This document shows positions 1 through 64,000 of a stretch of 64,000 nt of DNA, piece by piece (positions within the stretch are counted from its first letter, which is position 1; every line of letters begins with the position of its first letter). Under the pieces are notes generated by a model. The model worked only from the letters and a program-made list of their open reading frames with translations. It was not told where the DNA came from and made no database searches. Position numbers and translations under genes: made by a program. The stretch comes from Candidatus Cybelea sp. (lineage in GTDB: Bacteria; Acidobacteriota; Terriglobia; Acidiferrales; UBA7541), in contig DATKHV010000099.1 in NCBI GenBank assembly GCA_035510055.1, positions 29,826 to 93,825 of the forward strand, given 5' to 3'.

Positions 1-1028
1 ACGGAAGTGGCGTGCGCCCGGCGCGGCATCATGTCATGCAGAACGGCGGTGACCGGTCCGTGATACCAGGACATAAAAAAGAAGGCGATGGCGAGACCGA
101 TGAGGACAATCGGTTTTTCTTCCGACTGAATGGCCACCAACAGGCAGGGCGCCGCCAGCAGAAATGCCGCTACGACAGCAATGATCCGCCCGTAGGACAA
201 GGTCCGATGCAAGCGATCGGCCACGAACCCGCCGGTCAGAACGCCTAAAAGCGCCGATGATAGGCCGATAACTGCGAGTGACACGGAAGCTTCCCGCAAA
301 CTAAAGTCCTTGTAGTTGACGGCGAAGTCCGTGCTCCACGTCAGCAACGAGACACTGGAAAAAGTGATGCAAATCCCGGCGCAAATCATGGCCACAAATG
401 CGGGCACCTGCAAAAGCCTTCCGATCGGCACCACTTCCGAACGCGGTCCGCGCGGCGGCTCCTCAATCCAGAAAAGCGCGATCCCCGGTAAAATCCCAGC
501 GAGAGCCACGATGAAAAGTGCTTCTTGCCATCCGTATCTCGGCCCAATGATGCCGCCCGCGACGTGCCCGGCCGCGCCTCCCAGCAGCATGCCCACCGCA
601 AAAATAGCTTGCGCGACGGCTCGGCGTTCCTGCGGGAAAGCCCCGGAAATCATGGATTGCGCCGCGGGTGCGTACGCTGCTTCGCCAAGTCCGACAACGG
701 ACCTGGCAATCAGGAAAAAGAGAAAACTGGAGGCCAGACCTCCGGCAAAGGTCGCGACGCTCCAGAATAGGATTCCGATGCCAATGATGGTTTTGCGGCT
801 GAAACGATCCGCCAGGAACCCCAAGGGGATGCTGCCGGCCGCGAGAACCAGCAAAAGAAACGTCTGCAGCGAGCCCAGTTCCGCGTCTGTAACATGAAGA
901 TGTTCACGCAAAAGCGGAATCAGCGGCACGAAGACCTGCCGCGCGGCGAAGTTGACAAAATTGATCAAAGCAAGTACAGCAAGGAGACGAATCTGGTAGC
1001 TAGTAAGCGGAATGGACTTCGTCGGCAT
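1..1028 (-). CDS. MFS transporter (C-terminal part lies beyond the window start)
   Basis: Absent from the ORF track because it runs off the window. My translation of the minus strand from ATG (plus-strand CAT at 1026-1028) reads MPTKSIPLTSYQIRLLAVLALINFVNFAARQVFVPLIPLL...GSIPLGFLADRFSRKTIIGIGILFWS...VVGLGEAAYAPAAQSMISGAFP... and stays open to position 1. It has an MFS motif-A-like GxLADRxxRK and repeated hydrophobic helices. Confidence 0.8.
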   Translation of the reverse strand, partial: MPTKSIPLTSYQIRLLAVLALINFVNFAARQVFVPLIPLLREHLHVTDAELGSLQTFLLLVLAAGSIPLGFLADRFSRKTIIGIGILFWSVATFAGGLASSFLFFLIARSVVGLGEAAYAPAAQSMISGAFPQERRAVAQAIFAVGMLLGGAAGHVAGGIIGPRYGWQEALFIVALAGILPGIALFWIEEPPRGPRSEVVPIGRLLQVPAFVAMICAGICITFSSVSLLTWSTDFAVNYKDFSLREASVSLAVIGLSSALLGVLTGGFVADRLHRTLSYGRIIAVVAAFLLAAPCLLVAIQSEEKPIVLIGLAIAFFFMSWYHGPVTAVLHDMMPRRAHATS

Positions 1029-1119
1029 GGTGAATTAGCTCGATGACCCGTGCGACCTGGTGGAGCTTCGACGAGAAACTATCAACCTTCGCTCGGCCTA
1101 TCAACAGTATATTACTTCC

Positions 1120-2181
1120 ATGAGCGCTGCCCCTTCCACCAACGCGACCACCAGTGACCGTCTAACCACCGTTCTTTCTTACGGTGTCCTGCTGCTGCTC
1201 ATCTACCTTGTCTTCCGGATCTACGAACCGTTCCTCGCGGCGCTAGGATGGGCCGCCATTCTGGTGATCTTTTTCTATCCCATGCACGACAAGCTGGCGG
1301 CCAAACTCTCCGCCAGGCGCGCCGCGCTTTTCAGCACGCTGGCGGTCACCATCCTGCTCATCGTGCCGGCCATTCTGGTTACCACTCTTTTCGTGCGCGA
1401 GGCAGTTTCGATTTCCCGCGGCGTGCAGCATTCCATCGTGGAAGAACGCGCGCCCATGGTGGCGAAGAAATGGGCGTGGATCGCCGAGCACGTTCCGGGA
1501 CTCGATCCCAACGCCAAAGTTACGGAAATGGTCGAGCAGGGCGTCCAAAAAGAGGCGGGCTTTCTCGCCCAGCGGCTCGGCACCATCCTCGGCAATATCG
1601 CGGCTTTCCTCTTCGATCTATTCGTGATGATCTTCGCGATGTTTTATTTTTTCCGCGACGCGGACCAATACATCCACGGAATTCGCAGCGTTCTGCCGTT
1701 TGATGCCGAGCATCGAGACGTTATGATGAAGCAAACGCGCGACCTTATCTCTGCGAGCGTCACCACCAGTTTAGTCCTCGCGGCGCTTCAAGGCGTCATC
1801 GGCGGACTGGGATTTTTGCTCGTCAAGTTGCCGGCGCCTCTTTTCTGGGGCGTAGCCATGGCCTTCTTTTCGCTTGTCCCAGTTGTCGGCTCCGGCTTGA
1901 TCTTCGTTCCGGCGGTGTTGTGGCTCGGGTTCACGGGACACTGGGGACTGGCTATTCTCCTGCTGGTCATTTGTGCCGGTGTTTCCGCCATCGTCGACAA
2001 CCTTCTTCGCCCGCTGCTGCTCGGCGGACGAACGGAATTAAGCGGCTTGGTCATCTTTATCAGTGTAGTTGGCGGCGTCGGCTTGTTTGGAATGCTAGGC
2101 CTGGTCCTAGGGCCAATCCTGGTCGCCACGGCCGCCGGAGTCCTGGCCGTCTACATGGAACGGCCCATAACGGCTCGATAA
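1120..2181 (+). CDS. AI-2E family (PerM/UPF0118-like) transporter
   Basis: Track ORF 1060..2181 starts at GTG. The ATG at 1120 (MSAAPSTN...) is preferred. The product is a multi-helix membrane protein, and its C-terminal FFSLVPVVGSGLIFVPAVLWL...LLRPLLLG pattern is typical of the family (recognised from memory). It is divergent from the MFS gene. Confidence 0.75.
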   Translation: MSAAPSTNATTSDRLTTVLSYGVLLLLIYLVFRIYEPFLAALGWAAILVIFFYPMHDKLAAKLSARRAALFSTLAVTILLIVPAILVTTLFVREAVSISRGVQHSIVEERAPMVAKKWAWIAEHVPGLDPNAKVTEMVEQGVQKEAGFLAQRLGTILGNIAAFLFDLFVMIFAMFYFFRDADQYIHGIRSVLPFDAEHRDVMMKQTRDLISASVTTSLVLAALQGVIGGLGFLLVKLPAPLFWGVAMAFFSLVPVVGSGLIFVPAVLWLGFTGHWGLAILLLVICAGVSAIVDNLLRPLLLGGRTELSGLVIFISVVGGVGLFGMLGLVLGPILVATAAGVLAVYMERPITAR

Positions 2182-2248
2182 CACGTCCATGGTCTCGCCG
2201 TGGGCGCGCCACTTGTTTGTGCTAGAGTAACGCGCTCGAAGGAAAGTC

Positions 2249-4699
2249 ATGACCACCAAACCTGCCCCGAAACACACGGAACTCCCCGCCGCGAAACTGC
2301 GCTGGAGGTGCGAACTCTCGCGCATCCCCTTTGAAACAACGGCGCAAGCCGAGCCGCGCGAAGGTTTCATCGGTCAGGAGCGCGCTCTGCGCGCATTGAA
2401 GATGGGCGCAGAGCTTTCGGCGCCCGGCTACAACGTTTTTGTTTGCGGATTGGCTGGCACCAGCCGCGGTGGAACCATTGCCCGCATGATCGAAGAGCTT
2501 CACCCTCCTACCAAGGAATCCCTCGACCGCTGCTACGTCAATAATTTCAAATTGGCCGACCGCCCGCGCTTACTGACTCTCCCCCGCGGCCAAGCCAACG
2601 GTTTCAAGAAAGACATGCAAGCGGGCATCGACTTTCTCCGCCGGCGGATTCCGCAGGTTTTCGAAGGCGAGCCCTTCCAGCGCCAAAAAAGCCGCATCGT
2701 CGAACGCTTCACCGTGCGTGAAAAAGAATTGATGGATGACTTTACCCGCCGCATCGCCCGCGAACAATTCGCCCTTGGCCACATGCAGGTCGGCGCCGTG
2801 GCCCTGCCGGAAATCTTCCCCGTCCTGGAAGGCCAGATGGTGCCCATCGAGGACATCTCCAAGATGGTCCACGAAGGCAAACTAGAAAGCCCCATCGCCG
2901 AAGATATCGAACGAAAGTATGAGCAGTTTCGCCAGGAATTTACCGTGGTCTACCGGAAAACGCTCACGCTCTCCCGCGAACTGGCTAGCGAGCTGAGCTA
3001 CCTCGAGCAGGAAGCCGCTTCCGTCCTGGTCGATGGCGTCATCGAAGAGCTCAAGGAAAAATATCCCGGTGGCAGTGTCGCGGAATATCTGGAAGAGGTA
3101 CGCCACCACCTCCTCGACAACCTCGACCCCTTCAAAGAGCGGGAGGGCGAAGGCGAACATGACGAAGAAACTCCTGACGGCCTTCCCAAGCCGCAAGCCG
3201 GCCCGGAGCGCGATCCCTTCCGCGTGTACGGTGTGAACGTGATTCTCGCGCACGACAACGATGACAAATCACCGGTTATTTTCGAGACCACGCCCACTTA
3301 TGCCAATCTCTTTGGCACCATCCAGCGCGCCTATGACACGCGCGGCGGCTGGACCAGTGACTTCATGGACCTGCGCGGCGGTTCGCTCCTCCGTGCCGAT
3401 GGCGGTTTCTTGATTATGTATTCGCTCGAGGCGCTCTCGGAAGTCGGCGTGTGGCGCGCCCTGAAGCGCACGCTCAACCACAACCGGCTGGAAATTCAGC
3501 CGCTAGAAATGTTTTATCCTTTCGGTGGCAGCGCGCAAAAACCGGAAGCCATCGACATCAACGTAAAAGTCATTCTCATCGGCGACCGCTCTTTGTACGA
3601 ACTGCTTTACGAGTACGAAGAAGATTTCCGCAAAATCTTCAAAGTGCGCGTGGAGTTCGACGAAGAAATGGCCATGAGCGACGGCGTCATCGCGGAATAC
3701 GCTGGACGCCTCCGCGCGCTTTCCGAAAAAGAAAATCTTTACCCGTTTGACCGCGGCGCCTTCGCCGCCATGCTCGAATACGGCGTGCGCCAGGCAGGGC
3801 GAAGAAATAAGGTGACGGCGCGTTTCATCGATATTGCCGACCTCGCCCGCGAAGCGCATTACGCCGCCGCTGCCGCCGGCGAATCCGTTGTCCGCGCTGC
3901 CCATGTGCGCGGAGCATTGTCCTCGAAAATGGAACGCCACAACCTGATCGAGACGCGCATCCGTGAAATGATTCAAGAAGGAACTCTGCTCGTGGATGTG
4001 GAAGGCACATCCGTCGGCCAGGTGAATGGCCTGAGCGTCCTCGAGATCGGCGGCTACTCGTTCGGCAAGCCCGTGCGCATCACCGCCACGGCCGCCCTTG
4101 GCAAAGCGGGCTTGATCAATATCGAGCGGGAAGCCAATCTCAGCGGTCGCTTCCACGACAAGGGCATGCACATCATCGCCGGCTACCTGCGAAGCCAGTT
4201 CGCTCAGGATAAGCCCCTCTCGCTCGCCGCCAGCATCTGCTTCGAGCAATCCTACTCCGGGGTCGATGGTGACAGCGCCAGTTCCACGGAGATCTACGCG
4301 CTGGCCTCCGCCCTTTCCGGCTTGCCGCTCCGTCAAGACATTGCCGTAACCGGCTCGATCAACCAGCAGGGCGATATTCAAGCCATCGGCGGCGTAAACG
4401 AAAAAATCGAAGGCTTCTTTGACGTTTGCCGCATCAAAGGTCTCACCGGCACGCAAGGCGTGATGATGCCCGAATCCAACGTGGAAGACTTGATGCTCCG
4501 CGAAGATATTCTCGAAGCCGTGACCGCGGGCAAGTTTCACATCTGGCCGGTGTCCAAGGTCGAACATGGCATCGAGATCCTCACGCAAACAGCAGCGGGC
4601 CGCAAAAATGGCGACGGGAAATTTGAACCTGGCACCGTCTTCGCTTTGATGGACGAACGCCTCCACGCCATGGCCAAGACTTTGAAAGAATTCGAATAG
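2249..4699 (+). CDS. Lon-like (LonB/LonC-type) serine protease with AAA-like N-terminal region
   Basis: 816-aa ORF. The C-terminal Lon proteolytic domain has a Ser-Lys dyad context (SGVDGDSASSTEIYALASAL ... GGVNEKIEGFF). The N-terminal region resembles the AAA_32-type domain, but the P-loop position reads GLAGTSRG and has no Lys. Confidence 0.85.
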   Translation: MTTKPAPKHTELPAAKLRWRCELSRIPFETTAQAEPREGFIGQERALRALKMGAELSAPGYNVFVCGLAGTSRGGTIARMIEELHPPTKESLDRCYVNNFKLADRPRLLTLPRGQANGFKKDMQAGIDFLRRRIPQVFEGEPFQRQKSRIVERFTVREKELMDDFTRRIAREQFALGHMQVGAVALPEIFPVLEGQMVPIEDISKMVHEGKLESPIAEDIERKYEQFRQEFTVVYRKTLTLSRELASELSYLEQEAASVLVDGVIEELKEKYPGGSVAEYLEEVRHHLLDNLDPFKEREGEGEHDEETPDGLPKPQAGPERDPFRVYGVNVILAHDNDDKSPVIFETTPTYANLFGTIQRAYDTRGGWTSDFMDLRGGSLLRADGGFLIMYSLEALSEVGVWRALKRTLNHNRLEIQPLEMFYPFGGSAQKPEAIDINVKVILIGDRSLYELLYEYEEDFRKIFKVRVEFDEEMAMSDGVIAEYAGRLRALSEKENLYPFDRGAFAAMLEYGVRQAGRRNKVTARFIDIADLAREAHYAAAAAGESVVRAAHVRGALSSKMERHNLIETRIREMIQEGTLLVDVEGTSVGQVNGLSVLEIGGYSFGKPVRITATAALGKAGLINIEREANLSGRFHDKGMHIIAGYLRSQFAQDKPLSLAASICFEQSYSGVDGDSASSTEIYALASALSGLPLRQDIAVTGSINQQGDIQAIGGVNEKIEGFFDVCRIKGLTGTQGVMMPESNVEDLMLREDILEAVTAGKFHIWPVSKVEHGIEILTQTAAGRKNGDGKFEPGTVFALMDERLHAMAKTLKEFE

Positions 4700-4718
4700 T
4701 CCGGACAACCCCTTTTGC

Positions 4719-4748
4719 CTGAACGCTACGCGTTTCAGATCTTTTTCT
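4719..4748 (+). terminator. Candidate rho-independent terminator after the Lon-like gene
   Basis: Stem ctgaacgc / gcgtttcag (one bulge) at 4719-4738, followed by atctttttct. Confidence 0.45.
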
Positions 4749-4760
4749 CCGAGGTGCCAC

Positions 4761-7700
4761 ATGATGCGATGGAATGGTCTCCTGAAAATTACATTTGCGC
4801 TCCTGTGCGTCTTTCCTGCCGCTCGTTTTAGCAAAGCGCAGCAAGTTCCCGAGAGCACCTACCAGGAGATGCGCTGGCGCATGATCGGCCCGACGCGCGG
4901 CGGCCGTACTCGCGCCGCTTGCGGCGTGGCTAGTCAGCCGAATGTCTTCTATTTGGGCGCGGTCAATGGTGGCGTCTGGAAGTCCGACGATTTTGGCCGC
5001 ACCTGGACGCCCATCTTTGACTCGCAGTCCACGCAATCCATCGGCGCCATCGCCGTCGCTGTTTCCGATCCAAACATCGTTTACGTTTCGAGCGGCGAAG
5101 GCCTTGCGCGTCCCGATCTTTCCGTGGGCGATGGAATTTACAAGTCCAGCGATGCCGGCAAGACGTGGACGCACCTCGGCCTACAGAATGGGCAGGGAAT
5201 TCCTGCTCTGGCCGTCGATCCCCGCGACCCCAACCGCGTTTTTGCCGCCGTGCTCGGTCATCCCTATGGCCCGAACGACGAGCGCGGCATCTTTCTTTCC
5301 ACCGATGGCGGTCAGAATTGGCAAAAGGTGCTCTACAAGAGCGAGAACATCGGCGGTTCCGACGTGGAAATCGACCCCGCCAATCCCGATATCGTTTACG
5401 CCTCGTTGTGGGAAGTCCGTCTCGGCCCTTGGGAGGACGCAAATCAATACAGCGGCACTGGAGGCGGACTCTTCAAGTCCACCGACGGCGGCCAGACGTG
5501 GCACCCGCTGACAAATGGTTTGCCGAAGGGCATTATCCAAATTGACGTAGCCATTGCAGCCAGCCAGACCAGCCGTCTCTACGCCACCGTTGCGAGCGAG
5601 CGCGCCGACAATTCCCCTGGCTCCGAGGTCGGCATCTATCGTTCCGAGGATGCGGGCGAGCACTGGCAACGCATCACCACCGACACCAGGCCTGCGCTGC
5701 GCATCGGCGGCGGCGATCTCCCAGTCCCCCAAGTGGATCCGAAAAATCCCGACGTCGTCTACACCGCGAGCATCGTCACGATGAAATCCTCCGACGGCGG
5801 CAAAACCTGGCTGAGCCTCCGCGGCGCACCAGGCGGCGACGATTATCAAAACCTTTGGATTAATCCGAACTACCCGAGCATCATTCTGCTGTCAAGCGAT
5901 CAGGGCGCGCTCGTCACCGTCAATGGCGGCAAAACTTGGAGTTCCTGGTACAACCAAGCTACTGCCCAGCTCTATCATGTCCAGACCAGCTATTCGTTTC
6001 CCTATCTGGTTTGCAGCGGCCAGCAGGACAGTGGCTCCGTCTGCGTTTCGAGCCGCGGTAACGACGGTGAAATTACCTTTCGCGACTGGCATCCCGTTGG
6101 CGTGATTGAGTACGGTTACGCCGCGCCTGATCCCCTGAATCCAGACATTATTTATGGCGCCGGCCGCCGCGAAGTCTCGAAATATTCGCTTACCACCGGC
6201 CAGGTACAAAATGTTTCGCCCATTCCTCTCGCCGATCCTAAGTACCGCGCCGATCGCACTCAGCCCATTCTATTTTCGCCGGTCGATCCCCAGGTCTTGT
6301 ACTACGCCGCGAATTTTGTCTTCAAAACAACCGACGGAGGACAGACCTGGCAAACCATCAGCGGGGACCTCGCGCGCGAGCATTCCGGCATACCCGCAAG
6401 CCTCGGCAACACCGCCAGCAAAGACGCCAACGCCGACAAGCAACGTGGCGTCATCTACGCGCTTGCTCCGTCGTTCAAGAGCTTGAAGACTCTGTGGGCT
6501 GGAACGGATGACGGTCTGATCTGGACCACGCACGACGGCGGCGCCAATTGGAAAAATGTCACCCCGCCCGAACTTACTCCGTGGAGCAAAGTCACGCAAA
6601 TCGTCGTGTCACACTTCGACGACGAATCTGCCTACGCTTCGGTGAGCCGTTTTCGCATCGATGATCTTCATCCTTACATTTATCGCACCCATGACGACGG
6701 CCAGACCTGGCGCCTGATCACCAACGGCCTGCCCGACGACGTTCCCGTCGACACCGTGCGCGAAGATCCCATCCGCAAGGGTCTTTTGTTCGCCGGCACC
6801 GAAACGAGTGTGTGGGTCTCGTTCGACGACGGCGGCCACTGGCAGACTCTGCAACTCAATCTCCCGCACACTTCGATGCGCGATTTGTGGATTCACGACG
6901 ATGACCTGATCGTCGCCACTCATGGTCGCTCCTTCTGGATTCTCGACGACATCACGCCGCTCCGCCAGATCAATGGAAAAATGCAGAACGCCGAAGCCTT
7001 GATCTTCAAACCTGGTGTCGCTTACCGCGTCCGTCGCAGCACCAATCCGGATACGCCCATCCCCCCGGATGAGCCCACCGCCCAGAATCCTCCCGATGGC
7101 GCGGTGCTGGATTACTTCCTAGCGCGACCGGCTAATGGTCCCGTGTCACTCGAGATCCGCGATGCGCAAGGCAAACTCGTGCGCAGCTACGCCAGCACCG
7201 ACAAGCCCGGGGCGACCGAGGAAGAACTTGCCAAACAGCTGATTCCGACCTACTGGATTCAGAAACCCCAGGTGCTTTCGACCAGTGCGGGAATGCACCG
7301 GTGGGTTTGGGATCTCCGCTACGCCACCCCCAACTCCCCGCGCTACGACTATCCCATTTCCGCGGTTCCCGGCGACACGCCGCAAGTTCCTCAGGGTCCG
7401 CTGGCCTTGCCCGCACAATACACCGTGAAGCTTACGGTAAATGGTCACATCTATTCCGAGCCGCTCACTGTGAAAATGGACCCGCGCGTCAAGACCCCTG
7501 CCGCGGGCCTCGCGCAAATGTTTCAAATCGAGTCGCGCCTCGCGGCCATGATGAAGGAGAGTTCAGAAGCCTTGGCGGAAGCTCGCTCGGCGCGCGAGCA
7601 GTTGCAGAAGCAAGCCCAACAAGCAAGTGGAGCGGTAGCCGATGCGATCTCCGCCTTCGAAAAAAAGCTAGCCGCTGTTCTTGGCGGTGGCGGCGGAGGG

Positions 7701-7982
7701 CCACGCGGAGTCGCCTCGCCCGTCCCAACCATCAGCAGCGTAAGCGGTGAAATCGCCGCGCTTTACGGTGAAGTGGGCCGTGCCGACGCGACGCCGACGG
7801 TCGCCGAAGGAAACGCCATGACCGAAACCGAGAAGACTTTCTCAGCGATCATGAAGCAGTGGGCCACGCTGAAAGCCAGCGACCTGACCGCTTTGAACCA
7901 GCGGCTCCGCGGAACAAACCTCCCGGAGATTCGCTTCGAATCCCGTGCGCCAAAGCCGGACGCCGCCGAAAATATCGAATGA
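4761..7982 (+). CDS. Secreted BNR/Asp-box repeat protein (sortilin/VPS10-like beta-propellers)
   Basis: 1073-aa ORF with an N-terminal signal-like segment (LLKITFALLCVFPAARFSKAQ). It carries at least 10 Asp-box motifs SxDxGxTW, including SDDFGRTW, SSDAGKTW, STDGGQNW, STDGGQTW, SEDAGEHW, SSDGGKTW, TTDGGQTW, THDGGANW, THDDGQTW and SFDDGGHW. Confidence 0.85.
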   Translation: MMRWNGLLKITFALLCVFPAARFSKAQQVPESTYQEMRWRMIGPTRGGRTRAACGVASQPNVFYLGAVNGGVWKSDDFGRTWTPIFDSQSTQSIGAIAVAVSDPNIVYVSSGEGLARPDLSVGDGIYKSSDAGKTWTHLGLQNGQGIPALAVDPRDPNRVFAAVLGHPYGPNDERGIFLSTDGGQNWQKVLYKSENIGGSDVEIDPANPDIVYASLWEVRLGPWEDANQYSGTGGGLFKSTDGGQTWHPLTNGLPKGIIQIDVAIAASQTSRLYATVASERADNSPGSEVGIYRSEDAGEHWQRITTDTRPALRIGGGDLPVPQVDPKNPDVVYTASIVTMKSSDGGKTWLSLRGAPGGDDYQNLWINPNYPSIILLSSDQGALVTVNGGKTWSSWYNQATAQLYHVQTSYSFPYLVCSGQQDSGSVCVSSRGNDGEITFRDWHPVGVIEYGYAAPDPLNPDIIYGAGRREVSKYSLTTGQVQNVSPIPLADPKYRADRTQPILFSPVDPQVLYYAANFVFKTTDGGQTWQTISGDLAREHSGIPASLGNTASKDANADKQRGVIYALAPSFKSLKTLWAGTDDGLIWTTHDGGANWKNVTPPELTPWSKVTQIVVSHFDDESAYASVSRFRIDDLHPYIYRTHDDGQTWRLITNGLPDDVPVDTVREDPIRKGLLFAGTETSVWVSFDDGGHWQTLQLNLPHTSMRDLWIHDDDLIVATHGRSFWILDDITPLRQINGKMQNAEALIFKPGVAYRVRRSTNPDTPIPPDEPTAQNPPDGAVLDYFLARPANGPVSLEIRDAQGKLVRSYASTDKPGATEEELAKQLIPTYWIQKPQVLSTSAGMHRWVWDLRYATPNSPRYDYPISAVPGDTPQVPQGPLALPAQYTVKLTVNGHIYSEPLTVKMDPRVKTPAAGLAQMFQIESRLAAMMKESSEALAEARSAREQLQKQAQQASGAVADAISAFEKKLAAVLGGGGGGPRGVASPVPTISSVSGEIAALYGEVGRADATPTVAEGNAMTETEKTFSAIMKQWATLKASDLTALNQRLRGTNLPEIRFESRAPKPDAAENIE

Positions 7983-8062
7983 AGCTTTCTAGGCTCACAA
8001 GCAAATTCAGGTAGTAAGGGAATGCGGCACTCCGCGTGAAGGCCAACTCACAAGCCGAGTCG

Positions 8063-9040
8063 CTACCGGGGCGGAGGCGCGAGGTAGGCCTGGCGATGAT
8101 CCACGCGGCACGAGAAGCGCTTCACTTTGACTTGAATCGCGTGAACCTGGCCATCGTCGGCAGGTGGGGTAAATGCAATGCTGTACTCATGGCGGACGAG
8201 TTGCGCGATTTCAGAGTACGCGCGGTCGAAGGCCTTCTCATTTTTCGGTAGGTAGACACGTCCACCGGTCGCCAATGAAAGCTCATGCAACGCTTGGTCG
8301 CCTCCAGCGAAGACCTGCTTCAACCAAACACGATCCTCGCGCTCCTGCGGGGAGAGTTTCCTCCACTTTGGATACTTCCGGAAGTCGCCGGAAAGCGAGA
8401 CCGCCAGAATGCGAACATCGGAAGTCCTGAGTTTTAGCTGAATCGTTTGCCACATTGACGGCGAGGTAGTATCGACACCGGTCGAAAGGGCAACAACCGT
8501 TTTCTTCCCCGGCGACTGAGCGAGCCAGTCGATGGCCGACGCAAGGCTGGAAGACAGGTTCAACTGGCCATAACCAGCTATGAAATTCAAATTTTGTAGC
8601 GCCAAGCGGGCCATCGTTTTGTCCGGGGTAAAATCGAAGAGCAGTTCCGGATTTTTCGAATAGCTTGCAATGGCCACGCGGTCGCCGGGAGAAAGACTGT
8701 TCAAAAGGGTGTCCGCAGCATGTATGTGGCTCTTCCCCAGAAAAAGAACGGCGGGACCAGATTCGATAAGAAGGAGAACTTGCGCTGGTTCGTCAATCGA
8801 AAGAAATCCGGTGATGGGTTGCTCGACGCCATTGTCGAAGGCGCGGAAATCCTCGCGACGCAGACCCTCGACGAAGTGCCCGCTGGCGTCGGTAACAATG
8901 ACACCTACGTTGACCCGCGCAACGTTGACCTGAATCGCTGGTGTTGGCTCTTGCGGAGTTTCCTGAGCTTCGGCATGAGAACACCAGCATAGCGCGGCGG
9001 GCACCAGCAGCGCGGCAGCAAGAAAACGATAAAAGTTCAT
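8063..9040 (-). CDS. Secreted VWA-like protein (acidobacterial VWFA-related type) with degenerate MIDAS
   Basis: The track ORF starts at 9100. The ATG at 9040 (MNFYRFLAAALLVPAALCWCSHAEAQ, a signal peptide) is preferred because it has a GGAG RBS and lies 7 nt after the upstream stop. The layout is VWA-like (VLLLIESGPAV ... DRVAIASYS ... VVALSTGVD), but the DxSxS positions read E/G/A. Confidence 0.55.
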   Translation of the reverse strand: MNFYRFLAAALLVPAALCWCSHAEAQETPQEPTPAIQVNVARVNVGVIVTDASGHFVEGLRREDFRAFDNGVEQPITGFLSIDEPAQVLLLIESGPAVLFLGKSHIHAADTLLNSLSPGDRVAIASYSKNPELLFDFTPDKTMARLALQNLNFIAGYGQLNLSSSLASAIDWLAQSPGKKTVVALSTGVDTTSPSMWQTIQLKLRTSDVRILAVSLSGDFRKYPKWRKLSPQEREDRVWLKQVFAGGDQALHELSLATGGRVYLPKNEKAFDRAYSEIAQLVRHEYSIAFTPPADDGQVHAIQVKVKRFSCRVDHRQAYLAPPPR

Positions 9041-9047
9041 CACTCCT

Positions 9048-10817
9048 CTACTGAACCCACTGGTCCCAATGAATGCCCCTAGCGTCCTTCCACGAGACAC
9101 TTGAAGAGTAATGCAGATGCCGCGCGAAGACCTGCGGATTTATCTGCGATAGCCAATCCGCAGCCGCTGACGGCCGGACGTCCTTCGTTGCGTCCGTCGA
9201 AAGATTCGTGATTTGTGCCGCCGCACTCTTCTTCGCTTCCGCCACCCAGCGCGCTTTCACCGCTTGCCAATCGACTTTTTGAAAATCGAAATAGCTCAGT
9301 CCATTGACATTTTCCGGGAAAGCCGCGCGTCCCGTCCGAAACTGCGGCACGGTGCCAAGGCCCGCGGCCGCGGAAGCGTGCGCACGATTCGCAAGCACTT
9401 CACGAAGCGTCTCGACGCCATTGGCGCCCACCAGCATGTCCGGTGTGACCGCCACATTAAAGAAATTCCATTGCGCCGTTCCCGCGCTTCCTTCTTTTCC
9501 TTCCAGCGAAATCTTCAAGAACGTCACATCTCCTTCATTCCGCTCCGCCGTCAATTGCTCGCCCAGCACCGTCCGCATTAGTTTCAGGGTCTCCGCTTTT
9601 TTGCGCACTCCAAAAAAGTAAACCTGCTTTCCCATCTCTAGCGCGGGACTCGTCTGCATCGAAGCAAACTCTCCGCTCAGTAATCCCAAGGCCTCCGGCA
9701 CGGGCATTCCCAGCTTTTGTTGCGCCATCAGATCAAGCAAACCCACGCCCCCTTGCTGCGTCTGCGGAAACGCGGCGCCGGCCACACGTTCGACGGTAGC
9801 GTAGATGCCCAGTAAATCAAGCTGCATGGAATTGTACGAAACGGCTTCCGCCGGCACGAAAGCCAGGGACGCAGGCCTCGGCTGCCCCGCGGACCAAATG
9901 TCAAAGAGCGTTCCGCCTGAAGCATCGCCCAATATCGCCGCTTGCACGTGCGTTTTCGCTCCTTCGAACGTGACGCGCCCGCTCACAGAATGCACCGCGT
10001 CCAGCTTCGCCGCTTCCAGCAATGGACTGACCTCGAGCGGTCCAGCTTTCGAATCGGCCGCAAGGTTTTTCAGATCCGGCACAGCCAGAAAAAATTCCAG
10101 CGAGCCGCTCTCCAAGTTCGCCTTCGCCTCCTGATACGCCGCGGATTGCCCCAGCGTCGCCCCGCCGCTAGCTTTCCCATCGAGCCGCCCCAATAAATCT
10201 TCCATCACTGTTCGCTCACCCGCGCTGACGGCGTACTTCCCATGCTCCGCCCAATACGTGGCGCCGCCCTTGCTTTCCGACTTCACAACTTGCACGCCTC
10301 CGATGCTGACTTGCGAAAGCACTGGCGCTTCCTTCTCTTCCGCCCGCATACGCAGTATCGCTTTCGCAAGCAACAACTCTTTCCCGGTGCGGTCATACAC
10401 AAAAAACATCCCGTTCCACGCCGGCCTTTTTGTATCCGCTGAAACAGCCCCGTTCGAAAGCATTCGTCTCACAGGTTCGCTCACGTATCCCAGCGTGAAC
10501 GAGTTTTCCAGCAGTCCCGCAAATTCCTTCACTTGTTCCGGCGTCAATTTCGCCGCCGCCGGTTTTTCTTCCGACGAACTGAGCATCCCCGCCACGATTG
10601 CCGACCGCACCGGCGCAAAATCCGCATCGTCCCACAGCGCCGCCAGCGCGTTTGCCTTTCTTGCTTCCCCGCCTGGCATACCGTGCCAGGTCACGTAGAA
10701 CAGCGTCCGCGCTGACATCTGCGCCGGCCCCAGCGGAGCTTGCGCTCGCGCCGCACCCGCCCACACCAGCGCCGCCATCGGCAATAGCCACGCCATTCGA
10801 AGTCTCAATGCTTTCAT
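9048..10817 (-). CDS. Hypothetical secreted protein (589 aa)
   Basis: Long ORF. The internal ATG at 10817 gives MKALRLRMAWLLPMAALVWAGAARAQAP (a signal peptide) and is preceded by GGAG. No family recognised. Probably co-transcribed with the VWA-like gene. Confidence 0.6.
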   Translation of the reverse strand: MKALRLRMAWLLPMAALVWAGAARAQAPLGPAQMSARTLFYVTWHGMPGGEARKANALAALWDDADFAPVRSAIVAGMLSSSEEKPAAAKLTPEQVKEFAGLLENSFTLGYVSEPVRRMLSNGAVSADTKRPAWNGMFFVYDRTGKELLLAKAILRMRAEEKEAPVLSQVSIGGVQVVKSESKGGATYWAEHGKYAVSAGERTVMEDLLGRLDGKASGGATLGQSAAYQEAKANLESGSLEFFLAVPDLKNLAADSKAGPLEVSPLLEAAKLDAVHSVSGRVTFEGAKTHVQAAILGDASGGTLFDIWSAGQPRPASLAFVPAEAVSYNSMQLDLLGIYATVERVAGAAFPQTQQGGVGLLDLMAQQKLGMPVPEALGLLSGEFASMQTSPALEMGKQVYFFGVRKKAETLKLMRTVLGEQLTAERNEGDVTFLKISLEGKEGSAGTAQWNFFNVAVTPDMLVGANGVETLREVLANRAHASAAAGLGTVPQFRTGRAAFPENVNGLSYFDFQKVDWQAVKARWVAEAKKSAAAQITNLSTDATKDVRPSAAADWLSQINPQVFARHLHYSSSVSWKDARGIHWDQWVQ

Positions 10818-10991
10818 CAGAAGTCTCCAATGACAACGCGCTAAGGAAAGGGCCAACTTTTCCATGCTAGCGCGCCTCCCCAAACGGCAGAAGCCCTGTC
10901 CCGCTCTGAGTTTCCAGAACGCCGAACAGGGCTTCACCTCGGTCCAGCAAAATAGCGATATTTATCCAGCAAAATTGCGGTATTTAAATCT

Positions 10992-11909
10992 CTACGGTTT
11001 TGTCGGAGTAGCCGCTGGCGGAGGTGCCGCTGCCGCGGGAGCGGCCGCCGCCGGAGCCACCGCCGCCCCGCCTTCTTTCGGCGTCGCCAGGTATCCGGTA
11101 ATCTGATTCTTCCCCACGTCAAACACCACGATCTCGTAAGGCGCCATCCTCGAGCTCCCCTTCACGTAAAACTGCACCGGCTCGCCGGAAGTCTTGTCCT
11201 TCTTTTCTATGGTCTTGTCGTCTGCGATCACCGTCACCGTGTACTTCGCTTTTTTCGGATCTGTCTTGTTCAGCGACATCTGCACCGGCCCCACGCGCTG
11301 CGGCGTCTTGGATTTTTGCAGCGTGAACTCGTAATAGTTCCGGTCGCCGCGCCTCTTCAAGTCTTCCAAGTCGTCGCGGTTGTGCGCGATCAGTCCGCTC
11401 ATCACGTTCATGTCGCCCAGGCTGCGCTCCAGTTTGCCTTTTGTCGTTTCCAGGTCGCTCTTCGTCGCTTCAATGTCTTTCTTCGCCCCGCCCACTTCAG
11501 AGGCCACCGCGCCGATTTTTTCGTCGTTCTCTTTCTGCGCCTGGCTCAGCTGCGCCGTCAACTTCTGGTCCGCTTCCTGCTGCTCCTTGACGATCGTTTC
11601 CGCGCGGCTCTTGGCCCGCGCGATCTCTGATTGCGTCAAGCCCATTCGCTGCGCGGTAATTTCCATCTGGCTCTTCAAATCCGCGATGCGCGAATTGGCC
11701 TGGTCCAGTTGCGCCGTCACAATCTTGTTCTGCTCTTGCTGCTTCGCCAAGTCCTGGCTCAGCCGCGTCTCGGTGGTGTACCCCACAAAGCCCAGCACCG
11801 CCAGCGCGGCAATCACTACGCCAAATAGCACCGCGATCCACCGCGGCGTCCCCGTCGTTTCGTAGCGATACGATTCCTCCGGGCTCGGTATGTTTGGAGA
11901 AATGCTCAT
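10992..11909 (-). CDS. Membrane-anchored coiled-coil protein with Ala/Pro-rich tail
   Basis: 305-aa ORF with a GGAGGAAG RBS before the ATG at 11909. It has one TM helix (WIAVLFGVVIAALAVLGFVGY), about 130 aa of heptad-rich Q/K/E sequence, a globular C-terminal region and the tail AAVAPAAAAPAAAAPPPAATPTKP. Confidence 0.65.
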   Translation of the reverse strand: MSISPNIPSPEESYRYETTGTPRWIAVLFGVVIAALAVLGFVGYTTETRLSQDLAKQQEQNKIVTAQLDQANSRIADLKSQMEITAQRMGLTQSEIARAKSRAETIVKEQQEADQKLTAQLSQAQKENDEKIGAVASEVGGAKKDIEATKSDLETTKGKLERSLGDMNVMSGLIAHNRDDLEDLKRRGDRNYYEFTLQKSKTPQRVGPVQMSLNKTDPKKAKYTVTVIADDKTIEKKDKTSGEPVQFYVKGSSRMAPYEIVVFDVGKNQITGYLATPKEGGAAVAPAAAAPAAAAPPPAATPTKP

Positions 11910-11928
11910 CGACTTCCTCCTCTAGATT

Positions 11929-11986
11929 AGCTGCGACCCCTCATGCGATAGCTGCGACCCCTCATGCGCTATCGCTACGACCCTCG
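11929..11986. repeat. Tandem 21-bp direct repeat (2 near-identical copies plus a degenerate third)
   Basis: agctgcgacccctcatgcgat (11929-11949), agctgcgacccctcatgcgct (11950-11970), then atcgctacgaccctcgag. It lies 20-77 nt upstream of the start of the 10992..11909 gene. Confidence 0.8.
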
Positions 11987-12704
11987 AGTTGTTGACTTGA
12001 AATTATCCTCTGCCCAAGCCCATCTGTCCACTTGGGCCAGGTCTTGCGAACCGGTAGCGGCGTCCTTCCGACGGCGTCCCCGGTGTCGCCGCACCGTCGC
12101 CATCTTTCTTTCCGTTTTTCGCCATAGGGGCGGGGCTTGTTTACTTCGAGGCACCCGCAGGGCCCCGCCGCTATCCATCAGACGTTATCAACCTTGGCCC
12201 CGCAGCGCCTGATTGCAAGTAGCGGTTCACGCTTTTCTGTAAATGACGCGTCAGGGGTCCGAGCTTTGCTGATCGTTCGGAATCTCAGGAAACGGAAAAC
12301 GAATCCAGGGTACCTAAGATGGGTGTTCGTGCATTCCCCGGGAGCTTCTTCCATGCGGTTCACAAAATTTTCGGAATGCATTTCCAGTGTTTTCTACGGA
12401 GTTGCCGCGACTTCACGAGGGATAGGAAAGCAAGAGCTCGCTTCCTCATGCAAGTTCTTTCGTTTCATATCCTTACAAATTCTTTTGCACCCGAGAAAAA
12501 CGCAACCCTTTTCTTTTCAAGCAATTCCGAACTCTTTATGCCAAACACCGGGTGCGGGTGGGGGCCACGTCTTTCAAACCAAAAACTCCTCTCGCTGCTG
12601 TTCGTTTCATCACCAGTTCGCTACATTTTTATTTTTTTACTTCGCGCGTCCCGTGCTCACCGCTCCCTCCTCGTCTTGTGCTAGGCTTACTCGTGAGACC
12701 ACTC

Positions 12705-13847
12705 ATGAACCGCGGATCAGGGTTGCGCATCGGCAAAATTCTTGGTATTCCCATCTATCTCCACTCCACTTGGATTCTCATTTTTGCCGCCATCACCTAT
12801 ATCATCGCCTCGCAGTTCAAGCAGGCCCACCCGCTTTGGTCAGACATGCAGCATTGGACTGTCGGCGTCATCACCAGCCTGCTCTTCTTCGCCTCCGTTC
12901 TCTTCCACGAACTTGCCCACAGCGTGGTGGCCCAGCATTACCAGATTCGCGTCATTTCCATCACACTTTTTCTCTTCGGAGGCTTGGCGCGCATCGAGCG
13001 AGATCCTTCCAAGGCCATTCAGGAATTCAACATCGCCATTGCCGGACCGTTGGCCAGCGGCTTTCTCTCCGCCGCATTTTTTGCCTTGACCCTGCTCTTC
13101 TCTTCTAGCGAGACGGTCAGCGCGCTAGCTACATGGCTCTGCGGTATGAATGCGTTGCTGGCCTTCTTCAATCTCTTGCCGGGATTCCCTCTCGACGGTG
13201 GAAGAATTTTCCGCGCCATTGTTTGGGGCGCTACCAAGAGTTTCGACAAAGCAACGCGCGTCGCGGGCGCCAGCGGCAAAATCATCGCCTACACGATAAT
13301 CCTCTTTGGCGTATGGGGCGTTCTCCATGGCGACATACAAAAGCTGTGGACGGTTTTGATCGGCTGGTTCATTCTGAACGCCGCGCAAGAGAGCGTAGCT
13401 CAGGTGGCCGTCCGGGAAACGTTATCCGGGCTCAGTGCCGCCGACGTCATGAGCAAGGAAGTTCCTACCGTTCCCGGCCACATCACGCTCGAAGAATACA
13501 GCGCCGAAGTCTTGCGCACCGGCCGCCGCGTCCATCTGGTGGTCAACGACGACCGTTTCGTGGGCATGATGAACGTTCACACCCTCAATGCCATCTCGCG
13601 CGAAGAGTGGGCGCACAATTCCGTGCAAGCCGCCATGATCCCGCGCGAGAAAATTCTCTGGACCTCGCCCGACGAGCCTCTTCTGCGTTTGCTCGAACGA
13701 CTCCTGAGCGCCGATGTGAATCAAATGCCCGTGGTGAGCGGAGCCAGCGACGGCGCGCCGCAAATCGTCGGCATCGTCACGCGCGACTCCATTCTCCGCG
13801 TGATGCAAACGCGCACCGAACTCCGTCCTTTGGCCACGAGCAGATAG
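12705..13847 (+). CDS. Site-2 protease family M50 with C-terminal CBS pair
   Basis: The track ORF starts at 12552. The ATG at 12705 (MNRGSGLRIGKILGIPIYLHSTW) is preferred. It has the HELAHS zinc motif, the second motif NLLPGFPLDGGR, and a C-terminal CBS-like region (VMSKEVPTVPGH ... NQMPVVSG...IVGIVTRDSILRV). Confidence 0.9.
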   Translation: MNRGSGLRIGKILGIPIYLHSTWILIFAAITYIIASQFKQAHPLWSDMQHWTVGVITSLLFFASVLFHELAHSVVAQHYQIRVISITLFLFGGLARIERDPSKAIQEFNIAIAGPLASGFLSAAFFALTLLFSSSETVSALATWLCGMNALLAFFNLLPGFPLDGGRIFRAIVWGATKSFDKATRVAGASGKIIAYTIILFGVWGVLHGDIQKLWTVLIGWFILNAAQESVAQVAVRETLSGLSAADVMSKEVPTVPGHITLEEYSAEVLRTGRRVHLVVNDDRFVGMMNVHTLNAISREEWAHNSVQAAMIPREKILWTSPDEPLLRLLERLLSADVNQMPVVSGASDGAPQIVGIVTRDSILRVMQTRTELRPLATSR

Positions 13848-13903
13848 CTGTGCCGGTGAGCGCCGAACTTTTCTAGCCGCTTCTTCTTGGGAGGATAAAG
13901 AAC

Positions 13904-15298
13904 TTAATCCGCAACGGCTGATTGTTCCGCGGTGAAAAGCTTTTTCGCTTCGTTGCGGCGACGCGACTCCAACGTGACGCGCACTCCGTGCCGCGGCCGC
14001 AGCGTAATCGATGCCAGCGGCACCACCGGATGACCCGCCACCAGCCGCAGTCGAAACTTACGCGCGATCGTCGCCAGAACCAGCGTGGCCTCCATCAGCG
14101 CGAACGCATTTCCAATGCACTGGCGCGGCCCGCCGCCAAACGGAAAATAAGCAAACCGCGGCAGCCGTTTGATCAGATCATTCTCCCAACGCTCCGGCAG
14201 GAATTCTTCCGGCGCTTCGTACCAGCGCGGGTCGCGATGCACCACCCATTGCGCCATGGCGACCCCCATGCCCTTGGTAACCGGGTACCCCGCAATTTCG
14301 TGATCCTCAACCACCAGCCGCGCGAGTCCCCAGGCCGGCGGATAAAGCCGCAGCGATTCCGAAATGACGTGCCCGGTGTAAACAAGTTTGGGCAAATCGT
14401 CGAAAGTGGGGGGGCGGTCGCCGAGGACGGCGTGCAATTCCGCATGCAGCTTTGCTTCGGCAGCGGGATTCTGCCCGAGTAGCCACCACGTCCAGGAAAG
14501 CGTGCTCGCAGTTGTTTCGTGTCCCGCCAAGAATAAAGTTATCATCTCGTCGCGAAGCTGGCGGTCGGTCATTTTCGAACCGTCTTCGTCTTGCGCGTGG
14601 AGAAGCATCGACAGCAAATCGCCTGCATCGCGCCCGGAAGCGCGGCGCTCGGCAATAATGCGGTAAAGGATTTTTTCGATTTGCGCCACTTCGCGCTTTA
14701 CGCGCAAATTCGCCGGCGTGGGCAGCCAATGCGGGACAAAAATGGTGCGGCGGAAATTCGCGCCGATTTCGAGGAGCAGCTCCAGAGATTTGCCCACGTC
14801 TTGCGCGTCGCGTTCGACGTCCGCATCGAACAGCGTTTTTCCCACGATCTGCAGCGTCAAGCGCATCATTTCCCGATGGGCGTCGCGTTCTTCTCCGTTT
14901 TTCCATTCCTCCAGCAAGCGTTCCGCATACTCGACCATCGTCTCTGCGTAGGAAGCGATGCGCGCGCGGTGAAATGCGGGTTGCGCGAGGCGCCGCTGGC
15001 GCAGCCAGAAATCGCCTTCGCTGGTCAGCAAACCTTCGCCGAAGACGTGGCGATTCGCGCGAAGCACGCGGCCCTTGATGTAGCGGCGCGCATTGATAAC
15101 CAGCACCTCTTCGATCAGATCCGGATGATTAATGAAAATCGTTTTGAAATTCAGAACGCGCAAGCCGGCGATATCGCCATAGTCGCGCGCGATTCTGGAG
15201 AAATATTCAAGCGGTTTGTTGTTGAGCGGGCCCAGCGACCAGCGTCCGAGCCCTTCAGCAGGACCGGCGGGGAATTTTCTGTGGCTCGAGCTCCACAT
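13904..15298 (-). CDS. Cytochrome P450
   Basis: 464-aa ORF. It has the heme-thiolate loop [14 protein letters not shown], the I-helix [11 protein letters not shown], and ExxR (SESLRLYPP). Confidence 0.9.
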
Positions 15299-15346
15299 AC
15301 AGCAATGCTAAGCCCGCGTTCGGATGGCGTCAACGCGCGTAAATTC

Positions 15347-15928
15347 TTAATCGCAGGAGGTCTCGCGGGCGCGAAGCGCGCGGATCCGAAAGCCGCCGCG
15401 GCGGAGATCGACCGTCACCTTTGAAAATCCCGCGGCCGTCAATCTTGCCAAGGCGGACGCCGGCATCACCGGCACAAAGGTGCTCTTGATGTGCCCGATT
15501 CGATGCAACCATCCATCTGGAATTTCAAACGCAAGGAAGACGCCTCCAGGCCGAAGCACGCGCCAAATTTCCGCAAAAGCGCGATCTTGCAGTTCGCTCG
15601 AACGCAAATGATGGAGCATCAAGATGGCAATGGCCGAGCAGAAAGTCCCATCGGCAAACGGCAGAGTAGCGGCATCGCCCTGAATCACCGTCACACCCGT
15701 GCAATGGACGCGCACAGCCAGCTTGGCCGCAAATGCGTGGTCGTACTCCAGACTCGTCACGCGGCCAGCGAGGCGCCCCAACTCCTCCGTGGCGGCTCCC
15801 AATCCGGCACCCAGCTCCAGAATGTGCTCGCCTAGCTGGGAGCCCTTTGAAATCCAGGGCAAGACTTGCCGCCACGTCAACCATCGCCAAAGCCGCGTCC
15901 CGCAAAACCATGTTTCATAGGCGTTCAT
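15347..15928 (-). CDS. Class I SAM-dependent methyltransferase
   Basis: 193-aa ORF. Motif I is ILELGAGLGAATEEL, and there is a downstream VLRPGGVFLAFE. It lies 48 nt upstream of the P450 gene on the same strand. Confidence 0.75.
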   Translation of the reverse strand: MNAYETWFCGTRLWRWLTWRQVLPWISKGSQLGEHILELGAGLGAATEELGRLAGRVTSLEYDHAFAAKLAVRVHCTGVTVIQGDAATLPFADGTFCSAIAILMLHHLRSSELQDRAFAEIWRVLRPGGVFLAFEIPDGWLHRIGHIKSTFVPVMPASALARLTAAGFSKVTVDLRRGGFRIRALRARETSCD

Positions 15929-16124
15929 AGTCCAAAGTTTGGATTTCGAGAATTAATCATCTTGGCGATTTTCATCCGTTGGCCACTCGCCAAGTCGAAG
16001 CGACCCTGGCAACAGGCCTACGGAGGCCTCGGATACCTGGGACGCCTCCCCTCGGCCCCGGATTGCTGGTGATCCGCGGAAACGCTTTCTGGTGAATTGC
16101 CATGCGGTCCCCTGACAAGTATAG

Positions 16125-17483
16125 CTAAAGCATTGTCCGGATGCGGCGGAGAGCGGAAGCGAATTGGTCGGCGTTATAGGAGGAGGGATTTTCGAGTTGC
16201 TGGAAGAGAGCGTTGATGGCGGCGCGGACTTCGGAGGCGTTGGCGGGCTTGGCGTCTTTGCCGTAGGCGATGTAGAGCGAATCCATGGCCATGGCGGCTT
16301 GCTCGGCGGCGCGCTCGTCGGCCAGGGCAATATTTTCGGCATCATCGGGGATGCGTTGCAGCAAGCGCAGAGCTACGGCCTGATCGTATTGCATGGTTGC
16401 CAACCGCTCGGCAATTCGCTGAGCCAAAGGTGCGGCGGCTGAGGCGGCGGCGGCCACCACGGTGCGATCCGGATTCAGCTTGCTCATTTCGTCGGAAACG
16501 GAGAGCAACTGACGATCCAGATCCATGGCACTCGCGGAGTCAATCTGTTTTGCGAGCAGACGGAAAACCACATAGCGGGAGCTGTTCCAGGCCGGATCGC
16601 CCGGGCGACGGTCGATGTAGGCGTGCTCTTGCCGCCAACTCTCTTTGGCCGGGCCTAGCGCGTGATGGCACGCGAAACAGGAAAGCTCGGAATATTCCGG
16701 CCAAACATCTTTTTTGTCGAAGCGCTCATTTCTCGCGCGCCAGGTCAAGCGGTCCATCGCCGCGCGCAATTGCACGGCTTGGCCCGCGCTCCACTCGCGC
16801 ACTCCGACCCATGCGGCATCCTCGACTGGTTTGCCCGGATCTGACTCGCGCGGCGATTTCCAGTGACGCGGCATTACCGCAGAAAACGAGTCCAGTTCAA
16901 AATAAAGATCCGGATGCCCGGCAGCGAGCATCTCGTGATCCACAAATTTATTTTTCGTTCCGAGATGGCATTCGAGACATTTTTCCGTGCGGTGAATCAC
17001 ATCTCGAGTGTCGTGCATTCCCAAGGCGACGGATTTTTCATGCGCCCAGGTTCTTGTGGCGTGCGGTCCTAGCCAAGCCGATGCCGGACCGTGGCAGTTT
17101 TCGCAGGACACGCCTTCGGAAATTTCGAACGCCCGACCGCGCTGCTCAACTCGGGGATTCAGCGCGTGGCACGCCAAGCACTTCGGCGCTTCTTCTGCTT
17201 TCGCTCCGAGCTTCAAGATCCGGGCCATGCGCTCGCCGACATCGCCCAATAACGCTTGGTAAGCGCGGCTGTGTTTGTCCTGGATGATCCAGGTGGAATA
17301 TTCATTCTGCAAAATACGGCTGTCGGCGATGGGCTTCACGCTTCCGTGACAACTCGTCGCCGCACACGAACCCGGTCCGATGTATTGGATGGGTTCATTT
17401 TGCGCCGAAAGAAGCGCCGGAAACGTCATGAACCATGCGCAAGCAAGCACGCGGAGCAAACAGGAGTTTAAGGCGATGCGCAT
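16125..17483 (-). CDS. Secreted multiheme cytochrome c (4 CxxCH plus 1 CxxxxCH) with helical C-terminal domain
   Basis: The track ORF starts at 17585. The ATG at 17483 (MRIALNSCLLRVLACAWFMTFPALLSAQ, a signal peptide) is preferred. Heme motifs are CAATSCH (CX4CH), CLACH, CENCH, CLECH and CFACH. Confidence 0.85.
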   Translation of the reverse strand: MRIALNSCLLRVLACAWFMTFPALLSAQNEPIQYIGPGSCAATSCHGSVKPIADSRILQNEYSTWIIQDKHSRAYQALLGDVGERMARILKLGAKAEEAPKCLACHALNPRVEQRGRAFEISEGVSCENCHGPASAWLGPHATRTWAHEKSVALGMHDTRDVIHRTEKCLECHLGTKNKFVDHEMLAAGHPDLYFELDSFSAVMPRHWKSPRESDPGKPVEDAAWVGVREWSAGQAVQLRAAMDRLTWRARNERFDKKDVWPEYSELSCFACHHALGPAKESWRQEHAYIDRRPGDPAWNSSRYVVFRLLAKQIDSASAMDLDRQLLSVSDEMSKLNPDRTVVAAAASAAAPLAQRIAERLATMQYDQAVALRLLQRIPDDAENIALADERAAEQAAMAMDSLYIAYGKDAKPANASEVRAAINALFQQLENPSSYNADQFASALRRIRTML

Positions 17484-17593
17484 TCGGTGTGCCGGTGAGT
17501 CTGCTTGCTTATATCGTGTGCGGCGCGCGGAAGTCAACGGGCCGCGTTGTCTTTTTCGCGTCGCGTCGCAAAAAGGCAAACGCATTCTATTTA

Positions 17594-17608
17594 CAGCAGA
17601 CTCTGCTG
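17594..17608. promoter_or_regulatory. 7-bp perfect inverted repeat in the divergent cytochrome/nuoEF-like intergenic region
   Basis: cagcaga-c-tctgctg at 17594-17608, between the divergent starts at 17483 (-) and 17667/17700 (+). Candidate operator. No known consensus recognised. Confidence 0.3.
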
Positions 17609-17666
17609 CCAGTAGTATGCAGAGGACTCAGCACGCCACTTTGCGCCGCGCATCCTTTCCGAGAAA

Positions 17667-19418
17667 TTGCCCGGCGCCTTTCGCGCGAGACGGGGCGCCG
17701 TGATCTTCGACGACCTTCGGGCCATTCAGCTTCGCTACGGCTTCCTGCCCAAAGCGGAACTCCAAGGGCTTTCACAACGCACCCAGACCCCGCTCTATCA
17801 AATCCACGGCGTGGCAAGTTTCTATCCACATTTTCATCTCGTGCCACCGTCCAAGGTGGAGATTCGCGTTTGCGCCGATATGAGCTGCCATCTGAACGGC
17901 GCTTGTGAATTGCGTGCCGATCTTGAACGACGATTTGCGAGTGCTCAGCCGGATGATGTGCAGATTCGTGATGTCTCTTGCCTCGGCCGTTGCGATCACG
18001 CTCCGGCGATTTCCATCAACGACCAGATCTTCACGGACGTGACCGCGGTGCATGCCGAGCAGCTCGCGCGCAGCGCCATGCGCGGAGATGACATTCACGA
18101 GCCACATCCCGCGCAGGCACGCATCGTTTGCAAAGCTGATCCCTATGGGGAAGATGAAAAGTACGGCGTGGTGCGCAAGCTGGTTCAATCCAAAAATTGG
18201 GGCGGCGTTCTCGCACAACTCAAAGCCGCTGAACTGAAAGGCCTGGGCGGCGCGGGATTTCCCACGAGCGTGAAGTGGGAGCTCGTCCGCAAACAGCCCG
18301 ATCCGGTGAAATACATCGTGTGCAACGCCGACGAAAGCGAGCCGGGGACCATCAAGGACCGCTTCATCCTGACCAATTTGCCGCACTTGGTGGTCGAAGG
18401 GATGATCATCGCGGGCCTGGTTACGGGGGCGAAACGCGGCATCCTCTATATCCGGCACGAATATCATCTTCAAGAAGAGATTCTTGGCGAAGAGATTCGG
18501 CGGTGTTATCGCTCGGGGCTTCTTGGAAAAAAAATCCTCGGCAGCGATTTCGACTGCGACCTGGAAGTTTTTGTGAGTCCAGGCGGCTACATCTGCGGAG
18601 AAGAAAGCGCGCTGATCGAAGCCCTTGAAGGACATCGCGCGGAGCCGAGGAATAAGCCGCCTTTCCCCGGGCAAATCGGGCTGTGGCAAAAGCCTACGGT
18701 CATTAACAACGTGGAGACGTTTATTAACGTTCCGCAAATTCTCGCTCGCGGGAGCGAATGGTTTGTGGCCCAAGGCACCGGCGGCTCGCACGGATTGAAA
18801 TTCGTGGGGGTGAGCGGGCAGGTTGAACGGCCGGGCATTTTCGAAGTCGCCATGGGCGTGCCCGTGCGTGAGGTCATTTTCGATCACGCGGGCGGGGTTC
18901 GTGGAGGCCGTCAACTGAAAGCTTTTGCGCCCTCCGGGCCATCGTCCGGCTATCTTCCCGCTTCGATGGTCGATGTGCGTTTGGATTTCAAGGCGCTGGC
19001 CGAAGCTGGCTCGATGCTGGGCTCCGGCGCCATTGTCGTCTGCGATGACACCACTTGCATGCTGGACATGGCACTGAACGCGGTGCGCTTCTACCGCAAC
19101 GAATCCTGCGGAAAATGTGTACCGTGCAGGGTTGGGTCACAAAAAGTGGCGGACCTGCTGGCGCGCTGGACGCAAGGCGGCTTGAGCGAATCGCAATATC
19201 GTGCCGATCTCGGGCTGCTTGACGAACTTTCGCAAGCCCTGAGCCTCACTTCCATTTGCGGCCTCGGCCAGATCCTGCCTGCGCCGATTCAGTCGGTGCT
19301 GAAGCATTTTCGCACCGAAATCGATGCGCACGTTTTAAAGGGCCAGTGTCCCAGCGGCATTTGCTTTACCGCGGCATCGCGCGCCGGGGAAGCCCAGCGA
19401 GTTGGGATTCGCCCCTAG
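17667..19418 (+). CDS. Fused NuoE-like [2Fe-2S] / NuoF-like FMN- and NADH-binding subunit (diaphorase-type, HoxF/FdsB-like)
   Basis: 583-aa ORF with a TTG start in the track. An in-frame GTG at 17700 is an alternative start. The NuoE-type cysteines are CADMSCHLNG ... CLGRCDHAP. The NuoF FMN/NADH region is GLGGAGFPTSVKWE, and the N3 cluster motif is ESCGKCVPCRVG. Confidence 0.9.
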   Translation: MPGAFRARRGAVIFDDLRAIQLRYGFLPKAELQGLSQRTQTPLYQIHGVASFYPHFHLVPPSKVEIRVCADMSCHLNGACELRADLERRFASAQPDDVQIRDVSCLGRCDHAPAISINDQIFTDVTAVHAEQLARSAMRGDDIHEPHPAQARIVCKADPYGEDEKYGVVRKLVQSKNWGGVLAQLKAAELKGLGGAGFPTSVKWELVRKQPDPVKYIVCNADESEPGTIKDRFILTNLPHLVVEGMIIAGLVTGAKRGILYIRHEYHLQEEILGEEIRRCYRSGLLGKKILGSDFDCDLEVFVSPGGYICGEESALIEALEGHRAEPRNKPPFPGQIGLWQKPTVINNVETFINVPQILARGSEWFVAQGTGGSHGLKFVGVSGQVERPGIFEVAMGVPVREVIFDHAGGVRGGRQLKAFAPSGPSSGYLPASMVDVRLDFKALAEAGSMLGSGAIVVCDDTTCMLDMALNAVRFYRNESCGKCVPCRVGSQKVADLLARWTQGGLSESQYRADLGLLDELSQALSLTSICGLGQILPAPIQSVLKHFRTEIDAHVLKGQCPSGICFTAASRAGEAQRVGIRP

Positions 19419-19419
19419 T

Positions 19420-21591
19420 ATGACGACTGCCGGCACACCTGCGGGGTTCGTGGACATCACACTGGACGGAAAACCCGTGCGAGTGCCGGCGGGGACGAGC
19501 GTGTTTGACGCCGCGCGCATGAATGGGATCAACATTCCTACGCTTTGCCACCTGCAGAGCCAGACGCCCGTGGGCGTCTGCCGCTTGTGTGTTGTGGACA
19601 CCGGGGCGCGCGTTTTGTCTGCATCCTGCGTCCGCCCGGTCGAGCCGGGCATGAAAGTCGTCAGCAATTCAGAAAAAGTACTGGCAGCGCGCAAAACCTT
19701 GCTGGAACTGATGATGAGCGATCATCCTTCCCCTTGCGCGCGCCAGCAGAATTCCGGCGACTGCGAATTGGAGACACTCGCAAAGGCGGCGGGCGCTTTG
19801 CCGCCACGCTTTAGAAAACACACCGTCGCGCGCGGTAAAGATGATTCTTCCCTGGCTATCGCCGTGGATCACGACGCTTGCATTCTCTGTGACAGGTGCA
19901 TCCGCGGCTGCGATGAGATCAAAGACAATTTCGTCCTCGGCCGCATGGGCAAAGGTTATTCCGCGGGGATTGCGTTCGATCTCAATTCGCCGATGGGCGA
20001 TTCCACTTGCATCTCGTGCGGGGAGTGCATGGTTTCTTGTCCGACGGGCGCACTCACCAACAAGAGTGTCGTCGGCACGGCGATTGCGTCGGGTCCGGAC
20101 GCGCAAGGATTAGAAGCCGAGGATCTTTTGCAGATTCCCGTTTTCAAGGGGGTATCCGGGACATTTCTCGCGCTGAATCGCGGGGCGATCGTCAAACGGC
20201 GGTTCAGCAAAGGCGAAATCATCTGCCGCGAAGGACAATTCGGTTCGACAGCGTTCTACATTGTCGAAGGCCGGGCCAAGGTTTCGATTTCCACTCCGAT
20301 CGCGCACGTCAAGACGCAGGGCGGCGCAAAAGGATTTTTCAAGCGGCTGACCAGCACACTCGTCGCGCGAGAAGAAGATAGGCGCGAAGAGGAAGCGCGC
20401 GACAGGACGATTCCGATCGATGCACCGGTGGATCTTGCTTACGGCAACCCTGTCGCTGAACTTGAACCGGGCGACCTCTTCGGCGAAATGACTTGCATGA
20501 ATTTTTATCCGCGTTCGGCGACGGTCATCGCCGGCTCGGAGGTTGTGGCGTTTGAGATGCTGCGCAATGTTCTCGACATCATGTTGAAGAACAAGACTTT
20601 CAGAGCGCAACTGGACCAGACTTATCGCCGCCGGGCTCTCGAGAATCACCTTCGCGGCGTGCCTATGTTCGCGGATCTTTCGCAGGAATTCATCGCGCAC
20701 CTGAAGGAAAGCGTGGAGTTGCAGCGCTTCGGGCCCGGCCAGGTGATCGTTCAGCAGGGCGCGGTGGCGGACAGTTTCTATCTGGTGCGAATCGGTTTCG
20801 TGAAAGTTTCGGAAAATTATCCAGGTGGCGAACTGGTGCTGGCCTATCTTTCGCGCGGCGATTATTTCGGGGAAATAGGGCTTCTCGGCGGCGGTGTTCG
20901 CACGGCGACGTGCACGGCTCTCGATCACGTTGAGCTCGTGCGAATCTCCGGCGAGGATTTCCGCGACATGGTTGCGCGGTTTCCCAGCGTGAGAAGCGGC
21001 CTGGAAGCCGCGGCCGCCGAGCGGCGCGCCGCAAACCAGCAGCGCTTGCAGATGCTACACGACGTTCCCATCGATCAATTTCTCTCGCAAGGATTGATGG
21101 AAGCGCAGAGTCTGCTGATTCTGGATTTGCAGAATTGCACGCGTTGTGACGCTTGCGTGAATGCTTGCGCCGACGCGCACGAAGGGGTCACGCGCTTGGT
21201 GCGCGATGGATTGCGCTTCGATCAATATCTGGTGGCCACCAGTTGCCGGCAGTGCCGCGATCCGCTGTGCATGGTGGGCTGCCCGGTCGGCGCGATCCGC
21301 AGGAGAAACTCGCTGGAAGTCATCATTGAGGATTGGTGCATTGGCTGCGGGCTTTGCGCGCAAAATTGTCCTTACGGCAATATCAATTTGCATCCGTTTG
21401 AAGTGCTGGTGGACGATCCCGACCGCGTTGGACGAAAAAAAGCTGTCATTAAGCAAAAGGCGACCTCTTGCGATCTTTGCACGCACTTGCAAGAGCCGAG
21501 CTGCGTTTACGCTTGCCCGCACGACGCCGCGCATCGTGTTGACCCACGCACATTTTTCGCCGCCATGCTGGAACGGGCCCCATCGAAATGA
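19420..21591 (+). CDS. Fe-S protein: NuoG/HoxU-like N-terminus + two cyclic-nucleotide-binding domains + DmsB/NrfC-like 4Fe-4S ferredoxin domain
   Basis: ATG at 19420, one nt after the upstream stop. N-terminal 2Fe-2S motif CHLQSQTPVGVCRLCVV, then HPSPCARQQNSGDCELE, CILCDRCIRGC and CISCGECMVSCP. Two cNMP-binding-like domains follow (GEIICREGQFGSTAFYIVEGRAKV...GDLFGEM, and GQVIVQQGAVADSFYLVRIGFVKV...GDYFGEIGLL...RTATCTA). C-terminal clusters are CTRCDACVNAC, CRQCRDPLCMVGCP, CIGCGLCAQNCP and CDLCTH...CVYACP. Confidence 0.85.
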   Translation: MTTAGTPAGFVDITLDGKPVRVPAGTSVFDAARMNGINIPTLCHLQSQTPVGVCRLCVVDTGARVLSASCVRPVEPGMKVVSNSEKVLAARKTLLELMMSDHPSPCARQQNSGDCELETLAKAAGALPPRFRKHTVARGKDDSSLAIAVDHDACILCDRCIRGCDEIKDNFVLGRMGKGYSAGIAFDLNSPMGDSTCISCGECMVSCPTGALTNKSVVGTAIASGPDAQGLEAEDLLQIPVFKGVSGTFLALNRGAIVKRRFSKGEIICREGQFGSTAFYIVEGRAKVSISTPIAHVKTQGGAKGFFKRLTSTLVAREEDRREEEARDRTIPIDAPVDLAYGNPVAELEPGDLFGEMTCMNFYPRSATVIAGSEVVAFEMLRNVLDIMLKNKTFRAQLDQTYRRRALENHLRGVPMFADLSQEFIAHLKESVELQRFGPGQVIVQQGAVADSFYLVRIGFVKVSENYPGGELVLAYLSRGDYFGEIGLLGGGVRTATCTALDHVELVRISGEDFRDMVARFPSVRSGLEAAAAERRAANQQRLQMLHDVPIDQFLSQGLMEAQSLLILDLQNCTRCDACVNACADAHEGVTRLVRDGLRFDQYLVATSCRQCRDPLCMVGCPVGAIRRRNSLEVIIEDWCIGCGLCAQNCPYGNINLHPFEVLVDDPDRVGRKKAVIKQKATSCDLCTHLQEPSCVYACPHDAAHRVDPRTFFAAMLERAPSK

Positions 21592-22568
21592 GAATGGACA
21601 AAACGCAACTCCGCTGGGCTTGCGCTTCGCTTGGAATCTTGACGATTTGTGGCGTCGTGTACGGTGCTTACGCGCTCGAATCTCCGCTGGGTCCGCTTGG
21701 CGGCAGTACTATCGGAGTCGCTTTCGGCATCATGGGCTTCGGCTTCATGTTATTTGCGGCGCTTTTGGGCGCGCGGAAACGCGTTCCTACGTGGCGCGTG
21801 GGACGCGCGCAAGCGTGGATGCGTGGGCACCTGTGGCTCGGCTTTCTGGCCCTGCCGATGATTCTTTTTCACGGCGGATTTCATTTCGGGGGGACGCTTA
21901 CGAGCGTCTTGATGTGGCTGCTGATGATTACGGTGTTCAGCGGCGTATTTGGCGCGGTGCTGCAACATTACATTCCGCGCCTGATGACCGTGGACGTGCC
22001 GCTCGAAACGATTTACGACGAGATCGGTCGCGTCCGAACGCTGCTACGCGAGGAAGCCGATCGCGCGATGGAATCACTCTGCGGGAATTTGGGGCTGTCG
22101 AAACATTCGAACGAAGAAGGCCTTCGAGCGGGTGGGTTCACGGCGTTGCGGACAATCGCCGCTTCAGCGGTTCCGCTGCGCACTTCTGGGGCGGTTAGCG
22201 CGGGCGCGAGTGCGGGTGTTGCTGCGGCTGCCGAAATTAGTTTGCTGAGTGAAGAAGTGAGTGCGCGGCTCGGACGGTTTTACTTGAAGGAGATGCGTCC
22301 GTTTCTGGAGCAGCCGGGAAAACGCGGCCAGCGTCTGGGCGATAACGGGAAAGCGGGCAGCGCGTTCGCGGGGCTGCGCACACTATTGCCTGCCGCAGCG
22401 CACGCTACGCTTTTTGACCTTGAAGACATTTGTGACGAAGCGCGGCAGCTGGCACGTCAGGAACGTTTGCAGCACTGGCTGCATGGGTGGCTGCTGCTGC
22501 ACATCCCGCTTTCGCTGACATTGGTTTTGCTTGGCGCTGTACACGCGGTGATGGCTCTACACTATTAA
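21588..22568 (+). CDS. Integral membrane protein with conserved-looking His in TM helices (possible b-type heme membrane anchor)
   Basis: 326-aa ORF whose start overlaps the upstream stop (ATGA). It has four N-terminal hydrophobic helices, about 170 aa of soluble insert and one C-terminal helix. His residues lie in or next to the helices (RGHLWLGFLALPMILFHGGFHFGG, LQHYIP, HWLHGWLLLHIPLSL...GAVHAVMALHY). No family recognised. Confidence 0.6.
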   Translation: MRMDKTQLRWACASLGILTICGVVYGAYALESPLGPLGGSTIGVAFGIMGFGFMLFAALLGARKRVPTWRVGRAQAWMRGHLWLGFLALPMILFHGGFHFGGTLTSVLMWLLMITVFSGVFGAVLQHYIPRLMTVDVPLETIYDEIGRVRTLLREEADRAMESLCGNLGLSKHSNEEGLRAGGFTALRTIAASAVPLRTSGAVSAGASAGVAAAAEISLLSEEVSARLGRFYLKEMRPFLEQPGKRGQRLGDNGKAGSAFAGLRTLLPAAAHATLFDLEDICDEARQLARQERLQHWLHGWLLLHIPLSLTLVLLGAVHAVMALHY

Positions 22569-22582
22569 CACGAGAAAAAAAC

Positions 22583-24040
22583 GTGGCTCGCACCCGCACG
22601 ACTAAAAAACTGGCCCAGCGCATCGACCTCAACTATTTTAAGAAGCCGACGCCGCTGAAGCGCGCGAAATTCTGGCTTAGTCTCGTGCTGCCTTTGCTCG
22701 CAGTGATTTGGATTTCCTGGCGCAGCGTTTCTGATGATCCTCGCGTTTATTCAAGCGGCCGCATGAGCAAAGCACATGCGGTGCTGGAAAAGGATTGTGG
22801 TGCTTGCCACTTGCGAACCGCTGGAGCATTTTCCGCGAAAGCGGGCGACGCCGCTTGCCTCGACTGTCACGACGGCCCCCTTCATCATGCGGAACAGGCT
22901 TATGCCCCGAACTGCACGACTTGCCACATGGAACATCGTGGAAGAATCAGTTTAGTGGCCACAAGCAACGAAAGCTGCGGGCAGTGTCATGCGCGGCCGG
23001 TCACAAGATCCGGTAACAAGGCGCTCTGGGACCGCTTTGATAGTTTCGAACACGGCCACCCGGAGTTCACCCCCTTGCGAACCGTTGCAGGCATCGCGCC
23101 GAGCGATCCCGGCACGATCAAACTGAATCATGCCATCCATATGAAGCCCATTCGACGTCGGCCGAATGGGCCCAACGTTCAGCTCGAGTGTGGCAACTGC
23201 CACCGTCCGACATCTGCGGCCATGGACATGACCTACTCGGATGCGAAGTACCGCGCTGCAGCCGTCAGCTACAAAGATAGCGACGAGTATTTAGCTGGGC
23301 ACGCCGAAAGTCTGAAGCCTCCGCGTTCAGAAACCGGGCGCGAGTGGATGGCACCCGTGAAATTCGCGAATGCTTGCGCTGGCTGCCATTTGCTGACGTT
23401 TGACAAGCGCTTCGACTTTGGCGTTCCGCACGACAAGCCGGAGGTTATACGCGAATTTCTGGCGAGAACATTTCGTGAATACATTTCCGCGCACGCCAGC
23501 GAATTGCGCGTTCCGCGCGAGCCGAGCCGCGACCTTACGGGTAAGCCGGTGCCCCCGGAAGTTCGCACACTTACTCCCCCACAATGGGTGATGGAGCGTA
23601 CGGTGGAGGCAGAAGATCTGCTCTGGCGAAAAACCTGCAAGCAGTGTCACACCCTGATATCTCCCGCAAAAAGCCGGCGCGGAAAAACCGAACTATTGAG
23701 TGCCGGGGCGAGCGACGCGGACAAGCTCCCCGGCACCTCGGCTGGATTGCCAAACGTTGCGCAAGCGAACACCACATTGCGTTGGATGCCGCATGCGAAA
23801 TTTGATCACGGGGCGCATGAAGGATTTACTTGCGTGAGTTGTCACGCCCAAGCGCTGACCAGCACGGAGTCGAGCGACATCTTGCTGCCGGGGATGGCGA
23901 CTTGCAAAACGTGCCATGCGCCGGGGCCGGAGCATGCAGAGTCGCGCTGCTTCGAGTGCCATACGTATCACGATTGGTCGAGGCGGAAGGAAGTCACGCC
24001 AAAATTTACGTTGCCAGGACTTGCCACCGGCGGCCGCTGA
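22583..24040 (+). CDS. Membrane-anchored decaheme cytochrome c
   Basis: The track ORF starts at 22487, inside the previous gene. The GTG at 22583 (VARTRTTKKLAQ...) is preferred, 15 nt after the upstream stop. One N-terminal TM helix (FWLSLVLPLLAVIWISW). Ten CxxCH motifs: CGACH, CLDCH, CTTCH, CGQCH, CGNCH, CAGCH, CKQCH, CVSCH, CKTCH and CFECH. Confidence 0.85.
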   Translation: MARTRTTKKLAQRIDLNYFKKPTPLKRAKFWLSLVLPLLAVIWISWRSVSDDPRVYSSGRMSKAHAVLEKDCGACHLRTAGAFSAKAGDAACLDCHDGPLHHAEQAYAPNCTTCHMEHRGRISLVATSNESCGQCHARPVTRSGNKALWDRFDSFEHGHPEFTPLRTVAGIAPSDPGTIKLNHAIHMKPIRRRPNGPNVQLECGNCHRPTSAAMDMTYSDAKYRAAAVSYKDSDEYLAGHAESLKPPRSETGREWMAPVKFANACAGCHLLTFDKRFDFGVPHDKPEVIREFLARTFREYISAHASELRVPREPSRDLTGKPVPPEVRTLTPPQWVMERTVEAEDLLWRKTCKQCHTLISPAKSRRGKTELLSAGASDADKLPGTSAGLPNVAQANTTLRWMPHAKFDHGAHEGFTCVSCHAQALTSTESSDILLPGMATCKTCHAPGPEHAESRCFECHTYHDWSRRKEVTPKFTLPGLATGGR

Positions 24041-24063
24041 GGCTCACTTGTAATTTGCGGTTG

Positions 24064-24123
24064 CCCCTCTTTGCATGAAGTGGAAGCAAAGGGGGGCTCA
24101 TCTGGGGCGCAGCAAGGTGCGCC
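24064..24123. terminator. Two GC-rich hairpins between convergent genes (possible bidirectional terminator, no clear U-tract)
   Basis: cccctctttgc/gcaaagggggg (24064-24096) and ggcgca/tgcgcc (24106-24123), between the cytochrome (+) and aldo/keto reductase (-) stops. Confidence 0.35.
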
Positions 24124-24150
24124 GCTACAATAATTTCGATCAGCAATGCT

Positions 24151-25143
24151 TTATGCGTGCTGCACAAGCGCCATCATATCGGGTGCGTAGCGTTCGCCCA
24201 ACACCTGAATTTGTGCGAGGCGGGCGCTGATCTCTTGTAAGTCGCTTTCGGTGAGCTTCACGTTGAGCGCTCCCATGTTCTCCTCGAGATAGCCAACGCG
24301 CTTCGTGCCGGGGATGGGGACGAGGTCATGGCCCTGAGCGAGGACCCAAGCAAGAGCCAACTGTGCTGGTGTCGCGCCTTTCTTTTTGGCAAGCTCTTTT
24401 ACGGTCCCCACCAGTTTAAGGTTGGCTTGCAATGCTTTCTCCCCGAAACGCGGATTTGTCCGGCGCCAGTCGGTGGGATCAAGATCCTCGAGTTTTTGGA
24501 TCGCACCGGTTAAAAAGCCGCGCCCCAGCGGGCTGTAAGGCACAAAGGTAATCCCCAATTTGCGGCAAGTGGCCAGAACGCCATTCGTTTCCACGTCGCG
24601 AGACCACAGCGAATACTCGGTTTGCAGCGCTGCGATCGGATGAACCTTGGCGGCGCGCCGCAATGTTTCTGGTCCGGCTTCCGAAAGCCCGAGGGCGCGA
24701 ACTTTTCCGGCGGAAAGCAATCCGGCCATGGCCCCGACAGTCTCCTCAATCGGAACTTTCGGGTCGACGCGGTGCTGATAGAAGAGATCGATCGTATCGA
24801 TGCCCAACCGCTTCAAGCTGGCGTCACAAGCGCGCCGCACATTTTCAGGAGAACTGTCGACCCCTCTGGTCCCATCGGGCTTGCTACGAAAACCAAACTT
24901 GGTGGCGATAATCACGCTATCGCGGGGAACCTCGCGCAGAAAACGTCCAAGCAATTCTTCATTGGTATAGGGCCCGTAGATTTCGGCGGTATCCAGAAAA
25001 TTTCCACCGAGTTCCATATAACGGCGCAGAACGCGGAGCGATTCCGATTCATCGGCCGGTCCGTAGGCGAAGGACATGCCCATGCAGCCAAGTCCCAGTG
25101 CGGAAACGAGTGGACCATTCTTGCCAAGCTGACGCTGTTGCAT
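24151..25143 (-). CDS. Aldo/keto reductase (Tas/YghZ-like)
   Basis: 330-aa ORF. The N-terminus [24 protein letters not shown], then ...[12 protein letters not shown] ... [10 protein letters not shown] ... [13 protein letters not shown], match the AKR layout. Confidence 0.9.
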
Positions 25144-25286
25144 AAAATTCTCCTCGTTGAGATTTTACTAGGTTGGATGAGACATTCGCACTTTCGGGTA
25201 CAAATTATGCTACTAACAGGAGCCCACACCCTTCGCTACAATGAAAACGGGCGCGCGTAAAGTGCCGGCGCTCAAGTGACTCCTTG

Positions 25287-27491
25287 ATGGCTTCCCAATT
25301 AACAAACGTTCCGGCGCCATTGGCTGCACCCGTTTCCCAGGCGCCTCCAGTGCATGAAGGAGCGGCACGCGCATTCTGGCGCACGCTGACGCGTTTCGAC
25401 TCGTCAAAGCTCGCTCCGTACATGGCGCTGCGCAACTCGGTCGGTGTGCTGTTGCCAGTAGCCGTGGGATTCGCGCTGAACATGCCGCGAGGCGGTGTAG
25501 TGGTGGCCAGCGGTGCCCTCAACGTCGCGTATTCCGACCGGAGCGATCCGTACGCACAGCGCGCCAAGCGCATGTTGACCTCCAGCGTCCTGTGTGCGCT
25601 GGGCGTTCTTCTCGGAGTATTGTCCGGCAGCCACAACGCCCCGGCAGTGATCATCGCGACCCTGTGGGCCTTTGCCGCGGGAATGCTCGTCGCCGCTGGC
25701 ACCACGGCTGCCGATCTCGGAGCAATCAGCTTGGTGACGCTGATGATTTATGCGGTGCAGCCGCTGACCCCCAAGCAAGCCCTGATTTCCTCGGCGCTCG
25801 CGCTTGGCGGCGGGCTTTTGCAGACGGCGCTTTCGGTGGCACTGTGGCCGGTGCGGCGCTACGAACCAGAACGGCGAGCACTCGCGACCTTCTTTCACGA
25901 ACTCGCTAGTGCGGCGAAACAGCCGGTGAACGCGACTTCGGCGCCTACGACGACGATGCATAGCACGCAAGCGCAAGAAGCCCTTTCCGGCCTCGATCTC
26001 GAAACGGGCTTAGAAGCCGTGCGCTATCGCGCTTTGCTCAGCCAAGCGGAGCGCATACGTCTTAGCCTGCTAGTGCTTTCTCGATTGCACCTGCGCATCG
26101 AACGCGAGAGTCCCCGGCATTCCGGAGTGCAGATTCTCGGCGGCTACCTAAAGAACGCCGCAGAGACTCTCGAAGCGATCGGAGACTCCCTGATTTCTGG
26201 AAGTCCCGCCGATGCGGGCAAGGAACCGCTTGCCGCGTGCGAATCTCATACGCTGCAGTTGCGGGAAAAAACGGATGGCTTGCCGCCCTCTTTCCTCGCC
26301 GCCGTGGCCAAAGACGCGCGTTTCCAAATGGATGCGCTCAACGGCCAACTGCGGGCGGCCCTGGACCTAGCCGAGAATGCCACGCCCACGGGCCAAGCTG
26401 AGTTCGCGAAGAAGGAAGCGCGACAGCCGTGGCGCATGCGCTTCGGCGGATTAATGGCGACGCTACCAGCAAACCTGAACTTGCAATCATCGGCCTTCCG
26501 TCACGCCATTCGACTGGCGGTCATGGTCGCTCTCGGCAACGCTCTGGAGCGCGCCTTCTACTGGCACCGTTCCTACTGGCTGCCGATGACGATCGTTCTG
26601 GTGCTGAAACCGGAATTCACCACGACGTTCACCCGCGGTCTTTTGCGGATTGCCGGAACGATTGCCGGACTTTTTCTGGCCACGCTGCTCTTCCACTTCC
26701 TTCCAGGAAGCGTCGCGCTCCAGATTATCTTGATCTTCGTTTTCACACTCTTACTGCGCTGGTTCGGTCCCGCCAACTACGGAATATTCGCGGTGGCCAT
26801 CAGCGCGCTGGTGGTCCTGCTGATCGCCATCACGGGAGTTTCTCCGCAGGAACTGATCTGGGCCAGGGGGATCAATACGGCGGCGGGCGGGGTGCTCGCG
26901 CTTCTAGCGTACTGGATCTGGCCGACCTGGGAACGAACTCAGGTTTCCGAGAGGATCGCGGAGATGCTGGACGCCTACCGGGAGTATCTTCACAGCTTGG
27001 CGGAGTTTTATATGCGGAACAACAACGTCGAGCCGAGCGAACTCGACCGCGTTCGGCTGAATGCGCGCCTGGCACGTACCAACCTGGAAGCATCGATCGA
27101 ACGACTGCGGGCGGAACCAGGGACTAGCGCGGAGCAGATCAATCAATTGAATGCGCTGCTGGCAAGTTCGCACCGCCTTGTGCATGCGCTGATGGTGCTG
27201 GACGCCGACGGGCTGCAAACGGCTGCGGTTCCGGCGCGGGCGGCGTTTCCCACCTTTGCGGCGCATGTGAAGAAGACGCTCGAGTTGCTTTCGGCGGCGC
27301 TAAGAGGCCAGCGCGTGCAGATTAAAGAGTTCCCGGACCTGCGCGAGGATCATCTCACACTGGTGCGCTCCGGCGATCAGATGATCGAGCGGTATGCGTT
27401 GGTCAACGTGGAAGCGGGCCGCATCGTGAACAGTTTGAATACGCTCAGCGAGCAGGTGATGGAACTCGTGCGCCCAAGACATGCAGCGTGA
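25287..27491 (+). CDS. FUSC-family (fusaric acid resistance / YccS-like) membrane protein
   Basis: About 734 aa. Two blocks of hydrophobic helices are separated by a soluble linker, with a long C-terminal helical region. Recognised by architecture only. The ATG at 25287 follows the track TTG at 25284. Confidence 0.7.
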   Translation: MASQLTNVPAPLAAPVSQAPPVHEGAARAFWRTLTRFDSSKLAPYMALRNSVGVLLPVAVGFALNMPRGGVVVASGALNVAYSDRSDPYAQRAKRMLTSSVLCALGVLLGVLSGSHNAPAVIIATLWAFAAGMLVAAGTTAADLGAISLVTLMIYAVQPLTPKQALISSALALGGGLLQTALSVALWPVRRYEPERRALATFFHELASAAKQPVNATSAPTTTMHSTQAQEALSGLDLETGLEAVRYRALLSQAERIRLSLLVLSRLHLRIERESPRHSGVQILGGYLKNAAETLEAIGDSLISGSPADAGKEPLAACESHTLQLREKTDGLPPSFLAAVAKDARFQMDALNGQLRAALDLAENATPTGQAEFAKKEARQPWRMRFGGLMATLPANLNLQSSAFRHAIRLAVMVALGNALERAFYWHRSYWLPMTIVLVLKPEFTTTFTRGLLRIAGTIAGLFLATLLFHFLPGSVALQIILIFVFTLLLRWFGPANYGIFAVAISALVVLLIAITGVSPQELIWARGINTAAGGVLALLAYWIWPTWERTQVSERIAEMLDAYREYLHSLAEFYMRNNNVEPSELDRVRLNARLARTNLEASIERLRAEPGTSAEQINQLNALLASSHRLVHALMVLDADGLQTAAVPARAAFPTFAAHVKKTLELLSAALRGQRVQIKEFPDLREDHLTLVRSGDQMIERYALVNVEAGRIVNSLNTLSEQVMELVRPRHAA

Positions 27492-27565
27492 ACGGGGCAC
27501 CGTAGGCCGCACCGCTCTTGCGATGCGGGCTGGGCTAACGAAATAGAACCAGCCGAGGCCCTAAC

Positions 27566-29065
27566 TTAGCGGTGAGCAAAGATTTCACGGGTGGCGGGGT
27601 AGACGCGACGGTAGGCCGCGTAGGAAGCAGCGAGAGTGGCGACGGCGGAGGGCTGGGGATTAACGCGGGAAGCTACGCGAACGGTGGCGGCGCAGGCGGC
27701 ATCGACCGTGGGCCACACAGCTGCGCCAACACCGGCAAGCAGTGCCGCACCGTAGGCGGCGCCTTCTTCGGCTTCGACGATTTCGACGGCATGGCCATAC
27801 ACGTCGGCCTGGATTTGGCGCCAGAGCGATGAACGCGCGCCACCGCCGCCGAGGCGGATGCTGGCGACGGGGACTTTCATTTCGCGGAAAAGAGTGAACG
27901 TGTCGCGCAGGCTGAAAGCGACGCCTTCGAGGATGGCGCGAACAATGTGGGCGCGCGTGTGCGAAGCGGTAAGGCCGACGAGCGCGCCACGAGCGCTCGA
28001 ATCGAGATGCGGAGTCCGCTCGCCCATCAGATAGGGCGTCCACAGAAGGCCATCGGAGCCGGCAGGAACTTTGGCGGCTTCAGCGGTGAGCTGGTCGTAG
28101 GATTCGCGCGTGCCACTCGAGCGGGTTAGAAAGGTGTCGCGAAACCAGCGCAGGGAGAGGCCGGCCGCCTGCGTCACTCCCATGACATGCCAGCGCCCTG
28201 GGATGGCGTGGCAGAAAGTGTGGACGCGGCCGCGAGGGTCGAGGGCGGGGCGATCGGTTGCGGCAAAAACGACGCCAGAAGTGCCGATCGTGGCGCTGAC
28301 CGTTCCAGAAGCGACGATGCCCATGCCGGTCGCGCCAGCGGCTTGATCCCCCGCTCCCGCAACAACAGGAGTGCCAGCGCGCAAACCTGATTCTTCGGCG
28401 CCTTTGGCGGAAATTTCTCCGCAAACGCTCGGAGATTCGTGGAGCGACGGAAGCCAGCGCTCATCAAGTTCGGCGGCCTGCAACATTTCCTTTGACCAGC
28501 GCCGATGGGCGACATCTAGCAGCAAAGTTCCGGAAGCATCCGCCATGTCGGTGGCGAGCTCACCGGTGAGGCGGAAGCGGACATAGTCCTTCGGAAGCAT
28601 GACCGCGCGTACGCGTTTCCAGTTCTCTGGTTCGTTCTCGCGGACCCAAAGCAGTTTTGTAAGCGTAAAGTTGGCCAGTGCCGGATTACAGGTAAGTTGG
28701 ATCAGACGCTCCTGCCCGATCTTGGCGGTGAGGTCGCGGCACTGTTTTTCCGTGCGCACGTCGCACCAGATCAAAGCGGGGCGCACGACGCTTCCTTGAA
28801 CGTCCAGCATGACTGCGCCATGCATTTGCCCGGAGAAGCCTAGGCAAGCAATATCTTCCACGCGCAGATTGGCGCCCGCGACGGCTTTCCGGACCGCCAT
28901 GCATGAAGCGCGCCACCAGTCTTCCGGTTGCTGCTCCGCCCAGCCGATTTGCGGCGTAGCGAAGGGCTGGTGTTCTTCCGTGGCGGAGGAAACGATGCGG
29001 CCCAGGCCGTCGACGATAAGCGCGCGGGTGCCTCCGGTGCCAACGTCAATCCCAAGTACGTTGAT
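27566..29065 (-). CDS. xylB: Xylulokinase (FGGY carbohydrate kinase), apparent non-canonical ATC start
   Basis: The track Met at 28900 cuts off the conserved N-terminus. My upstream in-frame translation reads I-NVLGIDVGTGGTRALIVDGLGRIVSSATEEHQPFATPQIGWAEQQPEDWWRASC-MAVRKAV, which is the FGGY phosphate-1 motif. There is no ATG/GTG/TTG between the in-frame TGA (29120-29122) and 28900. A GGAGG (29070-29074) lies 4 nt before ATC 29065. Confidence 0.8.
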   Translation of the reverse strand: MNVLGIDVGTGGTRALIVDGLGRIVSSATEEHQPFATPQIGWAEQQPEDWWRASCMAVRKAVAGANLRVEDIACLGFSGQMHGAVMLDVQGSVVRPALIWCDVRTEKQCRDLTAKIGQERLIQLTCNPALANFTLTKLLWVRENEPENWKRVRAVMLPKDYVRFRLTGELATDMADASGTLLLDVAHRRWSKEMLQAAELDERWLPSLHESPSVCGEISAKGAEESGLRAGTPVVAGAGDQAAGATGMGIVASGTVSATIGTSGVVFAATDRPALDPRGRVHTFCHAIPGRWHVMGVTQAAGLSLRWFRDTFLTRSSGTRESYDQLTAEAAKVPAGSDGLLWTPYLMGERTPHLDSSARGALVGLTASHTRAHIVRAILEGVAFSLRDTFTLFREMKVPVASIRLGGGGARSSLWRQIQADVYGHAVEIVEAEEGAAYGAALLAGVGAAVWPTVDAACAATVRVASRVNPQPSAVATLAASYAAYRRVYPATREIFAHR

Positions 29066-29114
29066 AGAGCCTCCTCGACGAAAGCGCCGCTCGCACGAGT
29101 TCTTGGAAGAGAGA

Positions 29115-30323
29115 CTATCTCACTTCGTTGGTCATGAGGAAGAGGGGACGCATTTCGAAACTGGCGTATTCGGGGCGGAGGCGGTCGGTATTGTATTGTT
29201 CCTTGACGTTGACGACCTTCTTGGTGGCGGTGACAGTTTCCAGAGGGATGTTGTCGTAGTGACCATTCTTGAGGACGACAAGGCGGCCACTAATTTTTTT
29301 CAGAAGGAGATCCAGGGCGAGATTGCCGTAGGCCATAGGAGCGATGGAGTCAATGGCATCGGGATCGCCGCAGCGGACGAGGTAGCCGAGCTTCTGGTTG
29401 ATGACATCGATTTTCTTGCCGTTGTTGAATTTAGCGGAAACGTCTTTAATTTTTTCGCCGACGATTTCGCCGATGCCGCCAAGCTTTTTGTGGCCGTAGG
29501 CGTCAGTGGCTTCCCCTTCAAAAACCATTTCGCCGCCTTCGAACATGGCCCCTTCGGAGACCAGGACGATGGAGTAGCGACTGGGATTCTTGCGGCGGTC
29601 GGCGACCAGCAGTTCAGTGAGATGTTCGATATTGAACTTGTGCTCCGGAATGACGCAGCGATTGGCGGCGCCGGCCAAGGTGGGAAGCATGGCGGTGAAA
29701 CCGGCGTAGCGGCCGAAGACTTCGATGACCATGAAGCGCTCGTGGGAGCCCGCGGAAGTGCGGAGGCTATTGACCATCTGGATGGTGCGGGTGACGCAAG
29801 TGCTGAAGCCAATACAGTAGTCGGTGCCGGGGACGTCGTTGTCCATGGTTTTCGGAATCCCAATGACTTTGAAGCCTTCCTTGTGGAGGCGAACTCCGTA
29901 ACTAAGAGTGTCATCGCCGCCGATAGGGATGAGCGTGTCGATGCCAAGCCAGGCGAGATTCTGGAGGACTTCCGGAGTCAGATCGTTTTTCTCGGCATTG
30001 AATTTGTTCTTGAGATGAGCCGGGACGCTCGATTTGGTCACGCGACCGGGATTGGTGCGGGAAGAATGGAGGAAGGTGCCGCCGGTGCGGCCGGCGCGAT
30101 CGACGATTTCTTCGTTGAGCAGGAGGAAATTATCGGAGTTGTCGTAGTTCTTCTCGCGAACCATATCGACGAGGCCGGCCCAGCCATGACGAATGCCGAT
30201 GACTTGATAACCTTCGCGGATGGCGCGAAGGGTTACACCGCGAATGGCTGGATTCAGACCCGGAACGTCGCCGCCACCCGTGAGGATGCCAATGACGCCT
30301 TTCTTGGTGTTGATGTTAGACAT
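29115..30323 (-). CDS. pfp: 6-phosphofructokinase, PPi-dependent-type signature
   Basis: 402-aa ORF. The N-terminus is GILTGGGDVPGLNPAIRG. IGGDDTLSY and GIPKTMDNDV carry Asp and Lys at the positions equivalent to E. coli PfkA G104 and G124, the pattern associated with PPi-dependence. Confidence 0.8.
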   Translation of the reverse strand: MSNINTKKGVIGILTGGGDVPGLNPAIRGVTLRAIREGYQVIGIRHGWAGLVDMVREKNYDNSDNFLLLNEEIVDRAGRTGGTFLHSSRTNPGRVTKSSVPAHLKNKFNAEKNDLTPEVLQNLAWLGIDTLIPIGGDDTLSYGVRLHKEGFKVIGIPKTMDNDVPGTDYCIGFSTCVTRTIQMVNSLRTSAGSHERFMVIEVFGRYAGFTAMLPTLAGAANRCVIPEHKFNIEHLTELLVADRRKNPSRYSIVLVSEGAMFEGGEMVFEGEATDAYGHKKLGGIGEIVGEKIKDVSAKFNNGKKIDVINQKLGYLVRCGDPDAIDSIAPMAYGNLALDLLLKKISGRLVVLKNGHYDNIPLETVTATKKVVNVKEQYNTDRLRPEYASFEMRPLFLMTNEVR

Positions 30324-30668
30324 GAGTCTAGAGTCGCCCCTTTAAGAGATGTTGAACTGGAAATTATCTCCTTTGCAGGAGTTTTTAGGAAGGGGAGAAC
30401 CCCATTCTTTTGTCGGACTCAAAGAAGCTGAAAAAATCGTTCGTTGCATCGAGAAATTGCATTCGGACTCTCAGACCGGGATTGCCGCCGACGCGCGGAG
30501 TGCACAAAGCAGAAGGGGGTAGCGAATTGCGCTTGATGGTTTCCGCTGTCGCCGGTGGATGCGCCCGAACCAGCGGACCGGCCGCCTACCCGAGTCACTC
30601 GCTTCCAAGCCCCGGCGGGGACTCAAAATTCCGAGTTTGATCAGCGACAACAACAATGAAATGTCCGG

Positions 30669-31250
30669 CTAGGCTTCGATGCGGGTACCCAGAAGGCCGA
30701 GAAACTTGGCCAGCCACTCATGGAGCGCGGGCCAGGCCGGGCCGGTAACCAGGTTTCCGTCTACCAGGGCCTCGTTCATGGGGAGATTTACGTACGTGCC
30801 GCCAGCCAGAGTAACGTCAGGCCCGGTAGCCGGATAGGCGCTGCACTTTTTCCCTCGCAAGACTCCCGCGGCGGCCAGAACTTGCGGAGCGTGACAGATC
30901 GCGGCCAAGGGCTTATTGGCTTTTGAAAAGTGGTGCACGATCTCGATGACGCGAGGAATCGTTCGGATGTACTCCGGCGCGCGCCCGCCAGGGATCATCA
31001 AGGCGTGGTACTCTTCGGGCTTGACCAGGTCGAAAGTCGCGTTAAGAACAAAATTGTGGCCGCGCTTTTCGGTATAGGTCTGATCGCCCTCGAAATCGTG
31101 GATGCAGGTAGGCACGAACTCGCCGGATTTCTTGCCCGGACAGACGGCATGAACGGTGTGGCCGACCATCTGAAGCGCCTCAAATGGAACCATCACTTCG
31201 TAGTCTTCCACGTAATCGCCGACAATCATCAGAATGGATTTCTTGGACAT
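30669..31250 (-). CDS. DJ-1/PfpI family protein
   Basis: The ATG at 31250 (MSKKSILMIVGDYVEDYEV) is preferred over the track start at 31286. The nucleophile elbow is AAICHAPQVLAAAG. Confidence 0.85.
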   Translation of the reverse strand: MSKKSILMIVGDYVEDYEVMVPFEALQMVGHTVHAVCPGKKSGEFVPTCIHDFEGDQTYTEKRGHNFVLNATFDLVKPEEYHALMIPGGRAPEYIRTIPRVIEIVHHFSKANKPLAAICHAPQVLAAAGVLRGKKCSAYPATGPDVTLAGGTYVNLPMNEALVDGNLVTGPAWPALHEWLAKFLGLLGTRIEA

Positions 31251-31348
31251 GTGCCGCCTCCCAAAGCGCTGTAGTGTAACAAACAATATAGGATGCTGAG
31301 GGAAAGTCTCGGGCTATGCCACCCCGGTTGGGTTGCCATGGCCGTTGC

Positions 31349-32509
31349 TCACGGAACAGTCAAGTCGGAATTGCCCGGGCCTGCGACTTTTTCTGGACGC
31401 GGTATTCTCTGGTCCACGGACGGCAGAATGGGAAAAGCAGCGTGCGGCTCGGTCTGGTACCAGTAAGCTACGGAATAGTAGTTGTCCGAGCGGTGATTGG
31501 CGTGACCATGTTCAATGGTCGCGCGGAGCGACTTTGTAAACGGTATTGGTGAATCCAGATGGAAACGATACACCGACGATTTTCCTCCAGCGCGTTCTTC
31601 ACCTACAATCGGAGCGCCATATAACCGATAGGAGAAGGGATGACCGCCAAAATCCCAAGCACCTAGAAAATAATCTTCGGAACCAGTGCCGTTGATGGAT
31701 GGCCGGGATTCTCCATCAACAAAAAACATGTCGTCACCTTCGCCCCACCAGCCATCTTGATTTTGCAGCACGGACATCGTGACTCCCACGAAATGCCCGC
31801 GCCCCAGCGCTTCCAGCCAGACGTAGTTGTCCTTGCCATCCAGGTTGGTCTTCTTGTCGACTTGCGGATCGTCGTTGCTCTGCCAGTCGGAGGTCCAGCC
31901 GTGGTTGGGCTGAGCCTGGCGGAACTGCGCGTGAAAGTATAGAGTTCCCGCCGGGAGAGGCTGCCCGTAAGCGCGATAGTCTAAATTAGAATAGAAGGCC
32001 CCCACCTTTTGCTGGCTCTCGTTCGAGACCGTAATACGCGCGTGCTTTTGAAAAGGCATCGGGAAAAAGCAGTTCAAGGCCTTGTCGCTGCCGACAGAAA
32101 GAAGTTCGGACTCCCACTTATGATATTCACCCAGGCCGAGGCCGAAAAAATCTCCCAAGGGCGCTTCCACGCTCGGCGCCGTTTCGCCGTCCCAATAAAT
32201 TCGCAAGACGAGTTTCTTCAAGTGATAGCTCTCGCGAGTAGCCACGGTGAACCAAATGTGCGTGAGCATTCCCGGTCCGTCGGCGTCCATCACCGTGAGT
32301 GTGCTGCCTGGCTCAATCTGGCGAAAATCGGCGTTTGCTCCGGTGGGATCCGCGCTCGAAACACGCTTGAGAACATAGTCCTGCAGCTGCGTAAGGTCGA
32401 TCTTTGAGGGCCGCGTTTGCGCAAATAGAAGTTTGGGAAGGAGACAAACAACGATAGTGAAAAAGAATCTCAGACGGGTGTGTAGCATCGGCTGTCCTCC
32501 TCTCGCCAC
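31349..32509 (-). CDS. DUF2961 (GH172-like) secreted protein
   Basis: 386-aa ORF with a signal-like N-terminus (FFFTIVVCLLPKLLFAQ). The blocks GWWGEGDDMFFVDGE and NGTGSEDYFLGAWDFG match my memory of the DUF2961 family. Confidence 0.7.
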   Translation of the reverse strand: MARGGQPMLHTRLRFFFTIVVCLLPKLLFAQTRPSKIDLTQLQDYVLKRVSSADPTGANADFRQIEPGSTLTVMDADGPGMLTHIWFTVATRESYHLKKLVLRIYWDGETAPSVEAPLGDFFGLGLGEYHKWESELLSVGSDKALNCFFPMPFQKHARITVSNESQQKVGAFYSNLDYRAYGQPLPAGTLYFHAQFRQAQPNHGWTSDWQSNDDPQVDKKTNLDGKDNYVWLEALGRGHFVGVTMSVLQNQDGWWGEGDDMFFVDGESRPSINGTGSEDYFLGAWDFGGHPFSYRLYGAPIVGEERAGGKSSVYRFHLDSPIPFTKSLRATIEHGHANHRSDNYYSVAYWYQTEPHAAFPILPSVDQRIPRPEKVAGPGNSDLTVP

Positions 32510-32593
32510 TAACCACCAAGCGATGAAGGATTTTGCCCCAAGAAAACAAACAAAGAAAGGCCGGGCTGAAGCCCGGCCTCTAGAAGACCACTT

Positions 32594-33421
32594 TTATTGG
32601 GCGTTCAGATGGGAGGCGGTAGCTGCGGAAACGTGCTCGCCAGCATCCTGGATGGTGAGCCGGTCCGTGCGCATCTTGTCCCATTCCAGCAACGTCAAGC
32701 CGTAGGACGCGAACAGCCTCCGGATGCGAGCGGAATCCCAGCGCAGGACTTTTTCCAGCACGGGGACCAGGACGCTCATGGCGTTATCGCTAAGAACTGT
32801 GCGCTTGGCGACGCGCGTTATGAACTTGGCTTCGCTCACCGCGATGGTAAGCCCGTCGTACTGATTGACGTGCATCATCACGGGAATGTCTGAGCTTCCA
32901 TCGCCCATGTAGATGATGCTGTCGTGGCTGATGCCGAGGGTCGCGCGCAGTTCTTCCAGCACGGTTATCTTTCCCCAGCCAGCCGAAGCACGAATGATGG
33001 AATCGACTTCGCCGGTGCCTTCTTTGTAACGGAAGCGCGTGCCGAAGATGTGATCCGGCGGCACGATGCCTGCCAGCGCCGATTCGATGATTTCTTGCGG
33101 CGCGGCGGAGATCACGTGGAAGTGGAACTTGCAGCCGTCCGCGAGGTTATCAAGCGCGCGCGCCAAAAGAGAGACGTCATGCTTTAGGCGTATCCGTTTG
33201 CCGGTTTCGACCAGATGCTCCCGGCGAACCTTGCGGAAGTCTGGATCGTGCAGAATCAGATAGCTGAGTTCCGCGCCCTGCTGAACGAGATTCATCTCCG
33301 ACAGGCCCCTGACCTTGTCGTGAAAGCCGTGAAAGCCGATCAATTCGCTCAGCGCGACTCCCGAGTCGTTGAAGCTAAGCGTCTGGTCAAAATCGCTGGC
33401 CAATAAAAATTGTTTGATCAT
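32594..33421 (-). CDS. HAD-superfamily hydrolase (subfamily IB-like)
   Basis: 275-aa ORF. Motif I is LASDFDQTLS (DxDxT) and motif IV is IYMGDGSSDIPVM. Confidence 0.7.
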   Translation of the reverse strand: MIKQFLLASDFDQTLSFNDSGVALSELIGFHGFHDKVRGLSEMNLVQQGAELSYLILHDPDFRKVRREHLVETGKRIRLKHDVSLLARALDNLADGCKFHFHVISAAPQEIIESALAGIVPPDHIFGTRFRYKEGTGEVDSIIRASAGWGKITVLEELRATLGISHDSIIYMGDGSSDIPVMMHVNQYDGLTIAVSEAKFITRVAKRTVLSDNAMSVLVPVLEKVLRWDSARIRRLFASYGLTLLEWDKMRTDRLTIQDAGEHVSAATASHLNAQ

Positions 33422-33756
33422 GTACTAGTACTCCTTATTGCTTTTCCCGGTGAGCCCGCCCTCAGGAAGCCCCCTCACCTCTTTGAATACACCTTAACTG
33501 CATTCCTCTCACACCGCCCCACGAATTATTTTGATGGGTGCTATGCGTTAAAAATGTGAACAACTCATTATACCTCAGTTAGATGCCGCGTAGGCGTAAA
33601 AGGCACAAAGGAAAGGAGATGGGTGTCCCGGATGGCCACAGATTCTCGCAAATTCAGTGCTATGAAGGGGATAGCGAAGGTGAACAAAAAGTGAAAATAG
33701 TGCAGAGGCTCGAACCCGACAACTCAACATCATTCCGGAAGCCCTCCGCAAACCGA

Positions 33757-34743
33757 TTACAGGCCCAGGGCGTCCATTTTCGGCTTTTCGTAGATGTCAT
33801 CCTCCCCCGGGTACCGTAGACGGTCCTCAAAGCGCCCTGTCTCCTTTGCCAGGGCCCACACCAGGCTTTCTCCGGCGGGCACAATTTGCGACTGTCTGCC
33901 GAAGATGGGGTCTTCAAACGCGAGAGAAGCATCAATCCATTGCCACCCGGCGGCTTCGAAGGCCGACATGACTTCGCTCAGCAGGAAAGCGTTCAGAGGA
34001 TTGTAATGCATCAGCAGCGTGTGACGAATGTCGTGGCCAACAACGTCGAGAGAAAGTTGGCGATAGAACGCCGCCCGATCCAGGAGATGTGCGATTAAGT
34101 AATCGCCATAAGGAGCGACAGCAGCTTTTGCCTGCTTGCCGAGCCGGTCGACGAAGCGCTGGTTGACGTACCAGTCGGAAGCATCAATCGTAACGTGTCC
34201 GACACGGTAGCCGCGCTCCTTGAGCAAAGCGCGAAAGCGATCGCGCTTGTCCGCGGTGTCGCCTTCCTTCAGGAAGGGATAACGAAATAATGCCGTGCGG
34301 TTGTGATACGGCGCGATCACTTTTTCGTTTTTCAGAAAATCGGCGGCGAAATCCTCGTAACTCGTTTGCGCGCCGTAAAATTTGTGTGAGTAGGAATGAT
34401 TGCAGATGAGGTGGCCCGCTTGATCCCAGGCGGAGAGCAATTTGGCGCCGTCGGCATCAACCACGCGCATGCCGCAAACGAACAGGGCGGCGCGGACACC
34501 TTTGTCAGAAACCGCCTGCAAAATGCGGCGATTGGCTTCCGGCCATCGCAGGATGGAGCCGAGCGAGAGCGTCGGATCATCGAAGGTCGGGGCCAGTTGG
34601 GGCCGCGGGGAACTGCTCGCAGAAGTTTTCGGCGCCGGGCCTTGTGAAAGAGCAGAGGCTCCTAAGGCCGGCGGAAGCAGTTGAGAGCCAACGGCGACCG
34701 AAGCGGTTTTTATGGCCTGGGAGAGGAATTTGCGGCGTTTCAT
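33757..34743 (-). CDS. Tat-exported polysaccharide deacetylase (CE4)
   Basis: The track ORF runs to 35052 and overlaps the upstream gene. The ATG at 34743 gives MKRRKFLSQAIKTASVAVG (twin-arginine motif RRKFL), 10 nt after the upstream stop. CE4 motifs are PTFDDP and NHSYSH. Confidence 0.75.
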   Translation of the reverse strand: MKRRKFLSQAIKTASVAVGSQLLPPALGASALSQGPAPKTSASSSPRPQLAPTFDDPTLSLGSILRWPEANRRILQAVSDKGVRAALFVCGMRVVDADGAKLLSAWDQAGHLICNHSYSHKFYGAQTSYEDFAADFLKNEKVIAPYHNRTALFRYPFLKEGDTADKRDRFRALLKERGYRVGHVTIDASDWYVNQRFVDRLGKQAKAAVAPYGDYLIAHLLDRAAFYRQLSLDVVGHDIRHTLLMHYNPLNAFLLSEVMSAFEAAGWQWIDASLAFEDPIFGRQSQIVPAGESLVWALAKETGRFEDRLRYPGEDDIYEKPKMDALGL

Positions 34744-34753
34744 GGCGATGATC

Positions 34754-37700
34754 TCAGTAATAAGAATGCAACCAAGCCTGGATGCGCGAAAACAGGGAAG
34801 TGAGCGTCGAAGCAGAAGAGGAAACGGGCGTGGGGCGAGGTTTTTCAGCTCTCTCAACGGCCTCGTCAGTAACCGCGTAAAGCTGGCCGGTAGCCGAGTG
34901 GATGTACAAGCTGCGCATTTCATTGCGATTGAGCGGCCGAGCACCGCGGCGGCCGAACACGGCGAGCTGGTTGCCGGATTCATCGAGGGCGCGGTCTCGG
35001 TCGATGCCTTTCGAGATCGCCAGCGCCGGGCCGTGGGTGTGCGCCGTGGCAATCAGTTTTGGCGTGGGGCGCGGGCTGAATCCGGAAAAGTGCGCGGCGT
35101 CATCCCACGGCGAAACGATCTGCCAAATGCGCAGGCCATACACTCCGTCGGCTACAAACGCGAAAGCACTCCCCGCCACCATTCCGATTTTCACGTCGTA
35201 TGCGTCGTTCAACTGTCCGTTCCCGCCAAACATCTGGTCGTAAAGCGGCTTCTCTGGATTTTCAACGTCCACGACGGACACTCCAAATCTTCCGTTCGCG
35301 ACGTAGGCGTAGGTCCGCGCTACGTAAACATTTCTTGCATCTCCGAGCGAAACTCGTCCCGTCTCTGTCATCTTTGGATGCGCCAGATCCGTTACCTCCA
35401 GCGTCTTCAACCCGTAGCGGTCCACCACAAACGCATACCGGAACTGCACCGAAATCCCGCGCGGATCATCCAGGTCGGGGGCGCCGATGGTCGCGGTAAC
35501 TTTGGGCGCTAGGGGCTTATCGAGGTCGACGACGACGAGCGCTTTGTCGGTAAGGATGTAAGCAAATGTTCCGGCGATGGCGATACGGCGCGCGCCCGTG
35601 AGTGCTCCGCCTGGATTGAACACCAGGGCGCGCTTCAGGAAATTGTTGGCCGGATTGCCGTCCAAAAGCGTGCCTACGCCAGGACTTTTCGATTTCAGAT
35701 TGGGATCGCCAATGATGACCAGGCCTTCTTCTTTGTCGGCAACGTAAAGGAAGCCGTAGAGAAGATGAATGGGCTGCTCCTCGTTTTCCGGTAATTGCTG
35801 CCGCAAAGGATCGATCCCCAGGGTCGTTGGTGAGGCAACTGCCAGCGCATTTTTGGTGGGAACGTAGAAGCGTTGGCCGATGGGCGAGACCGGCGCGGTC
35901 GTGATTTTCTCAGAGAAGCTTTTGTTGTCGATGTTGGCGATGTCATAAACGCGCAGTCCGCCGCGCCCGAGAGCCGCGTAGGCGTATTCCCCGCGGGCTT
36001 GGATGTCGAGGACGTTGCCGGAATGTTCCGCGGCGGCGCTGAGTTCGCGGCCGTGCTGTAAGAATCTTTTGTAATTGTCGGGATACGCGATGCGCTGAAG
36101 GTCGCTGCCATAAATGGCTTCCGGCTCGTCGTGCTCGGCAACAGCGACAGCTTCCAATCCTTGCTTGCCGGTCGCGACGAAAACATATCGTCCTATGAAA
36201 TTCATGAAGTTGGTGCCTAGCAGCAAGAGCTGGGCCATCCATGCATTGTTGTCATTGTTTGCGGAAACGTGGCAATCGCTACATTGTTTGGTTTCTTTGG
36301 CGCGCACCGTATGTGGCACAAACGTCGAGAACGCCTGTCCGGACAAACCAGGAGCCGAAATCGTCTGCTGCGTGTAGTAGAGCCAATCACGATTAGCGTT
36401 TTGCGAACTCACCAGCACGGCGCACGAAGAGCGCGCGGGTGCGATGCGATGGCCGGTGACCGTGCCATCCACTCCCAGCATGTAGATGTCGTCCCGCAGA
36501 ACCTGAAAGTTGTAGCTGGTGTAATTTTTCGTGAGCAAGCCTTCGTTGTGCAGCATGGGCTTGCGCGCGTTGGCGGTCATTTGCAGATGGCAGCCGAAGC
36601 AGGTAGGCGTCCACGAAGTGTGGCAGGAGTAGCAAGTCATGCTGTTATTGGCGTGTGCCAAAGGAGCGTCGTCGCTCGGCATTTGCCAAGACACACTGCC
36701 ATCCTTGTTCATCAATTTCGCCCGCCGAGATTTCTCGTTGAAATGCAGGTTGCCGGGCGTGATGCTGTCGATGGTCTGAACGATTTCCCACTCTTTGTTT
36801 TCTTCCGACATGGAACGCTGAAAAATCTTGTTGTCCCGCCACTCGAACCGCCGCAATCCCCACGGTGTGCGTAGCGCGTCCAGGTGCCGGCCGCCTTCCG
36901 GTGCTGTCGGGCCGGACGTTACTAAAGCGGCTTTTTTGCGAATCGTGCCGTGGCAATCGATGCAGTCGATTTCGACTGCCGCGCGTGGTTCGCCGTAAAT
37001 TTTCCCATCGCCGTGATTGTCCTGCGCGAAGTGGCAATCGTTGCACTGCATTCCTTTTTCTAGATGAATGTCCGCCAGGTGTACGGCTTTGCCGAAGCGC
37101 TCCGGATCATCGAAGGCGATCTGCTTTCCATCCTTATCCAGCCAATTCCCTTTGCGGTCGTGATTGAACACGGCGCGGAAAATCCAGCCGTGCCCGTGAA
37201 AATCGGCGAACTGCGTAGTCTTCAACTGCTTGTTGAATTCAGGGCTGCCCACACTTTCCAGGAATTTCTCGTCGCTCCAGAGGCCGCGAACGGCCGCTCC
37301 CTCCGGATTGCGTTCGAAAGATTGATAGCGCTGCTCTTCAGTCGGATTGCGCTGCTCCTTCGGATACATCATGTCGCCATCGATTTCGTTGTCCCACCAG
37401 GTGAGACCGAAATACGTCGTAACCATGTTTGTGCCCGGATGAATGTGGCAGATCATGCACTGGCTCGAAGGAATGGAGCGCGTCAAAATGTGCTTGATGG
37501 GATGGCCGGACTCGTTCTTGCGAATCGTCGGATCGCAAGAAGCACTGAAACCGGAGTGGCCAAAGCGCGCGTACGCCCCCGAATGCGCGGGATCGCGATC
37601 ATTTGCGTAAATAACATGGCACGCGGTGCATCCGCTGCCGCGATAGTCGCCGGGATGATCGTTCGTGCCGGGAAGCGACAGGACGGGGTCGAGCAAGCGT

Positions 37701-38596
37701 GTTTTTTGCAGGCCGAGAAAAACGGGATCGGTGCGCAGTCCGGTGCCGAAGCCGCGTTCGCTCAGCTTGTCATCCGGCTTCCCCGGCTCCTCCTCGCCAT
37801 TGGGATTGCCGATTTCCCCTTTCTTGGTGCCGCCGCGTTCAAAAACGCGCAAGACATTGCCGGGTTGCGAACTTTCCCAGCGAAAGAGCGGATCGAGTTC
37901 GGGAACTGCGCCCTTAGCGCGGGTTTCCTCCGTCGTGGGGGGAGGAAAAGTCTTGATCGATTGCGGCAAGCCGTCGCGGCTGTAGCTTTCGCCGAAGCGC
38001 GTATTTTTCGCCGGATAGCCGCCGTTGTTGTAGAGCGCAGCGCCCCACAGCATTCCCGCGTGGGTCATCATGCTGGTCGAAACGGCGCGTGTTTCGGAAG
38101 CGTGGCATCCGTCGACACCGCAAGTTTCTGTAGCGATGCGCAGGTCTCCGGGATTGACGAATTTTATGTACTCGGCGGATTCCTTCAGCCACTTCGTATA
38201 AGTACGTTCCGGAATTGCCGAGCGATTCTTAAACGAACGATCGCGCGGCTGAACGTGGGCTTTTTCCTTCGCGGAACTGTATTGCGGAGAATTCGGCGCC
38301 GCTCCGGAGGCCACCGAAACTGCGGAGTTGCCACCATGGCAATCCGTGCAGCCCAGAGGAACGGTTTTCGTGGCATGCATGGTGGGCTCGTCAGTGGAAG
38401 TGTGGCAAGAGATGCAGCCCGAGGATTTGCGGTCTGCTTCTTCTTGCGATTGCCCGCGGAAGGGCGCTGACTCTTGTGTCGCGCGCGCTGGCGGTTCCGA
38501 ACTTGCATGCAGAGCAAAGAAAAAAGATAGCGCCGTGACCAAGAGAGCGCAGAGCGTTCCGAGAGAAGAAGAAACCGATTGGTGTTTCCTGTTCAT
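34754..38596 (-). CDS. Giant secreted multiheme cytochrome c (9 CxxCH + 1 CxxxxCH) fused to C-terminal LVIVD-repeat beta-propeller region
   Basis: The ATG at 38596 (MNRKHQSVSSSLGTLCALLVTALSFFFALHASS) is preferred over the track start at 38710. Heme motifs are CISCH, CTDCH, CGVDGCH, CTACH, CMICH, CNDCH, CIDCH, CYSCH, CFGCH and CSDCH. The C-terminal 450 aa carry LVIVD-like repeats (GLRVYDIANI, GLVIIGDPN, ALVVVDLDKP, LKTLEVTDLAHP, GVSVVDVENPEKP, GLRIWQIVSP). Confidence 0.85.
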   Translation of the reverse strand: MNRKHQSVSSSLGTLCALLVTALSFFFALHASSEPPARATQESAPFRGQSQEEADRKSSGCISCHTSTDEPTMHATKTVPLGCTDCHGGNSAVSVASGAAPNSPQYSSAKEKAHVQPRDRSFKNRSAIPERTYTKWLKESAEYIKFVNPGDLRIATETCGVDGCHASETRAVSTSMMTHAGMLWGAALYNNGGYPAKNTRFGESYSRDGLPQSIKTFPPPTTEETRAKGAVPELDPLFRWESSQPGNVLRVFERGGTKKGEIGNPNGEEEPGKPDDKLSERGFGTGLRTDPVFLGLQKTRLLDPVLSLPGTNDHPGDYRGSGCTACHVIYANDRDPAHSGAYARFGHSGFSASCDPTIRKNESGHPIKHILTRSIPSSQCMICHIHPGTNMVTTYFGLTWWDNEIDGDMMYPKEQRNPTEEQRYQSFERNPEGAAVRGLWSDEKFLESVGSPEFNKQLKTTQFADFHGHGWIFRAVFNHDRKGNWLDKDGKQIAFDDPERFGKAVHLADIHLEKGMQCNDCHFAQDNHGDGKIYGEPRAAVEIDCIDCHGTIRKKAALVTSGPTAPEGGRHLDALRTPWGLRRFEWRDNKIFQRSMSEENKEWEIVQTIDSITPGNLHFNEKSRRAKLMNKDGSVSWQMPSDDAPLAHANNSMTCYSCHTSWTPTCFGCHLQMTANARKPMLHNEGLLTKNYTSYNFQVLRDDIYMLGVDGTVTGHRIAPARSSCAVLVSSQNANRDWLYYTQQTISAPGLSGQAFSTFVPHTVRAKETKQCSDCHVSANNDNNAWMAQLLLLGTNFMNFIGRYVFVATGKQGLEAVAVAEHDEPEAIYGSDLQRIAYPDNYKRFLQHGRELSAAAEHSGNVLDIQARGEYAYAALGRGGLRVYDIANIDNKSFSEKITTAPVSPIGQRFYVPTKNALAVASPTTLGIDPLRQQLPENEEQPIHLLYGFLYVADKEEGLVIIGDPNLKSKSPGVGTLLDGNPANNFLKRALVFNPGGALTGARRIAIAGTFAYILTDKALVVVDLDKPLAPKVTATIGAPDLDDPRGISVQFRYAFVVDRYGLKTLEVTDLAHPKMTETGRVSLGDARNVYVARTYAYVANGRFGVSVVDVENPEKPLYDQMFGGNGQLNDAYDVKIGMVAGSAFAFVADGVYGLRIWQIVSPWDDAAHFSGFSPRPTPKLIATAHTHGPALAISKGIDRDRALDESGNQLAVFGRRGARPLNRNEMRSLYIHSATGQLYAVTDEAVERAEKPRPTPVSSSASTLTSLFSRIQAWLHSYY

Positions 38597-38925
38597 GGCG
38601 AATAGACCGCGTTGGCAAGTTTTAGGACCGAAAATCCCACCAACTCCGCGGCTTCCGACAATCGGCGGTCGCCGCAGATGAAGGTTCTCCTTGACGGACG
38701 TTGTTCGCACCAGATCAAGGACGCTGCGAGTTCGAAGCTATCAGTCGCCCGCAAGGAATATTTATCCACAGATGGCGCCGCCAATTCACGAATCTGTTCG
38801 CCGGGAAGAATTTCTCTCCAGCCCAGGCTTAGTAATCGCAGACGAGCCACAGCGCCTTTCTTCTCGAGGTCGCTAATCTCATTCTTGCGGTGCAGGCGGC
38901 AAATCGCGCTATGAACTTCTATCAA
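38593..38925 (-). pseudogene. N-terminally truncated PIN-domain (VapC-like) ORF
   Basis: 110-aa ORF with a TTG start. An in-frame TAG lies 4 codons upstream. The sequence matches the middle and C-terminal parts of VapC-type PIN domains (EVHSAI...LRATDSFELAASLIW...FICGDRRLSEAAELVGFSV). The first roughly 35 aa, including the N-terminal acidic residue, are missing, and no antitoxin ORF is adjacent. Confidence 0.45.
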
Positions 38926-38975
38926 GCTTCCCCACTAAACTACCGGAGCGAAAGTCTATCCTGGTATCTCCAAGT

Positions 38976-41219
38976 TCAGAAAGTAAACTTCACCGATCCG
39001 AAAAACGAGAAGAGCGTGCGGCTGGTGTAGATGTCTTTGAAACCCTGGCCAGGTTGCAGCGCTGAAGTGCCGCCGCTGAGGACGATGTTTTCGGTCAAGG
39101 GCGGGCGGTACTCCACACCGATGCCGAAGTCTTCGCCAATGGTGTGATGAATGGGCGATTGGAAAAGCAGAAATTCCAGCGGTTCGGTGCGCTCGAAGCG
39201 CAGAAAGTTGAAATTGACAAATCCCCGCAACTTGGGAGTGATCTCCAGGTCGGCCCCCGCATTCGCGAGAAAAATTCCAGGATTTACGAAATTAGCCTGG
39301 CCTTCTTCTTTGCTCGCGCGAAGCGAAGGAATCAAGCTGCCCGGCGTGGTGAGCAGAATGCCTGAGCCGAGCAGGCGAAGGCCTTCGCGATTCCAGAAAC
39401 TGAACAAGCCGCCGGCAAAATTCGGAAGGTCATCGATGGAATCAAATCCGCGTGCGCGCCCGTCGCGGGGATGGGGGTCGCCCGAAGTGTAGAAAGCCGA
39501 AATACGATAGCGGATCCAATCTTTGTCGTACGAAATTTCAGCGGCAGCCATCTGCGCGTTGATTGTGACGCGGCGGCCGGCGATGGGATTGAAGGTGTCC
39601 TCACCAATGGCTTGGTAGAAAGCGTGCGTAAGATTGATTTTGCGGATGTGTCCGCTGCCGAGCCAGCCGAAATAGCCGGCACGAATGCCATGAAGGATCG
39701 CGCCGCCGTTGGGGTTCTGGTTGATGACATTTCCAATCGGCGAAGGTCGCACCAGAAAGCCGTTGTCATCGTAATGGAGGCTGGGTTCGTCTTTGTTCCA
39801 CGCGGCGGCGAATTCCGCCGTGTAGCCTGGAAAAAAGAAGTCCTGGAGATAAACGTTGCCGAGAAGAACCTGCTGGTGGCGGCGGACAAAGGTGTTGAGT
39901 CCGCTGTTGGTATTTTTTTCGAGCAAATGGAAATAGGCAAGATTGTATTCGATGCGATCGCTGTGGAGGTTGCCGAAAATGCGCAGGGCGGGTTGTTCAT
40001 CCACAAAAAGAAACCCGCGAAAGTCGGCATTGAATTGCTGAATGCCGGCGCGCGCGGAAACGAAATCATAATTGGGGCCGAGGTCGTGGAGCTTCACTTC
40101 CACGAAGGCTTCCTGTAAGCCCACATGATCGTCGAAACGGTTGGTGCCGCTGCGCGGATCGGGGCCGACGATGCCCAGTTCGCGAACATGCAAATCGTTC
40201 AAGCTCAGCTCCGGAGTAATTCGGATGCGCCAATCGACGGGCTTGAAAGCTGCGTCGCCATGAAATAAGTCAAAAGCAAAGCGCTCTGTTTGATCGACGA
40301 AAGCTTGTTCGCCTTTGCCAAAAAAATCCGAACTGCCTGGGCGCGCACTGCTCGCATTGCTTGGTGCCGGAACGCGTCGGCCGTCGAAAAAAGTTTCAGA
40401 AGAAGCAGTGACGTTCAGAAAAACCTGCTGCCCGAGCAGTCCCGGCCAAATAGGTTCGTCTCCTTTCAAGCGATTGTGATGGAACGGATCGTACCAATGG
40501 GACTTTGCATAAACGTACTCGCCCTTTTGCGGATAGCGGCGGTAGTCAGGTTGTTCGAGCTCCCAGCGGTTGGGAACGGTATTGTAAACATCGGCGACTG
40601 GCGGAAGCGTGTCTGAGGAAATATTTTCGATGTAATGCGGGTCGGAATCGAGTCGATGGCGAAATTCCCGATAAGTCCCCGAAGAAGGTTGCGCTTCGCC
40701 AGAAGGAGCGGGGCCAAGTTCTGGCAAGCGCGGCAAGCGTGAGCGCTCTTCCATAGCTGCGAAATTCAGAAGAAAAATCTCCAGCGTTACAACTTCGTTT
40801 TGCTCCAGGACCAGATCCGTAAGAACAAACGGGCCGTAATCCTTGGCGGCGACGCGAAGCTGGTAACGGCCAGGCAGCAACGGAAAAACTCGGAAGACTC
40901 CTTCATCAGAAGTCGTCGCACGGAAGACTTGCCCGGATTGCAAGTGTTGCAGCGTAAGCAGGGCCGCTGCAACCGGGCGCGTTTCTCCGGGCACGCTTCG
41001 GTCGTGCACCACGCCATCAAGCGCTGCGCTGGTCTGGGCTTGCTGACGCGGAATGCGCTGTGGGGGGCCCTGCTCGGCGGATTTCTTTGTGGAGTCTTGC
41101 GTGTTGGGCGGCGGTTGATCTTGCGGGTTGGCACCGGTGGTCGCAGCGGCGGAAAGAGCCGAAATACAGCAAACCGCGCCGAACGCGCGACGATATTCCC
41201 GCGGAGAACAAAAGATCAT
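38976..41219 (-). CDS. Outer-membrane beta-barrel protein with N-terminal CarboxypepD_reg-like domain
   Basis: 747-aa ORF. It has a signal-like N-terminus, a low-complexity Q/P linker and a carboxypeptidase-regulatory-like fold region (RATTSDEGVFRVFPLLPGRYQLRVAAKDYGP). A long region of alternating beta-strand-like sequence ends in the OMP-type terminus FGSVKFTF. No TonB-box or plug recognised. Confidence 0.7.
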   Translation of the reverse strand: MIFCSPREYRRAFGAVCCISALSAAATTGANPQDQPPPNTQDSTKKSAEQGPPQRIPRQQAQTSAALDGVVHDRSVPGETRPVAAALLTLQHLQSGQVFRATTSDEGVFRVFPLLPGRYQLRVAAKDYGPFVLTDLVLEQNEVVTLEIFLLNFAAMEERSRLPRLPELGPAPSGEAQPSSGTYREFRHRLDSDPHYIENISSDTLPPVADVYNTVPNRWELEQPDYRRYPQKGEYVYAKSHWYDPFHHNRLKGDEPIWPGLLGQQVFLNVTASSETFFDGRRVPAPSNASSARPGSSDFFGKGEQAFVDQTERFAFDLFHGDAAFKPVDWRIRITPELSLNDLHVRELGIVGPDPRSGTNRFDDHVGLQEAFVEVKLHDLGPNYDFVSARAGIQQFNADFRGFLFVDEQPALRIFGNLHSDRIEYNLAYFHLLEKNTNSGLNTFVRRHQQVLLGNVYLQDFFFPGYTAEFAAAWNKDEPSLHYDDNGFLVRPSPIGNVINQNPNGGAILHGIRAGYFGWLGSGHIRKINLTHAFYQAIGEDTFNPIAGRRVTINAQMAAAEISYDKDWIRYRISAFYTSGDPHPRDGRARGFDSIDDLPNFAGGLFSFWNREGLRLLGSGILLTTPGSLIPSLRASKEEGQANFVNPGIFLANAGADLEITPKLRGFVNFNFLRFERTEPLEFLLFQSPIHHTIGEDFGIGVEYRPPLTENIVLSGGTSALQPGQGFKDIYTSRTLFSFFGSVKFTF

Positions 41220-41428
41220 GCCTTCGGCCTGAACGGAGCAGAGAAAGAAAAAGGAATCGCGTACTAGCTAACAATATCGACGAGCAGCAGGCAACACTTT
41301 TCCCGGAGCAATGGAGACATTCGATAACGCCGCGAAGCACCGCGGCCGTTCACCAGTTCGCTGCTAGTCTCCGGCAAATGCGTTGAGGGACCGTAAACGA
41401 GTGTGCTACCAACGAGAGTACTCGAACA

Positions 41429-43057
41429 ATGGAAACGACTCTCACACTGCGTAGGCCAATGGAATCCCGGCGCGCCGAGCGGCACCAAAAAAAAACACTG
41501 GCGCTTGGCGTTTTCCTTGCTTTGGGAATCGCGTTAGCGCTCGTGATGATCATTGCCGGTTGTGGAGGCGGAAGTAGCGCACCCGTTGTAGCACCGCCAG
41601 CTGCGGCCGTCGAAGCATTGCAAGCCGCCGATGTAGAGAACATCGTGCAAGCAGCGGTAAATTCCGTGAATGTGGATATGGCAGTTGCTATCGTCGACCG
41701 CGCTGGATTTGTGCTGGGCGTATTTCGAACTCAAAACGCGCCGGCCACAGCCACTGGAAATTTTGGACAAATCCAAGATGCAAACGAAGTCGCTGTGGCG
41801 CTGGCGCGAACAGGTGCCTTCTTCAGTAACGATCAAGCGCCGCTGTCATCGCGAACCGTGCGCTTCATCAGCGGAATCCATTTTCCGCCTGGCGTGATGA
41901 ACCAACCGCCAGCGGATTTGTATGGGATCGAGAACACCAATCGTGGTTGCACGCTGATCAATGACGCTGCATTTCAGAGCAAGATTCCACCTTCGCTGGC
42001 CTTGAGCGGAGGATTTGGACTCGGAGTGCTTACCGGCAAAGCCGACGTGAATGACTCGAACGCGGCGGCGGTGAATCCCGGCGGCGTGCCGATTTTTTAC
42101 AAGAACATCGTGCTTGGCGGAATCGGCGTGGTGACGGCCTCGAGTAATTTGAATGTTGCGGAGTACGCGGCGTTCGCCGGCGCGACGACGGCGCGCAGCG
42201 GCGCCAACGACACGTTTGGGCCAACGCCCGCGGCTCCGGGAGTGGTTTTTATCGGAGGCCTTGCGCTGCCGTTCGTAAGCCAGACGTCGCGGCCCGCGGG
42301 TTTTTCCGCGGGACCCGTCGCGGGCGTGGGTAGCTATTTTGTGGCGGCGACAAACAGCCAAGGGCAACCGCCCGAGGGCGATTTGATTCCGCCAGCGCCT
42401 GGACCGCTTGGCGGTTTGAGCGCCGCCGATGTGAAGCAAGTTTTGGATAACGCCGAAGCAATGGCGAACACCACGCGAGCCGCGATTCGATTGCCCCCTG
42501 GATCCAAAGCTCGCATGGTGATGGCGGTGGCCGACCTGGACGGAACCATCATCGGCTTGCGACGAATGCAGGATTCCACCGTTTTCAGCATTGACGTCGC
42601 CGTGTCCAAGGCGCGCAATATGGTGTACTTCAACAGCGCCGCTCGAACGGCGACGGATTTGAACGGCGTGCCCATGGGAACGGCAGTAACAAACCGCACC
42701 ATTAGTTTTGGCGCACAGCCTCTTTATCCTCCGGGAATTGATGGTTCGAGTGCTGGGCCATTTTTTAATCTCTATACCATGGACCTGGCAAATCCTTGCA
42801 CGCAAGGATTTCAGGGCGGCGCGGCGAACGCGAACAAGAGCGGAATTGTTTTCTTCCCGGGAAGCGCGGGCTTATTCAGAAACGGCGCTCTGGTAGCCGG
42901 GCTGGGTGTGAGCGGTGATGGAGTGGACGAGGACGACTACGTAACCAATGGCGGCACCGCCGGGTTCGAGGCGCCTACGAACATTCGGGCCGACCAAATC
43001 ATGGACCAAGGCGTACGGTTGCCCTATTTCAAGTTTCCGAGAAATCCCACCAACTAG
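41429..43057 (+). CDS. Lipoprotein with two GlcG/HbpS-like (DUF336) domains
   Basis: 542-aa ORF, with an alternative ATG at 41459. Lipobox is VMIIAGCGG. Two DUF336-like blocks are present: ADVENIVQAAVNSVNVDMAVAIVDRAGFVLGVFRT, and AADVKQVLDNAEAMAN...RMVMAVADLDGTIIGLRRMQDSTVFSIDVAVSKARNMVYF. Confidence 0.65.
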   Translation: METTLTLRRPMESRRAERHQKKTLALGVFLALGIALALVMIIAGCGGGSSAPVVAPPAAAVEALQAADVENIVQAAVNSVNVDMAVAIVDRAGFVLGVFRTQNAPATATGNFGQIQDANEVAVALARTGAFFSNDQAPLSSRTVRFISGIHFPPGVMNQPPADLYGIENTNRGCTLINDAAFQSKIPPSLALSGGFGLGVLTGKADVNDSNAAAVNPGGVPIFYKNIVLGGIGVVTASSNLNVAEYAAFAGATTARSGANDTFGPTPAAPGVVFIGGLALPFVSQTSRPAGFSAGPVAGVGSYFVAATNSQGQPPEGDLIPPAPGPLGGLSAADVKQVLDNAEAMANTTRAAIRLPPGSKARMVMAVADLDGTIIGLRRMQDSTVFSIDVAVSKARNMVYFNSAARTATDLNGVPMGTAVTNRTISFGAQPLYPPGIDGSSAGPFFNLYTMDLANPCTQGFQGGAANANKSGIVFFPGSAGLFRNGALVAGLGVSGDGVDEDDYVTNGGTAGFEAPTNIRADQIMDQGVRLPYFKFPRNPTN

Positions 43058-43070
43058 TTTCCAAAGATCA

Positions 43071-43400
43071 TCATCGGCGCGGCGATTTCTTTCTGACGGC
43101 GATTTTCGTAAGCGCGCGAGCGTACTCTTCGATGGCTCCACGAACGGCCTGGCTGTAGACGAACTGGCCTTCACGGCGGCAGACCACCAATCCAGCCTCG
43201 TTCAGAATCTTCAAATGATGTGAAACGGTAGCCGGAGTTACACCTCGCATCGCAACGATTTCACCGCAATTCATTTGGCCTTTGGCGGAAATAGCCTCAA
43301 AGATTCTGAGGCGGGTCTGGTCGGCGAGAGCTTTCGATACTTTTTCAATCTGCGAGTGGTCCATCAGTCCTTTCGAAAGTGTAACGGACTTCGCTTGCAC
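43071..43400 (-). CDS. ArsR/SmtB-family transcriptional regulator
   Basis: 109-aa ORF with a winged HTH: ALADQTRLRIFEAISAKGQMNCGEIVAMRGVTPATVSHHLKILNEAGLV. Confidence 0.85.
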   Translation of the reverse strand: MQAKSVTLSKGLMDHSQIEKVSKALADQTRLRIFEAISAKGQMNCGEIVAMRGVTPATVSHHLKILNEAGLVVCRREGQFVYSQAVRGAIEEYARALTKIAVRKKSPRR

Positions 43401-43566
43401 TTTGCCACCAGAATGCGCGGCCGGAAAATACCGCCTCCACGGATATAACCAAGTAGTTCGATACTCATCTAAATGTCGTAATCAAGAAAGCGCTACGAGA
43501 GGCGGGGCGGACTCGCCGCCGAAGAGCCGCTTTCAGTCAAATTTGGCCAAAGAAACGGAGATCCAA

Positions 43567-44319
43567 ATGAAACGACTCGAAGGGAAAGTAGCGGTAGTCA
43601 CGGGCGGAAACAGCGGCATCGGGCTGGCTTCGGCGAAGCGCTTGCAGGAAGAAGGCGCGCAAGTAGCCATCGCGGGCCGCAGCAAGAAAACGCTGGACGA
43701 AGCCGTAAAGACGATTGGCAACGGCGTAGTGGCGGTGCAAGCGGACGTGTCCGTTGCGAAGGATCTGGACCGGCTCTATGCCACGGTGTCACAGAAGCTG
43801 GGCAAAATAGATATTTTGTTTGCGAACGCCGGGATTTACAAATTCGCGCCTTTGGCGGCTACATCTGAAGATCTCTACGACGAATTGTTCGACATCAACG
43901 CCAAAGGCGTGTACTTCACCATCCAAAAGGCCGTCCCGTTTCTCAACGACGGGGCTTCGATCATTATCAATACTTCGGTGGCGGGCGAAATTGGAGTACC
44001 GAACGGCACGGCGTATGCAGCTACGAAGGCCGCGCTGCGTTCGTTCACCCGTTCGATGGCCGCGGAACTAGTGGAACGCGGCATCCGGGTGAACGCTGTC
44101 GCGCCGGGACCGATCGAGACACCCGCCGGATTTGCCCGCACGGGGCTCTCCAAAGAAGCGCTGGACGAAATGGTTGGAGGCTTTATTTCCCAGGTGCCCA
44201 TGAAGCGCATCGGACAGCCGGAAGAAATCGCCGGAACTGTGGCGTTCCTCGCGTCGCAAGATGCGTCCTTCATCACTGGCGCGGAAATTCCAGTCGACGG
44301 CGGGCTGGGACAAATCTAA
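43567..44319 (+). CDS. SDR-family oxidoreductase
   Basis: The ATG at 43567 (MKRLEGKVAVVTGGNSGIGLA, i.e. TGxxxGIG) follows a GGAG RBS. Catalytic motif is YAATKAA, and there is a PG motif (VAPGPIETP). Confidence 0.9.
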   Translation: MKRLEGKVAVVTGGNSGIGLASAKRLQEEGAQVAIAGRSKKTLDEAVKTIGNGVVAVQADVSVAKDLDRLYATVSQKLGKIDILFANAGIYKFAPLAATSEDLYDELFDINAKGVYFTIQKAVPFLNDGASIIINTSVAGEIGVPNGTAYAATKAALRSFTRSMAAELVERGIRVNAVAPGPIETPAGFARTGLSKEALDEMVGGFISQVPMKRIGQPEEIAGTVAFLASQDASFITGAEIPVDGGLGQI

Positions 44320-44343
44320 GCGCCGACTACCGATAGTGAGAAG

Positions 44344-44375
44344 AAGCTGGCAAAAGCTTGCCTCTTTTTTGTTTT
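44344..44375. terminator. Candidate terminator between convergent SDR and DUF1906-like genes
   Basis: Short stem (aagct/agctt or ggcaa/ttgcc), followed by tcttttttgtttt. Confidence 0.4.
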
Positions 44376-44385
44376 CCGAATCCCC

Positions 44386-45258
44386 TCATTTTATACCGCC
44401 GGAAGGATTGGACGAAGTGGCGCTGTTCACGTCCAGGAACCACTTGTGCGCGGTGTCACCGGGAGCGTAGCAATTGCCGTCGCGAGCATACTTCTCGAGG
44501 CAATGCGCGGTAAGGTTCTTGCGGCGCGGCGATTGCGCGAATTGCCAGACGGTGGCGTAGGAGATGCCGCTCGCTGAAGGTGCGGGCGGATTCTCCGGGA
44601 ATGCGCAGCCAGGCGACGGCGGGCACGCATCGTTGTAAGCCCAGATCACCATCTCATGGGATGGCGCGTGATTGCTGACATCGTCCGCGGTGGTGATGGA
44701 GACGCGGGGCTCTTCCTTCACGGGAATGCCGGAACCGTAGACGCCGGCGGCAAAGCCGGCGCGCTTGAGTCCTTCCAGCCAGGCGCGCAGATAAACGTGG
44801 TAAGTGTCGGGGAGGCGGCCGCCTTCCTCAATGTCCAGAAAGATTATCGTTCCAGTAGCAAAGCCCTCTTCTTTCGCAGCCGTTGCGGCGGCGCTGGCAT
44901 CTCGAATTCCTTTGGTTTTTGCAGCAATTTCATTCTTGAGTTCACCGCTATCGCGACCGCGATACAAAACCAAAAACCCAAAGCCGTGAGAGGCAAGAAG
45001 ATCGCGCTTGCCCTTCCAGGTATTCCGTCTTTCGCCAGGCGGAGGACTGAGCCAGTAGCTGCTGAATGTGAAGGTTTTGCGAAGAACGGGCAGCGCGGCA
45101 TCACCTGGATAAATGTTGCGGTCGAAACCCAGGTAGGAACGCGAGTGCTCTGCAGTGGCCTGAGGGTTTGGCGGCGCGATGAAAAGCGCCGAGGAAAAAG
45201 TTAACGCGGAGAAACAGAGAGCGCAGACAAGAAACCACCAGACTAGAAGGACTTTCAT
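44386..45258 (-). CDS. Secreted DUF1906 (Rv2525c-like glycoside-hydrolase-like) protein
   Basis: 290-aa ORF with a signal peptide (MKVLLVWWFLVCALCFSALTFSSA). The pattern YLGFDRNIYPG...SSYWLSP...LLASHGFGFLVLYRG...IIFLDIEEG is recognised from memory. Confidence 0.55.
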   Translation of the reverse strand: MKVLLVWWFLVCALCFSALTFSSALFIAPPNPQATAEHSRSYLGFDRNIYPGDAALPVLRKTFTFSSYWLSPPPGERRNTWKGKRDLLASHGFGFLVLYRGRDSGELKNEIAAKTKGIRDASAAATAAKEEGFATGTIIFLDIEEGGRLPDTYHVYLRAWLEGLKRAGFAAGVYGSGIPVKEEPRVSITTADDVSNHAPSHEMVIWAYNDACPPSPGCAFPENPPAPSASGISYATVWQFAQSPRRKNLTAHCLEKYARDGNCYAPGDTAHKWFLDVNSATSSNPSGGIK

Positions 45259-45260
45259 GT

Positions 45261-46673
45261 TTAACCTTCGCGAAGCTTGTGGCCGGCGAGATTACCGAGG
45301 CCGTCGTAGGCGGCGTATTTGTAGAGCTCGCTCAGAGTCGGGTAGTTAAAGACTTGTTCGATGAATTCGTCGATGGTGAGGCCGTGGTCGAGGACCATCA
45401 TGCCGACGTGGATGAGTTCGGTGGCGTTTTCGCCGATAATGCTGACGCCGAGGAGTTTCTTATCAGCGCGAGCGAAGATGAGCTTGAGCAAGCCGGCGGT
45501 ATCGCCGATAATGTGGCCGCGAGCGTTATTTTCGTAAAGCGCGCGGCCGACGACGTAGGCGATTTTCTTTTCCTTGCAGGATTCTTCGGTTTCACCCGCG
45601 GCGGAGATTTCCGGAATCGTGTAAATGCCCATAGGGAGCAGGGAAGCAACGCGTTCCTTGTACTTCAAACCAAAAGCGTGGCAGGCAGCGACCCGGCCTT
45701 GCTCCATGGAAGTGGAGGCCAATGCCGGGAAACCAATGACGTCTCCGGCGGCATAAATATGGGGAACAACCGTGCGATAGTGTTCGTCGACGGCGATATA
45801 GCCGCGATCGTTGATAGCCAGACCAGCTTTTTCCAAAGCTAGCCCATCGACGGCAGCGCGTCGGCCGGCAGCAAAGAGGGCGGACTCGGCTTCGAGGACC
45901 TTGCGGCTCTTCATGGTTAGGCGTACACCCTTTGCGGAATTTTCGGATTTGACGGGGCGTTCGTTAAACCAAAAATGCATGCCAAGAGCGGCGAGGCGGT
46001 CGCGAAGGCGATCTGAGATCTCATTGTCGAGAAAGGGAAGAAGCCGGTCGCGGCCGTCAACGAGAGTGACGTCCACTCCGAGCGCTTTGAAAATTGAAGC
46101 GTATTCGCAACCAATCACGCCGCCGCCGATGACCGCGAGGCTTTTGGGAATGCGATCCATCTGAAGAAATGTGTCGGAGTCGAAAGTGTGAATGTCGTCA
46201 AAAGCGATCTCCGAAGGACGATGCGGTTTGGAGCCAGTGGAGATGAGGATGACTTCTCCGCTTAGCTGACGTTTGCTTTGCCCGCCGGAAACGACGACAG
46301 TGTGGGCGTCTAGAAAAACCGCTTGTCCACGCACCAGCTCGATTTGGTGGAGGACGAGATTCTTAAGGATACGCTGGCGCTCCAGGTCCACGACTTCACG
46401 CTCATGGTGCATGAAGTCGTGGATGGTGAGATTTTCCTTGAGCGAATAATCGATACCGTAAAGGCCGCGTTGCTTCAAGCCCGAGAAGTACAAAGCGGAT
46501 TCGCGGAGCGTCTTGCTTGGAACCGTTCCGGTATTGATGCAACTGCCGCCCATATGCGCGGCGCGTTCGATGACTGCAACGCGTTTGCCGAAGTAGGCTG
46601 CCTGCGCGGCGGCCTTTTCGCCGGCAGGGCCGCACCCGATCACAATCAGGTCGAAATGGTCGATCGAGGTCAC
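45261..46673 (-). CDS. sthA: Soluble pyridine nucleotide transhydrogenase (SthA/UdhA-like flavoprotein)
   Basis: 470-aa ORF. FAD motif is VIGCGPAG. A single Cys sits in the redox-site context GGSCINTGTVPSKTLRE, as in SthA and unlike the CxxxxC of lipoamide dehydrogenase. The second dinucleotide motif is VIGGGVIGCEYA. Confidence 0.8.
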   Translation of the reverse strand: MTSIDHFDLIVIGCGPAGEKAAAQAAYFGKRVAVIERAAHMGGSCINTGTVPSKTLRESALYFSGLKQRGLYGIDYSLKENLTIHDFMHHEREVVDLERQRILKNLVLHQIELVRGQAVFLDAHTVVVSGGQSKRQLSGEVILISTGSKPHRPSEIAFDDIHTFDSDTFLQMDRIPKSLAVIGGGVIGCEYASIFKALGVDVTLVDGRDRLLPFLDNEISDRLRDRLAALGMHFWFNERPVKSENSAKGVRLTMKSRKVLEAESALFAAGRRAAVDGLALEKAGLAINDRGYIAVDEHYRTVVPHIYAAGDVIGFPALASTSMEQGRVAACHAFGLKYKERVASLLPMGIYTIPEISAAGETEESCKEKKIAYVVGRALYENNARGHIIGDTAGLLKLIFARADKKLLGVSIIGENATELIHVGMMVLDHGLTIDEFIEQVFNYPTLSELYKYAAYDGLGNLAGHKLREG

Positions 46674-46859
46674 ACAGTCCTCCGAGGAGATCTAGCCGCC
46701 GACGCCTGTTATCCGCTTACCGGAGGATTGTAGGAGAATTGAGGGAGCGACGCAGAAGTTTCTTGTCTTTGGGTAATAGAAGAGTCTCCGACGCAACGCT
46801 TCCTGGTGTCACGGATTGCGGCAACATCTCTAGGGCTGGTGGAGTCGACCGGATGGAGG

Positions 46860-46882
46860 AAAAAGCGGCGGCCGGTCGCCGC
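46860..46882 (-). terminator. Rho-independent terminator (minus strand) about 190 nt downstream of the GH130 stop
   Basis: The minus strand reads GCGGCG-accggc-CGCCGC followed by TTTTTCC (plus-strand aaaaagcggcggccggtcgccgc). Confidence 0.5.
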
Positions 46883-47068
46883 ACTTCGCCAGGCTTTCTA
46901 GTGAACAGTGACCGGCCCCCCGTTCTTGTAAGTGTTGCCTTTAAAGGAGTTAGTGCTTACATGAGCTCTTTTATTTTTAACTCTTACCCGACAACTCTTT
47001 CCATCCTTGGGAGACTACAGCTGCGTGCCGGTTGATCCGGCGTGATGATTGCACGTTGTGACAGAGGA

Positions 47069-48082
47069 TTACTTGCGTAGCCGGCGGTCGTGAGTATGTT
47101 CGGAATGGCCATTGGCGTCCAGCCAGGCCAGAAGACTGCGAATGCTGCCGTGCGCCAACGCAATGCTCGAATCAGCGGCACCGTAGTAGAGATTGATGGT
47201 GTCCCCATCTGATGCCACGGTATAGCCGCAAGGAAACACGACGTCCTGCACGTCGCCATGACGCTCATATTCCGCTTCCGGCGCGAACATCCAAGAATCC
47301 CCCCGAATCAGGCATTTTTCCGGCTGCACAAGGTCGAACAGAGCCAGCCCCAACCGGTAGATGGAACTGGACGGTGTGCGTCGAACGCCGTGGTAAATCA
47401 TCAACCAGCCGCGCGACGTTTCAATCGGCGGCGGTGACATTCCAATTTTGTTGGCATCCCACCAGGCGCCTCGGCGGGCTTCCAGCATGAGCTTGTGATT
47501 GCCCCAATGCCGCAGATCGGGCGAGTACGAAATCCAGATGTGAGCTCCGAGCGGCGTCATGGGCCGATGAATCAGAGCCCAAGAGCCGTTAATCCTTCTG
47601 GGTAAAAGGGCCGCATCTTTGTCGTCCGGCGACATTACGACACCGAGTCTCTCGAATGTCCGAAAATCTTTCGTGAGCGCTAGGGACACTCCAGGACCGC
47701 CACGCGAATAGGAAGTGTAAGCCACGGCATATTGCTGGAGTTCCGGCATATACGTGATGCGCGGATCTTCGACGCCCCATAACTCCTCGGGGAACCGCTG
47801 AACGTCTGGGATGAATGTCGGTTCGCGATCGATCTGCCACCCATCGACGCCGTTTGCCGAACGCGCCACGCACAAATGAGAGAGGCCACGGCGATCTTCC
47901 ACGCGACAAAGGAGAAGAGTGGAGCCGTCGGGCAGCAACGTAGCGCCCGCATTAAAAACGCTGTTCATGGAATACGGCCAATCTTTTCCGGTAAGGATCG
48001 GATTGCTTGGATGCCGGTGAAATAGCGTCTCGTATTTATACATGACCGGACGGTCGAAACTTTTTTCAGCAAGAATGCTCAT
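47069..48082 (-). CDS. GH130-family glycoside phosphorylase/hydrolase-like protein
   Basis: 337-aa ORF. The N-terminus FHRHPSNPILTGKDWPYSMNSVFNAGATLLPDGSTLLLCRVEDRRG and the later WGVEDPRITY match my memory of GH130 (beta-mannoside phosphorylase family). It overlaps the upstream GT stop by 4 nt. Confidence 0.75.
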   Translation of the reverse strand: MSILAEKSFDRPVMYKYETLFHRHPSNPILTGKDWPYSMNSVFNAGATLLPDGSTLLLCRVEDRRGLSHLCVARSANGVDGWQIDREPTFIPDVQRFPEELWGVEDPRITYMPELQQYAVAYTSYSRGGPGVSLALTKDFRTFERLGVVMSPDDKDAALLPRRINGSWALIHRPMTPLGAHIWISYSPDLRHWGNHKLMLEARRGAWWDANKIGMSPPPIETSRGWLMIYHGVRRTPSSSIYRLGLALFDLVQPEKCLIRGDSWMFAPEAEYERHGDVQDVVFPCGYTVASDGDTINLYYGAADSSIALAHGSIRSLLAWLDANGHSEHTHDRRLRK

Positions 48083-50460
48083 CGCGAGTTGCTCTCCGTA
48101 ACGCCCGCTTCTTCCAGCTTGCGCATTTCCAGTAGTGCCATCAGAAAAGATAGCGTCGATTCCGCGCCCTGGTTTTCATTGGCGCGATCCGGATGCAAAC
48201 CGTCTCGGCATCCACCGGTCGTCTCATCGTAGAGCGCGATCTGCAAGTCGTTATCTCCCAGGAACCAATTGAAGGCGGACCACGCCTCTTTCCTCCAGCG
48301 GCTTCTACCCGTAGCGCGGTAAGCTTCTAAGCAAGCCGACACCACGGCACAAGCTTCGACCGGTTGTTGATCGAAGCGCGCCCTTTCCGTTTTCATCGAA
48401 TAGAAGCCATGTGACCCGATAGGCACAAAATGACCTTTTATTTCGCAGCGTTGAATTGTCCCCAGCCAATCGAGCGCTTCAAGGCCGGCTGAAATCATCT
48501 CGTCGTTGCCGCCGCGCATTCCCGCGCGAATCAAAGCTTGTGGCAGGCGAGCATTGGAGTACGCCAGGCCATATTCAAACCACTTCCAGCTTGCCGAATG
48601 TACTGCGCGATAACAATTTAGAAGGCGCTTCGCAAGTTCATCCGCCGCGCCAAGAGCAGCGCGATCCCCGGGGAAGGAATCGAGATATTCATGAAGTCCC
48701 AACAAGACGAAAGCGCACGAGCGCGGACTCTTAAACTCAACGGCGGCGGGAATCGCCAGTGCGAAAAGACGGCCCGCCGCTCCACGCAATCCAGCATTCT
48801 TGGATCGGCCGAGGACGGTTCCTAATCCCCATAGGGCGCGGCCATGACTGTCTTCCGAGCCTTCCGGTTCCTGCCACTGGCGTTCGTAGCTGAGGCAGTT
48901 TCTAAATCTCTTGGTTAGCGGATCGAATGCCAGCCACAAAAAGGCCAAATAACGAGCGGCGAGGTCCGACGAACCCGGTGGAATACTGGTTCCCAATTCT
49001 TCCATTAGAATCGCGACGATGAGCGCGCGCGCATTGTCGTCCGTCGAATATCCTTCCGGATAGTTTGGCACGGTGAATACGGCGTGCTCTACGATTCCCG
49101 TGTGGTCGGTCATCCGCCGCAGATGATCCAGCTTTACGGCCGGAAGACGGTCGAGAATTTTTTCCCTGTTTTGCGCCGAAAATGTGGCGCGTGGATTCCG
49201 CAAGCGCTCGTGGTACACGCGTTCAAAGCTCCCCATGTACTGTTGGGCCACGCGATCCCAAACCATGTTCCTAGAATAGAGGTAAGCGCGTTTCCTCATG
49301 GCATGGCGCGCGGTGCCATTGTCTAACAGCTCGATCGTTTTCTCGGCTATCGCCTGTGGATCGTCGAAGGGAACAAGCACGCCGCGTTGGTCGTCCAATA
49401 GCTCGATGGCGTGCAAGTACGGCGTGGAAATGATCGCTTTTCCCGCGCTCAAGGCATAGGCAAGCGTTCCCGAAACGACTTGTCCTTTGTGCTTGTAAGG
49501 CGTGATGTAAATATCGGCTCCGCCGATCAGTTCCACTAGCTCCCGAGGGCTGACGAACCGGTTACGAAAGAGCACGCTGTCCTGGACCCCCAGTTCCCTC
49601 GCCAGGTTCTGCAAGTACAACCGGTATTTGTCGCCTTCTCGCCGGAGAATATGCGGGTGCGTCACGCCGGAAATCATGTAAACAACATTGCTGTGCCGCG
49701 AGAGAATCCTCGGCAACGCCTGGATTACGTTTTCGATGCCTTTGTTTGGGGAGAGCAGGCCGAACGTGAGCAACACATCTTTTCCTTCGGTTCCGAAGCT
49801 GTCCTTGTAGAAACTGGAATCGGTAAACGGCACATCGGGAATTCCGTGGGGAATGATATCGATTTTGTCCGGAGAAACGTGAAACACTTCTTCCAGGATA
49901 TCGGCGGATTGCTGGCTCATGACGATGAGGCGATCCGATAAAGTCACAATTTCCGCCATCACCGTGCGTTGATCGATGTTGGGCTCGCGAAGGACCGTGT
50001 GCAACGTCGTAACCACGGGCATCTCGAGACTGCGTAAAAGCTCTAGGATGTGAGCGCCTGCCGGACCGCCGAAGATTCCATACTCATGCTGAAGACAAAC
50101 CAAGTCTATGTTGCTGAAATTCAGGAAGTCCGCCGCTTGACGGTATGACGCCAGGTTATCTTCGGAAAGCTCGAATCGCACTCGTCGAGGGTAACGGTAG
50201 CCTTCTTGTGTATCGTTGACCGGCAACGCCAGAAGTTCCGTCGCGCCATATTCGGCGTGGATCGCATCGCATAGGTCTGTCGTGAATGTCGCGATGCCGC
50301 ACTTCCGCGGAAGATAATTCCCGATGACGGCGACGCGACTTGGAAGCGCCGGTCGCGGTTGTGCGGTCGTTACTGCGGGTGTCGCCTCCTCAACGGTGAG
50401 GGAACTAAGATTGATACGGGCCACGGTTTCTACTGGGGACATAGTCTTTGGCAACGACAT
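48079..50460 (-). CDS. GT4-family glycosyltransferase fused to a C-terminal (alpha/alpha)6-barrel-like domain
   Basis: 793-aa ORF. The N-terminal roughly 420 aa have a GT-B/GT4 layout (VAVIGNYLPRKCGIATFT ... ADIYITPYKHKGQVVSGTLAYALSAGKAIISTP). The C-terminal roughly 360 aa are helical-repeat sequence typical of glycoside-hydrolase toroids (ARALIVAILMEE..., HGRALWGLGTVLG, ...AVVSACLEAY). Confidence 0.75.
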   Translation of the reverse strand: MSLPKTMSPVETVARINLSSLTVEEATPAVTTAQPRPALPSRVAVIGNYLPRKCGIATFTTDLCDAIHAEYGATELLALPVNDTQEGYRYPRRVRFELSEDNLASYRQAADFLNFSNIDLVCLQHEYGIFGGPAGAHILELLRSLEMPVVTTLHTVLREPNIDQRTVMAEIVTLSDRLIVMSQQSADILEEVFHVSPDKIDIIPHGIPDVPFTDSSFYKDSFGTEGKDVLLTFGLLSPNKGIENVIQALPRILSRHSNVVYMISGVTHPHILRREGDKYRLYLQNLARELGVQDSVLFRNRFVSPRELVELIGGADIYITPYKHKGQVVSGTLAYALSAGKAIISTPYLHAIELLDDQRGVLVPFDDPQAIAEKTIELLDNGTARHAMRKRAYLYSRNMVWDRVAQQYMGSFERVYHERLRNPRATFSAQNREKILDRLPAVKLDHLRRMTDHTGIVEHAVFTVPNYPEGYSTDDNARALIVAILMEELGTSIPPGSSDLAARYLAFLWLAFDPLTKRFRNCLSYERQWQEPEGSEDSHGRALWGLGTVLGRSKNAGLRGAAGRLFALAIPAAVEFKSPRSCAFVLLGLHEYLDSFPGDRAALGAADELAKRLLNCYRAVHSASWKWFEYGLAYSNARLPQALIRAGMRGGNDEMISAGLEALDWLGTIQRCEIKGHFVPIGSHGFYSMKTERARFDQQPVEACAVVSACLEAYRATGRSRWRKEAWSAFNWFLGDNDLQIALYDETTGGCRDGLHPDRANENQGAESTLSFLMALLEMRKLEEAGVTESNSR

Positions 50461-50704
50461 TCGCTTTGCTATCTCCTTGCCACGTCGACCAACTCCAGAA
50501 AGGCGAGAAGGCGATAGGCGGCTCTTTCACAATAGGACCGTCCTAGGAAGCAGCCGATTCCTTGGTTGCGCTTCACGACAGAACTGCTTCCCCCAAGACA
50601 CGCATAGGGCCTTGAGCCGCGATTAGATTTCTCGTTTAGCAGTATCTCCAACCCACAGTCCACGAGCCAGAAACGATCGAACTGCGCCAAGAAGGCTGAA
50701 TGGG

Positions 50705-52330
<1,626 letters not shown>

Positions 52331-52390
52331 TCACCCTCCTGGGTGATGGAGCACTTCTCCGCCGTCCGAAGTCTTCGGCTCGGGTAAAAC

Positions 52391-52711
52391 CTACTTCTTG
52401 CCGGATGCCGCTTTGGTGATTCCGCTGACTTTCACCAGGATTTCTTCCTCACGGAGGATCAGGTATTCCTGGTCGTCGATGTTGATGTCGTTGCCCGTGT
52501 ATTTGCCGAACAAGATCCGGTCACCCACCTTCACATCGAGTGGGATGCGATGGCCTTTTTCAATCTTGCCGGCTCCGATGGCCATTACTTCGCCCTCATG
52601 AGGTTTTTCTTTCGCCGTATCGGGGATAATGATCCCGCCTTTCGCGGTTTCCTTCTCTTCTAACCTGCGTACAAGGACGCGGTCATGCAGGGGAGTGATA
52701 TTCACAGTCAT
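52391..52711 (-). CDS. groES: Co-chaperonin GroES (Cpn10)
   Basis: The ATG at 52711 ([37 protein letters not shown]...) follows a GGAGG RBS. It lies 66 nt upstream of groEL. Confidence 0.97.
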
Positions 52712-52777
52712 TTCTTGACCTCCATTCAATCCATTCCAAAACTCGAACAAGCAACTTTTTGACGCTCTAGGCCAACA

Positions 52778-53452
52778 CTACGGGCGAAAAATCTTCCGAT
52801 TTTTCTGCCGGGCTACTTCCAAATCATCCGTTTGTTTTTTCTGGCGTTCGGCTTCCCGAAGCGGACCCTCTTGCTCCTCTAATTTCACTGCCTCCGCAAT
52901 GGCCAGCCCAGCCTCGGCATTGACTCGCTTGGAGTAAATGATGAGCCCAAGATGGTCGGTGAAGGAAGAACGGACAAGATTGAAGGAATATTGTGCATCC
53001 TCCCAAGACGCGACCGGCGTTTGCTTCACGTCAGACCGGTCGTTCGGCAGGAAGTCGATCGCTAAAGCAACATATGCCGCCGGGCCGTATTTCGCCGAAA
53101 TGGACTTCACCATGTCTTCCTCAGTGAGCCCTTCGGTGGCGGTTTGATCGTAAGTCACGGACATCTTGTAGAGCTCGCCGTTATAGAAAGAGAAGAGAAT
53201 CTGTTCAACGGCATCCGATTGGTACGAAATCCCGGGGAGGCTTGGCGGCCACCAATTTACTTCTTGAAGCAGCGCTGGACGGCCATGAATCAACTTCACA
53301 TCGGTCATCTTTTGGTCGGTACGCTCCAGCACTTTGGTCAAGCTCATCCCGAGGGTAAAGTGCCGATACTTGGAAAGATCCTGCCCACGAAGCAAGGGCG
53401 CCCAAAGAAGCAAGACAACAAAACAAAGAACCGAACTGCGCATCGTTTTCAT
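52778..53452 (-). CDS. Hypothetical secreted protein
   Basis: 224-aa ORF with a signal peptide (MKTMRSSVLCFVVLLLWAPLLRGQ) and a charged C-terminal helix. No family recognised. Confidence 0.55.
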   Translation of the reverse strand: MKTMRSSVLCFVVLLLWAPLLRGQDLSKYRHFTLGMSLTKVLERTDQKMTDVKLIHGRPALLQEVNWWPPSLPGISYQSDAVEQILFSFYNGELYKMSVTYDQTATEGLTEEDMVKSISAKYGPAAYVALAIDFLPNDRSDVKQTPVASWEDAQYSFNLVRSSFTDHLGLIIYSKRVNAEAGLAIAEAVKLEEQEGPLREAERQKKQTDDLEVARQKNRKIFRP

Positions 53453-53473
53453 TTTCGTATCTCCTACGAATTC

Positions 53474-53941
53474 CTAAGAACTTGAAATCAGAGCAACATG
53501 TTGCCTTGTGGCCACTTCTCCGTTCGCAGCAGCAGGCATTCTCAAGACAAAATCCTTTGCAGGGACCAAGCCAATACCTTGCTGGATATGTCGAGAATGA
53601 GCGGTAACGCTCATAAAAGGAATGCCGAGGAACCGTTTCGAAACGGCTTTGGTAATCTCTAGCGAGTTAAACTTCTGCCCCTCCTGCTTCGCCAGAACAC
53701 GCTTCACTGCTCGGCGCAGGGTCCCTAGCTGGTCGCCACCCAAGACGGTGGCTCGCATTTCACCGGCCAGGTAGAAAAAGCTCCAATGCGCACCCTCGAT
53801 GCTTTGGGCCAGCGTAGAGCGATCAAGATTCTTAGCGACTCTCCAGCCAGGCAAGAAGAATTCACTTGCAATCGACAAGCCCGCCGGCAAAGGTGTCGCT
53901 TCCCTAATCAAAATGGTCTTTGTTCCATGAGTGTCTGGCAT
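53474..53941 (-). CDS. Hypothetical protein (155 aa)
   Basis: ORF in tight same-strand spacing with its neighbours (21 nt to the next start). No family recognised. Confidence 0.45.
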   Translation of the reverse strand: MPDTHGTKTILIREATPLPAGLSIASEFFLPGWRVAKNLDRSTLAQSIEGAHWSFFYLAGEMRATVLGGDQLGTLRRAVKRVLAKQEGQKFNSLEITKAVSKRFLGIPFMSVTAHSRHIQQGIGLVPAKDFVLRMPAAANGEVATRQHVALISSS

Positions 53942-53970
53942 TTGAGTTTTCCAATTTGCTGCGTGACAAT

Positions 53971-54234
53971 TTAGAGTTGCGCGGACAGCCTTCTGCCGTT
54001 GACGAAACCCGCGAGGAGCGTCAGGAAGATTGCCCCAATCATGGCGACGACGGTCGTACTGATGGCTTCCCAGCGTCCGCCCAGGCCTGCCGATTGCATC
54101 AGAAGGCCGCCCGCCACTGCTCCGCCGATGCCCATTACCGTGTCCATGACCGTACCGTATCCATCACCTTTAAGAATCTTTCCTCCTAACCAGCCAGCAA
54201 CCAACCCAACGACGATCCACGACAAGAGATACAT
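53971..54234 (-). CDS. GlsB/YeaQ/YmgE-family stress-response membrane protein
   Basis: The ATG at 54234 follows a GGAG RBS. MYLLSWIVVGLVAGWLGGKILKGDGYGTVMDTVMGIGGAVAGG... is typical of the transglycosylase-associated/GlsB family. Confidence 0.85.
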   Translation of the reverse strand: MYLLSWIVVGLVAGWLGGKILKGDGYGTVMDTVMGIGGAVAGGLLMQSAGLGGRWEAISTTVVAMIGAIFLTLLAGFVNGRRLSAQL

Positions 54235-54396
54235 ACAATTCTCCTTTTGCTGATTTCGGGACTTACCTTCCTTCGCGGCCCGTTCCCTGGTTTCTATAAG
54301 CATTGCAAATCTCGCGCATTCTTGCGTTTCCCTGCCGCCGGACAACGCAAGGGGCGGACCTAACCCGCCCCTTCCAATCGAGAGGAGCTGCTGGCT

Positions 54397-54717
54397 TCAG
54401 ACCGCTACGGTAGCGGCGATCCTGTGGAACGTCGAGTTGGCGACGTCATAGGTTTCAACCTGAAGGGCTCCCTCCACTACGGTGGCGAGGAATTTTGTCA
54501 CTGCTGGATAGGTTGCGCGGTTGTAAGCCTCGGCATTCTCCGCTTTGTCCCACAGGCTGATTCCGAAGGCTTCCGTCCCGCTCTGTCCAACGAACGTGAT
54601 TTCGTCCTGGAATCCCTTCTGTTTTCGAAGCAGGGGGAGGATGTCCTTCTCCAGCCTCTGGGTAAACTCCGCAACGCTATTGGGCTTCAGATGCATATAA
54701 ACTCTTCGTGCAAACAT
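54397..54717 (-). CDS. Small ABM-like (dimeric alpha/beta-barrel) protein
   Basis: The ATG at 54717 follows AAGGAG. The product is 106 aa with a ferredoxin-like pattern (VYMHLKP...EFTQRLEKDILPLLRKQKGFQDEITFV...ISLWDKAENAEAY). The family call is weak. Confidence 0.45.
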   Translation of the reverse strand: MFARRVYMHLKPNSVAEFTQRLEKDILPLLRKQKGFQDEITFVGQSGTEAFGISLWDKAENAEAYNRATYPAVTKFLATVVEGALQVETYDVANSTFHRIAATVAV

Positions 54718-54822
54718 GGCGCTCTCCTTGGTTCTCGATGCCAAAGGGGCGATTCAGATAACCACTGCTGGTTCAGATACTCTGAAGACTCCCTCAGTCT
54801 GTTAACCATACTGGGTTAATTA

Positions 54823-54838
54823 ACTTGACTTGTCAAGT
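54823..54838. promoter_or_regulatory. Perfect 7-bp inverted repeat plus flanking GGGTTAATT direct repeats upstream of the HTH gene
   Basis: acttgac-tt-gtcaagt at 54823-54838. gggttaatt occurs at 54813-54821 and again at 54860-54868. The intergenic region is AT-rich and lies 70 nt before the 54909 start. Confidence 0.35.
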
Positions 54839-54908
54839 AGAATTTGAGATTATTTTGGTGGGTTAATTTTGTGAGTTAAGTCGCTGGGAGGGCCTTCTGG
54901 ACGTTTGC

Positions 54909-55784
54909 TTGGTGATTAAACGGCGATTGGATGAATTGGGGCTGGAGCAAAAGGATCTAGCGACGGCCGCCGAGGTTACGGAGTCCTATATTTCACAGCT
55001 GTTGGCTCGCAAGAAACTTCCCCCGGCGCCTGACCGAACAGATATTTATGGGAAAATGGCGAAGTTCTTGAAGCTCCCGGGCGATAGGCTTTCAAAGCTC
55101 GCTGAACTCCAACGCCGGGAAGAATTGAAGCGGGACTTGGTGGGTCCGCCCGCGCCCATGTTTCGGGAAATTCGAGAATTGATTGTCCGTAAATGCGTAC
55201 CCGACAAAGAAAAACAGGTGCGTGCGATTTTTGAGAAGCAGCCCTTCGGCGAACTCGAACGCCTCGTCACACAAAAGCTTCTGGATGTGATCAAGAATGT
55301 CGTCAAAGAAGAATTGAGAAGCGAAAATTGGGTTCACTTGGTTGCTCGACTCGCCGGCCGAAGCTATGAACAGATGCGGGTTACTCTCCTGGAGTTCCTG
55401 GATACGGATGTATTCAGCTTGTCGCCTGAAAACTGTGTTTCCTTCCTGGATCCGCTGATTGAGTCTTGGGATGTCGATCTAACGACCTTCGCGATGGAAA
55501 TTGTGCTAAATCGGAGAATCGCTTCGGGGGATCCGAGGAAATTTGCGTTTGTGGAAACGGCGCCTGACCAACCGGACGTTGAGACAGGGTTCAAAGAATT
55601 CCTTAAGGATCGTTCTTTGAGCGGGAGTGCCAGCTCAGAAGAAATAGAGCTTCTAAAAAAGCTGAGGTTTAATGGAAAGCGCCCCACAGCGCTCTATTAT
55701 TACAGGGAATTGCAAAGCCTCAGAGACCCACTGCATTTTCGAGCGGAAGATCGACCGTCGGTGCAGAATTCGGGACGAAAATGA
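54909..55784 (+). CDS. XRE-type HTH protein with uncharacterised 220-aa C-terminal domain
   Basis: 291-aa ORF (TTG 54909 or GTG 54912 start). The N-terminal HTH is IKRRLDELGLEQKDLATAAEVTESYISQLLARKK. The rest is unrecognised. Confidence 0.65.
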   Translation: MVIKRRLDELGLEQKDLATAAEVTESYISQLLARKKLPPAPDRTDIYGKMAKFLKLPGDRLSKLAELQRREELKRDLVGPPAPMFREIRELIVRKCVPDKEKQVRAIFEKQPFGELERLVTQKLLDVIKNVVKEELRSENWVHLVARLAGRSYEQMRVTLLEFLDTDVFSLSPENCVSFLDPLIESWDVDLTTFAMEIVLNRRIASGDPRKFAFVETAPDQPDVETGFKEFLKDRSLSGSASSEEIELLKKLRFNGKRPTALYYYRELQSLRDPLHFRAEDRPSVQNSGRK

Positions 55785-56005
55785 GTGTTAAAGACGCGTA
55801 AAGTTGCAGCTTGCGGATTGCTTAGCGGCGGCATGGTCAAACGTACTGCGCGATCACGACCATACGCCAGTCCGGTTCGGCCCGAAGGGTTCCTATCAGT
55901 TGTTGTACTTCGTGTTTTATTTCTGGCTCGGCGTGACTCGCGCTGTCTGCGATCGCTTGACTTCATCAAGCAACACAAGATCGCATTCGCCCGCAAATCC
56001 AAACC

Positions 56006-56470
56006 CTACTTTTTCATCTTCCGTCTTCTGTTCTTATAGAGCGTCTCAAGCAGGTATTTGACCGACGCGCATTCCTGGATTACGGCTTCCAGCTTCGGGA
56101 TCGTGGCGTGCAACTCATTTTCCTCCACCACCCCGTCCGCTAGAGTGGTGGCAATGCTCTCCAGTGCCGAACCTACATCTTTCATGAGGTGGGAGATAAC
56201 TAAAAACTCTTTCTCCGATGTCACTTGCGGATCTGGAATCTTGAAAGCCACTCGTCCCGCCTGCGATTCGAGGAAATCTAAAGCTTCGAAATTCTTCAAG
56301 ACAACGCATATCTTCGGCAGCAGTTCTGCTGGGATGGGGCGATCCCCTCTGAGCCAATACATCAAGGAGCGATAGTTCGTCCCAAGCTGCTGCGCCAACA
56401 GCCGAGTGTCGTACTCGGCCCTTGTCTCCACAATCTGGCTCAGTACGTTGGGTAGCGTCTTTGCAGCCAC
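56006..56470 (-). CDS. Small HTH-like regulator (phage CII/Cro-like N-terminus), divergent from the PspA-ABC operon
   Basis: 154-aa ORF. DTRLLAQQLGTNYRSLMYWLRGDRPIPAELLPKICVVL resembles a DNA-binding HTH. The C-terminus is helical. Confidence 0.55.
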   Translation of the reverse strand: MAAKTLPNVLSQIVETRAEYDTRLLAQQLGTNYRSLMYWLRGDRPIPAELLPKICVVLKNFEALDFLESQAGRVAFKIPDPQVTSEKEFLVISHLMKDVGSALESIATTLADGVVEENELHATIPKLEAVIQECASVKYLLETLYKNRRRKMKK

Positions 56471-56496
56471 AGTCTGTTCCTTTATTGTGAGTCTGT

Positions 56497-56525
56497 CCGT
56501 TCAAATAAGGCATCATTTTGAACGG
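56497..56525. promoter_or_regulatory. Perfect 9-bp inverted repeat 27 nt upstream of the 56470 start
   Basis: ccgttcaaa (56497-56505), an 11-nt spacer, then tttgaacgg (56517-56525). The same 370-bp AT-rich divergent region carries three CTATAGG-like words (56562, 56621, 56711). Confidence 0.4.
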
Positions 56526-56841
56526 TGAAAGTGTGCATTGTAACTGAATTGCATGCTTTCCCTATAGGCGGTTTAAAATAGCGTCGTCAAGACAAGGGAG
56601 ACGGCCAGTTTTATTAAATGCTATAAGGTGGCAATTTCCTTATTGAAAAAACATGCTGGCACAGTCTACGATGGCCGCGTATCTCGCATAGAACACAAAG
56701 GTTTCCTTATCTATAGGATACAATGCACGCGGACAGTAGACTGATTTGGAAACGTAAGTCCGGTCGTGCTGGGCCTCGGAGTCGTGAAGTGGTGTGCTCC
56801 TCGGCCCCGCGAGCAGGACAAAAGAAGTAAGGACGTGACCC

Positions 56842-57468
56842 ATGCCCTTCATGGACCTGATCAAGAAGGCCATTTTTGAAGAGGAACCGCTGGCCCAGCA
56901 GCCTGCCAAGCCAGCTACCAGTTCAGGAACGGCGCGGCCCCTCGAGCCGGCAGCTCCTTCCTATGCCCCCATGGGTACGCGCGACAACCAGTTCTACACT
57001 CGGCTGGCCAAGCAGACGGACCTCTCTGCGGTTCCGGAACTGGCCAAGATCGAAGCTTTTGCTGCGCCACTGGCCTCCGTAATCACGGATAAAGCATTGA
57101 GGTACAAGGCGGCCCTGGCCACAGCCCAATCGCAGGGTGGCCTGACGAAAGACGCGATCTTGAAAGGCTTTGACGCTTTACTGAATGTTCTGAATTCCTC
57201 GGCGAGCACGTTCAACAAGCAAACCGACGAAGTGTCACGAACGGAAGTCGATGCCAAGATTGCCCAGATCAGCGATGTCAATGAAACCATTCAGCAAAAA
57301 CAGAAAGAGATCGCCGACCTCCAGCAGCAAGTGAAATCTCTGCAATCGCAGACGGAAGTATCGCGTTCAAAACTGCAAGAGGCGAAGAGCAATTTTGCGG
57401 CGGCGCTGGAACGCCGACGTGCCGAGATTCAGCAACAACGCAAGGAATTCGAAACGATTTTGGGATAG
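56842..57468 (+). CDS. Coiled-coil protein with amphipathic N-terminus (first gene of the PspA-ABC operon)
   Basis: 208-aa ORF preceded by AAGGA. The N-terminus is MPFMDLIKKAIFEEE, followed by a P/A-rich linker and a heptad-rich C-terminus (ETIQQKQKEIADLQQQVKSLQSQTEVSRSKLQEAKSNF). Confidence 0.6.
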   Translation: MPFMDLIKKAIFEEEPLAQQPAKPATSSGTARPLEPAAPSYAPMGTRDNQFYTRLAKQTDLSAVPELAKIEAFAAPLASVITDKALRYKAALATAQSQGGLTKDAILKGFDALLNVLNSSASTFNKQTDEVSRTEVDAKIAQISDVNETIQQKQKEIADLQQQVKSLQSQTEVSRSKLQEAKSNFAAALERRRAEIQQQRKEFETILG

Positions 57469-57477
57469 GGAGACACC

Positions 57478-58509
57478 ATGGCAACCACTCCAGGTTCCCC
57501 GGTATTGCAGGGCTTGAAGAATTTCTGGCAACGGCCCGAAGGAACAGTCGGGAAAGTCGTGCTGGTCCTCGGCGGCATCGCGGTGGCGTACGGTTTCGTG
57601 CAGATCCTCCCGTTCTTAATCGCGGCGGCGACCGATACATTGCACCTCGCCCTTTTGATCGGGGCAATTTTAGTGTTCCTTTTCATCGTCACGGACAAGC
57701 GTGTCCGAACGCTGGCGAAGCTCATGTTCCAAAGCGTTATGCGGTATCTGACGGGCTTGTTCATTGAGTTGGACCCCATCGGCATCCTCAAGAACTACAT
57801 CGGGGAGATGAAAAAAAATCTCGCCATCATGGACGAGCAGCTCGGAAACCTGAATGGCTCGATCCGCACGCTCCAGAATCAGATCGATGCGAACCAAAAA
57901 GATGCTGAGCACAGCATGGCGCTGGCCAACCAGGCCGATAAGAAGATGGCTAGCGGCGGGCTGACCTCCCTCGATCAGCAGCAGTACGTGTCTGCCAAGG
58001 TCACCAACCAGCGCCACGCCGCGAGCCTGATCAATATCAATAAGTCGCTCACTGATCTGCGCGACAAGCTGAAGATTCTCTATGACCAGCTTGTCCGCTG
58101 GAGGGCCACGGCAGAGTTCCAGGTCACCGACAAAGAAAACCGCGTCAGCGAAGAAGAGATGCGGCGGAAGGCGCTGAAAAAGGCCTATTCCGTCTTCCAG
58201 GCGGCGAAGAAGATCTTTCGCGGCGATCCAGTGGCCAACCAGATTTACGACCAGACGCTGGAGTATCTGGCGGATGACGCCGGGCAGATGCTGGGAGAGA
58301 TGGAAGATTTCAATCGGCTTGCCAACAAACTGATGACCAACATGGATTTGGAAACCGGGGCCATCAATGACGAAGCCGTCAGGCAATTGTCAGAGTTTCA
58401 GCAAAAGCTTTTGCCGGCATCGGTAACCGCAGTGCCGGGCGGCGTACCGGAGCAGTCTTCGGCTGTGCCCGCTAATAAGAAAGACGATTACAGAGATTTG
58501 ATCAAGTAA
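57478..58509 (+). CDS. 2-TM membrane-anchored PspA/IM30 (ESCRT-III-like) coiled-coil protein
   Basis: 343-aa ORF, 9 nt after the upstream stop, with a GGGAG RBS. Two hydrophobic helices are present (VVLVLGGIAVAYGFVQILPFLIAAA and LHLALLIGAILVFLFIV). ELDPIGILKNYIGEMKKNLAIMDEQLGNLNGSIRTLQNQIDANQKDAEHSMALANQA then aligns by eye with E. coli PspA [36 protein letters not shown]. Confidence 0.6.
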   Translation: MATTPGSPVLQGLKNFWQRPEGTVGKVVLVLGGIAVAYGFVQILPFLIAAATDTLHLALLIGAILVFLFIVTDKRVRTLAKLMFQSVMRYLTGLFIELDPIGILKNYIGEMKKNLAIMDEQLGNLNGSIRTLQNQIDANQKDAEHSMALANQADKKMASGGLTSLDQQQYVSAKVTNQRHAASLININKSLTDLRDKLKILYDQLVRWRATAEFQVTDKENRVSEEEMRRKALKKAYSVFQAAKKIFRGDPVANQIYDQTLEYLADDAGQMLGEMEDFNRLANKLMTNMDLETGAINDEAVRQLSEFQQKLLPASVTAVPGGVPEQSSAVPANKKDDYRDLIK

Positions 58510-58533
58510 TTGGTAGGCGGAGGGAAAGTTCAA

Positions 58534-60381
58534 ATGTTTAGCGATAAAATTTCGACACCACCAACGGGGCATCGGCTGAAGCCCGGAGCAAAGATTGTTC
58601 TGCTCCTGGGTCTCGGGGCGGTCCTGTTCTTCGGTTTCCGGACGGCCGTGAGCCGCGGCTGGATTCCTGCCCCGGGCATTGCCAAGGCCCTCATTCCCTC
58701 AAAGGCCGCTCTGCCGGACTTGAAGGAAGCGGTCGTGGCCAACGTCGAGCCAGCGCCGTACCCAGAAGCAACTACGGCGTCAGTGAAAGCGCCGCTGATT
58801 CGCACCGAAATATGGGCTTGGAACGCCCAGATGAACTATATCTATGCCAATGGCGGCCCGGACACCACGCGGAACAGTTTGATGGAGAAGCACGGAGCAA
58901 ACGTGAAGTTAATCCGTCAGGATGACACCAGCCAGATGCAGAACGATTTGATTGCCTGCGCCAAGGAGCTCCACGACGGCGCAAGCCAGTGTTCCGCCGG
59001 CGCAAATTACGTTCTTATTATGGGTGACGGCTCCGGCCAGTTTTTTGCCGCCGTCAATCCCCAACTTAAAAAGCTCGACAACGGCGCTGGCGAATATATC
59101 GCGCAGGTCATTGGCTCCACCGGATACTCCCGCGGTGAAGACAAACTGATGGGCCCGCCGGAATGGAAGTCGGACGCGCAAGCCGCCAAGGGCGGCTTGG
59201 TTGCTGGAGTCCTTCGCGACGGCGATTGGAATATCGCCATGAAGTGGGCCGCAGACAACCAGATCAAGAACAATCCAGACGAAAAAACATGGGACCCCGA
59301 CGCTCTCAATTGGGTCAATGCTCCGGACTACATCAAGGCCGCGGAAATCTACAACGCGAATACCTGCGAAGACCGCAAAGTGGTACACGATGGTCGGCTG
59401 ACCGGAGAATCAAAAAACGTCTGTGTCAACGGCGTCGTCACTTGGACGCCGGGCGACGTAAACGTGGCCCACGGACGTGGCGGGCTTGTCTCCATCGTCT
59501 CTTCGAAGCAGTACCGCTCGCAGATGCCCGACGTCATTATTGGCATCAAGAAGTTTAATCAAGACCATCGCAACGAAGTTCAAGGAATGCTGGCGGCGAG
59601 TTTCGAAGCTGCGGATCAATTGAAGGCTTATCCGGAAGCTCTGAAGCGCGCAGCAGCGATCAGCGCAAAGGTATACAACGAGCAGAACGGCGAGTATTGG
59701 CTGAAGTACTACCAGGGAACTCGCGAGCAGGACAAAACCGGAAACATGGTGGACCTCGGTGGCTCTGCGGTCAACAATCTGAACGACAATCTGCTTTTGT
59801 TTGGTTTGCAGCCCGGTGCCAACAACAACTTTCGCTCCACCTACACGGTGTTCGGAAATATCGCCACGCAGCAATACCCCGCACTCTTCAAGGATGCCAA
59901 CAAAATTCCCGACGTGAAAGAGATTCTCGACACTTCCTATGTTCTCGGCGCCTCATCGATGCTCTCGCAGACTGGCGCCGAAGCCGACGTCGCCAGCTTC
60001 AGTTCAAGCGGGGACACTGGCACCGTCGTTTCGAAGCGCGACTGGAGCATCGAATTCGACACCGGCAAAGCTTCCTTCACGTCTGACGGTGAACGCAAGA
60101 TGTACGAGATCAAAGACGACTTGGCGATTGCCGGCGCTTTGTTCGTCACCTTGAACGGGCACACCGACAATACCGGCACTCGCGAAGGGAACATGGACTT
60201 GGCCGAGAGGCGCGCCCAGGCCGTCCGTGATTGGCTACAGAGAAAAGCTCCCGCGAACTTCCCCGACAGCCGTTTCCGCATTCATGCCTATGGCGACTCC
60301 AAGCCACTGGCATCGAACGCTACAGCCGAAGGCCGAGCAAAGAACCGACGCGTAGAAATCATTCTGTCGGGCAAGGAATAG
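58534..60381 (+). CDS. Signal-anchored periplasmic-binding-protein-like domain fused to C-terminal OmpA peptidoglycan-binding domain
   Basis: The ATG at 58534 follows GGAGGG. One TM helix (IVLLLGLGAVLFFGF), then about 430 aa of type-2 SBP-like (NMT1/NitT-TauT-like) sequence. The canonical OmpA_C domain is LNGHTDNTGTREGNMDLAERRAQAVRDWLQ...GDSKPLASNATAEGRAKNRRVEIIL. Confidence 0.8.
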   Translation: MFSDKISTPPTGHRLKPGAKIVLLLGLGAVLFFGFRTAVSRGWIPAPGIAKALIPSKAALPDLKEAVVANVEPAPYPEATTASVKAPLIRTEIWAWNAQMNYIYANGGPDTTRNSLMEKHGANVKLIRQDDTSQMQNDLIACAKELHDGASQCSAGANYVLIMGDGSGQFFAAVNPQLKKLDNGAGEYIAQVIGSTGYSRGEDKLMGPPEWKSDAQAAKGGLVAGVLRDGDWNIAMKWAADNQIKNNPDEKTWDPDALNWVNAPDYIKAAEIYNANTCEDRKVVHDGRLTGESKNVCVNGVVTWTPGDVNVAHGRGGLVSIVSSKQYRSQMPDVIIGIKKFNQDHRNEVQGMLAASFEAADQLKAYPEALKRAAAISAKVYNEQNGEYWLKYYQGTREQDKTGNMVDLGGSAVNNLNDNLLLFGLQPGANNNFRSTYTVFGNIATQQYPALFKDANKIPDVKEILDTSYVLGASSMLSQTGAEADVASFSSSGDTGTVVSKRDWSIEFDTGKASFTSDGERKMYEIKDDLAIAGALFVTLNGHTDNTGTREGNMDLAERRAQAVRDWLQRKAPANFPDSRFRIHAYGDSKPLASNATAEGRAKNRRVEIILSGKE

Positions 60382-60391
60382 GAAACCCTCG

Positions 60392-61252
60392 GTGATCACC
60401 ATGAAGCCGGCGGCCGGGAGTATTGCTGCAAGTGCGTCCGCAGTCGGCCGACGGGTCAGCTTCCTGCACGACGTACTCGGTGCGTTTTCTCCGAACCGGG
60501 TGATTTCGAAAGCGGCGTTCCGGTTCATCGTGGTCTTCCAGATTGCGGTATTGCTGCTGGTGTGGGCGACATCGACCTATGTATTCCTGCCGAAGCCACT
60601 GGATGTTTGGCGCGCCTTTGTTGACCTTTGGAACAATGAGGGCTTGGGCCAGGAGCTGATTGTCAGCTTCCTCTTGAACGTGCAAGCCATGGCCTGGGCG
60701 ACGGTGATCTCACTGGGGCTTGCCTATTTGACCGTTGTTCCGGTCTTCCAACCCATCGCCCACGCAGTTTCCAAGGGCAGGTTTCTCGGCATGGTGGGAC
60801 TCACCTTTTTCTTCACCATCATTTTCGCCAGTGGGCACCGCTTGAAAGTAAGCCTGCTCGTCTTCGGAGTCGCCGTCTTCTTTGTCACCAGCATGATCGA
60901 CGTGGTGGCGCAGGTGCCGAAGGAAAAGTTTGATCTGGCCCGCACCCTGCGTATGGGCGAGTGGCGGGTCGTTTGGGAAGTGATCGTACTCGGCCGGGCC
61001 GACGCGGCTTTCGATGCCATGCGCCAAAACGCCGCAATGGGATGGATGATGCTCACAATGGTCGAAGGCATCTCGCGCTCGGAGGGCGGCATCGGCGCGT
61101 TACTTCTCAATCAGAACAAACATTTTCGCCTCGAAGCCGTCTTCGCCATTCAAATCGCCATCCTGCTGATTGGCTTGTTTCAAGACTATGCGCTGGGCTT
61201 GGCCAAGAAATTCCTCTTTCCCTACGCGGACTTGCAATTGGAAAAGAGGTAG
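60392..61252 (+). CDS. ABC transporter permease (NitT/TauT-like)
   Basis: 286-aa ORF (GTG 60392, alternative ATG 60401). It has six hydrophobic helices and an EAA-loop-like segment (FDLARTLRMGEWRVVWEVIVLGRADAAFDAMRQNAAMGW). Confidence 0.8.
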   Translation: MITMKPAAGSIAASASAVGRRVSFLHDVLGAFSPNRVISKAAFRFIVVFQIAVLLLVWATSTYVFLPKPLDVWRAFVDLWNNEGLGQELIVSFLLNVQAMAWATVISLGLAYLTVVPVFQPIAHAVSKGRFLGMVGLTFFFTIIFASGHRLKVSLLVFGVAVFFVTSMIDVVAQVPKEKFDLARTLRMGEWRVVWEVIVLGRADAAFDAMRQNAAMGWMMLTMVEGISRSEGGIGALLLNQNKHFRLEAVFAIQIAILLIGLFQDYALGLAKKFLFPYADLQLEKR

Positions 61253-61279
61253 TGGTTTCAGGATTTGTGGGGATAACGC

Positions 61280-62104
61280 TTGCCCGAACGATGTAAATAT
61301 ACCGACACGCTTCTCAAGGTTGACCACGTCAGCCTGTCTTACGACGACAAGGTCATTCTTCGCGACGTCAACGCGGAGATTCGCGACATCGTGCGTGCTG
61401 ACTGTACTCAGGGCCAAGTCGTCGGCTTTCTCGGCCCCTCGGGCATCGGCAAGACCCAGCTCTTTAGAATCATCGCAGGACTAAATCAGCCCACTGCGGG
61501 ACAGGTGTTGGTCAATTCCACGCTCACTCCCGTCAAAGCCGGAATGGTTGGCGTAGTCGCGCAAAATTATCCACTGTTCGAAAATCGCACGATTTTCAGC
61601 AATTTGATCCTGGCCGCGAAGCAGATCGAAAAAAATAACGACACCGCCCATGAAAAAACATTGAAGTACCTGAAGCGCTTGGACATGCTCGACTGCTCGC
61701 AGCTTTACCCTGCGCAGATTTCCGGCGGCCAGCGCCAGAGAATCGCCATCGCCCAGCAGCTTCTATGCAGCGAGCATTTTCTACTGATGGACGAGCCATT
61801 CTCCGGCCTCGACCTGGTCATGGAAGGCAAGGTCTGCGAGTTAATCAACGAGATTGCCTGCCTGGATGAGCTGAACACCATCATCGTTGTGACTCACGAC
61901 GTGACCGCTGCGGCTACGGTGGCGGACCATTTGTGGTTAATGGGGCGCGATCGCGATGCTGGAGGGAATATTGTTCCGGGTGCACGAATTCAGGAGACCT
62001 ACGATCTGATCGAGCGCGACCTGTGCTGGCATCCCGGCATCACCAACTCCTCTAAGTTTCTGGAATTTGTCCGCGAAGTCAAAGAAAGATTTCAGACGCT
62101 CTGA
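61280..62104 (+). CDS. ABC transporter ATP-binding protein
   Basis: 274-aa ORF with an uncertain TTG start. Walker A is GPSGIGKTQ, Q-loop VAQNYPLF, signature ISGGQRQRIAIAQQL, Walker B FLLMDEPFSGLD, and H-loop VVTHDV. Confidence 0.85.
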   Translation: MPERCKYTDTLLKVDHVSLSYDDKVILRDVNAEIRDIVRADCTQGQVVGFLGPSGIGKTQLFRIIAGLNQPTAGQVLVNSTLTPVKAGMVGVVAQNYPLFENRTIFSNLILAAKQIEKNNDTAHEKTLKYLKRLDMLDCSQLYPAQISGGQRQRIAIAQQLLCSEHFLLMDEPFSGLDLVMEGKVCELINEIACLDELNTIIVVTHDVTAAATVADHLWLMGRDRDAGGNIVPGARIQETYDLIERDLCWHPGITNSSKFLEFVREVKERFQTL

Positions 62105-62283
62105 ACCACGCCGCTTCCCTGGCGCGCCTCGGTTCCGCCCGGGGCAGAAACACGCACAAAGAATAGTAAAAGGGAATCGCTCTTAGCCGCAGGGTGCGGC
62201 TGCAGCACCCGCGCAATCCCGAACCCCGCAAGTCGACCTGTTCACCTTGACATTCTACTGGAAGCCGTGTAGCTTCGCCTAGA

Positions 62284-62646
62284 ATGTCTACTAAAGAAGA
62301 ACGCGAACGCATCGAACTGCTACAGGGCACCCTGGACCTGCTGATTCTCCGCACGCTGCTACTGGGGCCGGTGCACGGCCACGCTATCGCCAAGACGATC
62401 GAGTTCAATTCCGACGAGGTCTTGCAGGTCGAGCAAGGATCTTTGTATCCGGCGTTGCACCGGCTCATCAAGCGGGAATGGATTTCGGTCCAAGAGGGAA
62501 CTTCGGAGAACAACAGGCGAGCCAAATTCTACCGCTTGACGCCCAAGGGCAAACGCCAACTTATGCTGGAGACCCGCAAATGGGACAAGCTGGCCGGAGC
62601 GATCGCGCGGATTCTGAGGCCGACGAAGCAGGAGGGCGAATCATGA
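62284..62646 (+). CDS. PadR-family transcriptional regulator
   Basis: 120-aa [59 protein letters not shown] is canonical PadR. Confidence 0.9.
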
Positions 62647-64000
62647 GACGCAAGCGCATGATGGAAGCGCTCGACGAGGATATCCGCGACCACCTCGAAC
62701 GGGAAACGCAGGACAACATCGAGCGCGGCATGTCGCCAGAAGAAGCCCACTATGCGGCCATGCGCAAATTCGGCAACGTGACGCAGGTCAAGGAGGAGAC
62801 GCGGGACGTCTGGAGTCTCATTTGGCTCGAGCAGCTGCTCGAGGACCTCCGCTTCGGCCTACGCTTGCTGCGAAAAAACCCTGGTTTCACAGCCGTTGCA
62901 GTCCTCACGCTCGCACTCGGTATTGGCGCCAACGCCGCGGTCTTCTCCGTGGTCTACGCCGTTCTCCTGCGTCCGCTGCCGTACAAAGAGCCGTCGCGTT
63001 TGGTTGTGCTGAACGAGGCCACGCCAAAGGTTGGGAACGTCTCTGTTTCGTATCAGAATTTTCTTGATTGGCGCGCCACGAGCCACACATTCTCGCAGAT
63101 GGCCGCCGTCCACTCCCTCGATTTCAATCTTGCTGGCATAACTCAGCCGGAAAGCATCAGCGGGGACGCGGTCTCGCCGAATTTTCTTTCCATGATGGGT
63201 GTCCGCCCGCTCCTGGGCCGAGATTTTGATGCATCGGAAGAGAAAGCTGGCTCGGCGCCAGTGGTATTGCTGAATTATGCCTTGTGGCAATCACATCTCG
63301 GCGGCGATCCGAACGCTGTCGGTAAAGCAATTACGCTCGATGGTCGCAGCTTCACGATCGTTGGCGTGCTGCCCTCGAACTACCGTTCAGTCGACACCAC
63401 CGACGTGGTGTTGCCGATCGGCGCATGGATTACCAACAATCCGGAAGAGGTCAAGGAGCGAGGCGCTCGCGGCGACATGGTTGTGATTGGGAGGCTAGCG
63501 CCGGGCGTCGCAATCACGCAAGCCCGCGCGGAAATGGAAGGCATCGCAGCGCGGCTCGCGAAAGAATATCCGGCAAGCAATGATCAATTCAGCGTGGCGC
63601 TCCAGCCGATTCGCGAAGCATTCGTCGGCGATATGAAGACGGCGATTCTTGTGCTTTTTGGTGCGGTATTGTTTGTGCTGCTGATCGCGTGCGCGAATGT
63701 AGCGAACTTGTTCCTCGTGCGCGGAGCCAGCCGCGCCAAGGAAGTTGCACTGCGCATTGCCTTTGGCGCAAGCCGTGGTCGCATCATCCGCCAAATGCTG
63801 ACCGAGAGTTTCCTTTTGGCCTGCTTCGGCGGAGTTGTGGGCGTGACGTTGGCGGTGGGCGGGATTCGTGGCATGGCCCAGCTGATTTCCACGGACATGT
63901 TGTCTGGCGCTACGGTGAATCTAAATGGTGCGGTCCTCGTGTTTGTCGGAGGCGTGGCCGTCCTGGCCGCCTTCATTTTCGGCCTAGCTCCTGCCTTGCA
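62643..64000 (+). CDS. MacB/FtsX-type ABC permease of the PadR-associated 'ADOP' type (continues beyond window end)
   Basis: Absent from the track because it runs off the window. My translation from ATG 62643, which overlaps the PadR stop as ATGA, reads [117 protein letters not shown]... This is the typical N-terminus of this family. Confidence 0.85.

Follow-up and report, generated by a model that had tools for sequence, protein, structure and literature searches.

Gene organization and conservation of the locus

The locus studied here raises the question of where an NADH-oxidizing module of the NuoE/F/G type sends its electrons when it is encoded beside multiheme cytochromes and its usual partners are missing. 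In the window (the whole 64,000-nucleotide stretch of Candidatus Cybelea sp. DNA analyzed), no gene for a hydrogenase, a formate dehydrogenase or the Nuo membrane arm was found among the scanned set, about 36 of the ORFs of at least 110 aa, and the first-pass annotation was thus right within this set. Its proposal, a conduit between NAD(H) and periplasmic multiheme cytochromes, is still the best reading, because the tests of synteny, of export signals and of the membrane protein all failed to refute it. In the form to which we assign an even chance, the locus encodes a route that carries electrons outward from NADH to periplasmic or extracellular acceptors, probably without quinones and possibly gated by cAMP or cGMP.

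Four plus-strand genes (EF, G, mem and cytB; Table 1) are separated by junctions of 1, -4 and 14 nt, as reproduced from the ORF coordinates, the G stop and the mem start sharing a 4-nt overlap. This spacing points to translational coupling. On the minus strand, the secreted pentaheme cytochrome cytA is transcribed divergently, as had been noted, and in the region between cytA and EF one sigma-70-like match per strand is seen at 17584-17618, although matches overall are not more frequent than expected by chance.

Table 1. Features of the locus and tentative downstream parts (positions in the window).
Feature	Position	Strand	Description
cytA	16125..17483	minus	secreted pentaheme cytochrome c, PtdA/PCC4-pentaheme-like, with C-terminal non-heme domain
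Divergent intergenic region	17484..17666		183 bp, cytA/EF; promoters in both directions presumed, by position only
EF	17667..19418	+	TTG start; alternative GTG start at 17700
G, whole gene	19420..21591	+	from the ORF list
G N-terminal module	19420..20094	+	residues 1-225; HoxU/NuoG-N-terminal-like; one [2Fe-2S] and two [4Fe-4S] motifs
G middle module	20095..21099	+	residues ~226-560; tandem cyclic-nucleotide-binding domains (two), with an insertion splitting the first
G C-terminal module	21100..21591	+	residues ~561-723; HycB/HydN-like polyferredoxin, 16 Cys in four groups
mem	21588..22568	+	from the ORF list
cytB	22583..24040	+	GTG start
LVIVD multiheme cytochrome (tentative part)	34754..38596	minus	~1280 aa, secreted; C-terminal LVIVD beta-propeller
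Barrel-like protein (tentative part)	38976..41219	minus	747 aa; signal-peptide-like N-terminus; CarboxypepD_reg; C-terminal ...KFTF

Across 80 Acidoferrales species genomes, the order EF-G-mem-cytB was kept in every locus with sufficient flank (only loci whose flanks reach the genes were counted), which argues against a chance arrangement, and in 64 of 82 loci cytA is the gene transcribed divergently from the operon. The gene set recurs, shuffled, in Planctomycetota and other lineages: all five genes are present in a different order in the distant locus L083, and mem is immediately followed by cytB, each time with exactly 10 CxxCH motifs, in all five readable distant contexts. In the distant locus L089, a contiguous cluster reads [G-like]-mem-cytB, two pentaheme cytochromes, a barrel-like gene and an LVIVD gene.

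The first-pass annotation did not recognize this arrangement. Its core (an Fe-S protein with cyclic-nucleotide-binding domains, a protein with five transmembrane helices, a decaheme and a pentaheme cytochrome) corresponds to the PCC4 cluster (He et al., 2017; PMC5566968), which a 2024 preprint names ptdABCDEFG; both are bioinformatic descriptions alone. Judged by sequence, the best explanation is that the locus represents the Acidoferrales form of the PCC4/Ptd family of transmembrane multiheme systems, equipped with its own NADH-oxidizing input.

The reductant input module EF

EF contains the Pfam domains 2Fe-2S_thioredx, Complex1_51K, SLBB and NADH_4Fe-4S, its NuoE/F domains score strongly in both Pfam and NCBIfam, and the motifs GLGGAGFPT, CNADESEPGT and ESCGKCVPCR are present in the translation. 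The earlier description of a fused NuoE/NuoF-like subunit with intact FMN/NADH and N3 motifs is thereby confirmed, and we assign EF as a cytoplasmic fusion of NuoE ([2Fe-2S]) and NuoF (FMN/NADH site and the [4Fe-4S] cluster N3). Among solved structures, it is best matched by HydB, HoxF and the fused formate dehydrogenase beta subunit 7e5z_B. Inspection of the translations showed neither a Tat nor a Sec signal at the start of EF or G, in line with flavin and Fe-S subunits that are not exported.

The NuoEF/HoxU input module is an accessory, lineage-specific part that occurs in some lineages only. L083 carries it, with an EF of 41% identity to the one studied here, whereas marine ptd operons have an FAD/NAD(P) oxidoreductase (PtdC); the reductant input is thus interchangeable across the family. 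No NADH module was found in cis in the planctomycete versions read, and NADH is therefore not the universal donor of the family.

G combines two Fe-S modules with tandem cyclic-nucleotide-binding domains

G is the best-conserved protein of the operon. Its residues 1-225 align with the N-termini of HydA1, FdsA and HoxU, and this HoxU/NuoG-like module is present in L083 and absent from planctomycete G homologues. At the other end, residues ~565-715 align over the full length of this part with HycB3 (7qv7_A, E 2e-15) and HycB (7z0s_B), and every Cys of the C-terminal module is invariant in the alignment; the four Cys groups imply four [4Fe-4S] clusters. The earlier view of a NuoG/HoxU-like protein extended by a four-cluster ferredoxin domain therefore stands, but the label DmsB/NrfC-like was dropped, since the Cys groups match the polyferredoxin HycB3. 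The intramolecular path between the two Fe-S modules is uncertain because the motif of the NuoG-type His-ligated cluster is degenerate (H-x3-C-x8-C, the middle Cys being lost) and the cluster is absent in L083. The AF2 model of G is poor (pLDDT 52).

Between both ends, ~340 residues match tandem cNMP_binding domains (PF00027, E 3.7e-36, three stretches), which the first-pass annotation had overlooked and which probably turn a plain wire into a regulated one. In the phosphate-binding cassette of the first domain, G355 E356 ... R365 S366 A367 are invariant across Acidobacteriota and Planctomycetota; in the second, the same holds for G484 E485 ... A496, R494 being near-invariant. The ligand-contact residues are thus invariant across phyla despite an overall identity of ~40%. 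The second domain aligns with a cGMP-binding domain of PKG including the 'RTA' motif.

The locus could also be read as a signaling device, in which the hemes report the periplasmic or extracellular redox state to G within a cyclic-nucleotide circuit and carry no bulk flux. No feature of the G/PtdE family is more strongly conserved than the cyclic-nucleotide-binding domains, G itself being the best-conserved component here, and in an Isosphaerales genome a gene with GAF-like and guanylate-cyclase domains directly follows mem-cytB at the position expected for the Fe-S protein. Yet such a neighborhood was observed a single time, G of the present locus is not fused to an output domain (DNA-binding, kinase or cyclase), a dedicated NADH dehydrogenase module suggests flux, and about 11 Fe-S clusters, an FMN, two b-hemes and at least 15 c-hemes would be a costly sensor. 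We consider such a device highly unlikely.

The inner-membrane protein and its handoff to cytB

The earlier description of mem as a His-rich membrane protein with five helices was borne out: it has 11 His residues and, by the positive-inside rule, a cytoplasmic N-terminus, an external C-terminus and a cytoplasmic helical domain of ~160 residues between TM4 and TM5. Its motifs W77-x3-H81-x13-H95, S118-G-x-x-G122 and W301-x3-H305-x13-H319 place the His pairs at matching depths in TM3 and TM5, and across 44 diverse homologues the conservation of the W, H and G residues is complete or at least 90%. Among these, weak matches below the gathering scores were obtained to Ferric_reduct (17/44), DUF4405 (18/44) and Ni_hydr_CYTB (13/44). 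The AF2 model has a pLDDT of 88.8, and a Foldseek search with it returned no solved structure resembling mem. The motif set is identical to that of the PCC3/PCC4 inner-membrane protein, for which five transmembrane helices, SGxxG and two W-x3-H-x13-H motifs are the published signature (He et al., 2017; PMC5566968). Motifs, topology and weak family matches are hallmarks of a diheme transmembrane carrier, and mem is predicted to be a diheme cytochrome b of the PCC4-IMP/PtdF type.

Adjacent to it, cytB has a single N-terminal transmembrane helix (residues 28-50) and 10 CxxCH motifs, as annotated earlier, and is by sequence a membrane-anchored decaheme cytochrome c with a periplasmic heme domain. 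Because cytB has its own anchor and immediately follows mem wherever the context could be read, a direct b-to-c handoff is suggested. A bypass of the quinone pool is plausible. Alternatively, mem could be a quinone-reactive cytochrome b comparable to HydC/FdnI or to the one in the bc1 complex. For the PCC3/PCC4 inner-membrane protein, a quinone-active cytochrome b was proposed (He et al., 2017; PMC5566968), Ni_hydr_CYTB is a quinone-reactive family, and Q126 and P130 in TM4 are invariant residues without an assigned role. However, no quinone-site motif was identified, and cytB, besides its own anchor and position, gave no Pfam NapC/NirT match and a negligible one to NCBIfam NrfH (18.5 bits against a cutoff of 134), so that we regard coupling to quinones as unlikely.

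Proposed electron path and its direction

In the outward, probably quinone-independent route, for which we infer direction, independence from quinone, gating, cofactor occupancy, subunit contacts and the terminal acceptor, NADH would reduce the FMN of EF, and electrons would pass from N3 through the HoxU-like clusters of G to its C-terminal polyferredoxin. From there they would enter the cytoplasmic-side heme b of mem (His81/His305), cross to the periplasmic-side heme b (His95/His319) and continue via the decaheme cytB to soluble cytA. Probably they would then pass the barrel-like protein in the outer membrane and arrive at the LVIVD cytochrome on the cell surface, which would reduce extracellular Fe(III), humics or similar acceptors. 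The cyclic-nucleotide-binding domains, located between the two Fe-S modules of G, may serve as a cAMP- or cGMP-responsive gate on this flow. If true, electrons flow outward without a proton pump, NAD+ is regenerated and the membrane potential is dissipated.

With NADH at -320 mV, the reduction of c-hemes runs downhill, and outward electron movement is favored by the membrane potential. The first-pass annotation had also allowed for the reverse. In that case, extracellular or periplasmic donors such as Fe(II), Mn(II) or reduced humics would reduce NAD+ through a reversed NuoEF. Modules of the NuoEF/HoxFU type are indeed reversible in other enzymes. But c-type hemes and Fe(II) donors lie far above -320 mV and inward electrons oppose the membrane potential, which makes this part of the proposal thermodynamically unlikely; the locus has no pmf-coupling or bifurcation module, EF having none of the additional clusters present at the C-terminus of bifurcating HydB. 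PCC4 occurs in Zetaproteobacteria and Hyphomicrobium, where it was hypothesized to oxidize Fe(II) and pass the electrons to the quinone pool, i.e. in the opposite direction (He et al., 2017; PMC5566968), whereas the present hosts are soil heterotroph-like Acidoferrales, for which a potential for Fe(III) reduction has been proposed in the literature. Altogether, we judge inward flow to be quite improbable.

The periplasmic cytochrome and the downstream candidates

cytA has a signal peptide or hydrophobic N-terminus, four CxxCH motifs and a conserved N-terminal Cx4CH. It matches PF13435 (Cytochrome_C554, E 9e-11) and, weakly, the structures of c554 (1bvb) and of the pentaheme c552 from T. tepidum (5ze8). 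Orthologues in five distant loci were detected with E values of 1e-34 to 1e-67, four of them retaining the four CxxCH and the Cx4CH motif.

Outward electrons might end in the periplasm, feeding a reductase or detoxifying activity of cytA or of an unlinked enzyme (with nitrite, hydroxylamine, NO or peroxide as example substrates). A precedent exists in MsrQ of the FRD family and the cytosolic reductase Fre, which jointly supply the periplasmic enzyme MsrP. In addition, the candidate genes for the outer membrane and the cell surface lie outside the operon, 11-17 kb downstream of the core and on the opposite strand, and the ptd preprint (2024) assigns PtdA to the COG that also includes NrfA and suggests a possible function in the nitrogen cycle. 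Against such an end-point, motif inspection of cytA revealed neither CxxCK nor another recognized catalytic-heme signature, and in two independent distant lineages the barrel-like and LVIVD genes adjoin the core or lie within ~7 kb of it. We consider a periplasmic terminus improbable.

The 747-aa protein, a candidate outer-membrane barrel judging from its sequence, is 43% identical (E 8e-136) to the L089 gene that has the cytochromes on one side and the LVIVD gene on the other. It shares 48% identity with the gene that immediately follows G in L083 and in another distant locus, L091, in which an LVIVD protein is encoded ~7 kb from the core. The LVIVD cytochrome, with nine CxxCH motifs and one Cx3-4CH, shares 50% identity with the last gene of the L089 cluster and is a tentative candidate for the cell-surface end of the pathway. 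Beyond the region described by the first-pass annotation, the system probably extends to both proteins. In 15 of 80 Acidoferrales loci, representing at least 15 genomes, the 3' end of an LVIVD gene is visible where the 8-kb flank ends, 6-8 kb away from the core.

Gene organization and neighborhood

The five genes of the cluster encode a secreted pentaheme cytochrome (cytA), a fused NuoE/NuoF protein (EF), an Fe-S subunit carrying cyclic-nucleotide-binding (CNB) domains (G), a membrane protein with five transmembrane (TM) helices (mem) and a membrane-anchored decaheme cytochrome (cytB). They lie where the first-pass annotation had placed them, and both the coordinates and the junctions of 1, -4 and 14 nt between EF and G, G and mem, and mem and cytB were confirmed. 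Its description of G as a protein with a HoxU/NuoG-like start and a four-cluster ferredoxin end also stood for these two parts, but the protein consists of three modules rather than two, a tandem of CNB domains between them having been missed. The absence of a hydrogenase, a formate dehydrogenase or a Nuo membrane arm from the neighborhood was borne out by a scan of ~36 of the window ORFs with 110 aa or more, the others being mostly small: it returned no hydrogenase, no formate dehydrogenase and no other Nuo gene, neither NuoB/C/D/I of complex I nor NuoA, H and J-N of its membrane arm.

Features of the cluster and of the tentative outer components
Feature	Position	Strand	Properties
cytA	16125..17483	-	signal peptide, 4 CxxCH + 1 CxxxxCH
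EF	17667..19418	+	TTG start; alternative GTG at 17700
G	19420..21591	+	Fe-S/CNB protein; 4-nt overlap with mem
G, N-terminal module	residues 1-225 (19420..20094)	+	HoxU/NuoG-N-terminal-like
G, middle module	residues ~226-560	+	two CNB domains, PF00027
G, C-terminal module	residues ~561-723	+	four-Cys-group polyferredoxin
mem	21588..22568	+	5-TM membrane protein
cytB	22583..24040	+	GTG start; one N-terminal TM helix, ten CxxCH
LVIVD cytochrome	34754..38596	-	secreted, ~1280 aa; 9 CxxCH + 1 Cx3-4CH, C-terminal LVIVD beta-propeller
747-aa barrel-like protein	38976..41219	-	signal-peptide-like N-terminus, C-terminal ...KFTF

The flanking genes, which encode an M50 protease, a P450, a methyltransferase, an aldo-keto reductase, a FUSC protein and sugar kinases, have no respiratory link. 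The P450 and small methyltransferase genes upstream of cytA (13904..15928, minus strand) stand beside the cluster in 35/82 and 51/82 loci, respectively. Only three ORFs in the 64-kb window contain at least two CxxCH motifs, namely cytA, cytB and the LVIVD cytochrome, and none of them is a tetraheme cytochrome. Promoter and terminator scans of the region gave counts not above the shuffled expectation, a search for cyclase genes in the window found none, and tblastn searches of plasmids with mem and a planctomycete G-like protein returned no match. A contig from a soil metagenome is nearly identical to the window, and close relatives carry the labels Candidatus Acidoferrum or Acidoferrales (Acidobacteriota).

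A putative diheme membrane protein

Neither Pfam nor NCBIfam assigns mem to a family. Over 3,400 close sequences were nonetheless found (2,315 clusters at 50% identity), and those with an annotation are all called 'hypothetical'. When 44 diverse members were aligned, the W, H and G residues of the motifs proved to be conserved: W77, H81, H95, G119, Q126, P130 and H305 are invariant and H299, W301 and H319 nearly so. The motifs are W77-x3-H81-x13-H95 on TM3, S118-G-x-x-G122 on TM4 and W301-x3-H305-x13-H319 on TM5. The AlphaFold2 (AF2) model (pLDDT 88.8, pTM 0.81) comprises four N-terminal TM helices, a helical soluble domain of ~130-160 residues and a long last helix, and by the positive-inside rule the cytoplasmic parts are the N-terminus, the loop between TM2 and TM3 and the soluble domain. 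With this topology, H81 and H305 come to lie near the cytoplasmic face and H95 and H319 near the periplasmic face, so that in the model the histidines are placed in the geometry of two putative stacked bis-His hemes. When the 44 members were scanned singly, weak matches were obtained to DUF4405 (18/44), Ferric_reduct (17/44) and Ni_hydr_CYTB (13/44), three families of the diheme cytochrome b clan. Mem of the window scored 15.5 bits against PF01794 (cutoff 28), and the best of the 17 weak homologue matches reached an E-value of 2.8e-4. A Foldseek search of the PDB with the model retrieved no known membrane fold, the best hit (E 0.05) being the helices of the sensor TorS. Since the search recovered no solved structure resembling the model, the diheme assignment is based on the motifs and the weak profile matches.

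In ferric-reductase-domain (FRD) systems of the NOX/FRE/MsrQ type, including the split MsrQ-Fre pair, a cytoplasmic NAD(P)H flavoprotein feeds two stacked transmembrane bis-His b-hemes, which reduce an acceptor at the outer face in a non-pumping, depolarising reaction. The route proposed here, from a cytoplasmic NAD(P)H flavoprotein over two b-hemes to an outer acceptor, would be alike, and His pairs are present on two helices of mem. However, mem has five TM helices instead of the six of the ferric reductase domain and stays below the Pfam threshold for PF01794, its donor would be a NuoEF/HoxU/polyferredoxin chain instead of an FNR-like domain, and its acceptor a chain of c-hemes instead of O2, Fe(III) chelates or MsrP.

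Across the family the cytoplasmic insert between TM4 and TM5 varies from ~130 to ~650 residues (proteins of 280-880 aa), and no Pfam domain was found in the inserts of the long homologues (500-880 aa). Long inserts in planctomycete loci (L084, 8001..10481; L088, 12285..14672) co-occur with an Fe-S protein devoid of the HoxU part and with no NuoEF.

Three modules in the Fe-S subunit

The middle part of G matches PF00027 with 123 bits (cutoff 27.5, E 3.7e-36) and contains two phosphate-binding cassettes, FGEM...PRSAT and FGEI...VRTAT, which align with those of PKG and PKA, the second one with the cGMP-binding cassette of PKG. The Gly-Glu and Arg-Ser/Thr-Ala residues of both are invariant or nearly so between homologues from Acidobacteriota and Planctomycetota that share only ~40% identity. 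By score and cassette residues this part of G consists of CNB domains, and ligand binding is predicted. Planctomycete CNB-Fer4 proteins can be aligned with residues 225-723 from one end to the other, at ~40% identity.

The C-terminus contains four Cys groups (16 Cys) of the CxxCxxCxxxC(P) type, all of which align with HycB3 (7qv7_A, E 2e-15). The four groups can also be aligned from first to last with HycB4 and HycB; like HycB3, these are cytoplasmic wires of four [4Fe-4S] clusters. G matches several Fer4 families, including a weak match to Fer4_11, and the NCBIfam model HydN with E 5.9e-17, below the equivalog cutoff. These matches fit a HycB/HydN-type four-cluster polyferredoxin, predicted to be cytoplasmic as no Tat signal is present.

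The N-terminal module has the 2Fe-2S motif and two CxxCxxCxxxC(P) motifs. The motif of the His-ligated [4Fe-4S] cluster reads H-x3-C-x8-C instead of the H-x3-C-x2-C-x5-C of NuoG/HoxU, the middle Cys being replaced ('DHPSPCARQQNSGDCELE', residues ~101-116). It is degenerate in all Acidoferrales homologues and wholly lost in the distant homologue of locus L083 (43% identical), and this cluster is therefore probably not part of the electron path, which would leave the module one cluster short of HoxU. The AF2 model of G (pLDDT 52) leaves the Fe-S modules unmodelled and is uninformative as to whether the CNB domains separate or bridge them.

The NADH input module

In EF, a NuoE domain (PF01257) is fused to NuoF (PF01512, SLBB and PF10589), with PF01257, PF01512 and PF10589 above their cutoffs, and the NuoE [2Fe-2S], FMN/NADH and N3 [4Fe-4S] motifs are readable in the translation. 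The match to TIGR01959 is strong (E 1.3e-137), yet below the equivalog cutoff for a true NuoF, and the closest solved relatives are HydB, HoxF and the fused formate dehydrogenase beta subunit 7e5z_B. A complex I fragment was rejected, as no other Nuo genes were found among the ~36 ORFs scanned. The same holds for a diaphorase of a hydrogenase or formate dehydrogenase, given that no catalytic partner was found among these ORFs and that the arrangement is kept across 80 genomes, and for flavin-based electron bifurcation, given that EF has none of the extra clusters of bifurcating HydB.

EF and G have the NuoE, NuoF and NuoG-N-terminal cofactor set in common with the diaphorases HoxFU, FdsBG with the N-terminus of FdsA, and HydBC with the N-terminus of HydA, among which the closest solved sequence matches are found (7q4v, 6tg9, 7e5z and 5xf9). 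The window locus differs from these systems in having no hydrogenase or molybdopterin partner and in the degenerate motif of the His-ligated cluster. Its module is joined to a polyferredoxin via CNB domains, and the hemes with which it is paired are those of the membrane and the periplasm.

Conservation and distant contexts

One genome per GTDB species was scanned with a query alignment of ten mem sequences, which yielded 586 loci with mem relatives. The best 80 of the 586 are all of the Acidoferrales type, and every one of these 80 with enough flanking sequence keeps the order EF-G-mem-cytB; cytA is divergently encoded upstream in 64/82 loci. When the proteins are ranked by identity to their window counterparts, G comes first, followed by EF, cytA, mem and cytB. 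Across the 80 loci the values range from 81-92% for G, the most conserved gene of the operon, to 53-73% for cytB, the least conserved, a gradient in which constraint on the cytoplasmic side gives way to fast evolution on the periplasmic side.

Contexts in other phyla were taken from individual loci beyond the best 80 of 586, each read singly. In L083 and L091 (mem 35% identical) the five genes are reordered, with a divergent cytA followed by mem-cytB-EF-G, and G contains the HoxU-like fusion. In loci from Planctomycetota, including the cultured Thalassoroseus pseudoceratinae, G is short, with two CNB domains and the polyferredoxin but without the HoxU part, and mem is long (795-826 aa). These loci also encode cytB and two pentahemes, one of them cytA-like, and NuoEF is absent from them. 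Further candidate cultured carriers of the short form are Sulfidibacter corallicola, Tistlia consotensis and Roseibium aggregatum. In L089, a G-like C-terminus overlaps mem and is followed by cytB, two pentahemes and the barrel-like and LVIVD genes. These distant contexts define an invariant core of mem, cytB and a pentaheme cytochrome, usually together with a CNB-polyferredoxin protein, and they place the NuoEF/HoxU NADH module outside this core as a lineage-specific accessory.

The Isosphaerales locus L087 (GCA_044450785.1) contains cytA, mem and cytB followed by a gene with a guanylate cyclase domain. The encoded 613-aa guanylate/adenylate cyclase-domain protein (9897..11738) occupies the slot expected for the CNB/Fe-S protein, an arrangement seen once. 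With this single occurrence, the gene is a second, independent tie of the system to cyclic nucleotides.

Relationship to the PCC4 and ptd clusters

The PCC4 clusters combine a porin and three periplasmic cytochromes with 4, 5 and 10 hemes with an inner-membrane protein of ~300 aa that has five TM helices, SGxxG on TM4 and two W-x3-H-x13-H motifs on TM3 and TM5; in subgroup II (marine Proteobacteria and Planctomycetes) the gene of the membrane protein is preceded by one for an Fe-S protein (He et al., 2017; PMC5566968). Predicted from genomes only, they were hypothesized to be Fe(II)-oxidation conduits into the quinone pool (He et al., 2017). Mem has the same signature in its length, its number of TM helices and all three motifs. 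As in subgroup II, the Fe-S protein gene is directly 5' of mem, and as in PCC4 the decaheme adjoins the membrane protein, a pentaheme is part of the cluster and Planctomycetes are among the hosts. Unlike PCC4, the window operon has neither a tetraheme cytochrome nor a porin; it contains an additional NuoE/F gene, and its Fe-S protein includes a fused HoxU-like module. It comes from a soil acidobacterium, not from a marine or Fe(II)-oxidising proteobacterium.

A 2024 preprint (10.1101/2023.11.21.568154) described an operon ptdABCDEFG, with function 'completely unknown', in which PtdE has a CNB domain, PtdF is ferric-reductase-like and PtdC is an FAD/NAD(P) oxidoreductase. This is evidently the same cluster as PCC4. 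The order of PtdE (CNB and 4Fe-4S), PtdF and PtdG (decaheme) is that of G, mem and cytB, the pentaheme PtdA is related to T. tepidum c552 (5ZE8) and cytA weakly so, and both systems include an NAD(P)-linked oxidoreductase, PtdC in ptd and NuoEF/HoxU here. The porin PtdB and the tetraheme PtdD have no counterpart in the window operon, and the preprint assigns two 4Fe-4S clusters to PtdE, whereas the Cys pattern of G indicates four. We assign the core to the PCC4/Ptd family on the basis of architecture, motifs and planctomycete relatives rather than of a sequence comparison with named proteins such as MBT5131322-24 and SMF72598-608. The NuoEF/HoxU-fused form is a variant of a known, uncharacterised family. 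Our literature search found no later functional work on PCC4 or ptd and no description of the NuoEF/HoxU-fused form.

Periplasmic cytochromes and candidate outer components

Distant cytB homologues contain exactly ten CxxCH motifs in every case, and the Cx4CH first heme of cytA is kept in most of its homologues. A role of cytB as a NapC/NirT-type quinol dehydrogenase was rejected, as it has no Pfam match to NapC/NirT and scores only 18 bits against NrfH. Of the conduits of the Mtr/Pcc type (MtrAB, OmaB-OmbB-OmcB), neither an MtrA/DmsE-family decaheme nor an MtrB-type porin was found, matches to TIGR03507/03508 and MtrC domains II/IV being negligible and far below the cutoffs.

No porin gene is present within the window operon, the barrel-like candidate being the 747-aa protein encoded 11-17 kb downstream together with the LVIVD cytochrome. 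The two are 43% (E 8e-136) and 50% identical, respectively, to products of in-cluster genes of L089. In L083 and L091, the homologue of the 747-aa protein is encoded directly 3' of G and an LVIVD protein ~7 kb away, and in 15/80 Acidoferrales loci the 3' end of the LVIVD gene lies at the edge of the 8-kb flank. The two proteins are probable outer-membrane and surface parts of the same pathway, with a presumed barrel fold and surface location. An HbpS-like protein (heme-binding/degrading family; 41429..43057, plus strand) divergently adjoins the barrel-like gene; a protein with this domain is also found near the core cluster in L091 (2837..5515), and it may be a recurrent accessory gene.

Proposed electron path

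In the best-supported reading, the system would be an outward wire from NADH to external acceptors. Electrons would enter from NADH at FMN and N3 of EF, pass to the HoxU-like clusters and then the four-cluster wire of G, from there to the two b-hemes of mem and on via cytB to cytA, and would probably reach external acceptors through the barrel-like protein and the LVIVD cytochrome. Competing explanations differ from the outward wire in the involvement of quinone, in an end-point within the periplasm, in an inward flow or in a role as a sensor. The outward direction is favored because NADH is far more reducing than c-hemes and the membrane potential favors outward electron movement; inward reduction of NAD+ is disfavored because it needs an energy input, for which no module is present. 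As to quinone, the NuoEF/HoxU module is translationally coupled or fused to the Fe-S subunit of the family, which argues that it is cytoplasmic reductant that the family links directly to periplasmic and surface cytochromes and not, or not only, the quinone pool.

Outward flow would turn NADH back into NAD+ with no energy conserved, and it would run down the membrane potential, which makes regulation desirable. The CNB tandem, located exactly between the two Fe-S modules of G, would be the obvious candidate for a switch; the AF2 model of G being too poor, we only infer this gating. That the complete system is a quinone-independent NADH:extracellular-acceptor oxidoreductase spanning both membranes, abundant in soil Acidobacteria and switched by cyclic nucleotides at CNB domains within the wire, is a tentative proposal that we regard as rather unlikely.

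The first-pass annotation had suggested a conduit between NAD(H) and periplasmic multihemes, and this idea survives the refutation tests named there. Orthologues were found to be syntenic elsewhere, the four-gene order being kept in the Acidoferrales loci with flanking sequence and reordered in L083 and L091. Four corrections apply, namely the CNB domains in G, the accessory nature of the NADH module, the probable outer-membrane components and the membership in the PCC4/Ptd family; what had not been recognised as a characterised complex is now placed, by motif and architecture, in that family, which is itself uncharacterised.

The layout of periplasmic multihemes, membrane protein and cytoplasmic Fe-S protein is also that of Tmc and Hmc of sulfate reducers and of cytochrome-linked Rnf, in which periplasmic multiheme c, a membrane heme b subunit and cytoplasmic Fe-S centers exchange electrons and quinone is not required. 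Their protein families (DsrM/DsrK/CCG, NrfD and Rnf subunits) are unrelated to the window proteins, and to our knowledge none of these complexes has a NuoF-type NADH flavoprotein or CNB domains.

The mem family is widespread (2,315 clusters at 50% identity, 586 sites in GTDB species genomes), and its hosts include Ca. Acidoferrales, which are among the most abundant soil lineages and to which a potential for Fe(III) cycling has been ascribed on weaker evidence. Earlier genome surveys had no unambiguous cytoplasmic donor, and the window variant points to NADH; its value is that it suggests this donor, and perhaps a second-messenger switch, for an orphan electron-transfer system that is widespread. 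If true, the proposed path would give Gram-negative bacteria a new way of discharging electrons to the exterior, with a bearing on how soil heterotrophs survive anoxia and on the cycling of Fe and humics, and it may be the first second-messenger-gated electron-transfer chain, with cyclic-nucleotide control on the wire itself. The quinone-independent, gated reading would then also offer a function for the PCC4/Ptd family of Zetaproteobacteria, Nitrospirales, Planctomycetota and marine Alphaproteobacteria.

Loci in bins labelled as other lineages

Eleven loci with the cluster (L016, L028, L032, L033, L037, L052, L053, L055, L065, L078 and L081) come from bins labelled Verrucomicrobiia, Betaproteobacteria, Methylomirabilota, Chthoniobacterales, Dongiaceae, Baltobacteraceae, Eisenbacteria, Limnocylindrales and Dormiibacterota. 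Their mem proteins are 65-72% identical to that of the window and several share flanking genes with it. The contigs probably represent mis-binned Acidoferrales DNA rather than horizontal transfers.

Follow-up and report, generated by a model that had tools for sequence, protein, structure and literature searches.

The locus described here, carried by a soil acidobacterium, raises the question of whether an outer-membrane barrel and a giant multihaem cytochrome, encoded side by side, form an electron conduit of a different architecture from those already known. A preliminary description of the sequence had proposed this for one site in the window, that is, the whole stretch of 64,000 nucleotides analysed here. 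The comparative evidence indicates that the barrel and the decahaem-propeller cytochrome probably represent a new kind of unit for electron transfer at the outer membrane. Acidobacteriota, in which most relatives of the pair are found, rank among the most abundant soil bacteria.

Four minus-strand genes make up the locus. They encode a barrel protein of 747 aa ending in SVKFTF (38976..41219), a 110-aa ORF (38593..38925), a decahaem cytochrome fused to an LVIVD propeller (34754..38596, ATG at 38596; 1280 aa), and a CE4 deacetylase with a Tat signal (33757..34743, ATG at 34743; 328 aa). ORF analysis of the window bears out the gene reading of the preliminary description, including the junctions: the barrel gene and the 110-aa ORF are 50 nt apart, this ORF overlaps the cytochrome gene by 4 nt (ATGA), and 10 nt separate the cytochrome gene from the CE4 gene. 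The sequence likewise contains the RRKFL signal and the CE4 motifs of the deacetylase and, in the cytochrome, the ten haem motifs and the LVIVD repeat. A scan for promoters and terminators returned nothing above chance level.

Synteny separates the conserved part of this operon from the rest and confirms that the barrel and the cytochrome are conserved together, as the conduit of the preliminary description would require. Among 80 species-level genome loci found through the cytochrome, 76 have the barrel gene immediately upstream and on the same strand, and the remaining four have no upstream DNA. A barrel-based search found the cytochrome directly downstream in 70/70 metagenome loci, each with at least 600 nt of downstream DNA. 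Whichever of the two genes is used for the search, they stay paired, to a barrel identity of about 40%, and the intergenic spacing is typically 13-60 nt. The pair spans Terriglobia, Blastocatellia, Thermoanaerobaculia, and Bryobacterales and also occurs in MAGs labelled Methylomirabilia, deltaproteobacterium, and Gemmatales. The species genomes with relatives number at least 596 and belong mainly to Acidobacteriota; relatives also lie on thousands of metagenome contigs, and every one of them comes from a MAG or metagenome. The conserved unit is the barrel and the cytochrome only, a dedicated pair, and neither protein falls in a curated family. Two recent passengers have joined the operon in this window, namely the remains of a vapC toxin gene and the Tat-exported CE4 deacetylase.

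The barrel protein consists of a Sec-type signal, a CarboxypepD_reg beta-sandwich, a conserved linker of ~100 aa, and a predicted 18-stranded beta-barrel. The Ig-like CarboxypepD_reg domain, assigned to the periplasm, occupies residues 80-148 (40776..40982, minus strand; Pfam PF13620, E 8e-11). The barrel domain proper, delimited by the DSSP strands of an AF2 model, covers residues 266-747 (38979..40424, minus strand). With a diverse alignment of 92 sequences, the model reached a pLDDT of 72.7 and a pTM of 0.62, with 18 long strands between residues 266 and 746; an input of 49 close homologues gave a pLDDT of 37. It shows a C-terminal aromatic residue, which is F in the window protein, and alternating lipid-facing residues. 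The barrel domain is kept in 21 of 21 diverse orthologues, with F or Y as the terminal residue. This moderate-confidence model thus predicts an 18-stranded barrel of AlgE/OprD size.

Fold comparison with Foldseek placed AlgE first (E 2.7e-15), its matches ranging from E 2.7e-15 to 5e-13 with TM scores by target length of 0.61-0.72. The other close folds are the substrate-specific 18-strand channels chitoporin, OprB, and OccK/OprD. By sequence and profile, the barrel part matched nothing in Pfam, NCBIfam, or PDB, and none of the 21 diverse orthologues gave a Pfam match there at E <= 0.1. The barrel thus has no sequence match to a nutrient-porin family in these databases, a match that the preliminary description had named as counting against a conduit. 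Membership of the MtrB family was rejected: the MtrB_PioB and OMP_MtrB_PioB HMMs do not match the window barrel, the model with its 18 strands falls short of a barrel wide enough to enclose a whole MtrA-type cytochrome, and the 50 best Foldseek matches do not include MtrB. A TonB-dependent receptor was rejected as well. Only PF13620 matches, without Plug or TonB_dep_Rec, 22 strands would be needed rather than 18, and such a receptor appears at Foldseek rank 48 with a TM of 0.22-0.24.

The N-terminal domain of the barrel protein is exchangeable. CarboxypepD_reg is missing in some lineages, and in four loci (L053, L055, L063, and L067) its place is taken by a tetrahaem class-III (c3) cytochrome domain with four CXXCH motifs at the N-terminus of each protein. 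The window protein itself has no CXXCH motif. This swap of a c3 domain onto the barrel in four lineages ties the barrel to electron transfer.

The partner cytochrome carries nine CXXCH motifs and one CX4CH motif (C159-H165), which makes ten haem sites in a domain covering residues 61-776 (36269..38416, minus strand). Alignment of 76 orthologues shows every one of the 20 haem cysteines and the 10 proximal histidines conserved, together with 12 further histidines, and the ten haems are probably bis-His ligated. Lys 197, 298, and 627 and several Tyr are also conserved, and there is no CXXCK motif. The protein has a Sec signal and no lipobox, and N-terminal hydrophobic signals are present in the orthologues. 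Together with the ten motifs, this marks it as a Sec-exported c-type multihaem cytochrome with ten predicted haem attachments. At ~35 residues per haem, the N-terminal three-haem stretch resembles NrfB. Profile searches against PDB gave marginal matches to haem pairs (E 0.005-0.01), in which NrfB covers haems 1-2 at the N-terminus and haems 6-7 correspond to haems 4-5 of NrfA. Matches to NCBIfam ExtM and ExtN fell far below their cut-offs. With matches that were marginal or below cut-off, assignment to the NrfA/NrfB or ExtM/ExtN families was dropped. NrfA/NrfB-type cytochromes also differ greatly from this protein in size and domain layout, and their catalytic motif, CXXCK, is the one missing here.

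The C-terminal region, approximately residues 860-1240 (34877..36019, minus strand), is assigned as a beta-propeller from its match to Pfam LVIVD (PF08309; 64.1 bits against a cut-off of 20.2, residues 1085-1117). Six to seven LVIVD-type repeats can be counted by eye between residues 860 and 1240, and the LVIVD match is precomputed in nearly all cytochrome homologues. Among the 76 orthologues, the propeller contains no conserved His or Cys, and Pfam reports no cofactor-family match in it. A literature search found no description of a fusion between LVIVD repeats and a multihaem cytochrome, an absence that is no proof of novelty.

The cytochrome is strongly conserved along its full length, propeller included, in the 76 orthologues. 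Identity across classes is 54-86%, unusually high for a surface cytochrome, and full-length homologues extend down to 40% identity. Its haem density is low, at 0.78 motifs per 100 aa. Low density and unusually strong conservation would fit an enzyme as well as they fit a conduit, and in that respect they speak against the latter.

The surroundings of the pair are rich in redox genes. A divergent, plus-strand gene (41429..43057) encodes an HbpS/GlcG-like lipoprotein of 542 aa with the lipobox IAGC (Pfam PF03928, E 1.9e-16), which NCBI names 'heme-binding protein'. This gene lies divergently within 1.5 kb upstream of the pair in 33/60 genome loci and 51/53 metagenome loci and is thus a frequent third partner. 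Further away, a five-gene cluster on both strands (16125..24040) encodes NAD(P)H-linked cytochrome components. One gene, for a c554-like multihaem cytochrome, is on the minus strand (16125-17585), and four on the plus strand (17667-24040) encode a NuoE/F-like protein, a NuoG-like Fe-S protein with cNMP-binding domains, a His-rich 4-TM membrane protein, and a TM-anchored decahaem cytochrome. Of 54 long genome loci, at least 30 have homologues of the cluster no more than 10 kb from the pair, and 12 have the full set of four plus-strand genes there. In many lineages, multihaem cytochrome genes, including c7-type operons, flank the pair. Its neighbours are cytochromes, the HbpS-like protein, and housekeeping genes.

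These features invite comparison with known outer-membrane systems. As in MtrAB(C), PioAB, and MtoAB of Shewanella, Rhodopseudomonas, and Sideroxydans, a barrel gene adjoins a decahaem c-type cytochrome gene, with periplasmic and inner-membrane multihaem partners encoded nearby. However, MtrB forms a barrel of ~26 strands (PDB 6R2Q), larger than the 18 predicted here. The cytochrome, at 1280 aa with a fused propeller, is also unlike the compact MtrA of ~330 aa, and the pair has no MtrC-type lipoprotein. Against a conduit stand the far smaller width of an 18-strand barrel compared with MtrB and its resemblance to the polymer exporter AlgE and to substrate-specific porins. The pair may be regarded as a variant of the porin-cytochrome idea, its function being putative.

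Closer in size are the Cyc2-type proteins of iron oxidisers, where a small 16-18-strand barrel carries a periplasmic N-terminal haem domain. The four c3-fused orthologues share this arrangement, a likeness of architecture rather than of compared sequences. Unlike Cyc2, the fused orthologues carry four haems instead of one and are always accompanied by the separate giant cytochrome, and the N-terminal domain of the window barrel is a haem-free CarboxypepD_reg fold. Clusters of a porin, a propeller, and a cytochrome have also been proposed independently for extracellular electron transfer in Acidobacteriota (Fiorito et al. 2026 preprint, 10.64898/2026.05.27.727921). In the EET1 cluster of that study, these are three separate genes, with a porin that matches MtrB structurally and a 6-bladed NHL/DUF5128 propeller (10.64898/2026.05.27.727921). 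The present pair shares with EET1 the phylum and the combination of barrel, beta-propeller, and multihaem cytochrome in one conserved cluster. It consists of other genes, however, with an LVIVD-type propeller fused to the cytochrome and an AlgE-like barrel. AlgE itself (PDB 3RBH, 4AFK), an 18-strand barrel, is the best structural match of the predicted model but has only ~10% sequence identity to it. An additional N-terminal domain and the conserved linker set the window protein apart from AlgE; it does not match the Pfam model Alginate_exp and has no alg genes among its neighbours. Its lumen is not clearly electropositive, since lumen-facing residues have no net positive charge in a crude inward/outward count of little weight.

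The closeness to AlgE and the presence of the deacetylase, which the preliminary description saw as possibly remodelling a surface polysaccharide, raise the prospect of an exopolysaccharide export and modification pair comparable to PgaA/PgaB or to AlgE and its partners, with the cytochrome merely lying between. The CE4 protein matches Polysacc_deac_1 (PF01522; E 4e-15, 56 bits against a cut-off of 23), shows all five catalytic motifs on direct reading (TFDD, HSYSH, RYPF, DASDW, and LLMH), and carries an export signal (MKRRKFLS at its N-terminus), and the genes are closely packed. However, it lies directly downstream of the cytochrome in just 8/70 genome loci and 14/44 metagenome loci, all close relatives with a cytochrome identity of at least 76%, and is missing in 62/70 and 30/44, whereas the barrel-cytochrome pair is invariant. 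CE4 is thus a recent addition to the operon, outside the conserved module, and its inclusion in the module is not upheld. No synthase, TPR, or co-polymerase gene adjoins the pair, a glycosyltransferase (48079-50460) is 7 kb away and not conserved with it, and the crude charge count gives no support. Synteny largely refutes the export reading, which is very improbable. Another view, also unlikely and in line with the preliminary description, is that the barrel serves to secrete or anchor the cytochrome-propeller at the cell surface, where the propeller would touch minerals or polymers. The strict pairing is compatible with it, as is the Sec signal without a lipobox, which means that some other anchor is needed. 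LVIVD repeats were originally reported in cell-surface proteins (PMC2447325). Against this, a folded haem protein of 130 kDa cannot fit through a barrel of 18 strands, and no type II secretion genes were seen adjoining the pair. Folding and haem loading of c-type cytochromes take place in the periplasm, which further counts against secretion.

A more serious alternative, possible if somewhat doubtful, is a periplasmic multihaem oxidoreductase served by the barrel as a dedicated substrate channel, with no protein-borne crossing of electrons through the outer membrane. The substrate site would be one haem or the propeller, and soluble substrates could include metal ions or chelates, oxyanions of sulfur or nitrogen, or quinone-like compounds. 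The fold neighbours of the barrel (AlgE, chitoporin, OprB, and OccK/OprD) agree with such a channel. So do the weak NrfA/NrfB haem-pair and ExtM/ExtN similarities of the cytochrome, its strong conservation over the whole length, its low haem density, and the conserved Lys and Tyr residues as possible unusual ligands. However, CXXCK is absent, the conserved histidines suffice for bis-His ligation of ten haems, and the propeller offers neither conserved His or Cys nor a cofactor family. Moreover, a substrate channel would not evidently need the tetrahaem domain fused to it in four lineages. If this alternative were true, a widespread redox reaction of soil bacteria would await identification.

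Strict pairing, the lack of a porin-family match, the c3 fusions, and the cytochrome neighbours together make a porin-cytochrome unit of a different kind the best reading, and the probability that the conserved two-gene unit is an outer-membrane redox module working as proposed below is put at roughly 55%. The architecturally different conduit of the preliminary description is retained to this extent, but not its idea that the cytochrome is secreted or wholly inserted through its partner. A barrel of 18 strands and AlgE/OprD size is too small for a folded, haem-loaded protein of 1240 residues, whether for its secretion or for its insertion as a whole, as MtrA is inserted into the larger MtrB barrel, and, judging from the model, could take a slender segment at most. 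In the proposed module, the barrel and the cytochrome would form a single outer-membrane complex. Periplasmic multihaem cytochromes, which are fused to the barrel in some lineages, may exchange electrons with the N-terminal domain of the barrel and with the large cytochrome. In many genomes, an inner-membrane complex of NAD(P)H-linked Fe-S, b-haem, and decahaem proteins would feed these carriers. Electrons would be relayed along the ten probably bis-His haems, and the barrel would provide the outer-membrane passage. It would either hold a thin stretch of the cytochrome with its haems or let in a small redox partner from outside, much as Cyc2-type fused cytochrome-porins are proposed to work. 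The propeller would serve in docking or as a scaffold rather than in catalysis.

A more far-reaching version, tentative and rather improbable as a whole, is an envelope-spanning electron pathway that bypasses the quinone pool in soil Acidobacteriota and a few other phyla. Electrons from cytoplasmic NAD(P)H would enter the NuoEF/NuoG-like Fe-S module with its cyclic-nucleotide-binding domains and pass through the 4-TM b-haem protein to the membrane-anchored decahaem cytochrome. From there, c7/c3 cytochromes and the HbpS-like haem lipoprotein could carry them across the periplasm to the AlgE-type 18-strand barrel, which would house part of the decahaem-propeller cytochrome and lead outside. If true, this would be a third structural solution, beside Mtr/Pcc and Cyc2, for electron crossing of the Gram-negative outer membrane. 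Mineral respiration is not expected in aerobic heterotrophs, as which many host lineages are described, and this counts against the proposed module. Candidatus Acidoferrum was named after presumed iron cycling (PMC7980381). Should the pair be an electron conduit, it would offer a testable molecular marker of extracellular redox activity with iron, manganese, or humic matter in soils and peat. In addition, electron transfer served by a barrel the size of AlgE would be demonstrated, and the known architectures would gain a cytochrome-propeller fusion.

The remaining ORF, between the barrel and cytochrome genes, is a lineage-specific insertion, missing from 84/84 loci first examined. The preliminary description called it a PIN fragment of the operon. 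The ORF is present, and at NCBI the identical protein, HUC55695.1, is annotated as a VapC-family toxin. However, a PIN HMM matches neither the 110-aa ORF nor its 151-aa full-length relative, Pfam, NCBIfam, PDB, and plasmid searches gave no match for the ORF, and it is debris of an inserted toxin-antitoxin pair rather than a member of the module. Because it shares 83% identity with residues 42-151 of the 151-aa toxin in locus L090 and bears the VapC name, it is identified as a 5'-truncated toxin remnant, lacking the N-terminal 41 residues and an antitoxin gene. In L090, the toxin gene follows a Phd/YefM antitoxin gene at the same site, and L112 likewise holds the complete phd/yefM and 151-aa toxin pair there.

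Four ORFs lie in succession on the minus strand of the window: a 747-aa barrel protein with the C-terminal end SVKFTF (38976-41219), a 110-aa ORF (38593-38925), a 1280-aa cytochrome-propeller protein (ATG at 38596 to 34754), and a 328-aa CE4 deacetylase (ATG at 34743 to 33757). In that order, 50 nt separate the first two, the next two overlap by 4 nt, and 10 nt separate the last two, exactly as in the preliminary description, which proposed the barrel, cytochrome, and deacetylase genes as a candidate surface redox module. The barrel and cytochrome genes are the conserved core. In tblastn searches with the window proteins against 84 loci, 80 of them genome loci, the barrel gene is directly upstream of the cytochrome gene and on the same strand wherever upstream DNA suffices (76/80 genome loci; the remaining four have less than 1.1 kb of upstream DNA). 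With the barrel as bait, the cytochrome gene is directly downstream in 70 of 70 metagenome loci, counted on contigs with at least 600 nt downstream of the barrel gene. The co-conservation that the first description had set as a test therefore held in both directions.

The other two genes are not module members. The 328-aa protein is a CE4 deacetylase (Pfam E 4e-15; five of five CE4 motifs), and its N-terminus MKRRKFLS contains the RRKFL motif previously noted. The CE4 gene directly follows the cytochrome gene in only 8/70 genome loci and 14/44 metagenome loci, and it neighbors only cytochromes at least 76% identical to that of the window. Even in some close relatives, the cytochrome gene leads directly to a HAD gene, without CE4. 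An exopolysaccharide reading, combining an AlgE-like barrel with the CE4 deacetylase, is rejected by these synteny data. Farther downstream, a DUF2961 gene (31349-32509, minus strand) sits between HAD and DJ-1/PfpI genes. The close relatives L001-L004 lack it at that position, which makes it a local insertion.

None of the 84 loci in the initial survey has the 110-aa ORF, earlier called a PIN fragment. At its exact site, the homologous loci L090 and L112 encode a complete Phd/YefM antitoxin and a 151-aa toxin, to residues 42-151 of which the ORF is 83% identical, and NCBI names a protein identical to the ORF a VapC-family toxin, although the ORF has no HMM match in the libraries searched. These observations identify the ORF as the 5'-truncated remnant of an inserted toxin-antitoxin pair. 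The barrel-cytochrome gap is an insertion hot spot (window 38593-38975; L090:3732-4548; L112), and in Blastocatellia loci it is occupied by PD-(D/E)XK (PF13366) genes (e.g., L062:9528-9905).

The large cytochrome has a Sec-type N-terminus, ten heme-binding motifs (nine CXXCH, one CX4CH), and an LVIVD match (64 bits, Pfam), in agreement with the ten heme motifs and LVIVD propeller first described. Across 76 aligned orthologs (54-86% identity), all 20 heme cysteines and all ten proximal histidines are retained. The heme domain has 12 further conserved histidines, which would be enough to give every heme bis-His ligation, and CXXCK motifs are absent from the protein. No His or Cys of the propeller is conserved in these orthologs, making a copper- or heme-binding catalytic propeller unlikely. 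Hemes 1-3 lie within about 105 residues, a density like that of MtrA or NrfB, and the others are widely spaced. A profile search of solved structures with the cytochrome returned only single heme pairs, marginally, in NrfB and NrfA. No mention of an LVIVD-multiheme fusion was found in the literature searched. Opposite the cytochrome gene, plus-strand ORFs occur at 34712-38470 (e.g., 37064-38470, 468 aa). They lack homolog-based support, and long antisense ORFs are an expected by-product of coding sequence with about 57% G+C.

The sole Pfam match of the barrel protein is CarboxypepD_reg at residues 80-148; beyond residue 160, searches of Pfam, NCBIfam, and PDB sequences gave no match, even with a diverse profile of 21 orthologs. 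An AlphaFold model built from 92 sequences (42-87% identity; pLDDT 72.7, pTM 0.62) predicts an N-terminal β-sandwich followed by a linker about 100 residues long and by 18 long strands. Hydrophobic residues alternate along the strands as in a membrane barrel, and every ortholog in the diverse set ends in F or Y. In Foldseek searches against the PDB, the top match of the model is the 18-strand alginate exporter AlgE (E 2.7e-15 to 5e-13; TM 0.61-0.72 by target length), followed by chitoporin, OprB, OccK/OprD, and general porins. The best 50 matches do not include MtrB, a comparison that the first description had called for. Of the 21 aligned orthologs, 13 have the N-terminal domain and several lack it. 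Four independent loci carry in its place a domain that has four CXXCH motifs and a match to class III cytochrome c (E 3e-8), creating natural cytochrome-barrel fusions (L053:7803-9941; L055:1754-3871; L063:5419-7725; L067:6800-9130). L053 and L063 also encode a free-standing tetraheme paralog just after the large cytochrome. Since a tetraheme fusion has no obvious use in a nutrient porin, the fusions link the barrel protein itself with electron transfer.

The pair is best read as an outer-membrane redox module of the porin-cytochrome type, formed by the two proteins, as the conserved pairing, the tetraheme fusions, and the modeled barrel suggest. Its parts differ from those of known porin-cytochrome systems; tests of family membership ruled out MtrB/PioB, Pcc, Cyc2, AlgE, and TonB receptors. 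The original proposal of a different conduit survives to this extent, but not its suggestion that the cytochrome is secreted through, or sheathed whole by, the barrel, which is unlikely because the 18-strand model is too narrow. Instead, the barrel lumen might hold a slender heme segment of the cytochrome, in the manner proposed for Cyc2, or the barrel might give access to a small external redox partner. The main rival, less probable than this reading but plausible, holds that the cytochrome is a periplasmic multiheme enzyme and the barrel its own substrate channel. Conservation of the cytochrome is unusually high along its whole length, which fits a specific complex or an enzyme better than a fast-evolving surface reductase.

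The porin-cytochrome reading has a parallel in peat Acidobacteriota, in which a preprint describes conserved clusters of porin, NHL propeller, and cytochrome ("EET1") as well as Mtr-like clusters (Fiorito et al., 2026, 10.64898/2026.05.27.727921). EET1 follows the same logic of porin, propeller, and cytochrome. However, its porin is MtrB-like, whereas the window barrel has an AlgE-like fold; its propeller is a separate NHL protein rather than an LVIVD propeller fused to the cytochrome; and its cytochromes are small and heme-dense, unlike the 1280-aa protein with mostly widely spaced hemes.

Both large proteins have thousands of soil-metagenome relatives at 80-90% identity, some labeled Candidatus Acidoferrum, and full-length cytochrome-propeller proteins were found down to 40% identity among 1.8 billion cluster representatives. 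When one genome per species was scanned, at least 596 genomes, all of them MAGs, proved to contain a relative. Hosts are mostly Acidobacteriota (Terriglobia, Blastocatellia/Pyrinomonadaceae, Thermoanaerobaculia, Bryobacterales, and Chloracidobacterium), with a few MAGs labeled Methylomirabilia, deltaproteobacterium, or Gemmatales. Some carrier labels are probably binning errors, and the apparent spread beyond Acidobacteriota therefore calls for caution. Conflicting labels (Candidatus Cybelea, Dormiibacterota, Dongiaceae, Heliomicrobium) occur on contigs 75-100% identical to Acidoferrum-type sequences, except for the Heliomicrobium-labeled locus L046, at 53%; the conflict concerns the window-identical proteins HUC55693/55695/55697 and loci L011, L024, and L046. 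The pair is widespread, uncharacterized, and directly testable.

Other redox genes accompany the pair. A lipoprotein gene (41429-43057, plus strand; 542 aa, HbpS/GlcG-like domains), whose product NCBI names "heme-binding protein," runs divergently to the barrel gene and is conserved together with the pair in most loci from Terriglobia; the divergent arrangement recurs in 33/60 genome loci and 51/53 metagenome loci. In Pyrinomonadaceae (e.g., L062:1918-7288), this gene heads an operon continued by three c7/c3-type multiheme cytochromes. About 10 kb from the pair, a five-gene redox cluster (16125-24040) encodes a c554-like multiheme cytochrome on the minus strand and, on the plus strand, a NuoE/F-like NAD(P)H module, a NuoG-like Fe-S protein with three cyclic-nucleotide-binding domains, a His-rich 326-aa 4-TM protein without a family match, and a TM-anchored decaheme cytochrome. 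At least 30 of 54 long genome loci have cluster homologs no more than 10 kb from the pair, and in many Terriglobia these adjoin it directly. The four plus-strand genes (17667-24040) occur together in 12 loci, including Methylomirabilia and deltaproteobacterial MAGs. The cluster looks like a quinone-independent, inner-membrane exporter of electrons from NAD(P)H to the periplasm, and its co-localization suggests that it could feed the outer-membrane pair.

Follow-up and report, generated by a model that had tools for sequence, protein, structure and literature searches.

A mobile five-gene locus of Candidatus Cybelea combining a remote PspA-like membrane protein with a predicted wall-anchored ABC importer

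Five closely spaced genes in a contig of Candidatus Cybelea sp. raise the question of whether a PspA/IM30-like membrane protein and an ABC transporter bearing a peptidoglycan anchor form one unit, and what such a unit might do. The window analysed here is the whole stretch of 64,000 nucleotides, in which a sequence-only reading had described five tightly packed same-strand ORFs. Both this layout, with gaps of 9, 24, 10 and 27 nt between successive ORFs, and the make-up that the reading gave for all five proteins were confirmed by coordinates, Pfam and NCBIfam matches and motifs (Table 1). The five-gene set is a real, widely conserved unit, and the arrangement is not due to chance: complete genome loci with the same order number at least 25, and viral contigs more than 50.

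Table 1. Features of the locus, in window coordinates
Feature	Position	Strand	Description and basis
Cassette with CII-like regulator, shared extent	55974-62216		blastn of L010, L011 and L013 against the window, 84-93% nucleotide identity
CII-like transcriptional regulator, divergent	56006-56470	-	154 aa; Pfam Phage_CP76 E 1e-7; PHROG 101 'CII-like transcriptional activator' E 7.5e-11
Divergent intergenic region	56471-56841		371 nt; presumed promoter and operator region
Sigma-70-like site	56643-56672	+	Consensus match only, no commoner than in shuffles
ORF1 to ORF5	56842-62104	+	Five-gene set
ORF1	56842-57468	+	208 aa; N-terminal motif FMDLIKKAIFEEE, Pro/Ala-rich linker, conserved helical and coiled-coil domain
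ORF2	57478-58509	+	343 aa; conserved cytoplasmic FWQRPEG motif, two-TM hairpin, PspA/IM30-like helical hairpin, disordered tail, C-terminal Y-x-D-L-I motif
ORF2 transmembrane hairpin, aa 27-45 and 54-72	57556-57693	+	Hydropathy; helical in AF2 model
ORF2 PspA-like region, aa 98-244	57769-58209	+	hhalign, AF2, Foldseek
ORF3	58534-60381	+	615 aa (623 aa from an alternative TTG start at 58510); predicted membrane-anchored binding protein with C-terminal OmpA-like peptidoglycan-binding domain; single TM segment, aa 15-33
ORF3 periplasmic binding-protein domain, about aa 85-480	58786-59973	+	NrtA/CmpA/TauA/SsuA-like fold; AF2 pLDDT 77, Foldseek
ORF3 OmpA_C domain, aa 508-605	60055-60348	+	PF00691, 64 bits against cut-off 27.2; TD...N..L..RRA motif
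ORF4	60392-61252	+	286 aa, GTG start; type I ABC importer permease, NitT/TauT-like; EAA-like loop DLARTLRMGEWRVVWEVIVL
ORF5	61280-62104	+	274 aa, TTG start; ABC ATPase, all catalytic motifs; ABC_tran 91 bits

ORF2, whose family comprises 1444 clusters at 50% identity, had been read as a PspA/IM30 protein with a helix that lines up with PspA helix 1. That alignment was recovered. The PspA-like region opens with a near-invariant (I/L)DPIGILK motif, and comparison of ORF2-family and PspA profiles in hhalign (65.7% probability, E 5.7e-5, 127 columns, PspA residues 23-150) gave the proposed register, equivalent to PspA α1-α3, in which LDPIGILKNYIGEMKKNL pairs with PspA helix 1. Pfam, single-sequence hhalign and profile-profile hhalign all give one and the same register, anchored on a conserved D-P with which helix 1 begins; the hhalign probability ranged from 55 to 66% across runs. 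As a coiled-coil control, the ORF1 family reached 13% over 36 columns. PspA_IM30 (PF04012) is the sole recurrent Pfam match (ORF2 residues 99-246 against profile positions 23-151), but at 19.6 bits it falls below the gathering cut-off of 33.9; it was matched by 17 of 84 family members (best E 7.3e-8), whereas any other family was matched by at most four.

In the AF2 model, of only moderate confidence overall (pLDDT 64.5), residues 100-158 and 164-244 form helices (pLDDT 80-89) whose lengths fit PspA α1 and α2/3. Foldseek ranked Vipp1 (6zvr) top (probability 1.0, TM-score by target 0.54-0.61), and Vipp1 and PspA entries dominate the best matches; however, the E-values are not significant (at least 0.026), the rmsd is large, and toxin and chemoreceptor helical bundles are interspersed among the matches. 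ORF2-family profiles searched against PDB sequences returned generic coiled coils only, with no PspA or Vipp1. Nothing that the sequence-only reading had named as refuting its interpretation was encountered, and the relation holds from helix 1 onward; since ORF2 lies below the Pfam threshold and lacks the amphipathic helix α0, it is a divergent relative and not a family member by curated criteria. Together, the profile and model comparisons point to a remote, sub-threshold but consistent relative of PspA/IM30 in the ESCRT-III superfamily. ORF1 matched no annotated family in Pfam or NCBIfam, giving coiled-coil noise only. It lies immediately 5′ of ORF2 in 68 of the best 80 genome loci, in each of the 28 loci from a first IMG/VR scan and in three GenBank phages, and is probably the usual coiled-coil partner of ORF2.

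The binding-protein domain of ORF3 matched no family at the sequence level. By structure, Foldseek returned NrtA (2g29; E 4e-9, TM-score by target 0.61), followed by CmpA, TauA, SsuA and the thiamin binding protein 4nmy. The protein carries the motif GHTDNTGTREGNMDLAERRAQAV, and its OmpA_C domain matches TagL and OmpA in the PDB (E 4e-19). The combination of one TM anchor, an SBP-like region and a canonical OmpA_C domain thus stands as first read, and the model supports a NitT/TauT-class binding protein fused to OmpA_C. The same holds for the NitT/TauT-like permease and the intact ATPase. For ORF4, the BPD_transp_1 match is weak (17.8 bits, cut-off 26.4, E 0.003) and NCBIfam ranks the NitT/TauT-type permease SaoP first (E 7e-10); the ORF4 homologue in a further locus, L001, matches SaoP, TauC and SsuC. 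ORF5 contains a Walker A (GPSGIGKT), signature (ISGGQ), Walker B (FLLMDEP) and H-loop (IVVTH). The matches of ORF3-5 lie far below the NitT/TauT equivalog cut-offs, and for this reason no substrate can be transferred from those families.

Homology to near-relative MAG contigs stops at either end of the shared extent, beyond which the flanks are unrelated; PIN and HipA toxin-antitoxin genes and a DDE transposase flank the cassette in related contigs. The CII-like regulator is kept with the operon in loci L010-L013 and L016, where the remaining flanks differ, and in this lineage it belongs with the conserved cassette. Searches for riboswitches and other RNA elements gave no match for the cassette.

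The five genes are conserved together in several phyla: the cassette occurs in Acidobacteriota as well as some Bacteroidota and Proteobacteria, and all five proteins are homologous between the window and a Bacteroidota locus. Among the best 80 genome loci, ORF3, ORF4 and ORF5 follow ORF2 in 25, with 5 more partial, and 50 have ORF1-ORF2 without the transporter, mostly in Saprospiraceae. ORF1-ORF2 is a separable pair, and its occurrence alone in these 50 loci and in the Ralstonia jumbo phage RsoM2USA indicates that the scaffold does not need the importer. The binding proteins form two sequence classes, the window type (about 600 aa) and an SsuA-like Bacteroidota/Lak type (about 515 aa), which are 24-27% identical; the OmpA fusion and the gene order are kept in both. 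A CADD/TenA-like enzyme is inserted in the transporter part in some Bacteroidota, and Acidobacteriaceae carry the module on Mb-scale contigs with housekeeping genes around it.

The cassette is mobile and chiefly characteristic of large phage genomes. It occurs in dozens of phage contigs, many of them jumbo-sized; Lak megaphages and the huge phage LR756500.1 carry the full module. All five genes are present in 25 of 26 evaluable IMG/VR contigs found via ORF2, and contigs found via ORF3 have ORF2 in 51 of 55, ORF1 in 50 of 55, and ORF4 and ORF5 in 56 of 58, counts that may include misclassified host DNA; flanks of the IMG/VR loci match phage families. A rough neighbour-joining distance tree, computed without support values, places both Acidobacterial clades within viral sequences and shows the transporter-less forms as a nested, derived clade.

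Around the observed composition, homologies, co-occurrence, mobility and phage presence a model can be drawn, in which we infer polymerisation, physical coupling of the halves, transfer direction, substrate and physiological role. The leading account, held tentatively and short of probable, is a horizontally mobile envelope cassette of two coupled sub-modules. One would be a scaffold on the cytoplasmic face of the membrane, formed by ORF2 and its partner ORF1 and held permanently in the inner membrane by the two-TM hairpin where PspA has amphipathic helix α0. The other would be a NitT/TauT-class type I ABC importer of permease ORF4, ATPase ORF5 and binding protein ORF3, the last tethered to the inner membrane by its TM helix and to peptidoglycan by its OmpA-like domain; this double tether would fix the transporter at a wall-attached site. 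ORF1 and ORF2 may assemble under the membrane to stabilise or remodel it, with uptake of a small polar solute through the wall-pinned importer at the same time, and both halves, perhaps as one envelope-spanning machine for stress handling, would preserve an intact, energised and supplied envelope under envelope stress. The role may be the same in large phages during long infections, and it is these phages that have the complete set most regularly; the Acidobacterium copy is chromosomal, under the divergent CII-like regulator, and was probably exchanged with phages.

Several observations count against this account: the ORF2 evidence is sub-threshold, with no PspA or Vipp1 among the PDB sequence matches; an AAA+ disassembly ATPase is absent, unlike in the published Handelsmanbacteria operon; and the lone ORF1-ORF2 pairs mean that the halves could be functionally independent. 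Indeed, a self-sufficient membrane-stabilising pair and a plain nutrient importer might simply travel together, ORF3-5 being phage auxiliary metabolic genes for a sulfonate-, nitrate-, urea- or phosphonate-like solute and the linkage reflecting co-transfer rather than joint mechanism. This explanation is unlikely. In its favour, the pair stands alone in most of the 80 loci and in RsoM2USA, the binding protein, permease and ATPase are ordinary NitT/TauT-type parts, and the CADD/TenA-like insertion suggests metabolic use. Uptake genes carried by phages are known. A complete phage ABC cassette, that of roc5, is reported in a 2026 preprint. Nevertheless, the viral transporter almost never occurs without ORF1-ORF2 (51 of 55), order and tight spacing are kept, the order persists despite the differing binding-protein class, and the OmpA fusion, for which a plain nutrient importer has no obvious need, is found in both classes. 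The derived position of the transporter-less forms also speaks against independent functions.

It is more doubtful still that ORF2 is unrelated to PspA, that is, a membrane-anchored coiled coil such as a transporter scaffold or regulatory subunit, with the PspA signal as coiled-coil composition noise. Sequence matches that all fall below curated thresholds, generic coiled coils in the PDB search, the modest hhalign probabilities and the non-significant, mixed Foldseek list would fit this; it is opposed by the single family matched repeatedly (17 members against at most four), one D-P-anchored register across Pfam and both hhalign modes, the helix lengths, the far lower score of the ORF1 control and an independent survey that classes such proteins in the PspA/Snf7 superfamily (Ravi et al., 2024; PMC11237479). 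Least probable is a conflict system at the envelope, for superinfection exclusion or anti-phage defence, in which the wall-anchored protein and scaffold block DNA entry or sense envelope damage. Carriage by phages and in variable chromosomal regions beside PIN and HipA toxins and a transposase, the CII-like regulator and the likeness of the ORF3 OmpA domain to ZorB/MotB-type anchors would suit such a system, but PADLOC gave no specific match for the five proteins (generic OmpA, ABC and coiled-coil similarity only), no nuclease, NADase, pore or other effector is recognisable among them, the transporter parts are of nutrient-importer type, and the Acidobacteriaceae module lies among housekeeping genes.

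The coupled cassette, the favoured reading, can be compared with several known systems. ORF2 resembles PspA/IM30/Vipp1/LiaH proteins (PF04012) in aligning over α1-α3, including the D-P start of helix 1, in its predicted fold, a long helical hairpin with shorter helices after it, and in its predicted position on the cytoplasmic side of the inner membrane. It differs in having the FWQRPEG motif and two TM helices instead of α0, and would therefore be permanently membrane-bound, unlike PspA; its C-terminal tail with the Y-x-D-L-I motif and its usual pairing with the unrelated ORF1 family are further differences, and the Psp/Lia partners PspB, PspC, PspF and LiaI are absent from the cassette. NitT/TauT importers (NrtABCD, CmpABCD, TauABC, SsuABC, ThiXYZ) share the binding-protein fold, a BPD_transp_1-type permease with an EAA-like loop and a single intact ATPase, but ORF3 has TM and wall anchors at its two ends and is not free or lipid-anchored. 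In MotB/PomB, TagL/TssL and ZorB a membrane machine is pinned to the wall. ORF3 shares their N-terminal TM helix and C-terminal OmpA-like domain with its conserved D/R peptidoglycan-binding motif, but has a solute-binding domain of 400 residues between the two, and an ABC importer as partner machine in place of an ion-driven stator or secretion system.

The gene order itself has been described computationally. A survey of PspA/Snf7 neighbourhoods of the kind mentioned in the sequence-only reading exists: a table row in Ravi et al. (2024; mSystems, PMC11237479) reads X -> PspA -> PBPB+OmpA -> TM(s) -> ABC-ATPase, and the authors propose that membrane remodelling is linked to the transport of solutes, the OmpA domain binding peptidoglycan. 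By this description, the first five genes of their example operon (Candidatus Handelsmanbacteria, OGG56892.1) have the order and domain content of ORF1-ORF5, followed by TM+Snf7 -> inactive-AAA+AAA; in the window the ABC ATPase is the last gene of the cassette, and the TM-Snf7 and double AAA+ ATPase are absent. The survey's one sentence and one table row do not mention phages, the ORF1 family or the stand-alone ORF1-ORF2 pair. Large phages with PspA-superfamily genes and, rarely, transporter genes are also on record: in Jug phages a pspA-like gene adjoins terD (PMC12880540), the AOB phage roc5 has a sugar-type ABC cassette put forward as the first complete ABC transporter from a phage (bioRxiv 10.64898/2026.05.02.722434), and RsoM2USA ORF54, which belongs to the ORF2 family, appears under the name 'phage shock protein A' (PMC8504454). 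The five-gene module, the ORF1 partner and the wall-anchored binding protein are not described in those papers, and it is in these features that the present cassette differs from the phage genes reported there.

The cassette consists of five genes encoding a coiled-coil protein (ORF1), a PspA-like protein (ORF2), a binding protein joined to an OmpA domain (ORF3), a NitT/TauT-like permease (ORF4) and an ABC ATPase (ORF5). ORF reading and domain searches confirmed in full the sequence-only reading of five same-strand ORFs, in coordinates, gaps and domain content alike. Consecutive genes are separated by 9, 24, 10 and 27 nt.

Coordinates of the five cassette genes in the window
Feature	Position	Strand	Basis
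ORF1	56842-57468	+	ORF reading
ORF2	57478-58509	+	ORF reading
ORF3	58534-60381	+	ORF reading
ORF4	60392-61252	+	ORF reading
ORF5	61280-62104	+	ORF reading

A PadR-family regulator gene (window 62284-62646) directly follows the cassette and lies outside the conserved block. No terminator was found downstream of ORF5, where the predicted fold was no better than shuffles. The context of the window copy is chromosomal, since a groES-groEL pair (window 50705-52750, minus strand) is located 4 kb upstream of the cassette. The GC content is ~0.51 at 52.5-57 kb of the window, compared with 0.55-0.59 elsewhere. A 238-aa antisense ORF (window 57670-58386, minus strand) lies entirely within ORF2 and, because ORF2 is strongly conserved, most likely arose incidentally from codon composition.

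ORF2 contains hydrophobic transmembrane (TM) segments at aa 27-45 and 54-72, both N-terminal to the PspA-like region. The ORF2 family comprises 1444 clusters at 50% identity, all of ~340 aa, the members of which have in common the two TM helices and, on the cytoplasmic side, a conserved FWQRPEG motif. A near-invariant (I/L)DPIGILK sequence marks the point at which the helical part begins, with P100 invariant and D99 near-invariant. The single specific Pfam match of ORF2 is PspA_IM30 (PF04012), with aa 99-246 aligned to profile positions 23-151; the score for the window ORF2 is 19.6 bits (E 7e-4), below the gathering threshold of 33.9 bits. PF04012 was matched by 9 of 23, and then by 17 of 84, diverse family members (E<=0.01; best E 7.3e-8), and is the only Pfam family that recurs as a match across the ORF2 family. 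Snf7 (PF03357) was not matched by the window ORF2 at E<=0.1 and is absent among the 25 Pfam families listed of the 43 matched by the 84 members (E<=0.01). By the PF04012 family's own criteria, as applied to its sequence, ORF2 is not a member.

Comparison of the ORF2 family with PspA using hhalign gave an E of 0.027 against a single PspA sequence, 55% probability (E 1.2e-4) against a three-sequence PspA profile and 65.7% probability (E 5.7e-5) against a 19-sequence PspA/Vipp1 profile, which is a narrow one, its homologues being only close relatives of three seeds. The comparison grew stronger with each improvement of the PspA profile, and the register was constant whether 1, 3 or 19 PspA sequences were used, with ORF2 98-244 corresponding to PspA 23-150 (alpha1-alpha3). 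A coiled-coil control, the ORF1 family, reached 13% over 36 columns against PspA. The AF2 model of ORF2 (pLDDT 64.5 as a whole, 80-89 in the hairpin) contains helices at 100-158, 164-244, 252-288 and 296-311. Vipp1 6zvr is the top Foldseek match of this model in the PDB (E 0.026, prob 1.0); all E-values were 0.026 or worse and none was at or below 0.001. Several Vipp1/PspA entries align over most of their own length, with TM-scores by target of 0.54-0.61. Searches of PDB sequences with the ORF2 sequence and profiles returned only coiled-coil noise, and hmmsearch with the ORF2-family profiles found no PspA there. Across these searches, no match linking ORF2 to PspA reached a curated or conventional significance threshold. 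Where PspA is characteristically soluble with a reversible amphipathic alpha0 anchor, ORF2 has two TM segments. We conclude that ORF2 is probably a remote member of the PspA/ESCRT-III superfamily in which a TM hairpin replaces the amphipathic helix alpha0.

ORF1 matches generic coiled-coil models only (Pfam, NCBIfam) and is a separate family of its own. Its members display a hydrophobic-K-x-hydrophobic-F motif at the N-terminus, with acidic residues after it (window 56845-56883), a conserved FDY...MDE...KSA...T.G.TK helical core, and a coiled coil; a low-complexity linker is present in the long forms only. A role for ORF1 as a second PspA/Snf7 paralogue was considered and is unsupported, given low hhalign probabilities (8-13% for PspA, 30% for the ORF2 family) and Pfam matches of the generic coiled-coil kind only. 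The C-terminus of ORF2 (window 58470-58509) bears a Y-x-D-L-(I/F) motif after a disordered tail, with Y338 near-invariant. Both this motif and the short conserved one at the ORF1 N-terminus look like docking peptides. No family in PHROGs matches ORF1 or ORF2, including the copies in the Ralstonia jumbo phage RsoM2USA.

The AF2 model of ORF3 (pLDDT 77) comprises a TM helix, a disordered linker, a binding domain at ~aa 85-480 and, after a short linker, the OmpA domain. The binding domain resembles NrtA (2g29, E 4e-9) and then CmpA, TauA and SsuA by Foldseek; at the sequence level the window-type domain has no family match. A shorter ORF3 class, present in Bacteroidota, Geobacter and Lak phages, has sub-cut-off matches to SsuA_fam, a putative urea binding protein and TauA; its Bacteroidota/Lak members match SsuA_fam at 4e-24 and also match NMT1/Phosphonate-bd. 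The OmpA_C match (PF00691) scores 64 bits against a cut-off of 27.2, the peptidoglycan-contact D...R motif GHTDNTGTREGNMDLAERRAQAV is present, and the domain aligns with solved TagL and OmpA domains at E 4e-19. The C-terminus of ORF3 is, on sequence grounds, a canonical OmpA_C-like domain that is predicted to bind peptidoglycan. ORF4 matches BPD_transp_1 (PF00528) weakly (17.8 bits, cut-off 26.4) and has an EAA-like loop, DLARTLRMGEWRVVWEVIVL; among named relatives the best match is SaoP, a permease of the NitT/TauT type (E 7e-10). The Bacteroidota homologue of ORF4 matches SaoP at 4e-26, followed by TauC and SsuC. ORF5 contains all ABC ATPase motifs (Walker A GPSGIGKT, Q-loop VAQ, signature ISGGQ, Walker B FLLMDEP and H-loop IVVTH) and matches PF00005 at 91 bits. 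The OmpA fusion and the NitT/TauT assignment, both proposed from the sequence, are upheld, the latter by the binding-protein fold.

When one genome per species was scanned, relatives of ORF2 turned up in at least 589 species. In the best 80 genome loci, ORF1 is immediately upstream of ORF2 in 68, and ORF3, ORF4 and ORF5 are downstream in 25, with a further 5 partial or cut by contig ends. The full module is present in all Acidobacteriota loci, in Chitinimonas and Geobacter and in some of the Bacteroidota, among them the cultured Tenacibaculum xiamenense WJ-1. In 50 of the 80 loci, mainly from Saprospiraceae, no transporter is located within 8 kb of ORF2, and most of these transporter-less loci consist of short-form ORF1 and ORF2 only, among unrelated neighbours. 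These counts make the ORF1-ORF2 pair the core, to which the transporter is often added but which can do without it. A distance tree of ORF2, which carries no support values, places the transporter-less forms in a nested clade and so suggests that they lost the transporter secondarily. Each of the five window proteins has a homologue at a Bacteroidota locus with the same gene order.

Variations on this order were seen at several loci. In L012, which is otherwise collinear with the window and whose proteins are 87-97% identical to those of the window, a 144-aa ORF with no Pfam match (11808-12239) lies between ORF4 and ORF5. Outside Acidoferrum, the closest relative of the window cassette is on a 148-kb metagenome contig (L004/L005, 5155-6483 and 12165-12767), surrounded by many small genes without Pfam matches. 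An adenylosuccinate-synthase homologue is located just upstream of this relative, and a SpoU methylase and several small ORFs separate permease from ATPase; the region looks like phage. In Bacteroidota locus L001 (11664-12359; also L072 and L076), a 231-aa heme-oxygenase-like protein is encoded between the permease and ATPase genes. It matches Pfam TENA_THI-4, and in NCBIfam a putative folate-metabolism protein of the CADD family is the best match (3e-23), thiaminase II reaching only 1e-8. This insertion could be a hint to the substrate in that Bacteroidota lineage. Thiamine-pyrimidine salvage was dropped as a general explanation, as the best match of the insert is CADD, the gene is absent from the window and the viral loci, and neither a TPP riboswitch nor any other Rfam family was found in the window or in 8 loci.

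Homologues of ORF2 are encoded by RsoM2USA and by 15 Lak megaphage genomes, and the ORF3 binding domain is found in the huge phage LR756500.1. Family HMMs identified all five genes in order in Lak-A1 and LR756500.1, and the ORF1-ORF2 pair as genes 55 and 54 of RsoM2USA, whose authors noted the resemblance of ORF54 to a Lewinella 'phage shock protein A'. ORF1 is present on all 28 IMG/VR contigs found via ORF2, with the full module on 25 of the 26 that could be evaluated. In a reverse search via ORF3, which gave 61 loci, ORF2 was present in 51 and ORF1 in 50 of 55 evaluable loci, and ORF4 and ORF5 in 56 of 58. Many of the IMG/VR cassette contigs are 100-530 kb long, with GC contents from 0.30 to 0.63, and the flanks of 15 loci match 132 PHROG families, which include HNH endonucleases, DNA ligase, primase/helicase, endonuclease VII and RNA ligase. 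The recurrence of the five genes in the same order, in genomes and viral contigs alike, supports the co-occurrence on which the sequence-only reading depended; the phage-borne and mobile character of the cassette had been missed.

In Prevotella phage Lak-A1 (MK250016.1, record 351789-368646) and in LR756500.1, a complete ABC importer, comprising a binding protein with OmpA, a permease and an ATPase, stands beside the ORF1 and ORF2 homologues. A 2026 preprint (10.64898/2026.05.02.722434) presents an arabinose/sugar-type cassette as the first complete phage ABC transporter; the Lak genomes, deposited before that preprint, already contain a complete ABC importer. In the literature on jumbo phages, megaphages or Lak phages with PspA, ESCRT-III or ABC transporters, as far as it was searchable, the five-gene module is undescribed.

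Viral sequences form deep, diverse branches of the ORF2 tree; both Acidobacterial clades are shallow and adjoin viral branches. Nucleotide homology between the window and related contigs (L010, L011 and L013; 84-93%) is confined to 55974-62216, a shared block made up of a CII-like regulator gene and the five cassette genes, and the flanks are unrelated. These flanks contain PIN and HipA toxin genes in L010 and a DDE transposase in L011. No terminal repeats, tRNA or integrase were found at the cassette borders in the window. Records L010 and L015 are labelled Candidatus Limnocylindria and Candidatus Saccharimonadales, and their cassettes, at 74-93% nucleotide identity to that of the window, are clearly of the Acidobacterial type; the explanation is recent transfer or else soil MAGs that were mis-binned or mislabelled.

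The cassette unites a membrane-inserted PspA-like protein and its usual partner with a type I importer anchored to the membrane and, by prediction, to peptidoglycan; this tight linkage is recurrent, and large phages carry it. The reading we tentatively favour is that the two halves work jointly. ORF1 and ORF2 would build a scaffold that stabilises or reshapes the inner membrane from its cytoplasmic face, the importer, pinned to the wall, would operate at the same site, and together they may preserve an intact, supplied envelope under stress or while a long phage infection lasts. The stand-alone ORF1-ORF2 pair favours a different explanation, in which this pair and a separate importer are independent modules that travel together; set against the recurrence of the full module, particularly on the viral contigs, we regard this as rather unlikely.

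That ORF2 is an unrelated coiled-coil subunit would accord with its sub-threshold scores, and appears improbable beside the constant hhalign register and the performance of the coiled-coil control. A bolder proposal is that the cassette is a self-contained, phage-borne membrane-remodelling machine, in which a permanently membrane-inserted, ESCRT-III-like ORF2/ORF1 polymer would be positioned, and perhaps driven, by a wall-tethered ABC complex that would substitute for a Vps4-type AAA+ ATPase. With this machine, jumbo and mega phages would remodel or reseal the inner membrane of the host in long infections, bacteria would have captured the cassette repeatedly, and the 'importer' would be mainly a mechanical or sensing device anchored to peptidoglycan, and no nutrient pump. 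We hold this to be a long shot. The least probable reading makes the cassette an exclusion or defence system, a role to which the phage carriage might lend itself but to which PADLOC gives no support. The PADLOC search for a known defence system returned nothing specific.

The ORF2 family bears on the recruitment and regulation of PspA/ESCRT-III-like proteins beyond the classic Psp and Lia systems, as a protein with a built-in anchor and a dedicated partner, repeatedly joined to a wall-pinned ABC importer. The five-gene cassette would mean that large phages, the Lak megaphages of the gut among them, bear their own membrane-maintenance and uptake unit, and it offers a concrete handle on the role of an ESCRT-III-like protein in infection. 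Because cultured carriers exist (Tenacibaculum xiamenense WJ-1 for the full module, phage RsoM2USA for the pair), the question is directly testable.

The sequence-only reading had referred to PspA/Snf7 surveys with ABC and binding-protein-OmpA neighbourhoods, and this literature does exist; along with the anatomy of the five proteins, it is the part of that interpretation which the analysis bears out. Ravi et al. 2024 (PMC11237479) describe operons in which PspA and TM-anchored Snf7 homologues occur with a double AAA+ ATPase, next to genes for an ABC ATPase, a permease and a PBPB+OmpA protein. Unlike that operon, the window cassette has neither TM-Snf7 nor a double AAA+ ATPase; it ends at 62216 and the next gene is PadR. 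Snf7 and double AAA+ genes are likewise absent after ORF5 in six related loci (L006-L008 and L001-L003). Phage carriage, the ORF1 family and the stand-alone pair are not mentioned in the survey. The five-gene order itself is already described there computationally: a table row for Candidatus Handelsmanbacteria opens with the same succession, X -> PspA -> PBPB+OmpA -> TM(s) -> ABC-ATPase.
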